Origin: a virus
Lineage: Duplodnaviria; Caudoviricetes
Strand: one strand, 5' to 3'
Length of the DNA: 58,951 nucleotides
Virus record (IMG/VR): IMGVR_UViG_3300031227_000044
Location: 1-58,951 of that record
Positions 1 to 58,951 of this stretch are shown in pieces; positions within the stretch are counted from its first letter, which is position 1, and each line of letters begins with the position of its first letter. Made by a program: the position numbers and the translations under genes. The notes under the pieces were generated by a model, which saw only the letters and a program-made list of their open reading frames with translations, had not been told where the DNA came from and did no database searches.

Positions 1-112
1 GCCTCAGTACAATCCAAAGCCGCTGCGCCACCGCTTCAGGCCCCTCTTCCGTAAGGTCCGGAGGATCAGGGTTCATGAAGCCGGTTTCCGGGTCAATTGG
101 TAGATCGCTCAT
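1..112 (-). CDS. Baseplate wedge-like protein, N-terminus only (runs off window edge)
   Basis: ATG at 112 overlaps the stop of the spike gene; reads MSDLPIDPETG...EAVAQRLWIVLR; position directly after the spike gene. Confidence 0.5.
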   Translation of the reverse strand, partial: MSDLPIDPETGFMNPDPPDLTEEGPEAVAQRLWIVLR

Positions 113-969
113 GGTATCAGCACCTTGTTGGTAGAAACGCCAAAGGAGTTTTTAGCCAATGGCGGGTCCTCTTCGTCAAACCGAGTCATCAGGCTCGTGA
201 GTTCCGCCTTGATCGTGTTAATGGGAGCCGGAACATCAATCGGGTTCCCACCGTACGTTGCCCCCGTGATGGCATCACAAAGGGCCTCCAGTTGCCCCAC
301 GATGGCCTGTAGCCAGCTTTTGAGAGGTGCGAGGGGTACGGGCAGGTTAGAAGCCTTTGGGCCGCCCAGGGCGCAATTACGGGACGGATTAAGAACGATG
401 TCTCCGGTATCACCACCGAGATAGACTTCGCTCTGGATGTTCTTCTCAGCCCACTCCAGCACAAGGCGAATGTCGTGGGGGTCCACGGTCGGGCCACCTT
501 CGCCCTTCGAACTGTCCGTGGTGGCCACTTTCGATACGAAGGGGAAGATCCCCGGTATCGCAATTGCATCATTCAGGTCGTGGTTCCTGGTGTCCTGCGG
601 ATCGTACGTCTCCCCAACGGCGTTTTCGTTTGCAAGCAAGAAGTTCGTCAAGGAGAAGTCGCTGAAGGTCAGGAGAACCAGCGAGCCCTTCATGATCGGC
701 ATGTACATGATCGCCTTCGGGCCACCTTCCGCAGAACTGTCCACCCGGGGCCACTGTACCGGAACGCTGTAGAGCATGGGGAAGTCGAACATATCCGAGT
801 GAGCCATCCCGGGGTAGATCAGCTTCGGAAGCGGCCACACGTTCACCGATTGGGTTTCTGCATTGTAGGAGTCCACCCGCCCAGGCATCGCCACGTACAG
901 CCCCTTGGCCATGCGCTCCATCATCATCCTCATGGCGTCACCAGCGGTGGATGCTCTGGGGTCTCTCAT
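109..969 (-). CDS. Baseplate central spike (Gp138/gpV-like OB-fold)
   Basis: AMPGRVDSYN...VPVQWP...LLTFSD...RNHDLNDAIAIPG motifs typical of Gp138 N-terminal domain; synteny. Confidence 0.8.
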   Translation of the reverse strand: MRDPRASTAGDAMRMMMERMAKGLYVAMPGRVDSYNAETQSVNVWPLPKLIYPGMAHSDMFDFPMLYSVPVQWPRVDSSAEGGPKAIMYMPIMKGSLVLLTFSDFSLTNFLLANENAVGETYDPQDTRNHDLNDAIAIPGIFPFVSKVATTDSSKGEGGPTVDPHDIRLVLEWAEKNIQSEVYLGGDTGDIVLNPSRNCALGGPKASNLPVPLAPLKSWLQAIVGQLEALCDAITGATYGGNPIDVPAPINTIKAELTSLMTRFDEEDPPLAKNSFGVSTNKVLIP

Positions 970-1976
970 GTGCTCAGGTCCCTTGCTTCGATGGTTGCAG
1001 AACAGTTGGTCGAATGGCTATCCCCTGTCATGCGGACGCTCACGATCTGCCGATCCGGCTGATCCGCCAAACTGATCCGGTAGTGAGGAAGAAGGTACTC
1101 GACCAGCATCATCTTGAATCGAACTCCAGGTAGCTTCTGTCCACGGGCCTCATAGATTTCAATCCGCTCTGGCGTGGAGAGCAGCCCGTTGCTGAAGCTG
1201 AAGACCTTCGCGGCGGCGCCCTGGGGCTCAAGGGGCTGTCCCCCGATGGAGAAGTGGGGGGTTCCATCCTGAATCGAGTAGTCCAGGCCAAGCGGAACCG
1301 CAATCTTAGCAAGCTCGTCTCCAATGCGACCCACCATGGCCTTGCCCCGCTCGAAGGTGGAAACACCCGCGCTTCCTTCCGCATCTTCAGCGGAAGTCTT
1401 CTTGAAGGAGTCTTTTATCTCGTCAATAAGCGTCTTCAGGACCGTCTTGTTCGCCTTCTTGTATTGCTCAATGGTGTCTTCCATGGCCTTTTTAATTGAA
1501 GTCCCGGGCGCATAGCTTTTCGGAAAGTGCTGCGAGGAGTCCTTCTTGCCGTCACGGAATGTCAGGCTCGTCACCCAGTCCGTGCCCTCCATGGCGCTCG
1601 ACCCAAGCGTGACATCCCCAGATCCAGCCTCAAACATTTTCGCATCATACTCAGCATTGGATGAGCCCAGAAGATCAAAGCCATCACCGAGATACCCGAA
1701 GTAGATTACAATCTCGTCGATGACTTCGCATATTTGGGCACGGCTTGTAGGATTCAGGTTGTAAATCTTGGCCCGAACCGTGTTCAGGTCCTCGTTCATG
1801 GTCTTGGATATCGAGAAGGCCAGGCGCAGATCGCGGCTATAGATCTGCCTTTCGGTCCCATCCTTGAACCGCAGCTTGAATTTGATTGACCTATTAAATG
1901 CTGGCTGACTCATAAAACAGTCCGCAAGGGCCGGCGAAACCAAGCTGGTCTTCACCGGCCGAGATGCCCGTCCCAA
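966..1976 (-). CDS. Baseplate hub protein (true start probably about 1913, MSQPAFNR)
   Basis: FSISKT...KIYNLN...FGY, YSIQDG, GLLSTPE, GDSH motifs; lies between plug and spike genes. Confidence 0.75.
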   Translation of the reverse strand: MGRASRPVKTSLVSPALADCFMSQPAFNRSIKFKLRFKDGTERQIYSRDLRLAFSISKTMNEDLNTVRAKIYNLNPTSRAQICEVIDEIVIYFGYLGDGFDLLGSSNAEYDAKMFEAGSGDVTLGSSAMEGTDWVTSLTFRDGKKDSSQHFPKSYAPGTSIKKAMEDTIEQYKKANKTVLKTLIDEIKDSFKKTSAEDAEGSAGVSTFERGKAMVGRIGDELAKIAVPLGLDYSIQDGTPHFSIGGQPLEPQGAAAKVFSFSNGLLSTPERIEIYEARGQKLPGVRFKMMLVEYLLPHYRISLADQPDRQIVSVRMTGDSHSTNCSATIEARDLST

Positions 1977-2223
1977 GGCGGTTGAGGATTACGATTCTTC
2001 CGTCAGGAAGGCTCGTCACTAGGACGTTTCGAAAGGGGTTCCAGTCTGCAACAAGCTTGAAGCCCTGGATCAGCGGAACACCGATCTCAGAAAGGAGGTC
2101 GGCAAAGTACCGATCAACACGGGCATTATAGACGACTCTGATTCTGTAGCGTGATCCGTCGAGTGACGTAACGTTGTCCTGGGCAACCACCCCGGACCTT
2201 ACGCTGATTTCCTTGACTGCCAT
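1894..2223 (-). CDS. Baseplate plug / small baseplate protein
   Basis: SLDGSRYRIRVVYNAR motif, size and synteny. Confidence 0.6.
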   Translation of the reverse strand: MAVKEISVRSGVVAQDNVTSLDGSRYRIRVVYNARVDRYFADLLSEIGVPLIQGFKLVADWNPFRNVLVTSLPDGRIVILNRLGTGISAGEDQLGFAGPCGLFYESASI

Positions 2224-2804
2224 CAGGGCTCCTTATCTTCCACAGCGTCCGTTTCGGCATCGTCGGCAGGCTTGTCGTCCGCAACACCACTCTCCCCACC
2301 CTGGAGGTCGATGACCGTGACCTTCTTCATTCGAATGTTGAACTCCATGGCACGGCCAGTACGCTCAGAAAGCGGCATCCGAAGACTCGTGATGTAGTAG
2401 TCAATGTAGTAATCCCTTGCGGTCGTGATGTTGAATGCCGACTTCGCCGCCATCTTGTCTCTAAAAAACTCGTAGGCGTTCTTGGCCGGAATTACCGTAC
2501 TGGCATCATCTGAAAACAATGAATCAACGCCACTGGCAAATGCGGCAAAGGGGTTCGGGTTTAGGTCAACGGGCGTGTCCGAAATGATCCCCTCGATTTC
2601 AAGCTCAGGGGGAGACATGATGATGTGGTCGTTCACAACCGAACCGTCCTCGATATTCAGATCAGTGATCCGGGCCGATTGCGAATACCCTTCACGTACA
2701 GTTGCATCCACGGAAAGCCAAACGTCCCCATACGTTCCGGTAGCGCCAACGCCAACGGCAATCACTGTCTTGTGCGGAGGGTCTATGACGCTAATGATGC
2801 TCAT
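2223..2804 (-). CDS. Dit-like baseplate / tail-tube initiator protein
   Basis: DATVRE...ITDLNIEDGSVVNDHI...LEIEGIISDTP motif; directly after tape measure. Confidence 0.75.
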   Translation of the reverse strand: MSIISVIDPPHKTVIAVGVGATGTYGDVWLSVDATVREGYSQSARITDLNIEDGSVVNDHIIMSPPELEIEGIISDTPVDLNPNPFAAFASGVDSLFSDDASTVIPAKNAYEFFRDKMAAKSAFNITTARDYYIDYYITSLRMPLSERTGRAMEFNIRMKKVTVIDLQGGESGVADDKPADDAETDAVEDKEP

Positions 2805-4846
2805 TTTCCATTCGTCGTTGGTGCCAGCGTGTCGCCGGTCGTGCTTGTGAGAAGATCAATGAAAGTGCTGTTGTAATCCGATACGGCTTCTTTCCGCTCG
2901 AAATCTTGCAAAGCGTCGAAAGCAGACTGCTCATCCTTGACATTAAGAATGACTGTCTGGCCGTTCCTTTCGATGACAACGGTTTTTTGGCCTGTTTTTG
3001 GATTTACGCCAGAAACGAAAGCTTCCCTTGATTGCCCTGTCTCACCGCCAAACTGCTGGAAGGCCCCGACCATGCCGCCAATGGGGCTCATTCGGTCCTT
3101 CGGGAATAGCCCTTCTAATACCCGCTTCAGGACTCCAGGTGCGTGCATGAGTTGTGCGGCCATAGGGGCAAGCGGACCAAAGAGGAAGAACCAAAGGATG
3201 CCACCGTACTGATCCAGCTTCTCGTTTATTCCACTGAAAAAATCAGTGAGACCCCGAAGGGAGTCCTTTATCTTCTGGACAGTATCGGGAAACACCTTTC
3301 CCCATGCCTTGACGGCTTCGATTGCTTCGTAAATTGCAACTGCAACGAGGACAATGGTGACGATAATCATCGTTACGGGCGCCACTACCGCCAAGATGAC
3401 CAGCAGGAGGACGCCCATCATTGCGGCCAAGTTGTTCCCCCAGTATTCGGAAACACCCAAGGCCCTTGCTAGATCCTGAAAAGCGTTCTCAGCCCCGTGA
3501 GCACCACCGATCAGGTCCTCGATCACAAGGAACAGGAGAATAAGAGAAGCTGCGGCGATCAGGGGCCCAAGGATGAGCTTGCCGAATGCCGTTGCAGCGG
3601 TCCACCCTAGCCTGCCCATCGCCACAGTAACGAGCATGATGCCCATCTGAAGAAAGCCGAAAAGCCCCGTGAGGGTCACGATGGCCAAACCGAAAGAGAT
3701 GAAGGTGGCCACGAAGTCCTTGATCGCAGGGTGCTTGTCTAGGAACACTCGAATGTTGTGGACAAAAATCCGGAGATTATCCGCCATTGCACCAAAGGCC
3801 TTGTTCTTGTCGATGGATGCAACGAGGGCCCTGAAGGCCGCCTGGAACTGATTTATCTTTTGTGTTCCGGTTTCCATCCGGGTGAGGAACCCTGCCTCAA
3901 GATGGTCGCCAGACTCGGCTATTTTTTGGATGTAGCCTTCCAGAACTTCGGCCTCTCGCATCAGAATGGGCACGTAGGCGTTTCCAACACGTCTTCCGAA
4001 AATGTGCATCAAGATTTGAGCACGACTGGCCTTCGTATACTTCCCCATTGTCTTGGAAAGGGTCTGGAAAATTACGTTGAGGTTCTTGAACCCACCGGTT
4101 TTTGGATCCACGAAGTCGTTTACGTCCAGCCCGATGCCTTCCAGCGCTTCCTTGGCTCGACCCTTGCCAGACATCATGAGGGCCATACCGGAGAACAACC
4201 TGGTTCCAAGCTGGGCACCTGACACCGACAGGACAGACATGGCCGTGAGGGTCCCGAGGATTTGATCCAGCGGCTGCTGCATCAGCACGGCAAGGGGAAT
4301 GGCCTTGTTCATCGCGTCCGCAATTTCTTCGATGAAGTTGGGGCCTGTTTTCGATGCGACAAAGATCATGTTTGCGATTTTCTGAAGCGGCATGTCCTTG
4401 AAGGCAATCGATGACTTCTGGATAGCACGAGCAGTCTTGAGAGGATCGGCCTCCCCGACCTTCTTCAGCTTGTTCACGACCTCCAAAAGATCGAGAAACT
4501 TCGCTTCAAGCGGATCGATTCCAAGGTTGATGATGTTCCGCATGTCATCGTGGATTTCCTCGAAACTGACGCCGAACTTCTCAGACATGTTCTTTGAAAC
4601 GCGGGCGAGCTTGCCCTGAAGCTGATCGAAGCTGTTGCCGGTGAGGTTCACCATCGCCATCACGCGGGCAAGGCTGTCCTCAAAGGCAAGAGAGGTCCCG
4701 AAGATGCCGGCGAACGCTGCGGCACCAGCAACCCCCATCGCAAGGAAGCCACGCTGTACGCGCATGACCAGGCGCTCCAACGCAAACAGATCATCATCGT
4801 TTACGTTGATGTCCCAGCCAATTCCAATGTTGCGAAGGACGGTCAT
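2801..4846 (-). CDS. Tail tape measure protein
   Basis: Long helical Ala/Gly-rich protein with TP901-like core and hydrophobic central segments; follows tail chaperone. Confidence 0.9.
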   Translation of the reverse strand: MTVLRNIGIGWDINVNDDDLFALERLVMRVQRGFLAMGVAGAAAFAGIFGTSLAFEDSLARVMAMVNLTGNSFDQLQGKLARVSKNMSEKFGVSFEEIHDDMRNIINLGIDPLEAKFLDLLEVVNKLKKVGEADPLKTARAIQKSSIAFKDMPLQKIANMIFVASKTGPNFIEEIADAMNKAIPLAVLMQQPLDQILGTLTAMSVLSVSGAQLGTRLFSGMALMMSGKGRAKEALEGIGLDVNDFVDPKTGGFKNLNVIFQTLSKTMGKYTKASRAQILMHIFGRRVGNAYVPILMREAEVLEGYIQKIAESGDHLEAGFLTRMETGTQKINQFQAAFRALVASIDKNKAFGAMADNLRIFVHNIRVFLDKHPAIKDFVATFISFGLAIVTLTGLFGFLQMGIMLVTVAMGRLGWTAATAFGKLILGPLIAAASLILLFLVIEDLIGGAHGAENAFQDLARALGVSEYWGNNLAAMMGVLLLVILAVVAPVTMIIVTIVLVAVAIYEAIEAVKAWGKVFPDTVQKIKDSLRGLTDFFSGINEKLDQYGGILWFFLFGPLAPMAAQLMHAPGVLKRVLEGLFPKDRMSPIGGMVGAFQQFGGETGQSREAFVSGVNPKTGQKTVVIERNGQTVILNVKDEQSAFDALQDFERKEAVSDYNSTFIDLLTSTTGDTLAPTTNGK

Positions 4847-5109
4847 GTTGAACTACCTTTTTTCTTGGCCTTTTCCGCCTGTTGGCGCTCGGCCTCTTCC
4901 ATCAAGTCAAGGTATTCGTTGAGATCAAAGACCCACTCGGGAGAAATTCTGTCCAGTTCTTCGATGGAAACGACTTTCTTCACGACGAGCCGTAGAAGGG
5001 GCATTTTCCAGGCTAGGTGCTCCGGTATCTCTACGGAGCAACTTTCGCTTCCGGATCGCTTTCGTCTTTCGGCGTTTCTCTCGTGATACTCCGAAAGGCG
5101 CCGAAAAAA
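4843..5109 (-). CDS. -1 frameshift extension of the tail assembly chaperone (gpGT-like)
   Basis: Slippery T TTT TTC at 5109-5103 in chaperone frame (GAT TTT TTC); the -1 frame stays open (...LRLVVKKVVSIEELDRISPEWVFDLNEYLDLMEE...) to TGA at 4843, overlapping the TMP ATG. Confidence 0.75.
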   Translation of the reverse strand, partial: FFRRLSEYHERNAERRKRSGSESCSVEIPEHLAWKMPLLRLVVKKVVSIEELDRISPEWVFDLNEYLDLMEEAERQQAEKAKKKGSST

Positions 5110-5558
5110 TCCGGGAAGTTCGCCTCCAGGACAAACTTGACGATCTTGTAGAGGAGGACCATGTTGCCAGACCCAAACTGCTTTTCGAAGTTCGTGTCGT
5201 TGACAATGGCCCCATCAATGGAAGTTTTTTCGAGGATGTACTTGATGAACTTCAGGGCTTCATCTTCATCCATCGAATCGTAAAGTGCCGCAATGGCTTC
5301 ACCGATGAAGGAAAAGTCCACATCGGATTCGGCCAGGGTGTCGATGAAGGCCTTGGAGTCAATCGGCGCACCCTTTCCACCAGCAGCCTTCTGTGCGGCC
5401 TTCACGAAAACGTCCGTCAGGGGGCCAAGCGTAGCCCCGATGCTGCGCCCGATCCGGCCCAGGAACTTGTAGTGGACCTTGAATGCCTTGCTGGCCGAGA
5501 AGAAGGTGGTCTTGACTTCCAGACCATTGATCTCGGTATGGGCGTTATTAAACGACAT
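5031..5558 (-). CDS. Tail assembly chaperone (gpG-like)
   Basis: Start MSFNNAH with AGGAGG upstream; lies between tube and TMP; ends ...NFPDFFG. Confidence 0.8.
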   Translation of the reverse strand: MSFNNAHTEINGLEVKTTFFSASKAFKVHYKFLGRIGRSIGATLGPLTDVFVKAAQKAAGGKGAPIDSKAFIDTLAESDVDFSFIGEAIAALYDSMDEDEALKFIKYILEKTSIDGAIVNDTNFEKQFGSGNMVLLYKIVKFVLEANFPDFFGAFRSITRETPKDESDPEAKVAP

Positions 5559-5976
5559 TACCACCCTCCTTGAAGACGATCTCGCCGCAGTCGAAGATCC
5601 ATTCACGGTCCTTCTCTTCGGCCCCGAACTCGGCAGATGGCTGCTTGGACGGCCAACCGTCAGCCGCGACATGCTGCGAGTTGCCCGAGTTGTCCGTGAT
5701 GCTGATCGGCACTACGCCATCGCTGTTCTGCTTGTCCGTGTTGTAGATGGCCTGCAAGTCGGCGTTTGAGTCACTGGTCTGGTGCAGCGTGAAGGTGATC
5801 TTGCCGGTGTAGTTGTTCGCCTTGGCGCGGGACACGTGCCCATCGGCGCTCACGCGCTTGGACCAGGCATCCTCGTCATGTTCCACCTTGACGAACGAAT
5901 CTCGTGCAACGCCGGTAATGATGTTGCCATCCACCTCTACGGTGACATCGGCTGCATTGTATGTCAGGACAGGCAT
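5548..5976 (-). CDS. Tail tube protein (DUF3277-like), copy 1
   Basis: TYNAADV...GKITFTLHQTSDSN...REWIFDC; AGGAGG RBS. Confidence 0.85.
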   Translation of the reverse strand: MPVLTYNAADVTVEVDGNIITGVARDSFVKVEHDEDAWSKRVSADGHVSRAKANNYTGKITFTLHQTSDSNADLQAIYNTDKQNSDGVVPISITDNSGNSQHVAADGWPSKQPSAEFGAEEKDREWIFDCGEIVFKEGGNVV

Positions 5977-6006
5977 AGTCGACCTCCTCTTAAAATCCAC
6001 GAACCA

Positions 6007-6504
6007 TTAAAATCCAAGGATTACGTTTCCCAAGTTCAAAAGATCAACCGTTGCAAGGTCAAACGTCCAGCGGCGAACCATCAAGCCCTTCTTGAACTCG
6101 ATGTCGGCCGGTTTCTGAATCCATGCGGACAAAGACAGCCCAGTTGATCCACCTGAGATGTCGAGAACCAGTATCGGGACGATTCCGAACTTTCCCAACT
6201 CGTCGATGTATTGCAGCGTAGTAAGCAAAGCGTTCGATTCGCTGGTCTGCATCAGATCGATCGTCATGGTCCCGGTGAGGTCTTTGGCCATGACGCGGGT
6301 AACTTCCCCATTCACTCCAGACTTCTTTGTGAACGTGGGCTTGTCCCGGGAGATCCGAACGAAGCTTTCTGGCGCAAGGCCAATCAGCGGAATCGCACCA
6401 ATGATAATCTGGACAGACTTTGCATCGTAGGAACGGACGCCACCGAAGAAGGTGGTGGCCATGTCCCCTGCAAAATCTGATGGTGTCGGAATTCCGCCTA
6501 GCAT
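6007..6504 (-). CDS. Tail tube protein paralog (DUF3277-like), copy 2
   Basis: SYDAKSV...GTMTIDLMQTSESN...RRWTFD aligns by eye with copy 1. Confidence 0.8.
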   Translation of the reverse strand: MLGGIPTPSDFAGDMATTFFGGVRSYDAKSVQIIIGAIPLIGLAPESFVRISRDKPTFTKKSGVNGEVTRVMAKDLTGTMTIDLMQTSESNALLTTLQYIDELGKFGIVPILVLDISGGSTGLSLSAWIQKPADIEFKKGLMVRRWTFDLATVDLLNLGNVILGF

Positions 6505-6523
6505 CCCAAGGATCCCCTTTGCG

Positions 6524-8173
6524 TTACACGGACAGGTTCACGGTCATGCTGGTCACAAGAATCGCCCCGGCCACCGTGGCGTTACCCTCCACGTCCTTCA
6601 GGATGTGGTTGGCCAGGTCAGAAGTCGAGATGTCAACCCGCTTTGGCGCCGTCACGGAATACCCGGGGGCACCGTAGGTCTCGGCGTCACGGAAAAGGTA
6701 TTCGGTCTGGATGCCCTTCTCGAACCATGTGGTGATCTGGGCCTTGATGAGGGCAATGCCCGCATCGGTAAACGGAATTTTGGCATTGTTTGTGTATGCG
6801 TACAGGACGGACTCGGTAATCCGCGAGTACAGCCAGTCCCGGCCGGTAATGATGGCGATCCACTCCCCGGCCGCGACCTTGCCCGGCATGGTGACGAAGG
6901 ACCCGCCAACGGTCTCGTAGGTATTGCAGTTCTTCCCACCGGAGCCGAGCAGGAGGTCTCCGTAGCAGTTCGTCTCCTGGGTGGAGGTCAGGTTGTCGGT
7001 GGTGACGCTGGTAAGGGTCCAGTAGGCCCAGGCAGCGGTCTCCACATCAGGATCGAAGGTCAGCATCCGGCCGAACCATGAAACGTCAGACCACTGGTCA
7101 GCCGCTCCACCCCACGAATCGGCATGGTACTGGACCCATGTGCGGAAGTAGCTCAGGGCCTTGCACTGGGCGATGATGGTGGTGGTGTCATAGGTCACGG
7201 TGGTATCCGGGATGTTCGGGTCCGCGCTGACACAGCCGAAGATTTTGATCTTCTGTTCGATGTAGGCCGCGACGGTAAGCTGCTGATCGGAGTTCCTGTT
7301 CAGGATCGAAATCCCGTACCAGGCATCGTCCGCGTCCTGGATGGCCGAAAGGGCGGTTGCCCAACTCTCGGTGACTCCGGGGTAGGTCAGCGCGATGGCT
7401 CCGGTACCGGTCCCGTCCGTGTCGGCTTCCGCCGTGATGTCAGAACCGTCCTGCGTGGACACCACGTAGAACCAGTCGCTGGCCCCATCGTGGTAGGCGT
7501 ATGCAGCGCAATCTTCGGTTCCGGCGATGATGTCAGTAGCCAGAGAATCAGCCGTCAGGGCAGCAGTCCCCTGCGCGATGGCCGTGTAGTCCTCGCCATT
7601 GACCGTGACCTGGTAGGTCGTGAGAGCATCGTAGGCCGACACGTTGAACCGACCAGCCACGTTCTGGGTCAGGTAGGACCCATCCACAGCGGAGGGCAGA
7701 TCCAGAGCAGCGGTGGCGCCGTTCAACGCGATGGTGTAGATGCCATCGGTCAGGGCGGTTGCAATGGAGGGGGCGTAGGCGGCGTTGATCAGGCCCACGA
7801 TCCCGGTAGCAATCGACGCCAGGGTGGCGCCAATGCCGGAAGTGTATGTGTAGTCCACGCCATCAACCGTGTGGGTGTAGTCGGTGCTGTCCGCAACCGT
7901 CACGACCCGGCACACAGCAGTCGCGAGCCGCTGCCGGCCAATCTTGATGGAGGTCGGCTTGGGCTTCTGGGAGAAGTAAGCCGACACAGCCTTGTAGACC
8001 GCATGGTTGCTGTTGAAATGGTCATCGGTCAGGTCGGTGGCCTTCGTGTAGGACTTCGCCCGATCTGCAAATCCGGCGTGGGCGCCCGCAAGCAGCAGAA
8101 TTCCGAATCCAGCCTTTTCGACCGCCCCGGTTTGAAGATTGATGTCCAAGTTAATAATCTTGCTGATGTCCAT
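6524..8173 (-). CDS. Tail sheath protein (DUF3383-like)
   Basis: AGFGILL...YFSQKPKP..IKIG N-terminus; GEWI...GRDWL...KIPFTDAGI C-terminus. Confidence 0.9.
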   Translation of the reverse strand: MDISKIINLDINLQTGAVEKAGFGILLLAGAHAGFADRAKSYTKATDLTDDHFNSNHAVYKAVSAYFSQKPKPTSIKIGRQRLATAVCRVVTVADSTDYTHTVDGVDYTYTSGIGATLASIATGIVGLINAAYAPSIATALTDGIYTIALNGATAALDLPSAVDGSYLTQNVAGRFNVSAYDALTTYQVTVNGEDYTAIAQGTAALTADSLATDIIAGTEDCAAYAYHDGASDWFYVVSTQDGSDITAEADTDGTGTGAIALTYPGVTESWATALSAIQDADDAWYGISILNRNSDQQLTVAAYIEQKIKIFGCVSADPNIPDTTVTYDTTTIIAQCKALSYFRTWVQYHADSWGGAADQWSDVSWFGRMLTFDPDVETAAWAYWTLTSVTTDNLTSTQETNCYGDLLLGSGGKNCNTYETVGGSFVTMPGKVAAGEWIAIITGRDWLYSRITESVLYAYTNNAKIPFTDAGIALIKAQITTWFEKGIQTEYLFRDAETYGAPGYSVTAPKRVDISTSDLANHILKDVEGNATVAGAILVTSMTVNLSV

Positions 8174-8191
8174 TGCCCACTCCCTTATTGG

Positions 8192-9019
8192 TTAGGGTGA
8201 GGTTACTTCAAACTCTAGGTCATTCAGGTCGATCTCGACCTCTTCGATGGTGTCAATGGTCCCGAACCTTCTCAAGGACAGGCCAAACCGCACATCCATC
8301 TGGACCCGCTTTTCCGATTTTGTTTCGAGCATGGCCGTCAGGTCGTTGATCCCATACTCTAGTTGATACGCCAGATCGACAGCACCTTGATGCGCGTCCA
8401 GCGTGAGCTTAGTGTCCAGTTCAGGGCTGAACTCGTATCCCGGGGTGGCGCTCAGGGTGAAGTCGCCCACTCCAGAGCCGTCAGCGGCCTTCACGTCTCC
8501 TATATAGCCCACCCATGAGTCGAGTACGTCTGCGGAGTTCACGGCCGCTACAATCAAGTCTCGGATGCTCTGGGCGGTGGGGGCCAAACCCGATGTCACC
8601 GTCACGATCACATCATCGATGGTCACGGTGTAGTCCGTGCTTGCTTGAACGTCCGTTACCGAGATGGTTTCAATTTGGCGCTGGCGAAGAGACCGAACCA
8701 CGTCCGGGTCTTCAAGCGAAGCCCTCAAGTCCCGCATGGTATCCCGGGGCACGTCATCAATGCCGGTCTCGCCAATGACGAACAAGGAAACGACGAAGCT
8801 TCCGCTTCCAAGAATCTCTTGTCCGTATCCAGGTGATCCGGCAGCGGCTACAACGTGCTGGTACGTGTACTTCATCGGTGCATCGCTAAACATTCTGAGA
8901 AGGACGTAGGGCCGCGCCGGTCTGGGCTGGTTCTGAAAAGCCCAAATGATCCGCGTCAGGTTGCTCTGTGCAGCAACCCAACCGTAAAGCATTTCACGGA
9001 TGTCGGAGTTCTCGGCCAT
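8192..9019 (-). CDS. Tail terminator / neck protein with an inserted domain
   Basis: IIWAFQNQPRPARPY N-terminus, RVQMDVRF...TIEEVEI C-terminus; directly upstream of sheath. Confidence 0.7.
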   Translation of the reverse strand: MAENSDIREMLYGWVAAQSNLTRIIWAFQNQPRPARPYVLLRMFSDAPMKYTYQHVVAAAGSPGYGQEILGSGSFVVSLFVIGETGIDDVPRDTMRDLRASLEDPDVVRSLRQRQIETISVTDVQASTDYTVTIDDVIVTVTSGLAPTAQSIRDLIVAAVNSADVLDSWVGYIGDVKAADGSGVGDFTLSATPGYEFSPELDTKLTLDAHQGAVDLAYQLEYGINDLTAMLETKSEKRVQMDVRFGLSLRRFGTIDTIEEVEIDLNDLEFEVTSP

Positions 9020-9271
9020 CTATCTGCCCACCTTCTCCTGCTTCGGTTCCTTCAATTCCTTCTGCACCTTTGAAACGCTCTTTTCTTCTTCGATCTCGTG
9101 TATGTCCAGTCCACCGATTAAAACGAGTTGGAGGAACCGGCTGTTGTCATACAGGGCCTTCAGCTTTTCACTCGAAACCTTCACCCGTCCACCAGGTCGG
9201 AACACGACGAGCTTTCCGCCTACATCGAATCCCCGAACCCTGTTCTTCTCCAGGTTCATGACGATATACAT
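9020..9271 (-). CDS. Hypothetical protein in neck module
   Basis: ORF fills the gap with RBS; no family recognised. Confidence 0.6.
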   Translation of the reverse strand: MYIVMNLEKNRVRGFDVGGKLVVFRPGGRVKVSSEKLKALYDNSRFLQLVLIGGLDIHEIEEEKSVSKVQKELKEPKQEKVGR

Positions 9272-9283
9272 GAGTCGCCTTTC

Positions 9284-9640
9284 TTACGGGTTTACACGAG
9301 CGATGATGCACTCGTAGTGATCCAGGGCACCCATCTGGTATGGACGAACCTTGATGACTTCGTAGTCAGAGCCGTTCCACACCACCCGATCCGCTTCCGT
9401 TTTGGTATCCTGGTCGATTGTGCGAAGCAGGGTGTCCGTATAGACGGTTTGAAGCTCCTTCTCTCGATCTCCTTCAGGTAGGGTCAACACCTCGTCGCCA
9501 GACATGGGCTGCACTGACGCTTTAATGGTGAATGTCGTTGGCGTAACCGGCTGATAGACGCCCTTGACCAGAGCGGCAGCGGTGTAGCGCTTCACCGTAA
9601 TGCCAGATTCAAACTGCTCTTTGGGTTGCGGTATCGTCAT
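9284..9640 (-). CDS. Head closure / head-tail adaptor
   Basis: IKASVQP...LPEGDR...VYT...ADRVVWNG..YEV motif. Confidence 0.8.
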   Translation of the reverse strand: MTIPQPKEQFESGITVKRYTAAALVKGVYQPVTPTTFTIKASVQPMSGDEVLTLPEGDREKELQTVYTDTLLRTIDQDTKTEADRVVWNGSDYEVIKVRPYQMGALDHYECIIARVNP

Positions 9641-10125
9641 TGTTTCTCAACCTTGAAGTCCGCACGTTCGGAAAGCTCTCTCAGGACATCCTTTGTTTTC
9701 TTGTTCAGAACCGGAGTTCCGCCGATCATGCCGTCAGAAAGAACGGTGTTGCTCATCTTGTCCTGCAACTTCTTCAGCGCGGTCTTGCCAACATCATCGA
9801 GGATGACATCTACTTGCTCGCCACCGACTAGGCGCCGGTAAAGGTCCGGGCCAAGGGCGTCCATGAAGAAAGCCTCGTTGTCGTCAAAGGTGCTGCGAAG
9901 CGGAGCAGAAGCCGGCATATTTTCGCTGCGGCTCCCGAACTCGCTCAGAACGGCCATTCTGAGTACCGAGGAGTCAGTTCCAGCCAGGTTCACGTTGTCG
10001 AACCACCCAACCACCACCTTGCGGCCATCCAGCTTGGAAAAGCCGTCCACGACGCCACGATACCCATGATCGACATCGGTGATAGTCATGGTGCTGTCGC
10101 CAGGTCTGGTAGTGCGTGTGGTCAT
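9637..10125 (-). CDS. Neck / tail completion protein (HK97 gp10-like)
   Basis: VVVGW...EFGS..NMPA...LRST motif; synteny. Confidence 0.65.
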   Translation of the reverse strand: MTTRTTRPGDSTMTITDVDHGYRGVVDGFSKLDGRKVVVGWFDNVNLAGTDSSVLRMAVLSEFGSRSENMPASAPLRSTFDDNEAFFMDALGPDLYRRLVGGEQVDVILDDVGKTALKKLQDKMSNTVLSDGMIGGTPVLNKKTKDVLRELSERADFKVEKQ

Positions 10126-10529
10126 GTGTCGTTGCTCATCATGCCCACCTTGAACGAGGGCACAACACGGTCTGGATCGTCTGCCTGAGTCGCCTTATCA
10201 TCGATGCTGATTCCACCGGCATAGCCTCGTCCGCCAGTCCTTGCCGCGACTTTACGAAGACGTGCGGCCATCTCAAGGTACTTATCGACCCGCTTGGTAA
10301 GCCACGTAGCGATCTTGCCGGTCTTCTGGTCAGCATCTTTCGAGAACTCAGCAGCAATGGCCTCGCAGGCGGCAGCGGCGGCAAAATAGACCCCGCCGTG
10401 CTGGGTGATAAGCCAGTCGATTTCTTCATCTTGAATTAGTTGGTCGTTGGTATCGGTATCGCCACAGAGCAGACGAACCTGGTAGGTTTCATCCGTATCG
10501 AGTTGTGTGACATTGTAGGTCCAAGTCAT
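10122..10529 (-). CDS. Head-tail connector protein
   Basis: MTWTY...VRLLCGDTD...DEEIDW...AAAAACEAIAA motif. Confidence 0.8.
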   Translation of the reverse strand: MTWTYNVTQLDTDETYQVRLLCGDTDTNDQLIQDEEIDWLITQHGGVYFAAAAACEAIAAEFSKDADQKTGKIATWLTKRVDKYLEMAARLRKVAARTGGRGYAGGISIDDKATQADDPDRVVPSFKVGMMSNDT

Positions 10530-10547
10530 GGCGGTACTCTTTACTCA

Positions 10548-11036
10548 TTAGGAGGATTTGGAGACCCGTGGCCCCCCACTCTTTCTCGAACGAGCCGTCT
10601 TCCTTTTGCGAGTCGTGGTCTTCTTCTTCGCGACCCTCTTCCTTGGAGCAGCCTTCTTGACCACCTTCTTGGGCTTCTTCACGACCGTAGCCTCTTCGCC
10701 ATCCACCATAAAACCAGCAGCCGCTTCGGGCTCCACCACTGGGGTTGGCTTTTCTTCCGGCATGGCAAGAGCCTCCGGGGATTCAACAATAAGCTCGATG
10801 AATCCCCGGCGCTCCATACGTTTCAGAAACGGTGCGCGCCTCCCAGGGGGGATCGTCTGGCCGGCTTTCCAATCGCGTCCGATGGCTCGGAATGCTTTTA
10901 ACACGCGGTAGGATTGCCGAAATGGGAAGTTGCGTTCGGTCACGGGCTTGCCGCCCATTCCGCCAGAGAACCGGCGAAAAAGGGCCACGCAACTATTCCT
11001 GTGCTGATCCGCTGCCTGTGAAGCGTTGGGATTCAT
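10548..11036 (-). CDS. Hypothetical protein with Lys/Arg-rich C-terminal tail (start uncertain, possibly GTG near 10943)
   Basis: KKPKKVVKKAAPRKRVAKKKTTTRKRK tail; directly after major capsid gene. Confidence 0.55.
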   Translation of the reverse strand: MNPNASQAADQHRNSCVALFRRFSGGMGGKPVTERNFPFRQSYRVLKAFRAIGRDWKAGQTIPPGRRAPFLKRMERRGFIELIVESPEALAMPEEKPTPVVEPEAAAGFMVDGEEATVVKKPKKVVKKAAPRKRVAKKKTTTRKRKTARSRKSGGPRVSKSS

Positions 11037-11038
11037 GA

Positions 11039-12013
11039 TCAGGTCACGACGCCATCAAAGAACGTACCCAGAACGGTCGAGATGGCCTTCATGACAAAGG
11101 CGACCTCTGCCTCGATCCGCTCGGTGCCCAGTCCCAGGAGGTCCATCGGGAGGCGATTCACGCGAACCCCCATGGCGCCCGATCCCAGCAGTCCGGTCCA
11201 GTGGAAGGTGCGGCCCGCAGTGGGCTTTTTCTTTCCGGTTCCGGGCTCGGTGTAGCACAGCATGGCGTCTTTGCCGAAGATGAAGTCAGTGTACTCGGTA
11301 GCCCCTTCAGCGGCGGTGTTGATGACGCCCCAGGGCACCAGAATCCGGTCAACACCAAAGCACTGGGCCAAGGCGCTGTCCGTCACAACGGCGGGCGCCC
11401 CGGGGGTTCCACCGTACTGGATACGTTCCAAAACGTCAGGGTTGTCATTCAGGACCGCCCGGACAGGCGGGCTCAGGACCAGGGTGTTCATCTTGAGTCC
11501 GGTCAGGGCTCCGACGACCATCTGGGCATCGCTGATGTCTTTGATCGGGGTGGATGCGGCATTGTCCCAAACGGTGAAGTCCACGCCGCCAACCAGGTCG
11601 GTGTCCCAGATGCCGGTTGTGAAGAAGTTGTCCCGCCAGATGCGCTCTTTGAGAATCAGCATCTTTTGCATGACGAAATCGACGGCATCCCTGTCGGCGT
11701 CAAGAGGCTGGTCGGAGTTGACCCGATCCTCCTCGGTAACGTCCTTGTGGTATGCGTACTTCTCGCAGAAATACTGCTCGTTCGAGACCCTGTAGCCACC
11801 GCCTACGGACTCGGTAGCCGGGGCCCTTTTCTCGGCCGCGTCACGCCGGAAGTCGGCCATGTCGTAGATGGCGTAAAGGTCGGACTGCTTTTTGACCGAA
11901 ACATCCTGGAAGACCTGGCCGGCGATAAAGTTCGCCGGGTTCTGGAACATCGCCACGGACATATCCGTGAGGAAGCTGTCAACGTGAATCTGAGCGCGGG
12001 TGGGTTGAGCCAT
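11039..12013 (-). CDS. Major capsid protein
   Basis: HVDSFLTDMSVA...FIAGQVF..VSVKKQSDLY motif; 324 aa; synteny. Confidence 0.9.
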   Translation of the reverse strand: MAQPTRAQIHVDSFLTDMSVAMFQNPANFIAGQVFQDVSVKKQSDLYAIYDMADFRRDAAEKRAPATESVGGGYRVSNEQYFCEKYAYHKDVTEEDRVNSDQPLDADRDAVDFVMQKMLILKERIWRDNFFTTGIWDTDLVGGVDFTVWDNAASTPIKDISDAQMVVGALTGLKMNTLVLSPPVRAVLNDNPDVLERIQYGGTPGAPAVVTDSALAQCFGVDRILVPWGVINTAAEGATEYTDFIFGKDAMLCYTEPGTGKKKPTAGRTFHWTGLLGSGAMGVRVNRLPMDLLGLGTERIEAEVAFVMKAISTVLGTFFDGVVT

Positions 12014-12037
12014 CGGGATACTCCTTGTTGCTTACGG

Positions 12038-12400
12038 TTACAGGGCACCGTTTACAAAGACAGAAATGTATTCGCCGGCCACGCCGCCTTCCAGTGCGGT
12101 TGCAACGTGAACCCCACCGGCCACGGGGATGAGCGCAGCGTTTGCGTCGGATGTCAACGAAGCCCATGCCGTGACGGTGTTGCCCAGAAGAGCCTTCGAA
12201 AGTCCGTAGGTCATGACCTTCCCGGCACGGCCGGCCGCATTGGGGTCGTCCTGGAGAATGCCGATCCCGCCTTCCAGGTTTCCGGCCAGGGTAAAGGTCT
12301 TGGCTGTGGTTCCGGAACCCTTGACAGCAAGGAACTGAGCCGCGCTACGATCCGCGTCGGCCAGGAGGGAGATGGAAATGTTGATGCCTTCGGTAGCCAT
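12038..12400 (-). CDS. Capsid cement / decoration protein (DUF2190-like)
   Basis: Small Ala/Gly-rich beta protein, GILQDDP...ALEGG..GEYISV, directly before MCP. Confidence 0.7.
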   Translation of the reverse strand: MATEGINISISLLADADRSAAQFLAVKGSGTTAKTFTLAGNLEGGIGILQDDPNAAGRAGKVMTYGLSKALLGNTVTAWASLTSDANAALIPVAGGVHVATALEGGVAGEYISVFVNGAL

Positions 12401-12412
12401 GGTTCAGCCTCC

Positions 12413-13168
12413 TTAGTTTCCGCCTTTTTCGGCAAGGTATTGATCGTAAAGACCGGGGTTCAGGTTCAAGACGGCCGTGAGGGCGTCACCGCGCTTCTCT
12501 GTGGGGTTGGCCTTGAGCCGTTCGGCCACCAGGGCGTCCACCTTGGCCTTAGCGCCACCGCTGGAATTGCCGGCGCTTCCGTGTGGATCCAGAAGGTGCT
12601 TCAGCGTCTCGGACTCGGCCATCTGGGCCCCGAGGGCCTTGAAGCAGACTTCCAGCTTCTTGAAGCTTTCCGGGTCCTTCTCGGAAATGCTCATGAAGAT
12701 CCCGCCCAGGATGTTGGCTTCCAAGCCAAGGAACGGGAAGGCTCCGGCCCGGATCGTCATGGCATCCAGGTTGCGCTGGCGCTCGGAAGCTTTCAGCGTG
12801 GCCAGGGTCTCGGCGTTTTCCTTGTTTGCGGCATCGGTCTCGGCCTTGTAGGCCCCGAGCTTCTTTTCCATGGCGACCCGGACATCTTCCGGCAGGCTGG
12901 CCAGGGGGTCGGGGTCAGCTTCCTTCGTGACCACCTTCTCGACGATCTTCTCCTGGATGGGCAGACCAGCCGCCTGCATGAAGGCCTTGGCAAAGGCTTC
13001 CTTGTCGGGGGCGTCGTCGGCGTACATGGAGAGCAGGGTCACGGCGCCGTCAACGACTTCCGCCTGGGAAGCTTCCAGACCGAGTGACCCGATTGCCGCA
13101 GTTGCTTCTTTCGAAAGCTTCTTTTCCTTGAGGGCCTTGATTACCTCGTCGGGAATGTTGAATGCCAT
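12413..13168 (-). CDS. Capsid scaffolding protein
   Basis: Coiled-coil Ala/Lys/Glu-rich protein ending PGLYDQY; lies between protease and capsid genes. Confidence 0.65.
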   Translation of the reverse strand: MAFNIPDEVIKALKEKKLSKEATAAIGSLGLEASQAEVVDGAVTLLSMYADDAPDKEAFAKAFMQAAGLPIQEKIVEKVVTKEADPDPLASLPEDVRVAMEKKLGAYKAETDAANKENAETLATLKASERQRNLDAMTIRAGAFPFLGLEANILGGIFMSISEKDPESFKKLEVCFKALGAQMAESETLKHLLDPHGSAGNSSGGAKAKVDALVAERLKANPTEKRGDALTAVLNLNPGLYDQYLAEKGGN

Positions 13169-13204
13169 TTCTTCCTCTCCTTATCGGGTAGATCGTTTCA
13201 ACGT

Positions 13205-13238
13205 GGTTATTCTCAAATGAAAATAACCCCTTTGTCAA
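13205..13238 (-). promoter_or_regulatory. Sigma70-like promoter for scaffold/capsid genes with overlapping inverted repeat
   Basis: TTGACA-N18-GAGAAT; imperfect 11-bp inverted repeat GGTTATTCTCA/TGAAAATAACC at 13205-13228. Confidence 0.5.
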
Positions 13239-13259
13239 GCCAAAAACGTTTTCTGTGAT

Positions 13260-14183
13260 TTATCCAAAAATCTCGCTGAATTCTTCCGGTGTAATTATCC
13301 TGTCTATCACGCCAAGCTCCAGGGCCTGTTCTGCGTTCATCCAAAGTTCCCTTTTTCCGTCATCTTCCACGCCACGAACCTTGCGCTTCCACTCTTCTGC
13401 GGAAAGCTTCGAACGTTCTGCAAGCTGACCAAGGATGCGGTCTTCGAGGTCGTTGAAGAAGTCCACGTCCCCCTCCATGTCAGGGATTTTACCGCCCGTC
13501 ATGGCTGCAACTCCGTGGATCATGATCGTGGCGCTCGGAAGGGCATACCTCATGCCTTCGTCTGCCGCAATGGCCAGCATGTAGGCTCCGCAACTCGCGG
13601 CCTTGTCCATCACGATGGTCCTCACAACAGAACGGGACAGCCGCGCAAAATCAGCCATGGCAAGCAGCGAAAGAGGGCTACCTCCAGGTGAAGAAATCAG
13701 AACGTTGATCGGCCCTTCCGTGCCAGCGCTCCCCAATTGCCTCATCTGCCGAATGAAGGTCTGCATGGCCCAGTCATCAAAGCCGCGTACCCACACGTCC
13801 ATAGAACCGGGCTCGGCATCGGGCGTTCCGAACACTGACCAGTACGCTTTCGGGCCATAGGCCCACGCGGCAACAACGAGGTCCCACTTCTCAGCGTCAT
13901 ACCCGGCGCTCTCTTCGTTTTTTTCACAAACATCGAAGAACCGCTTGTCGGCCTCGACATGCCTTGCGGCAGGAAGGATGCTCATAACGAGCCACACGTT
14001 GCTCTGCTTCCCCATCGACTCCACGGCGAAGTACCAGTGGCCCCAGTCATCCGAAGCCTTTACGATTCGCCAGTTGTCCTTCGCCGCGATCTCGTTCAGA
14101 TGCTTCGGGTCTTTCCGCTTGGTCTTGGACTCGTATGCGCGACAAACGAGGCTCGAAACTTCCTTGTCATTCAGAAGGTTCAT
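13260..14183 (-). CDS. clpP: ClpP-family (S14) protease, probable prohead maturation protease, with N-terminal extension
   Basis: ISSPGGS, AASCG (catalytic Ser), RYALPSATIMIHG (His), WMNAEQALELGVIDRI; lies between portal and scaffold; AGGAG RBS before 14183. Confidence 0.85.
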   Translation of the reverse strand: MNLLNDKEVSSLVCRAYESKTKRKDPKHLNEIAAKDNWRIVKASDDWGHWYFAVESMGKQSNVWLVMSILPAARHVEADKRFFDVCEKNEESAGYDAEKWDLVVAAWAYGPKAYWSVFGTPDAEPGSMDVWVRGFDDWAMQTFIRQMRQLGSAGTEGPINVLISSPGGSPLSLLAMADFARLSRSVVRTIVMDKAASCGAYMLAIAADEGMRYALPSATIMIHGVAAMTGGKIPDMEGDVDFFNDLEDRILGQLAERSKLSAEEWKRKVRGVEDDGKRELWMNAEQALELGVIDRIITPEEFSEIFG

Positions 14184-15537
14184 CGTCATTCTCCTGTGGA
14201 GTGGTTTCTGGCTCATCGGGAACCGGGGTTGCTTCTTCCTCTTCCGGCGAAACCTCTGGCATCCGGGCTGCACGTCTCAGAAACGCCTTGTCTGCCGGGG
14301 TGGTGAAGGTGATGTTCGATTTGAACAGCTTGTTGATGTAGTTCGCAAGTTCTTCCAGATTCGGAATGTCGATCACGCCAGGAACGAGTTGCGGCGGGTT
14401 CTCGGTATCGTATCCGTTGAGTTCCAGAAGCTTCGGGATGGCATGTCGGTTGATCGGTGCGGCGATGGATTCCAGGAAAGACTCCAGGGCGATTGCGAAC
14501 AGGCGAGTCTTGTTGGCGCTCAGGGCAAAACTCCCGACTCGCTCGTGGCCCAGAAGAATAAAATCGGCCAGCATCGTCATGGCGATTCGCTGATCGTACC
14601 TGGCAATGATGGATCCGGTGTCGAAATCCTTCTTCCCGCTGGAATCTTTGGACAGAAGCCTCAAGTTGAAGAGTTTGTTCCCGTCATCATCATATGCCAT
14701 CGGGAAAACAATGCCCTCCTGCTCGTCCCTGCGGATACGTGTAGCGAGGTCCTTGAAGTCCTGATATTGCTGCTTTTCTGCCGGTGATGCGTTTGGGCTA
14801 GTTAGGTCGGCCGGAACCTCGATGACGGGTAGGCCAACCAGGTCCCGCTCTACCCCGACTCCCTCAAGGTTCTCGATGTTCTTTTTGAAATACCAGGGCC
14901 GATAGGCGCCTCTCAGAACCGCTCTGCCTTCAGGGTTGTTGTACCGGGCGGTCGTTCGGAACAAGAGGCTTTTCTCGGACGGGATAAAGACCTGCTCGTA
15001 GTCAGGCGGCGCGTTCTGGTACATGCCCAGGATATCGCCGGTCTTCGGTTCGATTTCCCACTTGTCCAGCGTTTTCTGCGACCGTATCCCAAACGCTTTC
15101 CACCCGATCATGTTGTCGGCGTATCGGCTGTTGAACTTTGGGTTATTGTTAGGCCCCTTCCGGATCTTGTAGACGATCTCGTGCCAGGACCACCCGTACT
15201 GGAGCATGGTCAGGATCTCGTCAACCGTATCGGGCCACGGGTTGTCCATGTCGTTGAACAGCGCGGTTCTGATCAGGAAGACCTCCTGACTCTCATTGCT
15301 TCCCGCATCTCCCTTCTGTCCTTCGCCTGGCTCGATGCGCCACGTCGCCCTCTTGAGCAGATTCGTTACCGCAAATAGCATCCCGTTCACGATTGGATCG
15401 TTCGACGCCATTTCATCGTAAACCTTGACGGCATTCCGTCCCTGGAGTGCTGGCAAGAACTCCTCTGAAACAACACCGGAAAACTGCTTCAGTCCGGGCC
15501 GGCCGATTTGACCCATGTTGACTCTTGCTCTTGGCAT
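14167..15537 (-). CDS. Portal protein (DUF935-like)
   Basis: YGWSWHEIVY, NPEGRAVLRGAYRPW, GVERDLVGLP, GSFAL motifs; follows TerL. Confidence 0.9.
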   Translation of the reverse strand: MPRARVNMGQIGRPGLKQFSGVVSEEFLPALQGRNAVKVYDEMASNDPIVNGMLFAVTNLLKRATWRIEPGEGQKGDAGSNESQEVFLIRTALFNDMDNPWPDTVDEILTMLQYGWSWHEIVYKIRKGPNNNPKFNSRYADNMIGWKAFGIRSQKTLDKWEIEPKTGDILGMYQNAPPDYEQVFIPSEKSLLFRTTARYNNPEGRAVLRGAYRPWYFKKNIENLEGVGVERDLVGLPVIEVPADLTSPNASPAEKQQYQDFKDLATRIRRDEQEGIVFPMAYDDDGNKLFNLRLLSKDSSGKKDFDTGSIIARYDQRIAMTMLADFILLGHERVGSFALSANKTRLFAIALESFLESIAAPINRHAIPKLLELNGYDTENPPQLVPGVIDIPNLEELANYINKLFKSNITFTTPADKAFLRRAARMPEVSPEEEEATPVPDEPETTPQENDDEPSE

Positions 15538-16979
15538 TACATTTTCCTCCAGGTACTTTCACGCCTTGCGGCCCAAACTCTTGCGGTTGGAACGGGGCCG
15601 GATCGTGCCATCAATTCCAGAATACAGTAAATAACTGTATCCATTCTGTCAAAGTGTTGGCCCTTCGTGGCTCTACGGGCCGTCACGGTAGCGCGGTCGT
15701 CGTCTCCGGTGAAGGAGCACATCTGGTCCTCAAGAATCGGGAAGACGCCAACGTGATGAACCTTCCCCTGCTCGTACAAAGCCGCCACTGGTTCGCCACG
15801 AGTCTTCTTGCCCTTTGTGGCGTGAATGATTCTGACGATGGCCTTTGGGTCCGCAGCCTTGATGGTGGACAGGACCATCTCACCACCGTTGTTCGACTCC
15901 CCGATGATCTTGGATGCGCCAAGGCCCTTGTACGCCTGGACCGCCTTCCTGGCCCACCCTTCCGGAGAAAGGTGATACCCATTCGAGGAGAAAACGTAGT
16001 AGTGGCCACGATGATCGATTCCGGCGCCCGAAACGGCCGTCTCATCAGCCCCGGCATAATGGCTCATGGCTGGATCCACCGCGATCACGATGCGCTTCAT
16101 GTCCTGGTGTCGAGCATCAAAGTCCCGGTTCAACTCGACCCAATCACGCTCGAAGAGGGCTCCCTCAACGTCCTTTACCCACTTGCCTTTAAGCTCCTGG
16201 TCCCCAAGGCGCGTACCGTCGAACTTTGCGTAGAGGTAGTCCTTCATGTCGTCTGGGAGATCCGTGTTGTCCTTTGTCTCGGCTTCCGTAACCACCGTCG
16301 TCGCTTCTGATTCGAGTTCTTTGACGAAAGGCCGCTGCTTCGGGGTGGTGGTAACGATGACCTGCGGATATTTTCCAATCCGAAGGCCGAACATGGCCAT
16401 TTCCCACGACTCTTTATTCCACAGGGCAAGCTCGTCAGCCCAGATCAGCGACCACTCAGGGCCGTTCCACCTATCGGGGTTCTCCGACCCAATGAGCTTG
16501 ATCCGTCCACCGTTTATGTGCCAGGCTTCACCATTCGCCCGATTGTACTTTTTGAACTGGTTTCTGAAAAGAGACCACAGGCCAGACCGTCCTTCCATGC
16601 AGACATCTCGTGCAGCCGCGAAAGACGGTGCTCCAATGCCAACCCGTGCATCGGAGCCATACTTTTTAAGATGCTCAATCACGTAGGTCGAGCCACCAAA
16701 GGTCTTTCCAGCACCACGGCCGGTTCTAAGCACCCAAATCTTCCATGGCCGGGTAATTATCTCACCGATACGTTCTTCTTCTGGAACATCTTTCAGAAGT
16801 CGGATGACCTTCTTGCCCTTTACTTCATCGACGTGAACCGTCACGTCTCCGGGCGGGATCTGCCATGGGTGGATGTGGTCAAGGTGAGAAGCGTAGCCGG
16901 CACTCTTTTCACTTACGGCCAGTCGGCGCCGTAGCTCCATCTCTGCTGCGGCTTGACACTGAATTGGATCAAGAACCAT
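15537..16979 (-). CDS. terL: Terminase large subunit
   Basis: Walker A GRGAGKT, Walker B WADE, motif III TTTP, nuclease IAVDPA...DRMD. Confidence 0.95.
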   Translation of the reverse strand: MVLDPIQCQAAAEMELRRRLAVSEKSAGYASHLDHIHPWQIPPGDVTVHVDEVKGKKVIRLLKDVPEEERIGEIITRPWKIWVLRTGRGAGKTFGGSTYVIEHLKKYGSDARVGIGAPSFAAARDVCMEGRSGLWSLFRNQFKKYNRANGEAWHINGGRIKLIGSENPDRWNGPEWSLIWADELALWNKESWEMAMFGLRIGKYPQVIVTTTPKQRPFVKELESEATTVVTEAETKDNTDLPDDMKDYLYAKFDGTRLGDQELKGKWVKDVEGALFERDWVELNRDFDARHQDMKRIVIAVDPAMSHYAGADETAVSGAGIDHRGHYYVFSSNGYHLSPEGWARKAVQAYKGLGASKIIGESNNGGEMVLSTIKAADPKAIVRIIHATKGKKTRGEPVAALYEQGKVHHVGVFPILEDQMCSFTGDDDRATVTARRATKGQHFDRMDTVIYCILELMARSGPVPTARVWAARRESTWRKM

Positions 16980-17758
16980 TACTGATTCTTTCGGATGTGC
17001 TCTGCTCTAAGGCGTTCCAGGTCGAAGTTGCCCTTCTTCACGTCTTCCAGCCTGGCGCCCAGCTTTAGGGCTTCCAATTCTTCCAGGCTCATCTTCTTCA
17101 CGTCAAAGTGGTTATCCACGTTCCCCGGATCCTTGCCGATGGATTCCGCGATGTGCTCCACCGCACTCCTGCCCAGGGTATTGGCGACCTCCACGACCTT
17201 TGCCGCAGCCCTGGCCATCGTGGGGATGTCCGAGACCCGGAAGCTGGACGTGGGCTTGATAACTATCGTGATGCCGCCTTCGTCTTCAATGACCTCTTCT
17301 TCGACAATGGGGATGTCCAGCATCTGGGCCGCACGTTTGAGCATCTGGTCGGCCAACGCGACCATTTCTTGCGACTTCTCCCACTCCTGCACCTTCAGGT
17401 GGGCAGCAAAATTCTCAAACTCGCTGGCATGGAACTCGGCCAACTGCAACACCTTTCCATCGAACGACTTCTGGACGCTTCTCCAGTAGGCTTGCCGGCG
17501 ATGGGCCCAGTAGAGTTTGGTATTTGCTTGGTTCCATTGGGTCCGCATGGCTGCATTGAACGGTTGGTTGTGTTCGTTGCACCACATGGAGCACACACGG
17601 GAGATTATTGGAAGGCGTCTTGGGCTGAACCTGACGTAGAACTGAAACCACTGGAACTGCTTGTCCGACTCAAGCTCATGTTGGTCCCATGGGTTCTTGC
17701 CGGGCTCTCTGTCCATGAGGTCGGAAAGGATCAGTTTTTTTATCAGGTTCTCGTCCAT
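16979..17758 (-). CDS. Terminase small subunit (putative)
   Basis: PWDQHELESDKQFQWFQFY N-terminus; directly upstream of TerL. Confidence 0.65.
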   Translation of the reverse strand: MDENLIKKLILSDLMDREPGKNPWDQHELESDKQFQWFQFYVRFSPRRLPIISRVCSMWCNEHNQPFNAAMRTQWNQANTKLYWAHRRQAYWRSVQKSFDGKVLQLAEFHASEFENFAAHLKVQEWEKSQEMVALADQMLKRAAQMLDIPIVEEEVIEDEGGITIVIKPTSSFRVSDIPTMARAAAKVVEVANTLGRSAVEHIAESIGKDPGNVDNHFDVKKMSLEELEALKLGARLEDVKKGNFDLERLRAEHIRKNQ

Positions 17759-17765
17759 GGGGTAA

Positions 17766-17795
17766 ATTGTACAGATAGTTATTTGGAAAGGTCAA
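17766..17795 (-). promoter_or_regulatory. Promoter of terminase operon, probably giving a leaderless mRNA
   Basis: TTGACC-N18-TACAAT with ATG 7 nt downstream and no SD. Confidence 0.55.
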
Positions 17796-17800
17796 GGAAG

Positions 17801-17877
17801 AAATAAAACGGGCCGGCCAGCGATGAGGCGTGATGGTCCTGTTATCGCCGGCCAGCCCCAAGGAAAGAAACCACGCA
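17801..17877 (-). ncRNA. Candidate small RNA ending in a terminator-like hairpin
   Basis: Own promoter at 17912-17884; 15-bp stem (17858-17844 with 17824-17810, two G-U pairs), 19-nt loop, then GTTTTATTT. Confidence 0.45.
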
Positions 17878-17883
17878 AGAGGA

Positions 17884-17912
17884 AAGGTATCATTACCGCA
17901 AAAGCTTGTCAA
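17884..17912 (-). promoter_or_regulatory. Sigma70-like promoter
   Basis: TTGACA-N17-TACCTT. Confidence 0.55.
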
Positions 17913-17939
17913 TCATCGAAAGATTCCAACGCCACCACA

Positions 17940-18752
17940 TCATCCAAAGGTGCTGATAATGCCCTTGATTTCCTGGTGGGCTCGTTTTAGATTGCTGTGG
18001 TAGTTGTTCTTTAGGGATCCAGGCCCGTTGTACCTACGTGCGATTCTTTTGTAGTTCGGATCATCGCTTCGGAACTCTTCGAGCAGGCCGCGGTCAAGGC
18101 CAATGAAGTGGGCAAATACCTCGAACTGTCTTTCCAAATCCCCCTGGTCTTGGAGGTAATCCACCGACAGGCCGCATCGGTCCACGTTAAATCCCATGAT
18201 CTGGAATAGGCCGAAAGAGGTGGAGTAGAATCTGCGTTCGCGGTCGTCAAGGCTAGGATTGCTGTCCCACACATGGCTTTCAAATCGAACCCTTCCGATG
18301 CCGGCCGTTTCAACCTGAATGATCGCCAAGGCCAGCCCCTGGTTAAGGCCCATTTCGGCAATGTCGCCGGAGTCCACCAATGCCTGGTAATAGGTCATGT
18401 AGCTTTCTGTCGCCGGCATGGCGGTGAGGCTCTGAAGCCGATCCAGGAACTCCACGTTGACCTGGGCGATCACTTCGTCGGCCATGAGGAGCTTCTGCTC
18501 GATCACACCAAGCATTGCTGCTGGATCAAAGGTGTCGGCCTGCAACTCTTTGCAGAACTGGAGAAGGCCCCGGCCTGTCCCAACACCCATCTTTCCGTCA
18601 ATAACAGCGGAACCGCTCATGTCGGTGGAGTAGCACAGGTAGACGAGACCCCGCTGAAGGGCGTAGGGCAATCGGTCTCTGATTTCCCAATACTTCACAA
18701 ATGTCTCTGGGTCCGTGTCGAGCAGTTGCGTGATCCACTTTCTTACGTCCAT
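17940..18752 (-). CDS. Endolysin, N-acetylmuramidase (DUF3380 family), with unknown N-terminal domain
   Basis: AIIQVETAG...RFESHVW...STSFGLFQIMGFN...ARRYNGPG; start MDVRKW after GAGGGGAG. Confidence 0.85.
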   Translation of the reverse strand: MDVRKWITQLLDTDPETFVKYWEIRDRLPYALQRGLVYLCYSTDMSGSAVIDGKMGVGTGRGLLQFCKELQADTFDPAAMLGVIEQKLLMADEVIAQVNVEFLDRLQSLTAMPATESYMTYYQALVDSGDIAEMGLNQGLALAIIQVETAGIGRVRFESHVWDSNPSLDDRERRFYSTSFGLFQIMGFNVDRCGLSVDYLQDQGDLERQFEVFAHFIGLDRGLLEEFRSDDPNYKRIARRYNGPGSLKNNYHSNLKRAHQEIKGIISTFG

Positions 18753-18765
18753 TTGAAGTCTCCCC

Positions 18766-19815
18766 TCAGGTGCCTGCTTTGCGAAGGCGTAATTTGCGTG
18801 TCTGGATTTTCGGCTGTGGCTCTCTTTGGTCTTTGTCGATGTGATGAAGCTGCCCGCCCGCCAAGACCTCGACCTCACCACGCTTTACCGCCGCCAGAAG
18901 GTCCGTAATGGCCTGCTCTCGGATTGCATGGTTGCGGGTATGGGTAGCGTCATATCCCCAGTTGTGGTCCGCAGGCGTGGCTACACAGTCGCTTCGTCTC
19001 AATCCGGCGCTGTCCGCGATTTTCTGTGCCGTTTCTCGCAGGGTTTCAATGGCCCATGGTTCTGGCTCGAAGTCAGCAGCGTCAGTGGTCGTTCCCGTCA
19101 CGGTCACTAGCGCACGGTCATCGCCAGCTTCTTCCGCTATACCAACCAGGCTATCGTTCTCACCAGAAACAGGGTGAACAACCGGTGCTTCTAACTCGAC
19201 CCCTGCGGTCCGAAACGCCTCCAGACTCCTGCTGAAATCATCCATCGAAAGTGCGCTGGACGACATTGCCTGCTGAAGCATTGTTCTTTGCACGGCATTT
19301 TCATAGCGCCGGGCCCGTTCAGCGTCAAATCGAGCCCTTACGCCAGCGGTGATGTCCTGAACAATTTCTACGCCCGTACGCTCCGTGGCCTGGCTCCGAT
19401 CATGCTCTACCACGGCATGGTCCTCGATCAGCTTGCCGACGAAAGGCCGTGCTGGGCCAATGCTTCCAAGACGAAGCATGTGTCCGTTCAGAGAAAAGAC
19501 GCGCCGTCTTGGTTGGGGAATTTCGCCCTTGAGGCCAAGAAGTTGTACCAGATCATCAGCGTGTGCAAGAGTTGCTGTCCTGAAGTACACGTTCTGCGTT
19601 TCCGCCAAGGCAATCGCGTAGGCAAGCTGGAAAGTGGTACGGCCAGATCCAATTGGTGCGCGGCGGAGTCTACCGGTGAGGGCTTCTGTATCGATTTCAA
19701 CCAGCCTGGCCCAGTGGGATTGAAGCCTATTTGGCTCAAAGCCAAGACACCGGATAGCCCGCATAGTGTGGGCACGTAACAGATATTCGTCATTTGCCAT
19801 CTTGTGTGTCCTCAT
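18766..19815 (-). CDS. Hypothetical protein with degenerate P-loop-like N-terminus and C-terminal TRKLRLRK motif
   Basis: APIGSGRTT; no clear Walker B; long ORF overlapping the upstream gene. Confidence 0.55.
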   Translation of the reverse strand: MRTHKMANDEYLLRAHTMRAIRCLGFEPNRLQSHWARLVEIDTEALTGRLRRAPIGSGRTTFQLAYAIALAETQNVYFRTATLAHADDLVQLLGLKGEIPQPRRRVFSLNGHMLRLGSIGPARPFVGKLIEDHAVVEHDRSQATERTGVEIVQDITAGVRARFDAERARRYENAVQRTMLQQAMSSSALSMDDFSRSLEAFRTAGVELEAPVVHPVSGENDSLVGIAEEAGDDRALVTVTGTTTDAADFEPEPWAIETLRETAQKIADSAGLRRSDCVATPADHNWGYDATHTRNHAIREQAITDLLAAVKRGEVEVLAGGQLHHIDKDQREPQPKIQTRKLRLRKAGT

Positions 19816-19981
19816 TGGCCCGGAGCCATGCGGTCAGGCGACTGCGCCGTACCCGGATGGTTCCCCCGACCCGAGTGACCCCCATCTCCTTGACAAGGCC
19901 ATACACCTTGGACCGCCCCACCTTCAACTCCTTGGCGATCTCCTTGGGAGTCATGAGTTCGTCTTTGTCGTGCTTGCCCAT
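19790..19981 (-). CDS. Excisionase-like HTH DNA-binding protein
   Basis: LMTPKEIAKELKVGRSKVYGLV...RVGGTIRVRRSRLTAWL. Confidence 0.8.
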   Translation of the reverse strand: MGKHDKDELMTPKEIAKELKVGRSKVYGLVKEMGVTRVGGTIRVRRSRLTAWLRANEDTQDGK

Positions 19982-19983
19982 GT

Positions 19984-20700
19984 TCACTTCCACCACTGGT
20001 AGAGGTCGTCGCACACGATGAGGCATCCCGACATCTCCGGGTCGCAACGGCCACTACAGTCCGTATCGATGAGGCATTCCACATTGTCTTCCAGACAGTC
20101 TCGGGAGCATCGGTAGTGGGGCAGGCGGTCAAAACACTCCCACAGAACCGTGCAGTCCAGCAGCCCGTACTGCATTGCAAGGCCGCACTGGCGAGAGCAG
20201 ATGATCCGGCCACAGCTTTGCGGAACCGGAAACATTACGCAGCATTCGGAGTAGCAGCCCTGGAATGGAAGGCTGGCTTCGTAAGTGCAGGCACTCCAAT
20301 CTTCTTCCGGGCAGGACGTTCCGGTGTCGTCGTCATCATTATCGTCATTGTCATCGTTGTCGTCGTTATTGTCGTTGTCGTCATCATCATTGTCATCATC
20401 GTCGTCATCGTCCAACGTGCCAGTCAGGAACCAGGGTGGCCTTTCGTCATCGCCGTCATCATCATCGCCATACCCCCCAAAGGCCACACAGCAGCCTGTA
20501 CTGGCCCCGGCGTCCTTCTGGCACACATAGCCCCGGCCCATCGCGATAGTGCACTCAGCGGTAAGGGCGCAGGCGTAGCAGCCATCGTCGTCGTCGTCGT
20601 CGTCGCCACAGCACGACAGGCTAATTACGATGAAGAACACAATGCCGATCAGGAGAAACCAGGCCCAGCAACCATTACCGTATCCATTATCTTGTCTCAT
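19984..20700 (-). CDS. Exported Asp-rich, Cys-rich lipoprotein-like protein
   Basis: Hydrophobic signal then SLSCCGDDDDDDD; poly-D/N linkers; numerous Cys; AGGAGG RBS and own promoter. Confidence 0.7.
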   Translation of the reverse strand: MRQDNGYGNGCWAWFLLIGIVFFIVISLSCCGDDDDDDDGCYACALTAECTIAMGRGYVCQKDAGASTGCCVAFGGYGDDDDGDDERPPWFLTGTLDDDDDDDNDDDDNDNNDDNDDNDDNDDDDTGTSCPEEDWSACTYEASLPFQGCYSECCVMFPVPQSCGRIICSRQCGLAMQYGLLDCTVLWECFDRLPHYRCSRDCLEDNVECLIDTDCSGRCDPEMSGCLIVCDDLYQWWK

Positions 20701-20720
20701 CTTGTACCTCCTATGCGGAA

Positions 20721-20750
20721 AGAATGGCACAATCCGGTACAGGATGTCAA
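20721..20750 (-). promoter_or_regulatory. Promoter of the lipoprotein-like gene
   Basis: TTGACA-N18-CATTCT. Confidence 0.45.
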
Positions 20751-20877
20751 GCTTTAATACAATTAAGGGAGTTTTGAGGAACAACTGGCCGGTAATACTG
20801 GTGATAAGCGGAGCGAACAGGAACATCCGGAGGGCGCCACAGGGCCTGGCTCTACCCTCCATGTGTGTCAGATATGC

Positions 20878-22071
20878 TTACACGGGTTCCACGAATCCCT
20901 CGTCAGTTATGGGTCGCCAGATTATGTGAAAGTGCATCTTGCCGCCGACTTGGCTGCCGGTAACGTTCCACCGGATAAAGGTGTCAAAGTCCACGTCTGC
21001 ATTCAACACAATGCTTCTCTTTTTAGGATCCACGCCTTTATCGACGGTAGGCGACCCTGCATTGAAAAGCGTTACTTTTTTACCTGGGTCCTCCGTCTTC
21101 ATTGCTATGGTTCCCACCGGGGCTGTGCTAAGGTCTGCCCCATTATCGAGGGTCATGTCCTCTTGAGCGGGAGATCCGCCACCCGCTGTCCATAGATCAA
21201 AATAAGCATCCGTATTCGTGCCCACCAAAGCGCTTGTGTCAACATGCCCGAAAATTTCCAGGACCTCTACTGCCCCCGTTACCTGGAATAAATTGTATTC
21301 AGTATCAGCACTCATCGTTATCAGTTTGTATTTTGTTTCTGGATAAGCAAATCTGGTCCAGACATTAGCATTATCTACGTCAACCCATCTGCCGTCTCCA
21401 CCACCTGTTGAGCAGTCAACGACCGTCCAATTGGTAGTGGCGGCACCAAGGTAATACCCCGATGTTTGATGTCCGCTGGAGGTGCAGTCACTGAGAATTC
21501 CCGTATTCGAACCGGTGACGTTGAAGCCATAAGTAGCCGCGTCCCCAACAGTACCGCAACCGTATAATCCTGCCTGTGCTCCCGTTACGTTAAATCCTGA
21601 AAAAGTATTCGCAGGGAATCCCGCCAAACAATTATTCAGGATAGCGCCTTCTCCGGTAATTTGGTAGCAATCTGCCCCGTCAACCACTTTGACATTATTA
21701 AGAACGCACTCGTCCCCGCTTACAAGTGTCCCCCCGGCGGCACTGTCTGGAGTTATCCTTAAGAAGCCATCAATTTCACATGAATTGCCCGATACGATTA
21801 GGCCCGTACCAGATGCGGGGTCAATAAGTGTTCCTCTTTCGCACCACATCTCACACGAACTACAAGCTAAATTAAGATTTAGCTCTGTGTACGTCCCTGC
21901 CGTAACGTTCAAAGCGTCACCACTGGACATTGCAGCGATTCCCGCTTTTATTGTTTCGAAGGCAGATTTTGGGGTTTTGCCTGAGTTGGTGTTGCTCCCG
22001 GTCCCTTTGTTTACGTACCAAATACCACCACCAAATTTCGGAATCTGTAAAGTATTGTTTATATAAGACAT
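20878..22071 (-). CDS. Right-handed beta-helix (pectin-lyase-like) protein, probably virion-associated
   Basis: WYVNKGTGSNTNSGKTPKSAFETI...GDALNVTAGTYTE N-terminal motif and regular G/N/C beta-helix repeats. Confidence 0.7.
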   Translation of the reverse strand: MSYINNTLQIPKFGGGIWYVNKGTGSNTNSGKTPKSAFETIKAGIAAMSSGDALNVTAGTYTELNLNLACSSCEMWCERGTLIDPASGTGLIVSGNSCEIDGFLRITPDSAAGGTLVSGDECVLNNVKVVDGADCYQITGEGAILNNCLAGFPANTFSGFNVTGAQAGLYGCGTVGDAATYGFNVTGSNTGILSDCTSSGHQTSGYYLGAATTNWTVVDCSTGGGDGRWVDVDNANVWTRFAYPETKYKLITMSADTEYNLFQVTGAVEVLEIFGHVDTSALVGTNTDAYFDLWTAGGGSPAQEDMTLDNGADLSTAPVGTIAMKTEDPGKKVTLFNAGSPTVDKGVDPKKRSIVLNADVDFDTFIRWNVTGSQVGGKMHFHIIWRPITDEGFVEPV

Positions 22072-22084
22072 CTAATCGATCTCC

Positions 22085-24049
22085 TTAGACAACGAATAAA
22101 TCCGACCCATTACAATAAACAGTAATCGAATCGTAATCACCAGTAATAACGGCTGTAGCCTGGCCATCAATTGTCTGACCACCTTCTGTAGTAAGCGTAA
22201 TGTTGAAGGCGGAAGCATTGCCACTAGCATCCTTAATAACTAAATAACGACCGGAGGTCATCTGTGCTGTTTTCCAATCAATAGCACAAGTACCAGCAGC
22301 AGTACGTGTAACATGGAGGATATCATCTGCAAGGAGTAGATCATAATTAGCTACGTTTACGGTTGTGACCGCTTTAAAGCGGTCTGCCTTTGCATCAACA
22401 GCGGTCTTCACTGCCTTCTGAGTAACCAAGCTCGTGTCTACGTTACCAGCAAGATCAGTCTTGATCAGCGTGATCCCAGGACCGGCCAACTCACCGATCC
22501 TGACAGCACCAACTAGAGTAGCTTCATCTGGATTATAGGCCAGGATTACGTCGCCTTCTGCTCCATCAACTCCACCACCACCATCTTCTTCACCAGCAAG
22601 TCCACCATAAATATAATTATCTCCGCCATCTCCGCCATCACCTGATGTATCGGCATCACCCCCAGGGCCCGCTCCTAATCGTATACCACCACCCTTAAAT
22701 CCACCACCGACTCCACTTGGCCCTCCTCCACCAGAACCCATAAAGATTATATCGCCAGAGTCAGAGTCTTCACTACCAGTAAATAATGCGATACGAAAAT
22801 CGGAAGAAGATACCCCTCCTAAAACAATTAATCCCCCAGGTATACCATAAGGAGTCCCATCTGATAATGCAAATAGCTCTTCACCAGAGCCGTTTATGGT
22901 AGGGTCTAATACTATTTTGCCATATTCTGAACCACTTGTTTTATCCATTATCTGTGTATATACACCGCCATACTCTACTTTATTTGGTGTTGCTGCATCG
23001 TCATAACCATATAGAGCAATTTGACCAGCTATATCACCCTCACTTGGAGCTGTATCGGAACTTTGCACGAACAATAGGTTAGCAGCATATACTCCTCTTT
23101 CTGCTATGGTCATTTTTTCAACACCAGCCATACTGAAATGATAAACTCCAGGAGTCCCTGCGCCTGAAGTGGTTCGTGTGTCAATTTTAATATGACTTAA
23201 TTTCTGTGCTCCAACATCATAAACTGACTGAATTGTTAGTGCATCTGAAACACTAGAGCCCAACGATATAACTGGATTTCCATCATTCGTGGCATCATAA
23301 ATTTCTAAATCTGTCAATCCTGTTATATCATGACCATCTACATCTAATGTCGCATCCAATTTACCATCTGCGCCAATAATGTTGTTGATCGCAGCCCGGA
23401 CTTCGGTATCAAGAACATGTTGGTCGTCGGCCAGAAGGCCTGAGAGAGCGGTAACGGAGATTTCATCTGTCCCGCCGTTCTCGTGGCTCCCATGGTGGCC
23501 TTGTGGCGCGTTGTTGGCGGTCACGTCCGCAAGAGCCTCCATGCCATCGAGTTTCGTCTTGTCGGCCCCGGACATGAGGCCGGAATTGCCGGCTGCAATC
23601 GCATCGGCAATCGTGTCCCCACCGCCCGTGACGTGGGTTGCAGCATGGTCTTTCGGTGGCTGGTCGTCGGCAAGTTCGCCGCTCAGGCCGGCCACGTTGA
23701 TCTCGTCACCGCCGCCGTTCTGGTGGGTCGCTGCATGAAGTTGGGCATGGTGGTCGTCAGTGGTCTGCCCGCTCGTGGAAGCATGGGGAAGGGTCCCGGT
23801 GTGATCCACTCCATCAATGGCATGGGCCTGGTTGTGATGATCGTTCGCCGTCTTTCCGGAAGTAGAAGCATGGGGCAACGTGCCCGTATGGGCCGACCCA
23901 GAGATATCATGGGCAAGAGGTGTCTGGGCATCGCCAGCAAGACCGGACAGCCCCGCGATGGAAACTTCGTCAGCCCCACCATTCTCATGCGTGGGCGCGT
24001 GGACACCAGGCACTCCGCCGTTCGTCTTGGGTGTTATGCGAATAGTCAT
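22085..24049 (-). CDS. Fibre-like structural protein with His-rich repeats
   Basis: Start MTIRITPK; HxxxHxxGGxD repeats; SGLMSGADKTKLDG fibre motif; Gly-rich segment; C-terminal IKDASG...TIDG domain. Confidence 0.75.
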   Translation of the reverse strand: MTIRITPKTNGGVPGVHAPTHENGGADEVSIAGLSGLAGDAQTPLAHDISGSAHTGTLPHASTSGKTANDHHNQAHAIDGVDHTGTLPHASTSGQTTDDHHAQLHAATHQNGGGDEINVAGLSGELADDQPPKDHAATHVTGGGDTIADAIAAGNSGLMSGADKTKLDGMEALADVTANNAPQGHHGSHENGGTDEISVTALSGLLADDQHVLDTEVRAAINNIIGADGKLDATLDVDGHDITGLTDLEIYDATNDGNPVISLGSSVSDALTIQSVYDVGAQKLSHIKIDTRTTSGAGTPGVYHFSMAGVEKMTIAERGVYAANLLFVQSSDTAPSEGDIAGQIALYGYDDAATPNKVEYGGVYTQIMDKTSGSEYGKIVLDPTINGSGEELFALSDGTPYGIPGGLIVLGGVSSSDFRIALFTGSEDSDSGDIIFMGSGGGGPSGVGGGFKGGGIRLGAGPGGDADTSGDGGDGGDNYIYGGLAGEEDGGGGVDGAEGDVILAYNPDEATLVGAVRIGELAGPGITLIKTDLAGNVDTSLVTQKAVKTAVDAKADRFKAVTTVNVANYDLLLADDILHVTRTAAGTCAIDWKTAQMTSGRYLVIKDASGNASAFNITLTTEGGQTIDGQATAVITGDYDSITVYCNGSDLFVV

Positions 24050-24053
24050 GACA

Positions 24054-24404
24054 TCAACCCCCCAGGGCTTGCCACTGAAGCTTCTGCCCAGCAGTGTCGG
24101 ATATCGCGTACAGCTTCTCCACATCCAGGAATGCACTCGAGCCAGGCTCCCAGTCACCGCTGTACACGATCGACTGGCTCTTCTCGATCGACACCGCCCC
24201 ACCGGCCACCACGCCACTGTTGCCAATCGAGATCGTGGCAGTCGCGGAGTTCCCGTTCGGCGCCACACCATCGGTGCTCTGGAACACCACCGACTGCACC
24301 TTCTCCAAATCACTGATCTGGCCAGGTGCGATAATGAGACCAGCAGCCACCGCACTCACCTCGATCTCGCCCTGAGCCAATATCTCCAATGTGAAGTCTG
24401 CCAT
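24054..24404 (-). CDS. Small beta-rich hypothetical protein, probably virion-associated
   Basis: MADFTLE start after GGAGGG; directly upstream of the fibre gene. Confidence 0.55.
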   Translation of the reverse strand: MADFTLEILAQGEIEVSAVAAGLIIAPGQISDLEKVQSVVFQSTDGVAPNGNSATATISIGNSGVVAGGAVSIEKSQSIVYSGDWEPGSSAFLDVEKLYAISDTAGQKLQWQALGG

Positions 24405-24462
24405 CGCTTCAAGCCCTCCACTCTGAGTGAAAAATGTCAATACCTACAGCCTCTAAATCAAA

Positions 24463-24492
24463 ACCCTAAAACATTATTTCCATACTTGTCAA
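24463..24492 (-). promoter_or_regulatory. Possible promoter of fibre operon
   Basis: TTGACA-N18-TAGGGT. Confidence 0.35.
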
Positions 24493-24527
24493 GGGGGAAG
24501 GTCTGGGCGGGTATTATGGAGGGAAGG

Positions 24528-25686
24528 TTAAAGGGCCAGGTTCAGCCGCCCCTGCGCCGCGTATGGCTCGATTTGCTTCCGGGCCATCTCGCAGTATTCG
24601 GGGTTTGTTTCGATGCCTTTAAACTTTCGGCCAAGCTTGACCGCAGCAACGCCGCTTTTCCCCGATCCGCAGAACGGGTCCAGCACCGTATCCCCGATCC
24701 GCGAACCGGCAAGGATCATCCTGGTAACAAGCTTTTCGGGCCAGACCGCGAAATGCGCCCCCGGGAATGGCTGTGTCGGGATGGTCCAGACGTTGCGGGC
24801 GTTCCGGCCGGCAGGATGGCAGGCTTTTGTAATGTCGGTGGCAAGCGTCTGTCCGCCTGGGCCGTTGGTCCACTTGTGGTTTTCGCTACGTCCTCGCCCG
24901 ACACGGGCCAACGAATCGTCTTTGTGTGGTTCTCTTATCGCGTCCGCGTCGTAGTAGTACCTTTCCGACTTGGCCAGCAAAAACACGTGCTCATGCGAGG
25001 ATGTCGGCCTATCGGTTACGCTTTCCGGCATACAGTTGGGCTTGTGCCATATGATGTCCGACCGCAGATACCAGCCATCGGCCTGCAATGCGAAGGCAAC
25101 GCGCCACGGGATGCCCACGAGGTCCTTGTGCTTCAGGCCAAGGGAAGAAGCATCGTTTTCACGCCGAACAGGTGACTGTTCCTGCGCTTTTCCGCCGGCA
25201 AGCCCGGTTGTACCGTGTCCGCTGTGTGACTTTTTGTGGCCAATGGAGCAGTAAGAGTCCCCTAAGTTCAGCCACAGCGTCCCGTCATCTCGCAGGACCC
25301 GCTTGGCCTCCCGGAAGATGGCCACCAGGTGCTCCACGTAGAGTTCCGGGGTAGGCTCAAGGCCGAGTTGCCCCAACCAGGCCCCGCACTTCTGGCAGAA
25401 CTGCCCGCTTCCGGCTGTCTGGCCCTTGCCAGCGGCGTCGGCTGACTTCCACTTGGTTTGCTCAACCTGCCCCGGGTGGTGAGATGGACCGATGTCGCCC
25501 CACTGGTGCTCACAGGCAGGATCGCCACCCCACTCGGCCGGCTCACCCCCGTAGTCCCTTAGACCCCAATAGGGCGGAGACGTGGCCAGCATTTGAACCG
25601 ACCCCGACTCCATGCCAGCCATCACGTCCAGGCAGTCGCCTTCGATGACAGAATGAGTTACCAGTGGATCAGGCTTTGTTTCCAAA
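24528..25686 (-). CDS. DNA methyltransferase, N4-cytosine/N6-adenine beta class (start approximate)
   Basis: GDCL, TSPPYW (motif IV), GAHFAVWP, LDPFCGSG (motif I); Cys-rich insertion. Confidence 0.93.
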
Positions 25687-25720
25687 TAAACCGCCAATGC
25701 AAGATCGTGGTGGGGAGAAC

Positions 25721-25750
25721 AATATAAACCAAAGCGCAGAAGGATGTCAA
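25721..25750 (-). promoter_or_regulatory. Promoter of methyltransferase gene
   Basis: TTGACA-N18-TATATT; implies the listed ORF start at 25754 is too far upstream. Confidence 0.55.
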
Positions 25751-26347
25751 GCACAACTCAACTTGTAAGGATCGCTTACAGGTTCGGAATGAATCAGCAG
25801 GGGGGGGGACCAAACCGAACCCTCTTACGCACGAATGCAGAATCCGGGCCAACTTGTCACTAACGAAACGCCAGTTGTGAGGCACAAGCTATCTTGTCAA
25901 TAACGAATGAGACACAAAATTCAGTTCCCCGATATCATCGGACATCTGACAAAATCTCACAACACCAACCCGGGGGATTTTTTCGGATTCAAAATCTCGG
26001 AACCAGGAACCAGGGGAATTGAAGAAAGGGGGCGGCGGAAACCCAGAGGTAGACCAGAGAGACCAGAGAGACACCCCTGTCCGGACCACAATTCTGAATT
26101 CCTGGCGGACAATGGATTTGCGTCTTGAGGCCCCCAATACCTCTAAAGCTTTTGTTCCCACCCTTACCCCCATTACTTTTAGGATTTGGATCGCCAGAAG
26201 GTAGGGAAGGTCCCCGGCTCGCGCTTGTGGCGCTCGGCCCCTAACATCTGTTAGCGTGCAGGCTCCCGGGCTGACCAAACAAACCTTAATGTGATTTGAC
26301 AATCACACGAACATTCCAATTAATCGCACATTAACAGAACTTTATAC

Positions 26348-26376
26348 TTGACAACCTAGCCTTGCCAGTCTAGAAT
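26348..26376 (+). promoter_or_regulatory. Strong early promoter P1
   Basis: TTGACA-N17-TAGAAT with AT-rich upstream sequence. Confidence 0.8.
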
Positions 26377-26401
26377 AACAACATCACCTATAGGAGACAA
26401 C

Positions 26402-26461
26402 ATGGAAATCATCGCGTATCTGTTAACCGTCGCCGTCTTGGCCGTCATCGTCAACATCTAG
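26402..26461 (+). CDS. 19-aa hydrophobic peptide MEIIAYLLTVAVLAVIVNI
   Basis: AGGAG RBS, ATG...TAG, first ORF after P1; below the ORF-track length cut-off. Confidence 0.65.
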   Translation: MEIIAYLLTVAVLAVIVNI

Positions 26462-26518
26462 CATCAAGGCAGGCGGCGAGCCCTGCGCCGTTCACCTTGA
26501 AACCAGATGGAGGATACC

Positions 26519-27622
26519 ATGGGCCACGTTCTAGCCATTGCCATCTTGTGCGGTCAGGCCTGGGCTGTCCGTTGGCTGATCTTGACCATGTTGCGCCAGT
26601 CGGAGATCAACAGGCAAGCGCGTGCAGCAGCACCCAAGGGTCCACACAGGCGGAGCGGTCCCCGGAAACCAGCCAAGGTGGAGCCTGAAGCGGTCCCCAT
26701 GGCCCAAAGGGTAACAGCCCCTGCCAAGCGTACCCTGATCAGCCCGGAAGAGGTGCAGGCCAACCTGGACGCCATCAAGGCCAAAGAGTTTCTGGCCGTC
26801 CACCGTTCCGAAGTAGGGCAAGCCCTGGCAAGCCTAGGTTACAGCAGGCAAGAAACCGCTCCCTACCTTGCGAGCCTGTTGACCGTGGACGACGTAGCAA
26901 GCACAATCAAGGCCTATTTGCAGTGCAGGCAACCGAAACGAGTGCAGGCAAGCCCTAGCGCACACAATGAAGTTAAACAGGCCGAAAGAGTTGAGTTAAA
27001 GCCCCCTGTGGATAACTCTGAAGTTGAGCGGATTCAAAGGCCTTTGCCTGTGCAAAACCCAAAACCCATTACCGTTAAAGCGCCCGATCAAACCAAGTTA
27101 AAAGCACACTACAACGGCAAGGGCTTTAAAGACTTCGGCCCTGATAGCAAGATCACTACCATGTCCAAAGGAATGGCAGTACAGGCGCTGGTGGACAATC
27201 CGATCAATGGATACTTCCTCGAAAACGCCCCTCTTAATGTTACCCTTACGGGTAACGTTAAAGACTACATCTTGGAGCAGATCAGAGAGCACCACATCAA
27301 GGGCAGGAAGCTTCCTGAATACTGGACAGACCGGATTATTCAGGCCCTGGACCTTTGCGTGATGGAACAAATCAGGGTTTACAATGGCAAGTACGCACCG
27401 GCCGGCATTATCAAAAAGGCAATCGAAGAACGGTTTCCCGTATACTTTCCAGACACTTGGGATTTTGATTGCACGCTAGCAAGCAAACCAACAGGGCTTT
27501 CAAGCGGTGAAGTTGACGCATTAAACCATGAAATGGATGCGCTAGCACGCAAAAACAAAGAACTAGAATCCAGACTACAGGCAATCCAGACCACGGACGA
27601 TACCAGCGATTGCCCTTTCTAG
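26519..27622 (+). CDS. Early protein with N-terminal hydrophobic segment and RuvA C-terminal-like domain
   Basis: GGAGGA RBS; EVGQALASLGYSRQETAPYL...TIKAYL resembles RuvA domain III. Confidence 0.6.
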   Translation: MGHVLAIAILCGQAWAVRWLILTMLRQSEINRQARAAAPKGPHRRSGPRKPAKVEPEAVPMAQRVTAPAKRTLISPEEVQANLDAIKAKEFLAVHRSEVGQALASLGYSRQETAPYLASLLTVDDVASTIKAYLQCRQPKRVQASPSAHNEVKQAERVELKPPVDNSEVERIQRPLPVQNPKPITVKAPDQTKLKAHYNGKGFKDFGPDSKITTMSKGMAVQALVDNPINGYFLENAPLNVTLTGNVKDYILEQIREHHIKGRKLPEYWTDRIIQALDLCVMEQIRVYNGKYAPAGIIKKAIEERFPVYFPDTWDFDCTLASKPTGLSSGEVDALNHEMDALARKNKELESRLQAIQTTDDTSDCPF

Positions 27623-27673
27623 CGCCAAGGTGGCACCTAGGGTGGACAAACTATCAACGAGGTAGGCAAGGGT

Positions 27674-27892
27674 ATGGCTAACATGACCAAAGGGCAGCAA
27701 GGCACCTTAGCGGGACGATTTGAACGGGTAACAGGAAAGGCACTCCGCCCCCTTGGCACCGATGCACAGCCCAGCTTGTGGGACAAACAGGCAAGGCCAA
27801 CCTTTCCCGTGCCTGCACAGAGCACAAAGAAGGGCAGTGATTCCAAAGCCATGCCTGTTGTCGACCAGGAAAAACAGGAGCCCTTATGCTGA
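27674..27892 (+). CDS. Hypothetical protein
   Basis: ORF on the early strand, weak RBS. Confidence 0.3.
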   Translation: MANMTKGQQGTLAGRFERVTGKALRPLGTDAQPSLWDKQARPTFPVPAQSTKKGSDSKAMPVVDQEKQEPLC

Positions 27893-28093
27893 CCAGGGCC
27901 ACCCCCAACGGACCCAATTTGCAGGGACATGGGACCAGCAAAACGGCCAGTTTGCACGCTGAAAACAGGGGCCGGGAGCACGGAAATACAGAAAGGGCCC
28001 GCTACCTAAAGGAAATTATAATATATACTACCCTTCCCAGTCTTCTCCTAAAGAGTTTCCCTCTTAGCAGAAGAAAGAGAGAGAGGAAAAACC

Positions 28094-28357
28094 ATGAACG
28101 AGTCGGTAGTTCATCCGTTGGAGTGCTTGGAAGCGTGGCCGGAGTTGTTCGGGCCGTTTGCTAGTGCGTGGAGCAAGTTGTCAGAGATGGCCGAGGCCGT
28201 GCCCGGTAGCGCTTCGGAACTTGGTGCGCATTGTGCGGATCGGTTGGAGACTGCCGCGGCTGATCTGATGCGCGTAAACCATGACGGGGACCACACGGAA
28301 AAGATCCAGGCATTGAGAGAGGCCGCGCGGATATTCCGTGGCCGTTTCTGCAACTAA
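28094..28357 (+). CDS. Hypothetical early protein
   Basis: GAGG RBS, helical composition. Confidence 0.6.
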   Translation: MNESVVHPLECLEAWPELFGPFASAWSKLSEMAEAVPGSASELGAHCADRLETAAADLMRVNHDGDHTEKIQALREAARIFRGRFCN

Positions 28358-28377
28358 CACCTTCTGGAGGAAATCAG

Positions 28378-28599
28378 ATGGAATCTTTCAAATTCTACGT
28401 TGTCCGGACTGCCTTTCATGGTGGCGGGATTGTTTCCAAACACAAGACCATTGAGCGGGCACGTCAAGCGCTCTCGATTGCCCGAACGGGTGATTGCACT
28501 TGCGGGTGTGCTGGTGTGGTGGCGGTCGAAGACTATCACCGGATCAGCAGCAACCCGGACACGTGCCGACCGTCCGACCTTTTACGCACGGAGCGTTAA
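28378..28599 (+). CDS. Hypothetical early protein with CxCxC motif
   Basis: GGAGG RBS; AFHGGG...DCTCGC. Confidence 0.65.
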   Translation: MESFKFYVVRTAFHGGGIVSKHKTIERARQALSIARTGDCTCGCAGVVAVEDYHRISSNPDTCRPSDLLRTER

Positions 28600-28600
28600 C

Positions 28601-28888
28601 ATGAAAATTAATCGCTTTACCAGATCCCTCCAGCACCCTTTCCGGCGTCTTTGCCGTTGGGCCGGGGCCGTCGAAGAGGCACGGCAACTGCGGGAGCGGT
28701 GCCACCTGGCACGGCAGGGAATCATCCGGGGCGACTGTGCCAGCTCGTGCCCCGACAAGGTGGAAGGCTTGAACGCGGCACCCGGGGCGACTCTGGATGT
28801 AGCCGTGGGCGCTTGCCGGATCTTTTACCCGGCCTGCCCGACCCTGGCGCTTATAGAACAACTCGATACTCGGCACGATTGGGAATAA
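28601..28888 (+). CDS. Hypothetical Cys-containing early protein
   Basis: GGAG RBS; starts right after the previous stop. Confidence 0.5.
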   Translation: MKINRFTRSLQHPFRRLCRWAGAVEEARQLRERCHLARQGIIRGDCASSCPDKVEGLNAAPGATLDVAVGACRIFYPACPTLALIEQLDTRHDWE

Positions 28889-28894
28889 AAACAC

Positions 28895-28923
28895 TTGACA
28901 ACCAGCAAGGGACCTAGTACACT
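28895..28923 (+). promoter_or_regulatory. Early promoter P2
   Basis: TTGACA-N17-TACACT. Confidence 0.75.
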
Positions 28924-28952
28924 AGTGACCAACATCAAGAGAGGATTCAAAT

Positions 28953-31049
28953 ATGAACGAAAACCCGTACATTGCAAGCGCGACCTATTCGCCCGAAGAT
29001 AACAAGCTCCGGATTTGCATGTTCTCTGATGACCGCTTGGAAAAGGATCTTTACGACCGGGTGAGGAAGGTTGGTTATCGTTGGGCCCCGCGTCAAAAGA
29101 TTTTCATTTGCCCCGCTTGGAATCCTGCGGCCGAGGATCTGGCCCTGGAATTTGCCGGGGAGATCGACGACGAAAACAGCACGATGGAGGAGAGAGCGGC
29201 CGAGCGGGCCGAGCGGTTCGAGCAGTACAGCGAGAAGCGGCAAGCAGATGGAGACCGGGACAGCGCCAACGCGGACCAAATAGCGCAACGATTCGCCGGG
29301 GGGCAGCCGATCCTAGTGGGCCACCACTCCGAGAAGAAAGCCCGCAAGGACGCGGAGCGCATTGATACCAGTATGCACCGGGCCTTGAAGATGTGGGAAA
29401 CGTCCGAATATTGGAAGCAACGCGCGGCCGGAGCCCTTCACAATGCAGAGTATAAGCAACTCCCCGGCGTCCGGGCCCGACGTATCAAGAAACTGGCCGC
29501 AAGCCTGCGGAAGAGCAAGAAATACCTGGACAAATCCGAAGCAGGATTGAAGGCGTGGACCGCCGACAATCTCACTCCTGAACGGGTAGCCTTTCTGATC
29601 GGCCATGATTCCCTCGTGTCCATGGAGCTATACCTTGCCCATCGGGACGGCAAGGTGACCGACGAGGAGGCGAAGGGGCGAAGGGTACGAGGTGCCCGGG
29701 TGGCAATCGCCTATTATCTCCGATGGATTCGGCACTATGAGCACCGACTCACCTATGAACGCGCCCTCATGGCCGAAGATGGCGGGATGAAGGCCGAAGG
29801 GATCGACATCAAGCCAGGCGGGAAGGTCTGTTACCTGGGCGAATGGCTCACGGTCATCAGGACAAATCGCCGAGACGGTGAACTCGTCAGCGTGACAACC
29901 ACCAGCCCGGCCGGCATGACCTACCGGAGCACCTACCCGGTCCCGGCCGAAGCCATCACGGACTATACCGCCCCGACCGACGACGACGCCAAGAAGATCA
30001 GGAAGGCCAAAGCGAGGCCCCCGATTTGCAACTACCCAAAAGAGGGGACATATCCGGTCAAGTGGGAGGCATGGCAAGCAGAGCACACGGACTATCGAGG
30101 GATGCGGGTAGTTGAGGCCACGACCGAACACGGAGCGCACCGGGTCCGGACTATGCTGGGCTCCCATATCGGCCTGCATGGAGACATGAACAAGCGCCAC
30201 AGCTACCATTCCGTTTTCATCACCGACAAGCCCGAGAAGCAGCCCCCGGCCCCTCCGGAGCAACCCGAGGAACAAGAGACGCTTTCAAGCATGAAGGCAG
30301 ACCACGAACTGGCCGCACGGGTGGCACAGGGAGCACCGAAGCGGAGAGAGTACAAGCCCAGCCCCACCCGTGAGAAGATCAACCAGGCCCGGGACACCAT
30401 CAAGGCAGGGATCAAGGTTGTGAGCGCCCCGACCCTTTACCCAACGCCCAAGGAGATAGCCCGGCGTATGGTCGAAATGGCCGGGGGTGTCTGCATCGCT
30501 GGACACCGAGTCCTTGAGCCTAGCGCCGGAACCGGAAACTTGATCAAGGCAGCGGTAAACACTGCAACGGGTTTTGATTGCGTCCGGGTAGTTGCGGTCG
30601 AAATCAACCACGACTTGGCCGGGGCCCTGCGGGGCATGCGCAGCAAGTTTCTTTATGGCACCGAGAGCAACTTTGAAATTCACCAGGGCGACTTCTTAGA
30701 TATGACCCCGAAGGACTTGGGAGACTTCAACACAATCATAATGAATCCGCCTTTCAACAAGGGCGCGGACATCAAGCACATCGAACACGCAACGAGTTTT
30801 CTCAAGCCTGGCGGAACGCTGGTGGCCCTGTGTGCCAACGGACCCCGGCAGCGGTCGGCATTCATGGACAAGGCCGAGCATTGGGAAGACCTCCCGGAAG
30901 GGTCATTCAAAGAAGCAGGGACGGGCGTAAACGTGGCCCTGATGGTGCTGCGGGGAGAGCAGAAGACCGAGCAGCCCGAGGCCAGAGAAGAAAAGAAAGG
31001 GGCACCGGCTCCAAACCCCAAGGCAATCCAGCAACTTGGGCTATTTTAG
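28953..31049 (+). CDS. DUF3560 domain fused to N6-adenine-type methyltransferase
   Basis: RAERF...GQPILVGHHSEK (DUF3560); YPTP, LEPSAGTG, MNPPF, F..AGT.V (MTase). Confidence 0.9.
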   Translation: MNENPYIASATYSPEDNKLRICMFSDDRLEKDLYDRVRKVGYRWAPRQKIFICPAWNPAAEDLALEFAGEIDDENSTMEERAAERAERFEQYSEKRQADGDRDSANADQIAQRFAGGQPILVGHHSEKKARKDAERIDTSMHRALKMWETSEYWKQRAAGALHNAEYKQLPGVRARRIKKLAASLRKSKKYLDKSEAGLKAWTADNLTPERVAFLIGHDSLVSMELYLAHRDGKVTDEEAKGRRVRGARVAIAYYLRWIRHYEHRLTYERALMAEDGGMKAEGIDIKPGGKVCYLGEWLTVIRTNRRDGELVSVTTTSPAGMTYRSTYPVPAEAITDYTAPTDDDAKKIRKAKARPPICNYPKEGTYPVKWEAWQAEHTDYRGMRVVEATTEHGAHRVRTMLGSHIGLHGDMNKRHSYHSVFITDKPEKQPPAPPEQPEEQETLSSMKADHELAARVAQGAPKRREYKPSPTREKINQARDTIKAGIKVVSAPTLYPTPKEIARRMVEMAGGVCIAGHRVLEPSAGTGNLIKAAVNTATGFDCVRVVAVEINHDLAGALRGMRSKFLYGTESNFEIHQGDFLDMTPKDLGDFNTIIMNPPFNKGADIKHIEHATSFLKPGGTLVALCANGPRQRSAFMDKAEHWEDLPEGSFKEAGTGVNVALMVLRGEQKTEQPEAREEKKGAPAPNPKAIQQLGLF

Positions 31050-31082
31050 GCGACTGAACACCAACCGCGAAAGGGTAGGGAC

Positions 31083-31283
31083 ATGAAGCGAAAAGGCAAG
31101 CATCCATGCGGCGTTTTCTTCCAACTCTTCCGGCTCCACTGCTACCACAGGGTGGCGGGTTCGGATCGCGAGGAGAAGGGACGCTGCAAGGTGGGTGGCG
31201 TGGTGGTCTGGACCGAAAGATGCTGCCGGTGCGGGAAAGAAAGAACGAAGACCTGGGACACGGAGATCATGGGAGATGCGTAG
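31083..31283 (+). CDS. Small Cys/His-rich protein
   Basis: HPCG...LHCYH...CCRCGK. Confidence 0.5.
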   Translation: MKRKGKHPCGVFFQLFRLHCYHRVAGSDREEKGRCKVGGVVVWTERCCRCGKERTKTWDTEIMGDA

Positions 31284-31314
31284 AAACCAGTAGCCTTTGG
31301 GGAGGAAAGAAGCG

Positions 31315-31542
31315 ATGACAACCAAGGCCAACGACATTCAGAAAGACCACCCGGAGCTTCGGGCCGGGGAAGTGTGGCTTAAGAACCACGATACCGACAA
31401 AGACAAACACTTCGGGGACGGCTACTCAACCCTGCGTGTAGGGCGGGTGGCCATGGATATGCACGGAGCTGCGGTCCCGGGGTACGTGCCTGTGTTCGTT
31501 TCACGGGAGGAGTTCGACGAGCACAAGAAGCGGGCCCTGTAA
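31315..31542 (+). CDS. Hypothetical protein
   Basis: GGAGG RBS; HPELRAGEVWL...PVFV. Confidence 0.65.
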   Translation: MTTKANDIQKDHPELRAGEVWLKNHDTDKDKHFGDGYSTLRVGRVAMDMHGAAVPGYVPVFVSREEFDEHKKRAL

Positions 31543-31609
31543 CTAGCCTTTGCCGGTGCGGTCCACTGGGCCGCGCCGAGAGAGACTACCACCACGGGAG
31601 GGTTAAATC

Positions 31610-31891
31610 ATGAAGAGTCTGGTCAAGGTGTCTTTTTGGTGCCGAACAAACAGAGACCGTGAGGATGATGCTTCGGACGCGGGGAGCATCACGGTTCCCC
31701 AGGCCCACGCCGCCCGCATTGCCCGCGAGATCGACGCCACGGGCAGCTATAGGCCCACCCCGAAGGCCGATCCGGTCCAGGCAAAGAACCAGTTCGGGAA
31801 CCCGGCCGCGACCTTTCACGGAACCGTTGCGGACTACCCGTCCGGAAGGGTTTTGACCTTTTCGGGACACGACACGCCAGGGGAGGATTAG
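31610..31891 (+). CDS. Hypothetical protein
   Basis: GGAGG RBS. Confidence 0.6.
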   Translation: MKSLVKVSFWCRTNRDREDDASDAGSITVPQAHAARIAREIDATGSYRPTPKADPVQAKNQFGNPAATFHGTVADYPSGRVLTFSGHDTPGED

Positions 31892-31894
31892 ACC

Positions 31895-32104
31895 ATGATC
31901 GCCAAGGCTTACGGCGCACCATACAGCCACGAAGGGGAAGTGATCGGCAGCCCGACCACCCGCAGGGAAGCCCGGGACCTGGCCGAGCAGAACCTGACCA
32001 CCCGCGACCAGCGAGTGCGGGTTTTCTGGAACCTGACAGATCCCGCAACCGTTTGGTTCTTCCAATTGGACGACGACGGGGACGTTGACGAGATCGAAAC
32101 CTAA
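31895..32104 (+). CDS. Hypothetical protein
   Basis: GGAGG RBS. Confidence 0.6.
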   Translation: MIAKAYGAPYSHEGEVIGSPTTRREARDLAEQNLTTRDQRVRVFWNLTDPATVWFFQLDDDGDVDEIET

Positions 32105-32120
32105 CCAGGAGGGAAGCAAG

Positions 32121-32405
32121 ATGACTGAGGCAGTGGGACCGAACAAGCTTTTAGGCATATGCCATCCGGGGTGCGAAAAGTGTAAACATCAGAAATGGCT
32201 AAAAAATTGCGTCGGGCCGTCGATAGATCCATTGTGTTATCACCCCCAAGGAAAAAGCCCATCATGGAGTACTTTTTATGGCCGATTGCCTGACGAATAT
32301 CCCAAAATAGAGAATGTCAACGGGCACGGACAGTGCACCCTTTTTGAGCCTAATTGGTGGCAGCGTGTTTTGATTAAATTCAGACCGAATAAGAGGGAAG
32401 AATGA
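32121..32405 (+). CDS. Small CxxC...C...C protein
   Basis: CEKCKH...CYHP...CTLFEP; GGAGG RBS. Confidence 0.6.
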   Translation: MTEAVGPNKLLGICHPGCEKCKHQKWLKNCVGPSIDPLCYHPQGKSPSWSTFYGRLPDEYPKIENVNGHGQCTLFEPNWWQRVLIKFRPNKREE

Positions 32406-32581
32406 GATTCACCGCACCCGTCCGGGAGGAGTTGATCCAGGCCAGGCTGAACTTTGCCGAGCAGGCAGACGCGGAGGCCCACGACCTTGACCGGGGCCCT
32501 AACGTGTACGCCGTTGACCGGTTGGCCAAGTTGAACGAGAAGATCGCAGCCCTGGACCTGATACTTTCCCAGGGATTTTAG
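32402..32581 (+). CDS. Hypothetical 59-aa protein
   Basis: ATGA overlap with previous stop; reads MRFTAPVREEL...SQGF; not in ORF track. Confidence 0.55.
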   Translation: MRFTAPVREELIQARLNFAEQADAEAHDLDRGPNVYAVDRLAKLNEKIAALDLILSQGF

Positions 32582-32591
32582 GAGGGACACC

Positions 32592-32780
32592 ATGATTAAG
32601 TGTGCACAAGACCTGGACCCCGGCGACGTTCTGTTGATCGACGGAAAGTTACGCCGAATCACAAGGATCAGCCGATTAGTGCGGGGCGTTACCATCCCGG
32701 ATCGGATCACCCTTTCCTTTGCCAGTGGATTCGACATCATCTCGACAGCATACAGAAAATTCGAAGTCAAGGAGGACTAG
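32592..32780 (+). CDS. Small beta-barrel-like hypothetical protein
   Basis: AQDLDPGDVLL motif; GGAGG RBS. Confidence 0.6.
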   Translation: MIKCAQDLDPGDVLLIDGKLRRITRISRLVRGVTIPDRITLSFASGFDIISTAYRKFEVKED

Positions 32781-32782
32781 CC

Positions 32783-33148
32783 ATGGGAAACTCTCGACCC
32801 CTTTTTCTTCTCGCCTGTGTAGTCGCCTGCTTTTCCTACATGATGCTCATCCAGATGACCCACCAGGACGACGAGGATTTGATTTGCGCGGCTGTCGTGA
32901 CCGACCACCACCCAACGGACACCTGGCCCCTTGTGTTCGAGGTGCGCGTGACCTCGGGCCGTTTCAGGGCGGGGGACGACATCTTGATCGAGGGAGTTGA
33001 GGCCACCATCGAGGAGCGCTGGACTCCCAATGGGGACACGGGGACCGAGATTTGGCGGTTAACTGGCGGTGACACCATCTGTCCCTTCCCCAGTGAGCCG
33101 ATCCCGGACTGGACAAGAGCATCCATAACCCTGGACACGGAGGACTGA
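32783..33148 (+). CDS. Hypothetical protein with N-terminal signal/TM segment
   Basis: LFLLACVVACFSYMMLI; GGAGG RBS. Confidence 0.6.
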   Translation: MGNSRPLFLLACVVACFSYMMLIQMTHQDDEDLICAAVVTDHHPTDTWPLVFEVRVTSGRFRAGDDILIEGVEATIEERWTPNGDTGTEIWRLTGGDTICPFPSEPIPDWTRASITLDTED

Positions 33149-33369
33149 TGGAACCACCGAGAAGCCTTTTGATTTGCCACGAGTGCAAAAGCCCAGAGAA
33201 TCTAAAGGCTTATTCCCGTGACTGCACCGTGAACGTCATCTTGGGGACGATGATCGGGGAGATGCGGATTTTCTGCCCGTACTGCAACCACGAGACCATC
33301 ATCGTGGACGGCGAGATCGCGTCCTGTCATTACAGCTACTCCACGCCATTCTATGCAAAAGGAAAATGA
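33148..33369 (+). CDS. Zinc-ribbon protein
   Basis: CHEC...CPYC. Confidence 0.55.
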   Translation: MEPPRSLLICHECKSPENLKAYSRDCTVNVILGTMIGEMRIFCPYCNHETIIVDGEIASCHYSYSTPFYAKGK

Positions 33370-33486
33370 ACGTGCTACCATACCGGCCTGCTACCCACCC
33401 CATTCACCGGCCCGGGGGGCTAAACCCCCTAAACCATTCCCCTGGGTCGGTGTCCTACCTTTTCCCGGGACACGTAAAAAGAAAGC

Positions 33487-33515
33487 TTGACAACCTAGAC
33501 TATCCGCGCTACGTT
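33487..33515 (+). promoter_or_regulatory. Early promoter P3
   Basis: TTGACA-N17-TACGTT; shares CTTGACAACCTAG with P1. Confidence 0.6.
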
Positions 33516-34000
33516 CTTGGCAGCAGCAAACAAGGGACCACGCAACCCATGGACATGCTCAGAAGACAAAACATGGAAATCCACGACGCTTTGAGCGGTT
33601 CCATATGCTGGTTTAATGACCCGACTTACTACAGCACCCCAGCACCCCCCCCAAATCAAAATCTTTTCGCCAAAAAACATTCTGTAACCAAGGGACATTA
33701 CAGCAGAAAAGGGCAAGTTGATTTTTTAAAAATTCCTTATAATTTAGGTCGATTCCTTATAAGTACTTTTTTTACCGTGCTTTTTATCCTGTTATTCCGT
33801 GGACATGGAGCGGTTTTTACTCCGGGAAGAATCGAGTTAAAAGTGTTCCGTTTTGGTCTCCCAGGTCTATATATTATACATATACTACTCCGTCCAACAT
33901 TCAGGACTGCTCTCATAGATCTACTACCCTTCTCGGAACCTACAAGACATACACTGTTTAGTTTAACTAGCTTAAAATCGGCAAAAAGGAAAACTAAATT

Positions 34001-35479
34001 ATGACACCATGCGTTAGTACCATCGTGAACCACGTCCTGGCCAGCTACCCGGTGATCTACGTCGAGACTGACGAACCCTTCCGTGCGGAGCGGGAATTGA
34101 CCGAGCACTTGAAGGCCCAGGAGATCGAGTCCTCGCACTGGGACATTGAAACCGGGCTCAAGGGCGTAGATGGGGTCGCGGAGGGATCGGACAACCCCAC
34201 TGGACCCATGGCCTACCTCACCAAGCGTTCGGCCACTGTGGGGCAGCCTGCGGCCGTCCTTGCCCATAACCTGCACCGGTTCTGGGACGATCCGGAAGTG
34301 TCTCAGGCAATCATCAACGGTTCGCAAATCTGGAAGGGGTCGGAGAAGACCCTGATTCTGATCGGGACCCCGGCGCCGTCAATCCCGGTCGAGTTGTCCA
34401 AGGTCATCCAGCTATTGCCCTTCGACCTCCCGGACGCCGACCAGCGGGAAACGCTTTTGAAGGTGCTGATCGACGAGAACAAGGACAGGATGAAGGAGAG
34501 ACCAACACCGAAACAGATCAAGCAGATCGCGGAAGCGGGGTCCGGTCTTACTCTCGACGAGCTTGAGAGCGCATCCGCCCTGGCGTTTGCCAAGAGCAAG
34601 AAAATCGAGCCTCGGGACGTCATGGCGCAAAAGGCCCAGATGATCCGCAAGAATCCGTGCCTTGAGTATTACCAGCCGGAAGACGATAGGGGCTTGGCAG
34701 CCCTGGCCGGCCTGGAGAACCTGAAGCGGTTCATGCTCGACACGGCGCGGAGTGGGTACGCCCGGGGGGTTTTGCTTCTCGGTGTGCCCGGGACAGGAAA
34801 AAGTGAAACGGCCAAGGGTCTGGGCAGTGAGTTGGGGATCCCGACCATCATCCTGAACATGGGCCGGTTGTTCGGGAGCCTGGTCGGGGAGAGTGAGCAG
34901 CGCACCGAGGCAGCCCTGCGGGTGATCGATGCCGTGTCCCCGTGTGTGCTCATGATCGACGAGATCGAGAAGGCGTTGTCCGGAATGAGCGGCAGCGGAA
35001 AATCTGACTCCGGGGTGAGCAGCCGAGTGTTCGGCACCTTCCTGTCGTGGTTGCAAGATCACGAATCCAACGTGTACGTGATCGCTACCTGCAACGACAT
35101 CATGGCCCTGCCCCCCGAGTTCAGCCGGGCCGAGCGTTGGGATGCCGTGTTCTTTCTCGACTTGCCCAACGAGACGGAGAAGCGGGCCATCTTCGAGATG
35201 TACCGGGACAAATTCAAGTTGCCGGCCAAGACCGAGATGCCGTTGGCCATCGACTACACCGGGGCCGAGATCAGGTCGCTGTGCAGGACCGCCAAGATGC
35301 TGAACATCACGCCGATCCAGGCCACTAAGTACGTGATCCCGATTGCCAAGAGCCGGTCCGAGATGATCGCCGGCTTGAGGAAGTGGGCCGAGCACCGGGC
35401 CGTGCCGGCCACGGACGCCCAGGTGGATGATGTCGTGACCGCAACCCGCAAGATGAAAACCAGGAAGGGGACGAAGTGA
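34001..35479 (+). CDS. Ycf46-like AAA+ ATPase
   Basis: N-terminal inactive AAA-like domain (YPVIYVET.E); GVPGTGKS, SLVGESE, PCVLMIDEIEK, LPPEFSRAERWD. Confidence 0.9.
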   Translation: MTPCVSTIVNHVLASYPVIYVETDEPFRAERELTEHLKAQEIESSHWDIETGLKGVDGVAEGSDNPTGPMAYLTKRSATVGQPAAVLAHNLHRFWDDPEVSQAIINGSQIWKGSEKTLILIGTPAPSIPVELSKVIQLLPFDLPDADQRETLLKVLIDENKDRMKERPTPKQIKQIAEAGSGLTLDELESASALAFAKSKKIEPRDVMAQKAQMIRKNPCLEYYQPEDDRGLAALAGLENLKRFMLDTARSGYARGVLLLGVPGTGKSETAKGLGSELGIPTIILNMGRLFGSLVGESEQRTEAALRVIDAVSPCVLMIDEIEKALSGMSGSGKSDSGVSSRVFGTFLSWLQDHESNVYVIATCNDIMALPPEFSRAERWDAVFFLDLPNETEKRAIFEMYRDKFKLPAKTEMPLAIDYTGAEIRSLCRTAKMLNITPIQATKYVIPIAKSRSEMIAGLRKWAEHRAVPATDAQVDDVVTATRKMKTRKGTK

Positions 35480-36054
35480 TGGAATGCTGCACAGTCGATC
35501 AGATGATGGCGTTCCGCCCATGCGGGTGGGACAAGGACGACGATGGCAAGCACTACACGCCGCAACGTGTTGCAGCCTTGTGGGCGGGGCGTGAGACCCT
35601 GACCGCCATGGACATGCTGGACCTGGACATCCCGGCAGATGATAGGCTGTGGGCTGTGCTACGGCCGGAATTGATCCCGGAAAAGATGCTCCATGAATTG
35701 GCTTGCGATTTCGCCGCCGCAACGCTCTACATCTGGGAAAAGAAATACCCAAATGACAAGCGGCCCCACAACACCATCGCGGTGAAGCGGCTATGGATTC
35801 GCGGTGAGGCAACGGATGATGAGTTGGCCGCCGCACGGGCCGCAGCCGGGGACGCAGCCGGGGCCGCAGCCGGGGACGCAGCCTGGGTCGCAGCCGGGGT
35901 CGCAGCCTGGTTCGCAGCCGGGGTCGCAGCCGGGGCCGCCGCAGGGGCCGCCGCATGGGCCGCATGGGCCGCAGCCGGGGACGACGCACGGGACGCCCAG
36001 GTTGACATGGTGCGCGAGGCGCTGAAACAGGCCGAGAAAGGAAAAGAATCATGA
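35476..36054 (+). CDS. Imm5-like phage protein with Ala-rich repeat
   Basis: LACDFA...DKRP...GEATDDELAAAR followed by AAGD/AAWA repeats. Confidence 0.55.
   Translation: MMECCTVDQMMAFRPCGWDKDDDGKHYTPQRVAALWAGRETLTAMDMLDLDIPADDRLWAVLRPELIPEKMLHELACDFAAATLYIWEKKYPNDKRPHNTIAVKRLWIRGEATDDELAAARAAAGDAAGAAAGDAAWVAAGVAAWFAAGVAAGAAAGAAAWAAWAAAGDDARDAQVDMVREALKQAEKGKES
35842..35985 (+). repeat. Degenerate 12-bp tandem coding repeat (GCAGCCGGGGNC)
   Basis: Visible directly in the sequence; encodes AAGD/AAGA/AAWV units. Confidence 0.8.
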
Positions 36055-36440
36055 GTCACTACACACAAATCACTACGAACATGGTGGACCAGGAGTGCAT
36101 CATCCAGGCCCTGATGGACCAGGGCTTTACCCGTGACCAGATCGAGGTCCACGACCAGCCGGCTGTGCTGCACGGGTATGAGGAGAAGCGCCGGGCCAAC
36201 ATCATCATTCGGAAGCGCCACACCGGGGGGTACGGGGACCTGGGGTTGCTCAAGAACCCCGAGACCGGACGGTACGAGTTGATCGTGGACGACCTCGACC
36301 AGGGGCGCCGGTTCGACAAGGGCAAGCTGCTCGGAAGGTACGCATACCACAAGGCCATCAGGGCGGTGAAGAAGAAGGGGCTCCGGTACCAGGAAGCGCG
36401 TGATGGGAATGGCCGGATTCTTTTGACCGTCGAGATGTAG
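36051..36440 (+). CDS. DUF1257 (Ycf35-like) protein
   Basis: MSHYTQITT...ALMDQGF...DLG...YELIVDD...YAY. Confidence 0.85.
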   Translation: MSHYTQITTNMVDQECIIQALMDQGFTRDQIEVHDQPAVLHGYEEKRRANIIIRKRHTGGYGDLGLLKNPETGRYELIVDDLDQGRRFDKGKLLGRYAYHKAIRAVKKKGLRYQEARDGNGRILLTVEM

Positions 36441-36451
36441 GGAGGCACCGG

Positions 36452-36646
36452 ATGAAAAAGCAAAAGCTCATGATCTTCATTGACGAAACAGCAGACCCCG
36501 TGACCGTTGTGGCGTCCGGGTTCACCGGATACGCGGGACGGACATGCGGTGAGGAGATGGACTTCCTGGTTGACGCCATCGGGGAAAGGGTTCCGCAGCC
36601 CGTTCAGTTTGGGGATCAGCAACCACCGGAGAAAGGTGAAGCATAA
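36452..36646 (+). CDS. DUF2997-like protein, divergent copy
   Basis: IFID...GYAGRTC...AIG. Confidence 0.55.
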   Translation: MKKQKLMIFIDETADPVTVVASGFTGYAGRTCGEEMDFLVDAIGERVPQPVQFGDQQPPEKGEA

Positions 36647-36942
36647 TGGCAACGATCAATTGGAAGGCAAAAGCGCAGAAGGCTGAGAAGCTACTGCACC
36701 AGAGGCGTGAACTGCTTCTACAGGCAAGAGACCTAGCCATAGAAGCGGCAAAATATGGAAACGAATGTTCAGAGGGCCGCTTTGCCGATCTTCCCGCACG
36801 CATGGTCGGGCACAACGTCATTGGCAATGTTGAAGGGATGAAGTTTGTAGCGCACAGGACCAAGACTCAAGCGAGAGAAGGCCGAGATCTGCTGGACGCT
36901 GCACACGACTTCCTGGATAGTTTCAAACGGGGGGGCAAGTGA
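36646..36942 (+). CDS. Hypothetical protein
   Basis: Coupled ORF (TAATG). Confidence 0.6.
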   Translation: MATINWKAKAQKAEKLLHQRRELLLQARDLAIEAAKYGNECSEGRFADLPARMVGHNVIGNVEGMKFVAHRTKTQAREGRDLLDAAHDFLDSFKRGGK

Positions 36943-36943
36943 G

Positions 36944-37144
36944 ATGGCAAAGCAGATGACAATCACGATTGACGACACCACCGGCGAGACATCCGTGGAG
37001 ATGGCCGGGTTCAAGGGACGGTCATGCACGGATGCCAGCCGGTTCATCGAGCAGGCCCTGGGGACCGTGGCCCAGCGGAAGCGCAAGAAGGCGTTCTACG
37101 CGGTGGACAAGCTGGGCGAGAAGAACAAGGAAGTTTGCGGCTAG
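36944..37144 (+). CDS. DUF2997 protein
   Basis: ITID..GE..VE..GFKGRSC..ASRFIEQALG...FY. Confidence 0.85.
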   Translation: MAKQMTITIDDTTGETSVEMAGFKGRSCTDASRFIEQALGTVAQRKRKKAFYAVDKLGEKNKEVCG

Positions 37145-37168
37145 ACCGCACCAAAAGGAGACCACGCC

Positions 37169-37519
37169 ATGACCGTTACGGCAAAGAGGCTCACTGATTT
37201 AAAAGAGCTGTCCAAAGATATGAGTAAAAGGCAAGCGATGATAATTGCGGATCGGCAAGCAGTCCATGGAAGCATGGATGATAAATATTCCTATCAAGAG
37301 CAGGAGGCCGCATGGGCAAAGCTCTTTCTCCTTGCCCACTACGGAGTGCCCGACGCCCAGTGGATGCGGTTGCGCGATACGGCCCAGGCAGCCTTTGACA
37401 AGTTCAAGAGGGTTCCCAAAAACTGGGGCACGCCAGAACTTGCGAACCTTGCCAAGGCCCTGGCCAAGATCATGGAACTATTCAGACGAGTGGAGGAGGA
37501 AAGAGATGTGCATGTATGA
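37169..37519 (+). CDS. Hypothetical protein
   Basis: AGGAG RBS. Confidence 0.6.
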   Translation: MTVTAKRLTDLKELSKDMSKRQAMIIADRQAVHGSMDDKYSYQEQEAAWAKLFLLAHYGVPDAQWMRLRDTAQAAFDKFKRVPKNWGTPELANLAKALAKIMELFRRVEEERDVHV

Positions 37520-37558
37520 GGACAACGCCTATTAACTTTTCAATTAAGGAGAATCGAG

Positions 37559-37969
37559 ATGCCTTCAAAAAGATGGACCGAAAAAGAAGATTATGCCTTA
37601 ACCGAAATGCTGAAACGGTACAGGGAGAAGGAAGGGCAAACAAGGGTCATCAGCATCGAGGCGTGGTCCAGCTTCGCCGAATCCCTAAACAATCTTTACG
37701 GCGAAAACAGAACATTCAACTCCTGCATGTCACGGATGCAACGGTTGCAAAAAACCGGTAAGAAGGAAAGGCAAAGCCCCCCGGTATTTAACCAGCCGAT
37801 TGTGCTCCTTAACGACCGGAGCGCAGACCCGCCGGAAAAAGAACCCGCGCCAAATACGGACCTTTTTGAGCTTCGCCGCACGGCGATCTTGGCCCGCATT
37901 CGCAAACTGGCGAAAGACATGAAAACCACAGCGGACGCCTTGCTTGAACTTCTGATCGATGAAATCTGA
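37559..37969 (+). CDS. Myb/SANT-like HTH protein
   Basis: WTEKEDYAL...W..FAESL...RTFNSCMSR; AGGAG RBS. Confidence 0.65.
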   Translation: MPSKRWTEKEDYALTEMLKRYREKEGQTRVISIEAWSSFAESLNNLYGENRTFNSCMSRMQRLQKTGKKERQSPPVFNQPIVLLNDRSADPPEKEPAPNTDLFELRRTAILARIRKLAKDMKTTADALLELLIDEI

Positions 37970-38294
37970 AAGGAGAAACGGGATGCCTGACCATAAACGA
38001 CAGGATGAAGCTTTAGATAAGTACATAACCAGGCAAATGCGTAACGCCCTCAATGAGTCCCATTACAAGGGCATGAGGGAAGGCGTCAAGAGGTACGCCA
38101 CTCAGCCCCGAGCAAATGGAAAATGGTTTGTCGGCAGCCGCAACACGACGCTCAAGGAAGCCCTGGCCGAGATCGACAAGGAAGAAGAGGCCAAGCAACC
38201 GACGCCCAAGGATTCTCCTTTCGACCGAAAAGAATCAGGGCACAAACCAACGATCTACATAAACGTCCCAACGACAAAGAAGACAGTAACATGA
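37959..38294 (+). CDS. Hypothetical protein (start may be 37983)
   Basis: AGGAG RBS before MPDHK. Confidence 0.55.
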   Translation: MKSERRNGMPDHKRQDEALDKYITRQMRNALNESHYKGMREGVKRYATQPRANGKWFVGSRNTTLKEALAEIDKEEEAKQPTPKDSPFDRKESGHKPTIYINVPTTKKTVT

Positions 38295-38506
38295 TTAAGC
38301 TCACCGACGCCGAACGGCTCAAGAGGCTCAACGGAAAGGCAAGCCTTCACATCATCGACCTGCTCATTCTGTGGTATCCGAAGGGGCGACGCGGGGTAAA
38401 GCAACTCCTGATCGACCTGGCCAGGAAGCGCCACAAGTTAACCTGGTTCGACGCGTGGCTGATGGACACCGAAGGAACTTCACCGTCAAATTTCAGGAGT
38501 AAATGA
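38291..38506 (+). CDS. Hypothetical protein
   Basis: ATGA coupling. Confidence 0.5.
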   Translation: MIKLTDAERLKRLNGKASLHIIDLLILWYPKGRRGVKQLLIDLARKRHKLTWFDAWLMDTEGTSPSNFRSK

Positions 38507-38700
38507 AAATGGCTTTCGATGAAAACGGATCAATGCGTGAGTTATGCATTCAGCAGGGGTACGTCCCGGAAGGATGCCAAATGGACGGGTTTATGATTAT
38601 GGCATTCATAAACAGCGCAAAAGACCCCTGCGATGGATGTAAAGAGGACAAGCTAAAATGCGGTGGAAGGCCAACGCGGGCGGAGGTCAACGATGTCTGA
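38503..38700 (+). CDS. Small Cys-rich protein
   Basis: CIQQGYVPEGC...DPCDGC...KCGGR. Confidence 0.6.
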   Translation: MKMAFDENGSMRELCIQQGYVPEGCQMDGFMIMAFINSAKDPCDGCKEDKLKCGGRPTRAEVNDV

Positions 38701-38848
38701 ATTCGAGTGCTACTGCGGTGCGATCATGATCCACGGCGTGTGCCCGAAGTGCGGCAACAAATACCCGGCCTACATGGACGGCCTGAGCGAAAACGAGATC
38801 GTGGCACGGGATCAGGCGGATGAACAACCGGAGGACGAAGAAGAATGA
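38693..38848 (+). CDS. Small zinc-ribbon protein
   Basis: CYCG...CPKCG; GGAGG RBS. Confidence 0.55.
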   Translation: MSEFECYCGAIMIHGVCPKCGNKYPAYMDGLSENEIVARDQADEQPEDEEE

Positions 38849-39126
38849 AAGAAACTTGCAAAACCTGCGACCACTGGGATGCTGAAAGTTACCAAAAACA
38901 TTGCGATGCCAAGGATCGATGGATTAAGGAAAGGGATGAGTTAAACACGTTGTCAGGAGGGAGAACCATTCCGTTCACTATTTGGGCTCAGAAAATGTCC
39001 GAAGATCCGGGAACGCCAACGGGCGACTGCCGACGCTTCCCTCAGATCGTAAAAAAAGCCCCGGGCGATTACTGTGGTGAACACAGAACAACGCCGAAAA
39101 ACAACGAACCGGAGGGAAGCGAATGA
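38845..39126 (+). CDS. CxxCxxW-family small protein
   Basis: CKTCDHW...GDCRRFP...YCGEH. Confidence 0.65.
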   Translation: MKETCKTCDHWDAESYQKHCDAKDRWIKERDELNTLSGGRTIPFTIWAQKMSEDPGTPTGDCRRFPQIVKKAPGDYCGEHRTTPKNNEPEGSE

Positions 39127-39386
39127 AGTTTTTCAAATTCCTAAAACGCAAGAAGCAAACGGCCATACTTATGCCCCGTGATGAAAGGGGTACGTGCTGG
39201 AATTGCGAGTTTGGTCTTGTGAAGACCGATTTTCAAGACAAGGTTCCTATGGTCAAATGCGGTATAACGGCTCAAATTCGCCATGACAGTTCCTATGAAA
39301 AGGATGGCGATGGCATGACCTGCGGCGATTGGAGAAGGACCACGGACGAAGTGATCAGAACGCCGATAAACGCGGAGGACGAATGA
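39123..39386 (+). CDS. CxxC-family small protein
   Basis: CWNCEF...KCG...TCGDW. Confidence 0.6.
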   Translation: MKFFKFLKRKKQTAILMPRDERGTCWNCEFGLVKTDFQDKVPMVKCGITAQIRHDSSYEKDGDGMTCGDWRRTTDEVIRTPINAEDE

Positions 39387-39598
39387 AAAAATGCTGTGAG
39401 ACGTGTGCGGCATGGGACATAAAAGCACAGTGGGCTTCCGTTCACGAATCGACTGACAAGGACACTGCCTATTGCTACGATCCGCAAGCATCCATGGCAT
39501 TTGGACCTTCAACCAACAAGGACTTCGGGGAACTTTGTACCCACTGGATCGCCCGCAACCGAGTATCCCCGAGCCCGGATTACTCGAAACGGAAATAA
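39383..39598 (+). CDS. CxxCxxW-family small protein
   Basis: CETCAAW...YCY...LCTHW. Confidence 0.6.
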   Translation: MKKCCETCAAWDIKAQWASVHESTDKDTAYCYDPQASMAFGPSTNKDFGELCTHWIARNRVSPSPDYSKRK

Positions 39599-39675
39599 CC
39601 CCAAACCAATCGTTTATGAAATGGCTCAAGTCAAAGAAGAAAAGTAAGCAATGAATAACCACGAAGGAGCCAGCG

Positions 39676-39921
39676 ATGTCCAGGCGAACATATAACGAAT
39701 TTGCGTGCTCCGTCATTGAGGTAGAGGTTGCCGGAAAACTTGTTGATTTGAGAAACGCCAAGGGGTTCGCCGTCGAGGCAACGAGGGAGCATCCGATCAC
39801 AACAGGAACCTTTACGATCATCAAAAGAGACGGAAGCCGAGAGGAAGTCAAGGGCAGGCCAATCACCGTCAGGGACAAGGAAACAAAACGACTCATTGCA
39901 ATGGAGGAACCAGCACCATGA
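39676..39921 (+). CDS. Hypothetical protein
   Basis: AGGAG RBS. Confidence 0.6.
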   Translation: MSRRTYNEFACSVIEVEVAGKLVDLRNAKGFAVEATREHPITTGTFTIIKRDGSREEVKGRPITVRDKETKRLIAMEEPAP

Positions 39922-41177
39922 AACCACAGACCATCATTCGGCTTGAAGCCGAGAACGTGAAGGGGATCAGGGCAATCGAGATCACGCCAGACGGCGGACC
40001 CGTGGTAGTCGTGGGGGGAGAGAACGAGGCCGGCAAGTCATCGGTCTTGGATTCAATCGCCTATGCCCTGGCCGGTAAAGGTGCGCTCCCATCCAGGCCC
40101 ATCAGGGACGGCGAAGAGAAGGCCCACGTCATCTTGGAAACAGAGGAGATCGTTGTCACCAGGAGGTTCACCGAGAAGGGGACAAGCCTGGTCGTGACGG
40201 GCAAGGACGGCGCCAAGTTCACCAGCCCCCAGACGATGCTCGACAAGCTGACCGGCGCCCTTTCCTTTGACCCCCTGGACTTTGCAAGGCAGAAGGCATC
40301 GGTGCAGATGGCCACGCTCAAGAACCTCGTGGGCCTCGACTTCGCCGACCTGGACGAGCAGCGCGGGAGTATTTACGCGCAACGGACAGTGACGAACGGA
40401 AATGCCCGATCCTTCAAGGCCCAGCTTGAAGCCACGCTTTTCAACGAGGGTGTGCCCGACAAGGAGGTGTCGTTGTCCGAACTCATCGCCGAGCGGGACC
40501 GGTGCCAGGCGCACAACGCCATCATCGGGAAGCTGGAAAGAACCATCAAGCAGGAAGAGGATGAGGTTGCTCGACAGAAAATTAGAATGGGGCTTCTGAA
40601 AGCCGAGTTGCAAACGGCTACATCTAAGGTCGATGCCGCTGTGGCGCGGCGAAGACAAGCCGTTGGCTCAGTGGATGTCATGGGCAAGCTCATGGACACA
40701 GACGCCATCACGGCCAAGATCGAGTCCGCCGAGGGCACCAACCGGAAGGTCCGGGAGAACGGGCAGTACAGGGCCCTGGGCGCACAGTATGTGGCAACCG
40801 GGAAAGAAGCGGACGACATGACGGGCCAGATCCAGGACATCGACGACAAGAAGGCAACCATGCTGGCCGAGGCCGACTTCCCGGTGGAGGGGCTTGGCCT
40901 GGGCGAGAACGGAGTCGAGATCAAAGGCGTACCCCTCGACCAGTGTTCGGGCGCACAGCGATTGAAGTTGTCCGTTGCGATGGGGTTGGCCATGAATCCC
41001 ACGTTGCGGGTGCTGCTGATCCGGGACGGCTCGTTTCTGGGGGACAACAACCTGGCGACCATTTCCGAGATGGCATCGGAGGCCGGGGCGCAGATCTGGA
41101 TCGAACGTGTGGGCGAAGACGACAACGTGACGGTCATCATCGAAGATGGGTGCGTCAAACAAGGAGAAGAGTCATGA
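39918..41177 (+). CDS. SMC/Rad50-like ABC ATPase (AAA_23 family)
   Basis: GENEAGKSSVLD, coiled coil, signature SGAQ, LLIRDGS. Confidence 0.88.
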   Translation: MKPQTIIRLEAENVKGIRAIEITPDGGPVVVVGGENEAGKSSVLDSIAYALAGKGALPSRPIRDGEEKAHVILETEEIVVTRRFTEKGTSLVVTGKDGAKFTSPQTMLDKLTGALSFDPLDFARQKASVQMATLKNLVGLDFADLDEQRGSIYAQRTVTNGNARSFKAQLEATLFNEGVPDKEVSLSELIAERDRCQAHNAIIGKLERTIKQEEDEVARQKIRMGLLKAELQTATSKVDAAVARRRQAVGSVDVMGKLMDTDAITAKIESAEGTNRKVRENGQYRALGAQYVATGKEADDMTGQIQDIDDKKATMLAEADFPVEGLGLGENGVEIKGVPLDQCSGAQRLKLSVAMGLAMNPTLRVLLIRDGSFLGDNNLATISEMASEAGAQIWIERVGEDDNVTVIIEDGCVKQGEES

Positions 41178-41518
41178 GCATATTAAAAGGCGTTATGGAC
41201 CGGTTGGGTCGGGACTTAGGGTTGGCCCACGCGGTCCTAGATCTTTTGATGGACACAGAAGCCCCGGACCACGCGATGCTACAAGATCGACGGATTTTAA
41301 GGATTGCAGAGCACGGCTACCCGACAGAGGAAGGCTGGTATTGGGTATCGGATCCCGGTAGAGCAGCCGGGCACCGCCTCGTGGTGAGGAGGATCGAGAA
41401 GGCGGCAAGCGGAACGCAGTTGGAGGTTGTTGGAAACTGCTTGCTTGACAAGTTTCTGGACGATGGCGGCAAGATCTTCGGCGGGCCGATCCCCAGGCCC
41501 GAGGAGGAAGGGCTATGA
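41174..41518 (+). CDS. Hypothetical protein
   Basis: PTEEGWYW...GPIPRP motif; AGGAG RBS. Confidence 0.6.
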   Translation: MSILKGVMDRLGRDLGLAHAVLDLLMDTEAPDHAMLQDRRILRIAEHGYPTEEGWYWVSDPGRAAGHRLVVRRIEKAASGTQLEVVGNCLLDKFLDDGGKIFGGPIPRPEEEGL

Positions 41519-41919
41519 AGAAAGTATGCGAGACTTGCGCGGTATGGGATAACGCATCTTCCCAGGGCGACCCGGAAGGCGAATGGGGGCCATGCTGTCT
41601 TAACCCGCCAACGCTTATTGTCAGGTTAAGCCCAGAGGAAACCAACAATCAGGCGGCAGTAGATTTTGATCCGCTTGGCCACTACCCCAAGACAAGCAGC
41701 CACGACTCATGTGGTCAGTGGACGCCCCGCGAAATCGGCACATGCGGAGAGTGCCGGTGGTGGGATTGGCGTGGAAGCGACCAAAAAGAAGCCGACGACA
41801 AGGGCTGTTGTCTCGTTAGGGCACCTTCTGGATCGCCTTGGTTTCCAGCGACGGCAATCGGTCAAGTGGGCTGCGGCGACTGGGAACCGAAACCGGAAGG
41901 CGACGAGGACAAGCCATGA
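41515..41919 (+). CDS. Tandem CxxCxxW-domain protein
   Basis: CETCAVW...GPCCLNPP...SCGQW, then CGECRWW...GCCLVRAP...GCGDW. Confidence 0.7.
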   Translation: MKKVCETCAVWDNASSQGDPEGEWGPCCLNPPTLIVRLSPEETNNQAAVDFDPLGHYPKTSSHDSCGQWTPREIGTCGECRWWDWRGSDQKEADDKGCCLVRAPSGSPWFPATAIGQVGCGDWEPKPEGDEDKP

Positions 41920-42236
41920 AGAAGCCCCTCCACCTCGACCGCGCCAAGGCAATCTACTTCCAGGTCTTCAACGTACCCATGCCCAAGCACGTAGCCGAAT
42001 GCTTTCATGCCGTGCTGACCACGGGCAAGGCCACGCAAACCCGGGAGGACAGCCGGCTCGAAGGCTTCACGGCCATACCGCTCATCATCGGAATCATGTA
42101 CGCCAAGCGGTGCAGGCCCTATACGCTCGTGTCGTCTAACTTCCACCAGGCGAGGGTGCTGCGGACCATACGGGACAACCCCATGGTACTGTCGGCCCCG
42201 AAGCGCCGTTACCTCACGATCAAGATGGAAGCGTAG
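41916..42236 (+). CDS. Hypothetical protein
   Basis: ATGA coupling, GAGG RBS. Confidence 0.6.
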   Translation: MKKPLHLDRAKAIYFQVFNVPMPKHVAECFHAVLTTGKATQTREDSRLEGFTAIPLIIGIMYAKRCRPYTLVSSNFHQARVLRTIRDNPMVLSAPKRRYLTIKMEA

Positions 42237-42245
42237 GGGGCCGAC

Positions 42246-42722
42246 ATGGCGGTACGGCGAATCTCAGACCCATATGACGCCCAGGCGATTCTTTCCATGT
42301 CCGCGCCAGGTGATGTCCTGGAGTTCATGAACAAGACGTATTATCTTGACGCGGAAAACTTCAAATTAAAGAACCACCAGACGCTTGTATTCAACGACAC
42401 CGAGATAGATGTAGGAACGTATGGGCTGGGAATAGTTGTTCCGATAAACACGGAATGCATCATGAGGGGAAAGCTCTCCATGCCCTTCCATGGAGTGTAC
42501 GTTTCCAGCCGCGCCAACCTCCATCTGGAGCTAAGAAATTCAACGGTCAGCATCTACAAGGGCGACGGGATAACCGGACGACACGCAATAATCCAGGGGT
42601 GGGCCAACGGGCAGGCGGTGAACAACCCTGATCGCCTGGAGCTTGTTCATAATCCCGAGGCGAGAAGGCAGCCGGAACCCCCAGTCAGGATGCTCACACG
42701 ACGCTTGAGGTCGCGCAAATGA
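42246..42722 (+). CDS. Beta-rich hypothetical protein ending MLTRRLRSRK
   Basis: APGDVLEF...Y.L start reminiscent of a short beta-helix; C-terminal motif. Confidence 0.6.
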   Translation: MAVRRISDPYDAQAILSMSAPGDVLEFMNKTYYLDAENFKLKNHQTLVFNDTEIDVGTYGLGIVVPINTECIMRGKLSMPFHGVYVSSRANLHLELRNSTVSIYKGDGITGRHAIIQGWANGQAVNNPDRLELVHNPEARRQPEPPVRMLTRRLRSRK

Positions 42723-42997
42723 TCAACCACCAAGAAACAAAAGCTTGGATCACGTTAGCCGATGGCAGAACGCTGGAGGTGCTGGTGAAGCAGGTTACAA
42801 CTACCCCGCGCCCCGCTTTCACATCAACGATTGAACACGGCATGGAGGTCCACTGGGGGGCGGGTGACACCGAGATAACGATAGCGGGCCACATTCTTCA
42901 AGAGCACGACGCGCCACCAGAGCTTGGCAATGAAGTGGAAGAAGTAAACCTTCCCATGCACCGTATGCTTACCCGAAGGCTGAGGTCGCGCAAATGA
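42719..42997 (+). CDS. Hypothetical protein ending MLTRRLRSRK
   Basis: ATGA coupling; same C-terminus as previous gene. Confidence 0.65.
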   Translation: MINHQETKAWITLADGRTLEVLVKQVTTTPRPAFTSTIEHGMEVHWGAGDTEITIAGHILQEHDAPPELGNEVEEVNLPMHRMLTRRLRSRK

Positions 42998-43353
42998 CAG
43001 ACCCGACATACAACGCAACCGCGATCTTGAACATGGCCCTGGTGGATCTGCGTAACCAGGACCGACCGCCACCACACCCGATCATCAGGGCGATGGAACG
43101 GTACGGCCTGGCACTCACGACGGAAGACTTACGGGACGCCACACGCGACATCGAAAATAGCGTAGGGGTAAAGGGCCCGTACCTTGGCCAGGGTCGCCGC
43201 ATCTACTACATCAAGATCAAGAACGTGACGTGCAGAATAGTTTACAACCAGTCACACAAACACATCGTGACCTTCCTGCCCCCGACTGGTCCCTTGGTAT
43301 GCAAGAAAAAGTTTTGCCCGACAAAGAGCATGAGAAGGAGATACGCATCATGA
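42994..43353 (+). CDS. Putative BECR/RelE-like fold protein (DUF4258-like)
   Basis: HPIIRAMERYGL...RIVY...IVTFLP pattern. Confidence 0.55.
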   Translation: MTDPTYNATAILNMALVDLRNQDRPPPHPIIRAMERYGLALTTEDLRDATRDIENSVGVKGPYLGQGRRIYYIKIKNVTCRIVYNQSHKHIVTFLPPTGPLVCKKKFCPTKSMRRRYAS

Positions 43354-43592
43354 GCCCCGAATTGCATGGACGACTGACGTTATCGGAATCATCCCAGTAC
43401 CTGGAAGAACAGCACGGTAAGGTCGTGTCCCCCCACACCCTGAGCGTACAGCACAGAAACGGCCGACTCGAAACCAAGCTGGTCCTCGGACGCCTGACGG
43501 TAACGAAGTCCGAGCTTGACCGGTACGCCCGCGAGAGTGCTGGTAAGCGCCGGCTTCGCAAGAACACGAGCCGTGGTAGGAAAAAGAGTTGA
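43350..43592 (+). CDS. Excisionase/MerR-like HTH protein
   Basis: LTLSESSQYL...GRL...VTKSELDRY. Confidence 0.6.
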   Translation: MSPELHGRLTLSESSQYLEEQHGKVVSPHTLSVQHRNGRLETKLVLGRLTVTKSELDRYARESAGKRRLRKNTSRGRKKS

Positions 43593-43611
43593 TCGCTACC
43601 ACATAAACCTC

Positions 43612-43652
43612 TTGACAATGGCACAAGGTCCGTAGTACACTAGGTCCGTAGT
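43612..43652 (+). promoter_or_regulatory. Promoter P4 with direct-repeat operator
   Basis: TTGACA-N18-TACACT; AGGTCCGTAGT at 43626-43636 and 43642-43652. Confidence 0.7.
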
Positions 43653-43681
43653 TGAGATCGACAAACAAAAGGGGAAACGAG

Positions 43682-43900
43682 ATGCCGAAGGTGATGGTGG
43701 ACAACAAGCAGATCGCCAAGATGGACCAGGCTTTGAACCACGGGCTCATCACAGGTGTGGGCGCGGGCAAGAGGGCAAGGGGAAGCCGAGCGGTACTGTT
43801 GCGCCGGATTCTGGACAAAGCCCTGGAGGGCAGCCCAAAGGACATCGCCAGAAGGCATTCAGACGCAAACCAGAAGTTTGAGACAAAAGACCTCGATTAG
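43682..43900 (+). CDS. Ribbon-helix-helix (CopG-like) regulator
   Basis: MPKVMVD...IAKMD...SRAVLLRRILDKAL. Confidence 0.6.
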   Translation: MPKVMVDNKQIAKMDQALNHGLITGVGAGKRARGSRAVLLRRILDKALEGSPKDIARRHSDANQKFETKDLD

Positions 43901-43930
43901 AAGACCGTAGCGAAAAGGAATCACGCACAT

Positions 43931-44011
43931 GGGCCGGGTCGCAATCAAGACATCTCTGATCGCAAAATCGTGGTGGGTTGAGCCATCGGGAGATCCTTGC
44001 GGCCCGGTCCC
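43931..44011 (+). ncRNA. Long intergenic stem-loop RNA element
   Basis: GGGCCGGGTCGCAA pairs with TTGCGGCCCGGTCC; inner ATCTCTGAT/ATCGGGAGAT helix; followed by TGCTTTATTT. Confidence 0.5.
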
Positions 44012-44041
44012 TGCTTTATTTAAACGACAAAGGAGATAGCC

Positions 44042-45241
44042 ATGTCAGACGAAAATCACGAAGTCGAAGCCTTCCAGCCCCTTGAGGCCGAGCTTTTACC
44101 GAAGGAGCATCAGGCCGTACAGGCGCCCACCATCGACTACCACATGTTCGAGGTGGCGCATCGGATGGGCGACCGCGACCTGGGCCTCATCAAGGACAGG
44201 GTTGAGTACGAGGCGTCCCAGAGCCCGAGCGACATGACCTACCAGTGGTCCGCAGGCGGCTCGATCATCAAGGGCGCGACGATCAAGCTGGCCAACATCA
44301 TCGCCCGGAACTTCAAGTGGATCGCCGTGGACACCCAGGTCATATCCGAAAACTCCCGTGAGTGGAAGATCAAGGCCGTCATTGTTGACTTCCAGGAAGG
44401 GCAAATCTATGGCCGAATCTTCGTGCAGCGCAAGAGCCAGAGGGCGGGCGGCAAGATGGATGAAGCCCGCGCCGAAGACATCGCCTTTCAGATCGGCCAG
44501 AGCAAGGCGGTTCGCAACGTGGTGCTGAATTACGCCCCGCCCTTCATCGTGGACGCGGCAATCGAAGCGGCCGAGCAGGGAACGCTGACCAAGATTCGCA
44601 AAATGGGCCTTGAGAAGGCCATCCAGAGATCCACGAAATACCTGGCCACATTCAAGATCGGCGAAGCCCGCATCGCCGGCAAGCGCGGGAAGCCCTTTAA
44701 GGAGTTCCTGGATTCGGACGTGCTGGCCCTGTGGGGCGACTGCACGGCGATCAAGGAGGGGCAGATCGGAGCCGACGCCGCCTTCCCCGAGATCAAGGAC
44801 GTGCCGGAACCCAAGGCCAAGCCGAAGCCCGCTCCCAAGCCCGCGCCCAAGGCAGCACCCGCCCCCAAGCCCAAGGCCAAGCCTGCACCGAAGCCGGCCC
44901 CGGAGCCCGATCCGGAACCCACACCGGGGGTGGATGACGAGCCCCCCGAAGATACCGCCCCGGGCGACGACCTGTTCGATGACCTGGATCCCGAGTCCGC
45001 CCCCGAACCGGAGCCCGAGCCTGAACCGGAGCCTGAAGGTGTGCCGGATGAAGACGTGGCCATGGACCTTGAGGTAAGGCTCGTCGGCCTTGAAGACGAG
45101 TACGGCAAGGAGCGGGTTGGCAAATACCTGGATGCGGTCCTGGACGCCGGATGGAACAATTCCACCAACACCGAGAAGTCCAACGCGATGGCCATGGCTC
45201 GGGATGCGTTTGAGCAGGCAAAGAAGAACAGCGAGAAATAG
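44042..45241 (+). CDS. Putative single-strand annealing recombinase with Pro/Lys-rich and acidic linker
   Basis: IKGATIKLA...IGQSKAVRNVVL motif; precedes exonuclease and SSB. Confidence 0.55.
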   Translation: MSDENHEVEAFQPLEAELLPKEHQAVQAPTIDYHMFEVAHRMGDRDLGLIKDRVEYEASQSPSDMTYQWSAGGSIIKGATIKLANIIARNFKWIAVDTQVISENSREWKIKAVIVDFQEGQIYGRIFVQRKSQRAGGKMDEARAEDIAFQIGQSKAVRNVVLNYAPPFIVDAAIEAAEQGTLTKIRKMGLEKAIQRSTKYLATFKIGEARIAGKRGKPFKEFLDSDVLALWGDCTAIKEGQIGADAAFPEIKDVPEPKAKPKPAPKPAPKAAPAPKPKAKPAPKPAPEPDPEPTPGVDDEPPEDTAPGDDLFDDLDPESAPEPEPEPEPEPEGVPDEDVAMDLEVRLVGLEDEYGKERVGKYLDAVLDAGWNNSTNTEKSNAMAMARDAFEQAKKNSEK

Positions 45242-45259
45242 GTCCTTTACAACCGAACA

Positions 45260-45333
45260 GCGGCTGCGGCTCCACGCGGGAGAGTAGGCGAATCAGCCCC
45301 CGCCGGCGGTCGGTTCAAATCCGGCCAGTCGCT
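45260..45333 (+). tRNA. Non-canonical tRNA-like element (pseudo-tRNA), no CCA
   Basis: Acceptor GCGGCTG/CAGTCGC, D stem GCTC/GAGT, anticodon stem GGCG/CGCC, T arm GTCGG-TTCAAAT-CCGGC. Confidence 0.6.
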
Positions 45334-45360
45334 TAGACTTGAAAGGAATGGAGTAACCCA

Positions 45361-46593
45361 ATGCCTGATCCACAATACAGCCGTAGACAGCTATTCACGC
45401 ACTCGAACGTCCAGGCCTTTGAAGAGTGCCCCCAGCACTTCCGGTTCGAGTACCTGGACAAGCCCCCCGACGACATCGAGGACCGGGCTTCCGAGTACGC
45501 CCGTAGGGGGACTACGTTTCATGAAGCCGTGGCCAAGTACCTGAACGACCAAAGCGAAGAAAAGCTTCTTTGGGTGTGGACCTCTGGTAAAGAAGAAGCC
45601 TTTAGGCTCTCCCCCGCAGAAGACCAGGCTCCGCTGTTTGATTTATTCAAGACGTTCGAGGAGAAGTACGGCAATCCGCCCAACATTGCCACGGAGGACG
45701 CGGTCCTCGTCGGTGCTGAAGTCCCCTTCATGTTGGACGCTAAAGGCGCTCTCACGAAGGATATGGATGCCGCACGGGTGGCCGGCACCATCGATCTCCT
45801 GTACCGTGATGGCGACTCCCTGGTGGTCCAGGACTGGAAGACCGGCAACACGTTCGACATGGACACGCCCATCGAGTTGAACCACCAGATGCGCCTGTAC
45901 TGCTACGCTGCTGCGCTCATGTTCCCGGACGCACCGCTCATCAGGCCGATCATCGACTACATCCGGCTGGACGGAACGTATCCGGGTAAGCCCATCGACT
46001 TTCCCCGCGAGACCTTCACGGACACGACCTGGCCCTGGATGGCAGCGCGAACCAACCGTGTGAACGAGGCGATCCAGGAGAAGAAGTTCCCCGCCAGGCC
46101 CAACCAGAACTGCGGCTACTGCGTGGTACGGGACAAGTGCAAGACGTTCCAGAACGCTTTGGCCACATTGCCCGACGAGGCCAAGCTGGACCGCCCCGGG
46201 CAGGTACTGAAGTTGATCCACCTTTGCGACCAGGCCCAGGCACGGCTCAACGAGTACCGTGGCGCGATCCGGCAGTACGTCCAGGACCATGGCCCGATCA
46301 TCGACGAGGAGGCCAGCAAGGCTTTCAAGTTCGTGCCCAATCCCCGGTACGCCGCCGACACCGATACGGTCGTGAAGGCCCTGCTGTCCATGGGGCTGGA
46401 AAACGACGAAGGGAAGCTTGACGGCGCTGCTATCCGGTCAAAACTGAAAATCTCCAAGACCCTGGCCACATCCCTCGTGAAGAAGTACACGCCATCCAAA
46501 TCAGCAGAGCGCAAGGACGCCACGACCAAGATCATCAAGCTCTACGAGAAAACACAGGGCAACCCCAAGCTCACATGGGTCAAAGAGGGATAA
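45361..46593 (+). CDS. PD-(D/E)XK RecB-like exonuclease with Fe-S cysteines
   Basis: ECP...RGT.FH...GTIDLL...DWKTG...QMRLY...CGYC...KC. Confidence 0.9.
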   Translation: MPDPQYSRRQLFTHSNVQAFEECPQHFRFEYLDKPPDDIEDRASEYARRGTTFHEAVAKYLNDQSEEKLLWVWTSGKEEAFRLSPAEDQAPLFDLFKTFEEKYGNPPNIATEDAVLVGAEVPFMLDAKGALTKDMDAARVAGTIDLLYRDGDSLVVQDWKTGNTFDMDTPIELNHQMRLYCYAAALMFPDAPLIRPIIDYIRLDGTYPGKPIDFPRETFTDTTWPWMAARTNRVNEAIQEKKFPARPNQNCGYCVVRDKCKTFQNALATLPDEAKLDRPGQVLKLIHLCDQAQARLNEYRGAIRQYVQDHGPIIDEEASKAFKFVPNPRYAADTDTVVKALLSMGLENDEGKLDGAAIRSKLKISKTLATSLVKKYTPSKSAERKDATTKIIKLYEKTQGNPKLTWVKEG

Positions 46594-46597
46594 CGCA

Positions 46598-46987
46598 TTG
46601 GATTATTCAGACGTAACCCTCCTGGGCCGAATAGTAAAACAGCCGGAACTTCTGGTCACGCAATCGGGCAAGCACTACTGCGAATTTATCGTGGCCATAA
46701 ACAAGCGAACCATCTGGGCCGGCAAGGTGCACCACCGCGTTTCTTACGTGGACTGCACGGCATGGGAGCGGATAGCGATCAGCGTTTCAGAGCGCACGGC
46801 CAAGGGCTCACGGGTGTTCGTAAAGGGCCCGATAGAAACCTCGAACTACAAGCGGGACGACGGCTCTTACCACAAAAAAACGTGGGTGACGGCAGTGTTC
46901 TTTGTGGCTCTTGACGAAGTGGAAGAGGCAGAGGGCGATGGCGAACGCGAACCCAGAAGCACACTTGACGATGAATTTGGAGGATAA
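46598..46987 (+). CDS. ssb: Single-stranded DNA-binding protein
   Basis: VTLLGR...PEL...CTAW...KGSRVFVKG; acidic tail. Confidence 0.9.
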   Translation: MDYSDVTLLGRIVKQPELLVTQSGKHYCEFIVAINKRTIWAGKVHHRVSYVDCTAWERIAISVSERTAKGSRVFVKGPIETSNYKRDDGSYHKKTWVTAVFFVALDEVEEAEGDGEREPRSTLDDEFGG

Positions 46988-46988
46988 G

Positions 46989-47255
46989 ATGGCGAATGAA
47001 AAGGATGTAGGCGCAGTTGATCCCGAGAAAACCCAGGCCGAGCTTGACTTGGAAAAGCTCAAGATCGAGAACGCCAGGATGGATGAAGAGTGTACGATTC
47101 TCAGCAAGATGGTTGCGTTCGCCAGCCGGAAGCTGGATGTCGCCCAGGCGCAGACAGCTGAGGTATGTGAAAGGTGCCCCAAGATTGCCACAGATCAATG
47201 CGACGGCACCTGCCCCCTGTTCGTCGTTTCCGCCATCCTGCTGGACATCAAATGA
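46989..47255 (+). CDS. Hypothetical protein with Cys cluster
   Basis: GGAGG RBS; CERCP...CDGTCPL. Confidence 0.55.
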   Translation: MANEKDVGAVDPEKTQAELDLEKLKIENARMDEECTILSKMVAFASRKLDVAQAQTAEVCERCPKIATDQCDGTCPLFVVSAILLDIK

Positions 47256-47857
47256 AAGCCGTATCCTTCACCGTACCGGGTCCGTGCAAGGCCCATGCCC
47301 GTGGCAGGGCGGCACTGGGCGGCAGAGCGCGAATGGGCGAGAGAGACATCCAGGTTGCCAGAAGCGTTGTCCGCAGGCTCAGGGATGGCGGGACCGTTGA
47401 AGTAACCCCACGCCGCATAGACTTCTTCGAGAGATTCTTGGCCGATGCAGTACGGGGTCATGGAAGGCCGTTTGTCTACCCCGAGAAGGAGTCGGCCAAG
47501 TACGAGAAGGTGGTGGCCCAGTACGCCAATAACGCCATGGTCCGTGCTGAAATCTACAAGCCCATGGAGGGCCAGCTAATCGCCACCATCATGGTCTTCC
47601 GACTAATCCCGAAGAACACGCCGAAGTGGTTACGCGCCCTCATGCTGGATGGTGTCCTTCGGCCGATCATCAAGCCCGACATCGACAACCTTGAGAAGGG
47701 GATCCTGGATGCCATGAACGGCATCGTCTACAAGGACGACTGCCAGATCGTTGGGTGGGGCCCTGGACACGGCAAGTGGTACGACGATGGTGATGGCGTC
47801 AGGGTAGAGGTGTCCGTGGAAGAGATGTACACGCCAAGCCGGCAGGAGAAGTCATGA
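47252..47857 (+). CDS. rusA: RusA-family Holliday junction resolvase with internal insertion
   Basis: FTVPG...KPDIDNLEKGILDAMNGIVYKDDCQIV. Confidence 0.9.
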   Translation: MKAVSFTVPGPCKAHARGRAALGGRARMGERDIQVARSVVRRLRDGGTVEVTPRRIDFFERFLADAVRGHGRPFVYPEKESAKYEKVVAQYANNAMVRAEIYKPMEGQLIATIMVFRLIPKNTPKWLRALMLDGVLRPIIKPDIDNLEKGILDAMNGIVYKDDCQIVGWGPGHGKWYDDGDGVRVEVSVEEMYTPSRQEKS

Positions 47858-48066
47858 AGGAGCAAGGCGACGGTTGGATGATTCGGAGCCCCTTTGTGGG
47901 GGACATGGAGCACACATACAAAGATCACAGGAGTATTTGCATCGAACTTTTCGTGGTGAACTGGCCAAAATTCAAAAATGTTCCGACTGATCTAGCGTGG
48001 TGTCGCCTTAAATACCAAGGCTTCAAATGCGTCAAGGCTCACGTCGGGCCGGGATGGAGGGGATGA
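47854..48066 (+). CDS. Hypothetical protein
   Basis: ATGA coupling. Confidence 0.55.
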   Translation: MKEQGDGWMIRSPFVGDMEHTYKDHRSICIELFVVNWPKFKNVPTDLAWCRLKYQGFKCVKAHVGPGWRG

Positions 48067-48944
48067 TGAATCCATCAAAAATCTGTTGGGTAGCCAAAGC
48101 CCCCGGTGGTCCAGGGTTCACCTGGAATCCCGTTACGGGTTGCAACCACGGTTGCCCGTTCTGCTATGCCCGGGCCTTTGCAATGCGCAAAATGGGTAGG
48201 TATAAACAGACCGGGTTCAACCCCACGTTCCACTCGGACCGCTTGGGTGAGCCGGCCAAGGTGAAAAGGCCGAGCTTCGTTTTCCTGGGGTCCATGGCCG
48301 GATTATTTGAAGCGGAAAACGTTCTATGGAAGTGGTATGATCACGAAAGCAATTATCGGCATTTTCATTATCAGGGAAAGCCGATCCTCACTCAGCATGA
48401 AATATATAAAGACATCCTCGACGCCATCGAGGCCGCCCCGCAGCACACGTTTGTTGTCCTGACAAAAGGCCCAGCGACCGCGAAGCGGATTATCAAGGAC
48501 GTCGGCCGGCCGCTGCCCCCGAACTTTATTCTTGGGGTGTCGGTCGAGGATCAGGCGACAGCAGATGAACGGATACCCGCCCTGCTGTCCATCCCGGGAC
48601 TTGCAAAAAGAGTTGTCAGTTACGAGCCTGCATTGGGGCCGGTGGACTTTGAATCCATTGCAGACCCCGTAAAAAAATATCGGTCTGCTTTTTCCTTTGC
48701 CGATCCATCCGGCATGGGAAACGGCCCATCCGTACCAAGAGACGCTATGCCAGGTATCGACTGGTTAATCATCGGCCCACAATCCGGCCGTGGTGCTGTG
48801 CCGACCAATCCCCAGTGGGTAGGGGATGCCGTGACACAAGCAAGGTGGAACGGGGTGCCCGTATGGGTCAAGGACGCGATGCCACCGCGCAAAACAGGAA
48901 TGTGGCCGCAAGAGCATCTGTGGAAAGGAGCCAACCGTGGATAA
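48063..48944 (+). CDS. DUF5131 (Gp37/Gp68) radical-SAM-like protein
   Basis: TWNPVTGCNHGCPFCYA, LTK, GVSVEDQ, SYEPALG. Confidence 0.9.
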   Translation: MMNPSKICWVAKAPGGPGFTWNPVTGCNHGCPFCYARAFAMRKMGRYKQTGFNPTFHSDRLGEPAKVKRPSFVFLGSMAGLFEAENVLWKWYDHESNYRHFHYQGKPILTQHEIYKDILDAIEAAPQHTFVVLTKGPATAKRIIKDVGRPLPPNFILGVSVEDQATADERIPALLSIPGLAKRVVSYEPALGPVDFESIADPVKKYRSAFSFADPSGMGNGPSVPRDAMPGIDWLIIGPQSGRGAVPTNPQWVGDAVTQARWNGVPVWVKDAMPPRKTGMWPQEHLWKGANRG

Positions 48945-49194
48945 AAAAGCCGACCAACCTGTTGACGCCACCGGAAAGGTCCCGTGCCCGCTTTGCAATG
49001 CCCCGATGGATGCAAACACAACATTCCGGGTTAGACTTCCTGCGATCAACGCCGCTGGCCCGGAATTGTTGGAAGCTTGCAAGACCGCGCGGGATTGGCA
49101 CAGCGTGGATGGCGACCACATAAGAGGCCCGGTACGGCAACAGCTTATTGACGCGATCAACGCCGCCGAACCTAAGCCGACCGATGAAACCTGA
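48937..49194 (+). CDS. Hypothetical protein
   Basis: CPLC; AAGPELLEAC motif common in phage proteins. Confidence 0.55.
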   Translation: MDKKADQPVDATGKVPCPLCNAPMDANTTFRVRLPAINAAGPELLEACKTARDWHSVDGDHIRGPVRQQLIDAINAAEPKPTDET

Positions 49195-49846
49195 AAAGCA
49201 AACCGGGATCATGTTCAAACCCGAAAACATCGGCAAGCTTCCGTGGAAGGGCGGCGACGGTAGCAAGACGCAGACGCGGCGGATTATCAAGACGAAGCCG
49301 TATGGAAACTTTGTTGATATAAAAACCGATCTTGGGTACCCGGCAAGCAAGGGCAAGCTGTGGGCGGGCTTTGGCAACCCCCTCGACCCATCATATATCA
49401 AGAGCCCATACGGCGAACCTGGCGATCTTCTGTACCTCAAGGAAAAACTATGGGACAGCAGGCGCGGAGTGGCCACCTATGCTTCGGACGGCTTGCCCGT
49501 CATGGTCAACGGAGAATCGCTTGACTGGCGTTGGAGCCGAAACACCCTATCCCCCATGTTCATGCCGAAAAAAGCCGCCCGTATTTGGTTTGAAATCGTA
49601 TCCGTTCGGGTCGAAAGAATCCAGGACATAACAGAGGAAGATGCGCGGGCGGAAGGTATGGAGCCGCTACCATCGCACGGTGCCTGGTGCGATCCTGCAA
49701 AAGGACGCGAGGGCCATTGGAGCTACCGCAGGGCGCTGTCCGCTAAATGGAACGAGATCAACGGCAAGCGCGGTTACGCCTGGGATGATAACCCGTGGGT
49801 GTGGGTGCTGACATTTAAACAGGCCGAAAGGCCGGGGAGTGAATGA
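49184..49846 (+). CDS. ASCH/PUA-like phage protein
   Basis: KTQTRRIIK...PYGEPGDLLYLKE...MPKKAARI...ERIQDITEEDARAEG...NPWVWV. Confidence 0.85.
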   Translation: MKPEKQTGIMFKPENIGKLPWKGGDGSKTQTRRIIKTKPYGNFVDIKTDLGYPASKGKLWAGFGNPLDPSYIKSPYGEPGDLLYLKEKLWDSRRGVATYASDGLPVMVNGESLDWRWSRNTLSPMFMPKKAARIWFEIVSVRVERIQDITEEDARAEGMEPLPSHGAWCDPAKGREGHWSYRRALSAKWNEINGKRGYAWDDNPWVWVLTFKQAERPGSE

Positions 49847-50111
49847 TATGAGCATACCAGCATACGGTTACTGGCCGGACGACGTGAGGCAGGAAGCTGT
49901 CAATGCGGGAGAAGAAACCCATTGGAGGGATAGGTTTGCCAAAGAATGCAGTGGCTTTATCAACATGACGTTCTGGCCCATGAAGGGTCATGATGTTATT
50001 ACGGAAGAAGCGGCCAGGACAGTGGTTGAGATGGTATGCAAAATCAAGAGAGAAAATAGAGAACTAGCCACAACACAAAACACCGACGCCGAACCGGAGG
50101 ACACCCCATGA
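49839..50111 (+). CDS. Hypothetical protein
   Basis: Coupled ORF. Confidence 0.5.
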   Translation: MNDMSIPAYGYWPDDVRQEAVNAGEETHWRDRFAKECSGFINMTFWPMKGHDVITEEAARTVVEMVCKIKRENRELATTQNTDAEPEDTP

Positions 50112-50512
50112 GCGACCCAATGACACCCGAACGACTTGAGGCGATCAGGGATCGGTGCGAAAAAGCACAAAAGGGCTTTCACGTTGTTCGTACATCTATG
50201 TTGAACGAATTATTGTTAGTGTCCGAACAGCGGTCAATCCAAATGCCGAAAAACGACGCCATCTTTTTTGCCAACGCCTGGACCGACATCCCCCTACTCC
50301 TTGCCGAGGTGGCCCGGCTCAAGGCTTTTGCCAAAAGCGAATACTTCCTGGGAGCTAATGAAGGCGCGGTACGGCAATCTGATCATGACAAAATTGACTT
50401 TAAAAAATACCAGGCCAAAATCGACCGGCTCACGGTCGAAAACCAGGCGCTCAAGGATGCGATTGCAGCGCTCAAGGTTGTCAACTTAAAAGACGATGGG
50501 GGGTTGTCATGA
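50108..50512 (+). CDS. Hypothetical phage protein
   Basis: MTPERLEAIR...DAIFFANAWTDIPLLLAEVARL motif. Confidence 0.65.
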   Translation: MSDPMTPERLEAIRDRCEKAQKGFHVVRTSMLNELLLVSEQRSIQMPKNDAIFFANAWTDIPLLLAEVARLKAFAKSEYFLGANEGAVRQSDHDKIDFKKYQAKIDRLTVENQALKDAIAALKVVNLKDDGGLS

Positions 50513-50901
50513 GCGACCCAATTAGACTTTCCACTGAGGTCTGGGAGAGTATTTTTGCCAAGTGGAGAAGAGATCTGCTTTGCCATCCTGGGAAAATAGT
50601 CATTTCGCCAGAGGGGCTTGATCGGCTGTATGAACACAACGCCGCGCTCCTATCCGAAGTGGACCGGCTCACGAAAGAATCGGAAAAGCTAAAGGATGCC
50701 AACAAAAAGCAGCCTCAAATTTGCGCCTTTTGCGGGGAAGAGGATGCCACTCTCCATTGCGAGCATTGCGATAAGCACTTTTGCTCACAATGCGATACCA
50801 CACCCCAGCCGTGGACGGACGTTGACCTGTGCCCGGAATGCTGCAAAGCGGAACTGGCCGGCCGAAAGAAAATGGCAACACAAAATACCCCCAAGCCATG
50901 A
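50509..50901 (+). CDS. Protein with B-box-like zinc finger
   Basis: CAFCGEEDATLHCEHCDKHFCSQCD...CPEC. Confidence 0.6.
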   Translation: MSDPIRLSTEVWESIFAKWRRDLLCHPGKIVISPEGLDRLYEHNAALLSEVDRLTKESEKLKDANKKQPQICAFCGEEDATLHCEHCDKHFCSQCDTTPQPWTDVDLCPECCKAELAGRKKMATQNTPKP

Positions 50902-51125
50902 GCCACCCCGTAAGCCACGGAAGGCCTTGGCCCATGCAGAGACATGCCAAGCGCAACATTGTCGCCCTGTTGGCCATCCTCGTGCTCTACGCAGCCTTTC
51001 TGGTGGTGGCTGCTACGTGTGAAATCTCAAGTGACAACGAACTGGGCTACTGGTACGAAGATCAGCATAACTTATCGGCATGGGCCGTTTACCAACAGAA
51101 GGAGACGAAAGATGCTCGGAAATGA
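50898..51125 (+). CDS. Small membrane protein
   Basis: IVALLAILVLYAAFLVVAA. Confidence 0.5.
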   Translation: MSHPVSHGRPWPMQRHAKRNIVALLAILVLYAAFLVVAATCEISSDNELGYWYEDQHNLSAWAVYQQKETKDARK

Positions 51126-52083
51126 TCGCTTGGAAAAGATGCTGGAAAATGCGGGGGCCACGCCCAAGCAGGTTGAAACAGTCATGGAGGACTATTCCGC
51201 AGCCTGCGCCCGGATCGACGCCGCCACCCCGATGGTGGACGTGACGGTGGGGAAGATGGTGGTCACGGAAGACAAGATCAAGTTGGACGTGACGTGCCCC
51301 AACACCGACGCCAACTACTCCATGCTCAGGCGGATCACTGGCGCGGCCAGGCTCGTTCGGATCCAGACCGACTTCATTACCGTGGGCGAAGGCAAGAAGA
51401 AGGCCGGGGGCGAAGGCCAACCGGAACTTCCCACCAACAAGGAACCCGAGGTGCCGACCGAGGCCCCACCCGTGGAGCCCAAGGTCGAAGCCTACACGGG
51501 ACCCATTTGCAGCAAGAGGCGTGCGCTCCTGCCCGAGGCCAAGGGAACGGTGGCGGTACGCTACAACGGCCCGGAACTCACGCTTGATACCACCAGCGGC
51601 GTGTTTGTCTTTGCCGACAACAACGAGTTCGCGGTCCAAAAGCTGACCAGTAAGACCTTTGAAGTCCTCCAGTGCGACAAGGACGACAACAACCCGGACT
51701 CTCCCCCGAGAACAGTACGGATCCCCAAGGAGCGTAGAGAGTCCTTCACGGCTATCCCGGACCCCAGTTTGGCCACATACCAAGATCCCACGGCCGAGGA
51801 GCCTGAGCCCCCTGAGCCCGAGACCAAGCCCATCGACAAGAAGCCGTCCCAGAAGGCAAAGATCGACCTCATCTACAACATCGGCCAGGCCAAGATCGAC
51901 TTGCCAGAGGGAACCTTCATGCCCTTCACGAAGTTCCGGGTGGTGGAGATGAACGCCGATGGCCAGATTGTCATCCGGGAGATCCCGGACGTTTCCACAG
52001 GAGAACCGATCACCCAGGGAGATGGCGTCCCGTTCCCGATGAGCACGGAACTGTTCGACGAACTCTTTGCCAACAACGACTGA
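51112..52083 (+). CDS. Hypothetical multi-domain protein
   Basis: AGGAG RBS; Pro/Glu-rich linkers. Confidence 0.7.
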   Translation: MLGNDRLEKMLENAGATPKQVETVMEDYSAACARIDAATPMVDVTVGKMVVTEDKIKLDVTCPNTDANYSMLRRITGAARLVRIQTDFITVGEGKKKAGGEGQPELPTNKEPEVPTEAPPVEPKVEAYTGPICSKRRALLPEAKGTVAVRYNGPELTLDTTSGVFVFADNNEFAVQKLTSKTFEVLQCDKDDNNPDSPPRTVRIPKERRESFTAIPDPSLATYQDPTAEEPEPPEPETKPIDKKPSQKAKIDLIYNIGQAKIDLPEGTFMPFTKFRVVEMNADGQIVIREIPDVSTGEPITQGDGVPFPMSTELFDELFANND

Positions 52084-52105
52084 CATGCGACAACGGGGTT
52101 GATCG

Positions 52106-52849
52106 ATGCCTAGAAGCGGCATGTTAGTTGATATCGACAAGGCACTGGCGGACAGGCGCCTTCAGCGGGCCGGATCCTCGGCAACGGGGGTCTGGTTCCG
52201 CTGCCTGCTTTTCATGTTCGCCGGGGGCAGGCGTGGATCATGGACCGGATCGGAAAGGGAAATGCTCGACACCCTTTCGGTGGACCGCTCTGAATGGAAC
52301 GACTTCGTACACCAGATACAAGAGTACGGGTTCGGCCAATTCGTCCAGAAGGGCAAGGTCGTGACGATGACGGCGCCCCTGGAGATCATCATGGAGGCAC
52401 CGCCTGGGTCATTGCCAGCCCAAGACGGCCTCTCACTGGGCCTGGAGCCCGGCGAGGACCCAGAGGCAGTCAAGAGACTCAAACCGCCCTACAAGGCCAT
52501 CATGGAGCTTTGGAACAAGCTTTGTGCCAACCCAAGTGTCGGGCTACCCAAGTGCCTTAAGATTTCCGGCACGAGAAGCGATCACGTCAGAGCCCGGTGG
52601 AGAGAAAACCCGGACATCGTGTGGTGGAGGGAACTCTTCACCAAGATATCCCTGAGTTCGTTCCTCACTGGGAAGAAGAAGACCGCGAGGGGATACTTCC
52701 GGGCGTCGTTTGACTTTGCCACAGACCCATCCAAGACCATACGCATCTTAGAAGGAGCGTACGATGACCGACCAGGACAAAACGGAAACGGTGGAGGGAC
52801 GAGATCAATCGAGGACCAGCCAGGTGGAAAGAATTACACCTACGATTGA
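52106..52849 (+). CDS. Replication initiator protein
   Basis: N-terminal ATGVWFRCLLFM; C-terminal WNKLC...SSFLTG...ASFDF...ILEGAYD; directly upstream of DnaC-like gene. Confidence 0.75.
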   Translation: MPRSGMLVDIDKALADRRLQRAGSSATGVWFRCLLFMFAGGRRGSWTGSEREMLDTLSVDRSEWNDFVHQIQEYGFGQFVQKGKVVTMTAPLEIIMEAPPGSLPAQDGLSLGLEPGEDPEAVKRLKPPYKAIMELWNKLCANPSVGLPKCLKISGTRSDHVRARWRENPDIVWWRELFTKISLSSFLTGKKKTARGYFRASFDFATDPSKTIRILEGAYDDRPGQNGNGGGTRSIEDQPGGKNYTYD

Positions 52850-53657
52850 CAACCAGCCCGACACCCCCAAGCCCGCCCCGGCCTTTTGCCCGAAGCACGG
52901 AACCGTCCTGGCCCCTATGTGGACGGGCGTTCTTAACCAGATGCTCCCCAACACCATGAAGCAGTACGGGGAAATGGGTAAGGCCAAGTGGGTGCATGAG
53001 CTTTGCCCAGAATGCGAGAGGGAAAGGAGCGTAAGCGATCTAAAGACCAGGCAGAGGAAGGCGCGGATCGCCCAGACATCCCCGTTCGGAGAGAAGTTCG
53101 ACGACGCCACGTTTGAAAACTACACCTGCAAAACGGATGCGATGAAGAAGGTCAGGAATGAAGTCAGGTCCTGCGTCAGCACGGCCATCAGCGGAGAGCC
53201 ACCAGCCCCGAGAAACGTGCTGTTCCTTTGTGGCAACACCGGGACGGGCAAGACCCACTTGATGGAGTCGGCCTTCAAGCAGATGGCTGAAGCCCAGTGC
53301 CGGGTGCTGGCCTTTGAGCGTACGGCCATCATTCACCAGATGAAGACTCACATGAGCATCAGCCAAGAGAGCGGCATCGCCGGGTACGCAAAGCAAATCT
53401 GCTCCACACCACTTCTTCTGCTGGACGACTTTGAGCCCAGGCATTGGGATGACCAGTCGCAGGCAGATCGTGAGATCATCTTCGAGTTGTTCAACACGAT
53501 CTACAAGATGCGTACCCGCACGATCATCACGTCGAACATCAAGGAGTCTGACTTCAAGAGCAGGATCGGGAAGCCGGCCGCATCACGCTTTACCGAGATG
53601 AGGGAAAAGATCATCATGTCCTGGGGAGACAAACGAGAAGAAAAGAGGTTGATATGA
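52764..53657 (+). CDS. DnaC/IstB-like helicase loader ATPase
   Basis: ATFENY, GNTGTGKTHL, LLLLDD, IITSN. Confidence 0.9.
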   Translation: MTDQDKTETVEGRDQSRTSQVERITPTIDNQPDTPKPAPAFCPKHGTVLAPMWTGVLNQMLPNTMKQYGEMGKAKWVHELCPECERERSVSDLKTRQRKARIAQTSPFGEKFDDATFENYTCKTDAMKKVRNEVRSCVSTAISGEPPAPRNVLFLCGNTGTGKTHLMESAFKQMAEAQCRVLAFERTAIIHQMKTHMSISQESGIAGYAKQICSTPLLLLDDFEPRHWDDQSQADREIIFELFNTIYKMRTRTIITSNIKESDFKSRIGKPAASRFTEMREKIIMSWGDKREEKRLI

Positions 53658-53875
53658 GCGACGACAAACCGAGAACCGGCAAGTGGGCCCACACAGAGTT
53701 CAACGTGATCGAGGATCTACCTGGTGGGGCCATCTTCATCTACAATGACCAGCGATGCTTCAAGGGGTTGACCAAGCGCAAGTGCTTCACGCTGAACGAC
53801 CATGAGGAGGTCGTCATCCCGGCAGGGGAACGGGTCGAAGTGCCGGCGAAGAAGGAGCATGACCATGGACGATGA
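53654..53875 (+). CDS. Hypothetical protein
   Basis: ATGA coupling, GAGG RBS. Confidence 0.55.
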   Translation: MSDDKPRTGKWAHTEFNVIEDLPGGAIFIYNDQRCFKGLTKRKCFTLNDHEEVVIPAGERVEVPAKKEHDHGR

Positions 53876-54083
53876 AAGCGCAGGACAGGCAGCGGAAAGG
53901 GGCATCATGGAACACCTGGCCTACGATAAAGAGAAGGGCTACCAGACCAATTGGGACTTCGTGCGGCTGGACGTTGTTAGCTATTTGTGGGAGATGCACG
54001 AATTGTTTATGGGCGATGCGATCAAGGTCTACGGGAAAGCGAAAAGGAAACACGAATCAGTCCTTGATCCAACCACGACTTAG
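53865..54083 (+). CDS. Hypothetical protein
   Basis: AGGAG RBS; last plus-strand gene before the convergent cluster. Confidence 0.5.
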   Translation: MDDESAGQAAERGIMEHLAYDKEKGYQTNWDFVRLDVVSYLWEMHELFMGDAIKVYGKAKRKHESVLDPTTT

Positions 54084-54971
54084 GTAGTCTGCAATCGTCT
54101 TGGTCAGTCCACTACGAAGGTCAGTCTTGGGCGTCCAGTCCAGTTCTTCCTCTGCCGTCACGAAGTCCATGCACGACAGCGGGTTTCCGCCCGACTCAGA
54201 AGAGTAATGCAGAACCTCGATTTTGTCCGTGACCAATTCTTCGATCATCGACCACAACTTGTTGACGGACGTGGCAATGCTGGTCGAGACATTCACGGTT
54301 TTCCCGTCCCCTACTTTCCCGGCCATCCGGAACGCCAACACAACGTCATCCACGTATACGAAGTCCCGCTGCTGTTCGCCCGATCCCTTGATGGCCGCAG
54401 CCCGTCCCTCCAGTGCAGCCTTCAGGAAAGACCCCACCACGGCCTTAGGCTTCCACTGGTGCCCATATACGTTGCTGAGCCGTATGATCGTAGCCCGAAG
54501 GCCCTTCTGCTCATACAGGCGAATGTACTCCTCACTCGCGGACTTCGTGATGCCATAGGCGCTTCTCCACGGCGCCTCTTGAGGACTCCACCGGTCTTGC
54601 GGAAGACTGTACATGGCCCCGGTGCCGGCGAAGACCAGCTTGGCTCCACAGGCCAGGCAGGAACCAGCCGTCGCCACGGTCGCCTCGATGTTCGACTGGA
54701 TCCCCTTCCGCAGGATATCGAGGTCAAGCGAAGAGGCTATCCCGGATTCAGCGGCCAAATGAAAAACCACATCCGGGTTGAACTCCCGAATTGCTCTCTG
54801 GGCCTCCGGGGTTTCCAGTCTCGCTTGAATATGGTTGGACCACGGCCTTGGAAAAGGAAGGGGCAGGAGGTCCACCGTGAGAACATGGTGGGCTTCTTGT
54901 TCCAGGCTTGCGGCCAGGTGTCCCCCGATGAACCCTGCCGCCCCTGTTACCACGGCCTTCATAGACGCCAC
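54057..54971 (-). CDS. NAD-dependent nucleotide-sugar epimerase/dehydratase (GalE-like extended SDR)
   Basis: VTGAAGFIG, HLAA, YGITK (YxxxK), NVYG, RDFVYVDD. Confidence 0.92.
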   Translation of the reverse strand: MASMKAVVTGAAGFIGGHLAASLEQEAHHVLTVDLLPLPFPRPWSNHIQARLETPEAQRAIREFNPDVVFHLAAESGIASSLDLDILRKGIQSNIEATVATAGSCLACGAKLVFAGTGAMYSLPQDRWSPQEAPWRSAYGITKSASEEYIRLYEQKGLRATIIRLSNVYGHQWKPKAVVGSFLKAALEGRAAAIKGSGEQQRDFVYVDDVVLAFRMAGKVGDGKTVNVSTSIATSVNKLWSMIEELVTDKIEVLHYSSESGGNPLSCMDFVTAEEELDWTPKTDLRSGLTKTIADYLSRGWIKD

Positions 54972-56119
54972 TGCACTTTGGGCAGGATGGAATCCTGGCA
55001 GTCACGAATCCGATCCGCATGAGGAGCCAGGTCGGACAACATGGCCAGCAATTCAGCCTTCATGTCATGGGTGGGTACATAGCCCAGGTCGAGGAGCTTT
55101 TGATGGTCAGGCTCGTAGAAATGTTCTTCTGCTTCTTTCCTTGGGTTCTGGACGGCCTGGATCGCAATCTCCCTCTCGAACACTTCCTGGCCGGCTTCCG
55201 CAACGGCTTCCGCCAACTCGGTGATGCCGTAGATGTCCTCAAACTGGTTGACGACCCGGTATTCACCTTCCGCAGGGGGCTTCTCCAGCAGCAGCGTCAT
55301 GCACTGGATGGAGTCCCGCAGAGTCAGAAACCCCCGAATCTGGCGACCCTTGCCGTAAGGGGTCAGGGGCAGCCCGATGGTAGCTTGAGCACAGAAGCGA
55401 TTGATGACCGTCCCGAACGCTTCGTCGAAGTCGAACCGGGTACATAGTCCGGGATCCAACATGGTCTCGTCCGTCTTGGTTCCGTAGACCGGGCCCTGCA
55501 TGATGTCGGTGGACCGGAAGCCCCACGCTTTGCACACGAGAGCGATGTTGGTTGAGTCGTGAACTTTGGTGGCATGGTAGAAGCTGCCCGCAGCTTTGGG
55601 GAACGGGACGGTGGCGGTGTGGCCCTTGTAGCTCATCTCGCAGAACCCTTCAGCAATGGGCATCCCGGGCGTTCCATATTCGCCCATCGTTCCCAGCTTC
55701 AGCAGGTGGGTTTTCGGGCAAGCCTTTTGCATGGCCCAGAGCAACGACAGGGTGCCGTTGATGTTGTTGTCGTGGGTGAAGCGGGCGTGTTCGAAATCAA
55801 TCATGGAGTACGGAGCCGATGGCATCTCGCCCAGGTGAACGATTGCGTCCGGTTGGAAGATTTCCAGCAAGTTAACCACCACGGCATGATTCCGAACGTC
55901 AATTTCCTGGTAGTCAATAGATTTTCCGGTCTTGTCTTGAAAGATTCCCAGACGCTCCCTCATGGGAAGAATGGGCAACGCCGAGACACTTCCCATCTCC
56001 GCTACCATGTCCCGGCGACTCCCGTTGTCGATGCCAAAAACATCATGACCGCGCTGCGCCAGGTGCATTGCCAGGGGCCAACCAAGATAGCCGTCCATTC
56101 CGATGATGAAAATCTTCAT
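54959..56119 (-). CDS. sqdB: UDP-sulfoquinovose synthase (SqdB/SQD1/Agl3 family)
   Basis: GMDGYLGWP, SAPYSMID, KLGTMGEYGTP, SFYHATKVHD, QGPVYG, FGTVINRFC, YGKGRQIRG: the family signatures. Confidence 0.93.
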   Translation of the reverse strand: MKIFIIGMDGYLGWPLAMHLAQRGHDVFGIDNGSRRDMVAEMGSVSALPILPMRERLGIFQDKTGKSIDYQEIDVRNHAVVVNLLEIFQPDAIVHLGEMPSAPYSMIDFEHARFTHDNNINGTLSLLWAMQKACPKTHLLKLGTMGEYGTPGMPIAEGFCEMSYKGHTATVPFPKAAGSFYHATKVHDSTNIALVCKAWGFRSTDIMQGPVYGTKTDETMLDPGLCTRFDFDEAFGTVINRFCAQATIGLPLTPYGKGRQIRGFLTLRDSIQCMTLLLEKPPAEGEYRVVNQFEDIYGITELAEAVAEAGQEVFEREIAIQAVQNPRKEAEEHFYEPDHQKLLDLGYVPTHDMKAELLAMLSDLAPHADRIRDCQDSILPKVQWRL

Positions 56120-56928
56120 TTCAGTCTTTCCATGTGCGAGGTGTATAACGCCTGTGCTTCTTCGACACTAGAACAAGGAAAGAGCAACAAGGAGGCGTGT
56201 TCTCTGGCCCCTTTCGTGCGCTTCCCACCCGGCATCCACTGTAGCTCTATTTCGTCAAACTTCTTCTCAGCCGGGGGCCGGGGCCTGGTGGCCCGAATTT
56301 CCCCCCCGACAAATTGGCCTTGAGTTGACGACAACGATTCGACGATCAGGCCAAACCCTTCCGAGGTGCCCATAGCGCATCCCCAGCCGTGGCCAGTAAA
56401 CCCAACCTTCAGTCGTTGCGGAATCGGGGCCTCCACCATCGGCTCAACGGCCAGAGGCTCCCATGCCTTCTGCTCGTCAGATCGAATGCCCATGTACGTT
56501 GGCCTCACTGCCCCAACGGCGTATCTTTGCGTAGCCCCTCCTGGAGCGAGGAAGCAAATCGAAGTGTCCCCAGATGATTCGATATCTCGCAAATACATGC
56601 GGCTTACATCGATCCTCAACACTCTTGGGTCATCGGTTTCCATCAGAACGGTTCTGAACTCTTGAGTGTCCCCCCGACCTTCTTCCGTGCGGGACTCCCC
56701 CCTTATCAGTATCCCGGATTTGGTTCGGACAACCTTGGCGTCTTCGCAATACAGCCCTCCGAGGAAGTGATTAGCAGACCGATATTTTTGATCTACCCGT
56801 ACCTCTGGGAACAACTCGATAACCTCGTGGAGGGCGCCCCTGTCCGACAGGACGCCATCTTTGCCCGAAAATCGAATCAATCCTCTTGAAAGAACTTCAA
56901 CCGTATAATGTGAAGTTGAAATCTCCAT
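56116..56928 (-). CDS. Hypothetical beta-rich protein within the sugar cluster
   Basis: Start MEISTSHY right after the MTase stop; ATGA overlap with sqdB. Confidence 0.6.
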   Translation of the reverse strand: MEISTSHYTVEVLSRGLIRFSGKDGVLSDRGALHEVIELFPEVRVDQKYRSANHFLGGLYCEDAKVVRTKSGILIRGESRTEEGRGDTQEFRTVLMETDDPRVLRIDVSRMYLRDIESSGDTSICFLAPGGATQRYAVGAVRPTYMGIRSDEQKAWEPLAVEPMVEAPIPQRLKVGFTGHGWGCAMGTSEGFGLIVESLSSTQGQFVGGEIRATRPRPPAEKKFDEIELQWMPGGKRTKGAREHASLLLFPCSSVEEAQALYTSHMERLK

Positions 56929-56930
56929 CG

Positions 56931-57557
56931 TCAGCGCTTTCTCCACACATAGAGAGTAATGACTCTGTTGTTGAAATCTCTCGTCATCGTCAGGAATGGA
57001 TACAGGGAAGGAGGTGTGGCCTTGCGAACCTCTGAGGTCGTCAGATAGGAACGTATTTGTTTCCGATTCCGTTCGTCTTGATACCAATCCAAGGCGACGT
57101 AACCCCCTGGCCTTAGCAACTCCGAGGATCGAGACAAGAATTCGTCGGGCCCTTGTTCGAGATCGTACCAAGAATCCATGCAGCTAATCAGGCCCAAAGA
57201 CGCTGGGGCCATACCGTCCAAGGGGTCTAGCTTGCTTCCCTGTCGGAACTCTGCTGGTATTCCAACCTTGTCCCACAGACCTTTGGCGATCAGGCCCTTG
57301 GATGCGTCATAGTCCGTGCCGATCAGATTGCGGTAGCCCATGTCGCCGATGTAGGCCAGCCAGAAGCCAACGCCACAGCACACGTCCACAATCGGGGCAT
57401 CTTTCGGAAGGCTCGGAAGAACATGACCCCTGAGGTTTGAGATAATCCACCCACCGGACTGCCTGGGGTTTCGACGGAGGAAATATCCCAAATACCGATC
57501 CCGAAGTTCAGGGGCCAGGTCCTCCAAGGCCGCTTGGATTTTATCTCCTATCTCCAC
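56931..57557 (-). CDS. Class I SAM-dependent methyltransferase
   Basis: IVDVCCGVG, GTD, LLRPGG; no DNA-MTase PPY/PPF motif. Confidence 0.85.
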   Translation of the reverse strand: MEIGDKIQAALEDLAPELRDRYLGYFLRRNPRQSGGWIISNLRGHVLPSLPKDAPIVDVCCGVGFWLAYIGDMGYRNLIGTDYDASKGLIAKGLWDKVGIPAEFRQGSKLDPLDGMAPASLGLISCMDSWYDLEQGPDEFLSRSSELLRPGGYVALDWYQDERNRKQIRSYLTTSEVRKATPPSLYPFLTMTRDFNNRVITLYVWRKR

Positions 57558-58891
57558 AGTTCCACCGCCATGAGATCCCTGGTTACTTTTGTCTGCCCGC
57601 GATGAACGACCATGCGGGCCGGCTTGACGGCTTCAAACAGCTTGGTCCAGGACTTCTCGCGAAGGCGCTGATAGATGAACCCGGACTGAATCAGGGTCTT
57701 GTCCTCGGGCAAAAGGTCTACCCCGAATACGCGCACAATCAATACCGTGCCGGTTATCCTCCAAAGTTCCGAGATGGCAGTGGGGATTTTGTCGAGAGGC
57801 AAGTGCGGAAGCACCGCCGCACAGTTGACGAACGGATGGCTGCGTGTTTTCTGCTTGCTCTTGAAGATGTCGTCCAGTTCAACGTCGATGGCCGGGAATC
57901 TTTCTCGGGCCCGGAGAAGCATATCCCTGGTAACGTCCACGCCCTTGTAGGACAATTTCAAAACCTTGGATAACTCGGGGTAGTCTTCGCCAGTACCGCA
58001 GCCGAAATCAAGCACTGTTGACGACCCGGACTCGGGCGCCACATCATGGAGGATATCGTAGTAAAGCTTCCGCCGTTCCTGCTGGTTAGGGTCATTCTTC
58101 CAGAAATCCTCAACCGCTTCTCGTGCAGGAGCCTGCTCCCATCGCTGCCACCACCGATCATCGAATATCCGCTCCAACTCCTTCAGGGAGTTTGTCCAGG
58201 AAATCCCCCGGCTCCGAACTTCAGCGATCCGCTTGGGCGCATCCTGCACTCGCTGGAGTTGAAAGACCTCTGGCACATGAAAGCCCTTGATCCCATTCCT
58301 GAGCATGTGCCAGACGACCCGCCATTCCTCGTGCTCGGGGAAGGAGCGATCCAGGTAGGGCGATACCGTCTCCCAGGCGGATCGACGGTAGGCATAGTAG
58401 GAACCCCTGAACAGGTTGGCCTTGCTGCGGTCCTGGATCATCTGAGATGTCCGGACAATCTCATCGCCTGCCTTATGAGAGCCGTCACTCTGGTCCACCA
58501 TGAACTGAGCTTGGATGTCGGTATGGACGAAGCCCACATCAGCGGCCACGCTGTCGAGGGGAAGGGGCCCCAAGGCCAAATCGTCATCGTCAAGATTGAC
58601 AATCCAATCCCCGGAAGCCTTGTCGAAAAGACCAAATCTGGCCCTTGCCAAGTCTTTGCGCTGGTCCGTCCCACCGAGAATCTTGATTTCCACGCCGGGG
58701 CGCCCACGCAAAGCCGCACGACTCACTCTGGCGATGTCGGCATGATCGTAGCCGTACTTCCCGGATGACACTTGCGGGCTGATGCCGAAGAGGATTTCAT
58801 TCGGCAGCGCGTATTTCAGAAGCGACTCGATGGCTTCCTGCACAACCTTGAAGTCTGGTTGGGAGATAAGCATACAGGCGGTGACTTTCAT
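57548..58891 (-). CDS. GT2-like glycosyltransferase fused to class I SAM methyltransferase
   Basis: N-terminal GT-A fold ASGDWIVNLDDDD; C-terminal VLDFGCGTG...GVD...HLP. Confidence 0.8.
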   Translation of the reverse strand: MKVTACMLISQPDFKVVQEAIESLLKYALPNEILFGISPQVSSGKYGYDHADIARVSRAALRGRPGVEIKILGGTDQRKDLARARFGLFDKASGDWIVNLDDDDLALGPLPLDSVAADVGFVHTDIQAQFMVDQSDGSHKAGDEIVRTSQMIQDRSKANLFRGSYYAYRRSAWETVSPYLDRSFPEHEEWRVVWHMLRNGIKGFHVPEVFQLQRVQDAPKRIAEVRSRGISWTNSLKELERIFDDRWWQRWEQAPAREAVEDFWKNDPNQQERRKLYYDILHDVAPESGSSTVLDFGCGTGEDYPELSKVLKLSYKGVDVTRDMLLRARERFPAIDVELDDIFKSKQKTRSHPFVNCAAVLPHLPLDKIPTAISELWRITGTVLIVRVFGVDLLPEDKTLIQSGFIYQRLREKSWTKLFEAVKPARMVVHRGQTKVTRDLMAVELWR

Positions 58892-58950
58892 TTCAATGCC
58901 TCCAAGATTTGGCTTCCAACTGTTTGGCGATCAAACAGAAGGCCGCGTTT
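58888..58950 (-). CDS. C-terminus of an upstream gene (truncated by window edge)
   Basis: KRGLLFDRQTVGSQILEALK* with ATGA overlap on the GT start. Confidence 0.45.
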   Translation of the reverse strand, partial: KRGLLFDRQTVGSQILEALK

Positions 58951-58951
58951 T

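Follow-up and report, generated by a model that had tools for sequence, protein, structure and literature searches.

The far end of a linear virus record from an uncultured phage (IMG/VR record IMGVR_UViG_3300031227_000044; all 58,951 nucleotides were analysed and are referred to as the window) carries a gene resembling those for UDP-sulfoquinovose synthase, which raises the question of what a phage would build with a sulfonated sugar, and on what acceptor. The gene is one of five that lie tightly coupled on the minus strand between 54057 and 58891 (Table 1). In order of transcription, they encode a fusion of a GT-A glycosyltransferase with a methyltransferase, a second methyltransferase, a 270-aa protein, the SqdB-like enzyme and a GalE-like epimerase. 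Successive genes are separated by -10, +2, -4 and -13 nt, all five being open reading frames on one strand, as an earlier reading made from the sequence only had described. All five proteins are predicted to be soluble, with a hydrophobicity maximum of 1.48. The same genes occur in the same order in independent metagenome contigs, and the cluster is therefore more than a chance arrangement.

Table 1. Features of the five-gene cluster and its upstream segment (positions in the window)
Feature	Position	Strand	Basis or content
GT-A/methyltransferase fusion, 447 aa	57548..58891	-	Pfam, AF2 fold, Foldseek
Second class I SAM methyltransferase, 208 aa	56931..57557	-	Pfam Methyltransf_23
270-aa protein	56116..56928	-	Galactose-mutarotase-like beta-supersandwich fold (AF2)
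SqdB/SQD1-like extended SDR, 386 aa	54959..56119	-	NF041015, 1QRR homology
GalE-like NAD-dependent nucleotide-sugar 4-epimerase, 301 aa	54057..54962	-	Pfam, PHROG, PDB
Upstream segment	58892..58951	-	60 bases; GGAGG ribosome-binding site 7 nt before ATG; record end

The five genes are a resident cassette of the phage. Terminase, portal, capsid, sheath and tape-measure genes are present on the same record, and the junction between phage and cassette is bridged by contigs from two runs, one of them independent; contig X2, from this second run, covers 53926-54679 with no differences and spans the boundary between the replication module and the epimerase gene. The cassette has the same GC content, GC3 and tetranucleotide usage as the phage body. 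Related cassettes elsewhere adjoin phage-type genes, namely RusA, DUF5131/phrog_2045, a ParB-N6 DNA methylase and an SNF2 helicase with an intein; no structural phage gene was seen adjoining them, and these neighbour types occur also on other mobile elements. The supposition that the cluster lies inside a phage genome is thus borne out. The record is a fragment, approximately 67% complete, with a minus-strand gene cut by its start, and the placing of the cassette downstream of the tail module in the sequence-only reading accordingly finds no support. Among the contigs listed from four runs none reaches past 58951. Salt lake metagenome is the label of the runs in which the stretch occurs. All 67 open reading frames of the window were scanned with Pfam. 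No sulfite-supplying gene was found in the window, nor was an SqdX-like gene, in agreement with the sequence-only reading.

The SqdB-like protein matches the NCBIfam profile NF041015 over residues 1-385 (E 7e-160) and the SQD1 structure 1QRR over residues 2-385 against 3-383 (E 1e-110, 374 bits), and is 39% identical to S. meliloti SqdB (E 6e-83, 247 bits). Full-length homology, the NAD-binding GxxGxxG motif, the active-site fingerprint, and His95, Met145, Glu147 and Tyr148 are common to this enzyme, SQD1 of Arabidopsis (PDB 1QRR/1I24), bacterial SqdB and archaeal Agl3. The fingerprint, listed as [ST]MG...Yx3K for UDP-sulfoquinovose synthases in a published motif table (PMC8987622), is present as T144-M145-G146 and Y181-x3-K185, with T144, Y181 and K185 matching the catalytic Thr145, Tyr182 and Lys186 of SQD1. 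The one departure is Pro100, at the position of Arg101 in SQD1 and Agl3, where S. meliloti SqdB and a Pseudonocardia homologue also have Arg; the other examined positions (His95, Thr144, Met145, Gly146, Glu147, Tyr148, Tyr181, His182 and Lys185) are all retained. An alignment of 190 sequences, made up of the window protein, S. meliloti SqdB and rows from cassettes (5), IMG/VR (63) and metagenomes (120), has proline at the Arg101 position in 188; S. meliloti and one IMG/VR row differ. An R101A mutant of Agl3 is inactive (PMC4388408). The score against the NF041015 equivalog, 532.1 bits (531.7 in a second scan), is below the curated cut-off of 575. Hence the description of the synthase as intact holds for its length and fingerprint, but has to be qualified for the arginine and the cut-off. 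We predict from the sequence that the protein is a UDP-sulfoquinovose synthase of a "Pro-type" clade. A FastTree analysis of 109 SqdB-like rows places the window protein in one group with P0002 and the 5 cassette rows (SH-like 94), and beyond the cassette group the nearest relatives are bacterial metagenome proteins.

In the fusion, residues ~1-240 form a GT-A (GT2-like) glycosyltransferase and residues ~270-447 a class I SAM methyltransferase. The methyltransferase passes the Pfam cut-off (Methyltransf_25, 42.6 bits against 27), whereas the glycosyltransferase is weak by sequence (PF00535, 17.8 bits, below 23.3; matched by 2 of 13 family members at E<=0.01) and is confirmed by its fold. Searched with Foldseek, the AF2 model (pLDDT 90) matches SpsA (1h7q/1qg8, E 6e-10, TMt 0.62-0.64) as well as AvpGT, WrtF, RmlT and chondroitin polymerase, and its C-terminal half matches methyltransferases. 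A DDDD metal/donor motif is located at residues 101-104, and across 13 homologues D101-D104 hardly vary. No hydrophobic segment was found in the fusion. The 208-aa protein likewise exceeds its Pfam cut-off (Methyltransf_23, 31.3 bits against 27), so both assignments in the sequence-only reading are upheld. It was also considered as a recent paralogue of the fused methyltransferase, which was rejected (BLASTP against the fusion, E 1.2).

The longest frame of the 270-aa gene extends over 56116-57171, but the true start is most likely the ATG at 56928, because homologues start at this codon and it follows the stop before it by 2 nt. The protein has no match in Pfam or NCBIfam at E<=0.01, or in PHROG, a profile search of the PDB gave nothing relevant, and the family is very rare, with 7 proteins in 5.8 billion and 28 representatives at E<=1e-3 among 1.84 billion. 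Previously set down as an unknown protein, it still belongs to no known sequence family, but now has a mutarotase-like fold from its AF2 model (pLDDT 91.7, pTM 0.90). In VIA comparisons the model aligns with the middle domain of a PL26 lyase (Z 18.7, rmsd 3.5, 237 residues aligned) and with domains of GH38, GH2 and GH174 (Z 15-18), the matches covering 210-240 residues. Foldseek matches to the fold are at E 1e-6 to 1e-5 and include aldose 1-epimerases (3nre and 1snz, E 2-4e-6), and the Atlas neighbours of the protein agree with this fold. E35, H54, D121, D225 and E226 are invariant in the family. Going by the model, the protein is probably a sugar-binding or sugar-converting component. The modelled fold is common to galactose mutarotase-like domains, both aldose 1-epimerases and the non-catalytic domains of GH2, GH38, PL26 and GH174, from which the 270-aa protein differs in standing alone, in matching no sequence family and in being locked to sqdB in gene order.

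The last gene has its longest frame at 54057-54971 (GTG at 54971, 304 aa), but PDB alignments start at residue 4 of this frame, and the start is likely the ATG at 54962, which overlaps the sqdB stop. The product matches Pfam Epimerase (140.9 bits, E 6e-41) and the nucleotide-sugar epimerases of phrog_540 (E 4e-57), and among solved structures it is closest to a UDP-glucose 4-epimerase (4ZRM, E 3e-37). It carries TGxxGxxG and YGITK (YxxxK), with T-G-A in place of the T-D-E pair by which dehydratases are separated in a motif table (PMC8987622); together these matches agree with the GalE-like epimerase read earlier. The NCBIfam galE equivalog TIGR01179 scores 67.1 bits against a cut-off of 262.3, and a UDP-hexose substrate is accordingly putative.

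A profile of the 270-aa protein retrieved 13 metagenome loci, several of which are near-copies (L083, L084 and L087 have identical identities), such that they represent ~6-8 independent lineages. By tblastn, an SqdB-like gene is found at 9 of the 13, the fusion, whole or as a single domain, at 8, the second methyltransferase at 9 (adjoining the fusion at 8) and the epimerase at 5. All four loci longer than 9 kb have all five genes, and the shorter contigs stop within the cassette. The recurring cassette includes two very rare families. Upstream of it, the four long loci all carry genes of the Glycos_transf_1 family (GT4-type), and additional methyltransferases are found there too. Because of these upstream genes, a GT4-family gene, of the SqdX-class fold, may sit past the window edge, and the complete phage probably has further GT4-type transferases and methyltransferases just upstream. 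A hydrophobicity of 1.8 is attained by just one of the 47 open reading frames in these four long loci, the helicase. Relatives of UDP-sulfoquinovose synthase are present in 137 IMG/VR stretches.

We consider it somewhat better than an even bet that the cassette makes an activated sulfo-sugar and uses it to build a methylated glycan with soluble, cytoplasmic phage enzymes. The SqdB-like enzyme, by its family membership and subject to the caveat of Arg101 to Pro, would convert UDP-glucose and host-made sulfite to UDP-sulfoquinovose, and the epimerase would balance the UDP-hexose pool or epimerise the product. The GT-A domain, its fold established and its donor and acceptor presumed, would move the sugar onto an acceptor, the fused and separate methyltransferases would O-methylate the glycan, and the mutarotase-like protein, judging by its fold and strict gene linkage, may bind or convert the sugar or the growing glycan. 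As acceptor we prefer, as a tentative guess, the virion proteins of the phage itself, because the cassette has no membrane component and sets of soluble transferases and methyltransferases that make virion glycans have precedents. The GT-A relatives RmlT and SpsA, which act on envelope polymers, count against a protein acceptor, and the fold does not favour proteins. To the reading as a whole, that this phage and the few others with the cassette cover their particles in a sulfonated glycan which is methylated, permanently anionic and made by phage enzymes throughout, we assign a probability of roughly 0.3. If true, this would be a virion modification of a kind not yet shown for any virus, and among its builders would be a mutarotase-fold component that is new and a clade of Pro-type sulfoquinovose synthases with predicted chemistry.

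The same pathway could instead serve a host acceptor, such as a membrane lipid, a polymer resembling teichoic acid or a lipid-linked surface-polysaccharide precursor. Infection in brine would then alter either the charge of the membrane or the cell surface, the latter leading to superinfection exclusion or a change of serotype. The solved GT-A folds nearest the fusion point this way, as they include SpsA, the wall teichoic acid rhamnosyltransferase RmlT, WrtF and chondroitin polymerase, as does the service of the cellular enzyme to lipids and surface glycans, its gene adjoining a glycosyl transferase gene in S. meliloti and, as a haloarchaeal homologue, GT4 and wecB. Published readings of viral SQD1 or UDP-sulfoquinovose synthase also presume host targets (PMC7785012, PMC13288924). 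However, neither the window cassette nor its four long relatives have a membrane protein, flippase, polymerase or polyprenyl-phosphate transferase, and the ~67% of the genome present has neither a recognisable integrase nor a recognisable repressor that would indicate lysogeny. Classic phage surface-conversion genes (Gtr-type, acetyltransferases) encode membrane proteins, whereas the cassette proteins are predicted to be soluble, and we regard a host acceptor as rather unlikely. More doubtful is that the Pro-type enzyme adds no sulfite, and stops at UDP-glucose-5,6-ene or takes another nucleophile, leading to a non-sulfonated or differently substituted methylated 6-deoxy sugar. This would fit the widespread proline, the loss of activity in Agl3 R101A, the NF041015 score under its cut-off, and the behaviour of UDP-sulfoquinovose synthases without sulfite, which work as 5,6-dehydratases (PMC8987622), but all the remaining examined positions from His95 to Lys185 are kept, the protein is closer to SQD1 than to the accepted S. 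meliloti SqdB by bit score, and conservation of the proline across a whole large clade suggests a compensated functional site.

Attachment of the sugar to phage DNA, as hypermodified bases guarding against host nucleases, appears very improbable. The enzymes are soluble, viral glycosyltransferases acting in DNA hypermodification are known (Pyle 2024, as cited in PMC12619734), sqdB adjoins a dCMP deaminase in the replication module of a different viral lineage, and a QueC-like gene comes after one of the related cassettes; nevertheless, the Pfam scan of the 67 window open reading frames, with a third of the genome missing, gave no hydroxymethylase, thymidylate-synthase-like or other base-modifying gene, and the two methyltransferases, with several GT4s in relatives, point to an oligosaccharide of greater size than known DNA glycans. 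Harder still to credit is a small glycoside, soluble, sulfonated and methylated, for example a compatible solute in the infected cell in hypersaline water. The salt lake label, the solubility of the whole pathway and an increase of viral SQD1 expression with salinity (PMC13288924) would suit it, but no phosphatase or other typical solute-pathway partner accompanies the genes, and the several extra transferases in relatives fit a glycan and not a monoglycoside. We give least credence to a host origin of the cluster, whether as the flank of a prophage or through a chimeric assembly: although the record is a linear fragment ending 60 bases from the cluster and the closest SqdB proteins outside the cassette group are bacterial, the junction, composition and phage-type neighbours described above argue otherwise, complete viral genomes with terminal repeats encode sqdB, and a search of 185,579 species genomes for the fusion, by two peptide patterns only, gave 10 pattern matches, 1 relative and 0 loci.

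A virus-borne UDP-sulfoquinovose synthase is not new, having been in print since 2020; new here are the mutarotase-like fold of the 270-aa protein and the five-gene cassette recurring in metagenomes. As far as the accessible parts of the reports go, Mara et al. (2020, PMC7785012) describe the synthase as an auxiliary gene of a Mu-like virus, and SQD1 is among expressed viral genes (PMC13288924). Both concern, as here, a homologue from metagenomes whose function is deduced, but those are single genes related to host glycosylation or membranes, whereas ours lies in a cassette with its own transferase and methyltransferases. The earlier statement that such a modification was undescribed in a phage therefore fails for the viral synthase (PMC7785012) and stands for the sugar on virion, DNA or host surface, of which no demonstration was found in the accessible parts of these sources. 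Compared to SQD1, SqdB and Agl3, the window enzyme is phage-encoded, and its partners are the fusion, methyltransferase, mutarotase-like protein and epimerase rather than SqdX, SqdC/SqdD or the Agl N-glycosylation genes. Mycobacteriophages carry glycans on their capsid and tail-tube subunits (Freeman 2023, as cited in PMC12619734), which phage-encoded soluble glycosyltransferases attach in the cytoplasm. Hosts and phage types differ, and in the present system virion proteins are a putative target. To our knowledge, no sulfo-sugar has been reported in mycobacteriophage virion glycosylation. By domain make-up, the fusion can be likened to another virus-encoded glycosyltransferase/methyltransferase fusion, A064R of PBCV-1, which acts on the capsid glycan, adding a sugar and then methylating it (PMC7826918). 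A064R, from a eukaryotic giant virus, has two rhamnosyltransferase domains and a 2-O-methyltransferase domain and uses rhamnose, whereas the phage protein has two domains and a predicted sulfo-sugar.

The cassette consists of five tightly coupled minus-strand genes (Table), and the identities that the sequence-only reading had assigned to them hold when compared by Pfam, NCBIfam, PDB and fold. Pfam assigns a class I methyltransferase domain to the 447-aa fusion, which matches GT2 only below threshold; its AlphaFold model (pLDDT 90) places at the N terminus a GT-A domain that is nearest to SpsA (E 6e-10, TMt 0.62-0.64), AvpGT, WrtF and RmlT, and members of the family almost invariably keep a run of Asp at 101-104. 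Next to the fusion lies the second methyltransferase (208 aa), which is unrelated to that of the fusion and had no PDB relative in our search. The longest frame of the third ORF, which encodes the 270-aa protein, overlaps the second gene; homologues begin at the position of the internal ATG that we take as the likely start. Arabidopsis SQD1 matches the 386-aa SqdB-like protein from end to end (E 1e-110), as does the NCBIfam UDP-sulfoquinovose synthase model, with 532 bits. The cassette ends with a GalE-like extended SDR; among solved structures its best relative is 4ZRM, a UDP-glucose 4-epimerase, and it carries T-G-A where 4,6-dehydratases carry T-D-E (motif table from PMC8987622). Membrane components are absent from the cassette, with no hydrophobic segments found in any of the five proteins.

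Features of the phage record and of related loci
Feature	Position	Strand	Content
Partial gene	1-112	-	ATG at 112-110 overlaps stop of spike-like gene (109-969); runs off record start
Late module	~26300 down to 109	-	DNA methylase, muramidase-type endolysin, large terminase, portal, protease, major head protein, sheath, tube, tape measure, Dit-like, Pam3-type plug, baseplate hub, spike-like (PHROG/Pfam)
Four large ORFs	18766-24355	-	349, 292, 397 and 756 aa; between DNA methylase and endolysin; without Pfam or PHROG match
GC drop	21-24 kb		GC 0.47-0.49
DNA-methylase-type gene	24528-25754		N6/N4 methylase, 408 aa
Replication and recombination module	26507-54083	+	AAA ATPase, PD-(D/E)XK exonuclease, SSB, RusA, DUF5131, replication initiator, DnaC-like loader (PHROG/Pfam)
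Second DNA-methylase-type gene	28953-31049		698 aa; DUF3560, and at the C terminus a methyltransferase domain resembling those found in very large phage proteins
Cassette	54057-58891	-	Five ORFs, spacings -10, +2, -4, -13 nt
SqdB-like gene	54959-56119	-	386 aa
Third cassette gene, likely start	56928	-	ATG
X2 contig	53926-54679		754 bases, zero differences
X1/X4 short contigs	53041-53323, 54400-54625, 56009-56145		DnaC-like loader, epimerase, sqdB start; 90-95% alike to window
Helicase of metagenome locus L093	L093:14765-18112		SNF2-type, split by intein with HNH endonuclease; 1.5 kb downstream of related cassette
Protein of metagenome locus L088	L088:10563-12353		596 aa; ATP-grasp (RimK-like) domain and QueC-like C-terminus; directly after related cassette
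sqdB of solitary lineage, example	L068:9439-11218		sqdB directly after dCMP deaminase

UDP-sulfoquinovose synthases are recognized by the fingerprint [ST]MG...Yx3K (PMC8987622), which is present in the window SqdB-like protein. The catalytic residues of SQD1, Thr145, Tyr182 and Lys186 (PMC4388408), are also kept, as are His95, Met145, Glu147 and Tyr148, which are important in Agl3, and the predicted activity is likely that of a UDP-sulfoquinovose synthase. However, Arg101 of Agl3, the alanine mutant of which is inactive (PMC4388408), is replaced in the window by Pro100, whereas Arg is kept in SQD1, S. meliloti SqdB, a Pseudonocardia homologue and Agl3. An alignment of 190 sequences (the window protein, S. 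meliloti SqdB, 5 proteins from cassettes, 63 from IMG/VR and 120 from metagenomes) has Pro at this position in 188, with Arg only in S. meliloti and one IMG/VR row, and therefore the window enzyme belongs to a large "Pro-type" clade of uncultured bacteria and phages. To our knowledge, no member of this clade has been assayed, and an assay would also decide how thousands of bacterial genes should be annotated. Loss of a residue that is essential in Agl3 favors a product other than UDP-sulfoquinovose, but with the fingerprint, the SQD1 catalytic residues and the other key Agl3 residues all in place, we regard a different product as unlikely.

No Pfam, NCBIfam or PHROG family matched the 270-aa protein, whose own family is very small: 7 members were found among 5.8 billion proteins, and 1.84 billion representatives searched with a profile yielded 28 at E<=0.001. 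Five of its residues, E35, H54, D121, D225 and E226, are invariant in the family. Its model (pLDDT 91.7, pTM 0.90) adopts a predicted galactose-mutarotase-like beta-supersandwich. The VIA comparison aligned 237 residues with the middle domain of a PL26 rhamnogalacturonan lyase (Z 18.7, rmsd 3.5), and gave Z 15-18 for domains of GH38, GH2 and GH174 enzymes and a galactosaminidase, and Z 16.8 for a PBCV-1 minor capsid protein, while Foldseek matched stand-alone aldose 1-epimerases at E 2-4e-6. The same fold neighbours were found with the Atlas's own model. The sole result of a PDB sequence-profile search with the family was a chance match (E 0.13), and a BFVD fold search returned only chlorovirus and tail-protein domains that share the general fold. 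A shared fold by itself shows no function; it is the linkage of its gene to the cassette that leads us to regard the protein as a putative component of the pathway that binds or converts sugar.

A contig from sequencing run X2, for which sample and study code differ from those of the possible source run, crosses without a mismatch the junction at which the last ORF of the replication module and the epimerase gene converge, and a 2314-base contig from run X1 spans the same junction. The GC content of the five cassette genes is 0.54-0.58, and 38 other genes of the phage give 0.566 +/- 0.039; their GC3 of 0.58-0.72 compares with 0.671 +/- 0.096. In tetranucleotide usage the cassette correlates with the phage body at 0.907, and 5-kb windows of the body itself do so at a median of 0.903. 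Neighbours of related cassettes in metagenome loci include RusA (L083), DUF5131/phrog_2045 (L084), and a ParB-N6 DNA methylase and the intein-bearing SNF2 helicase (L093); structural genes were not found among these phage-type neighbours. A search of 185,579 GTDB species genomes with the fusion profile, which used two peptide patterns only, gave 10 pattern matches, 1 relative and 0 loci. Given the bridged junction, the matched composition, the phage-type genes near related cassettes and the lack of a species-genome locus in that search, we take the cassette to be phage-borne.

The cassette is conserved as a unit. A profile of the 270-aa protein identified 13 loci in JGI metagenome contigs, and tblastn searches of these with the five window proteins matched the SqdB-like gene in 9, the fusion or one of its domains in 8, the second methyltransferase in 9 and the epimerase in 5. 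The full five-gene set is found in all four loci longer than 9 kb (L082, L083, L088 and L093), in the same order as in the window in all except L088, where the fusion is split and the order shuffled; the shorter contigs stop inside the cassette. The gene for the 270-aa protein is duplicated in three loci (L082, L088 and L091). Three loci (L083, L084 and L087) appear to be almost identical versions of a single element, leaving ∼6 to 8 independent lineages. In a FastTree phylogeny of 109 SqdB-like sequences, the window clusters with five cassette sequences and one short-contig protein at SH-like 94, which is below the starred level, and one long-branch pair was flagged. Upstream of the cassette, all four long loci encode transferases of the Glycos_transf_1 family (GT4 class) and more methyltransferases, and among the 47 ORFs of these loci only the helicase reached a hydrophobicity of 1.8, indicating a system that is larger in the relatives and soluble throughout. 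By analogy, the window probably continues upstream with GT4-class transferases and methyltransferases. The ATP-grasp/QueC-like protein that follows the cassette of L088 is possibly linked to deazapurine chemistry.

Sulfoquinovose has been described in the lipids of photosynthetic membranes and in N-glycans of archaea. [quoted passage not shown] The sequence-only reading had proposed a phage sulfoquinovose glycosylation and methylation pathway; its finding is real and its outline correct. Conservation of the synteny, the folds of two of the proteins and the contigs bridging the junction strengthen it, and its certainty is lowered by the Arg-to-Pro change and by an acceptor that is only putative. 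Virion proteins are our tentatively preferred acceptor, at a probability of about 0.35, because precedents for virus-encoded sets of soluble transferases and methyltransferases are virion glycans. These are the glycosylated capsid and tail tube of mycobacteriophages, as cited in PMC12619734, and the case of A064R of PBCV-1 (PMC7826918). Transfer to a precursor of the host envelope is doubtful by comparison, DNA as the acceptor is highly improbable, and a small solute as the product is the least probable of these readings.

If the proposed pathway is true, it would constitute a self-contained phage route to a methylated sulfo-glycan, a new chemical class in virus glycobiology. It would also offer a handle on how brine phages adjust the charge of their particles, their adsorption or their escape from host defences, and would represent a non-phototrophic, virus-driven source of organosulfonate. 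The testable parts are a compact five-gene set, in principle expressible in E. coli, two confidently modelled near-orphan protein families, and the large uncharacterised Pro-type SqdB clade.

Occurrence of sqdB in viruses extends beyond this record. A tblastn search of 50,697 GenBank phage records with the SqdB-like protein gave no match, and profiles of the fusion and the 270-aa protein found no relative in IMG/VR, where the window's own record was possibly masked. Searching IMG/VR with the SqdB alignment gave 172 pattern matches, 137 of which encode a relative; 80 of these 137, at 43-56% identity, were kept, and 79 gave an sqdB ORF. The sequence-only reading had suggested looking in viral databases for sqdB beside glycosyltransferase and methyltransferase genes, and some contigs, such as L001, contain large islands of GT4, GT2, methyltransferase and sulfotransferase-like genes. 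The fusion, second methyltransferase and 270-aa protein are absent from all 80 kept loci, and a distant epimerase is found in 12. About half of the kept loci (37-47) belong to one lineage with a solitary sqdB within the replication module. Across the 80, genes near sqdB include those for a dCMP deaminase (40), a Sak4-like protein (45), a PD-(D/E)XK nuclease (35), a ParB-methylase (32) and DNA polymerase A (24). In the solitary lineage (among L015-L080, with further examples in L061, L019, L029 and L078), primase and ligase genes also lie near sqdB. Five complete or near-complete genomes of this lineage, four with terminal repeats, all carry a GT2 gene elsewhere and none a GT1-family gene. In the literature, Mara et al. 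[quoted passage not shown] These prior reports of viral sqdB weaken the novelty of the finding; our literature search on phage and viral sulfoquinovose synthases found no paper that places the sugar on virion, DNA or host surface via a phage pathway.

The record is a single contig of 58,951 bases, all of it covered by the window, classed by IMG/VR as a linear virus with a CheckV completeness estimate of 67%, and no terminal repeat was found in it. Circular closure was considered, as a 37-codon open frame at the window start is in frame with the last 60 bases, and was dropped because of the linear class, the incompleteness and the fact that 19 stop-free codons are not unusual. PHROG and Pfam scans of the window predict a contractile-tailed phage. 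The late operon is cut, as its outermost gene exits the record start; these scans recognised no wedge or fibre genes, and baseplate or fibre genes are probably missing from the record. The four large ORFs beside the endolysin gene are candidates for host-recognition proteins, located unusually upstream of the terminase. No tRNA genes were found in the window, and a promoter and terminator scan yielded no more than shuffled sequence. The sequencing runs listed as containing the stretch (10, with 10 study codes) are all labelled salt lake metagenome, and one of them is the possible source; no RNA run is among them. Contigs of the four runs compared with the record gave no extension past 58951. 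The short contigs of runs X1 and X4 that resemble the window without being identical to it indicate that related strains of the phage coexist in the same waters.
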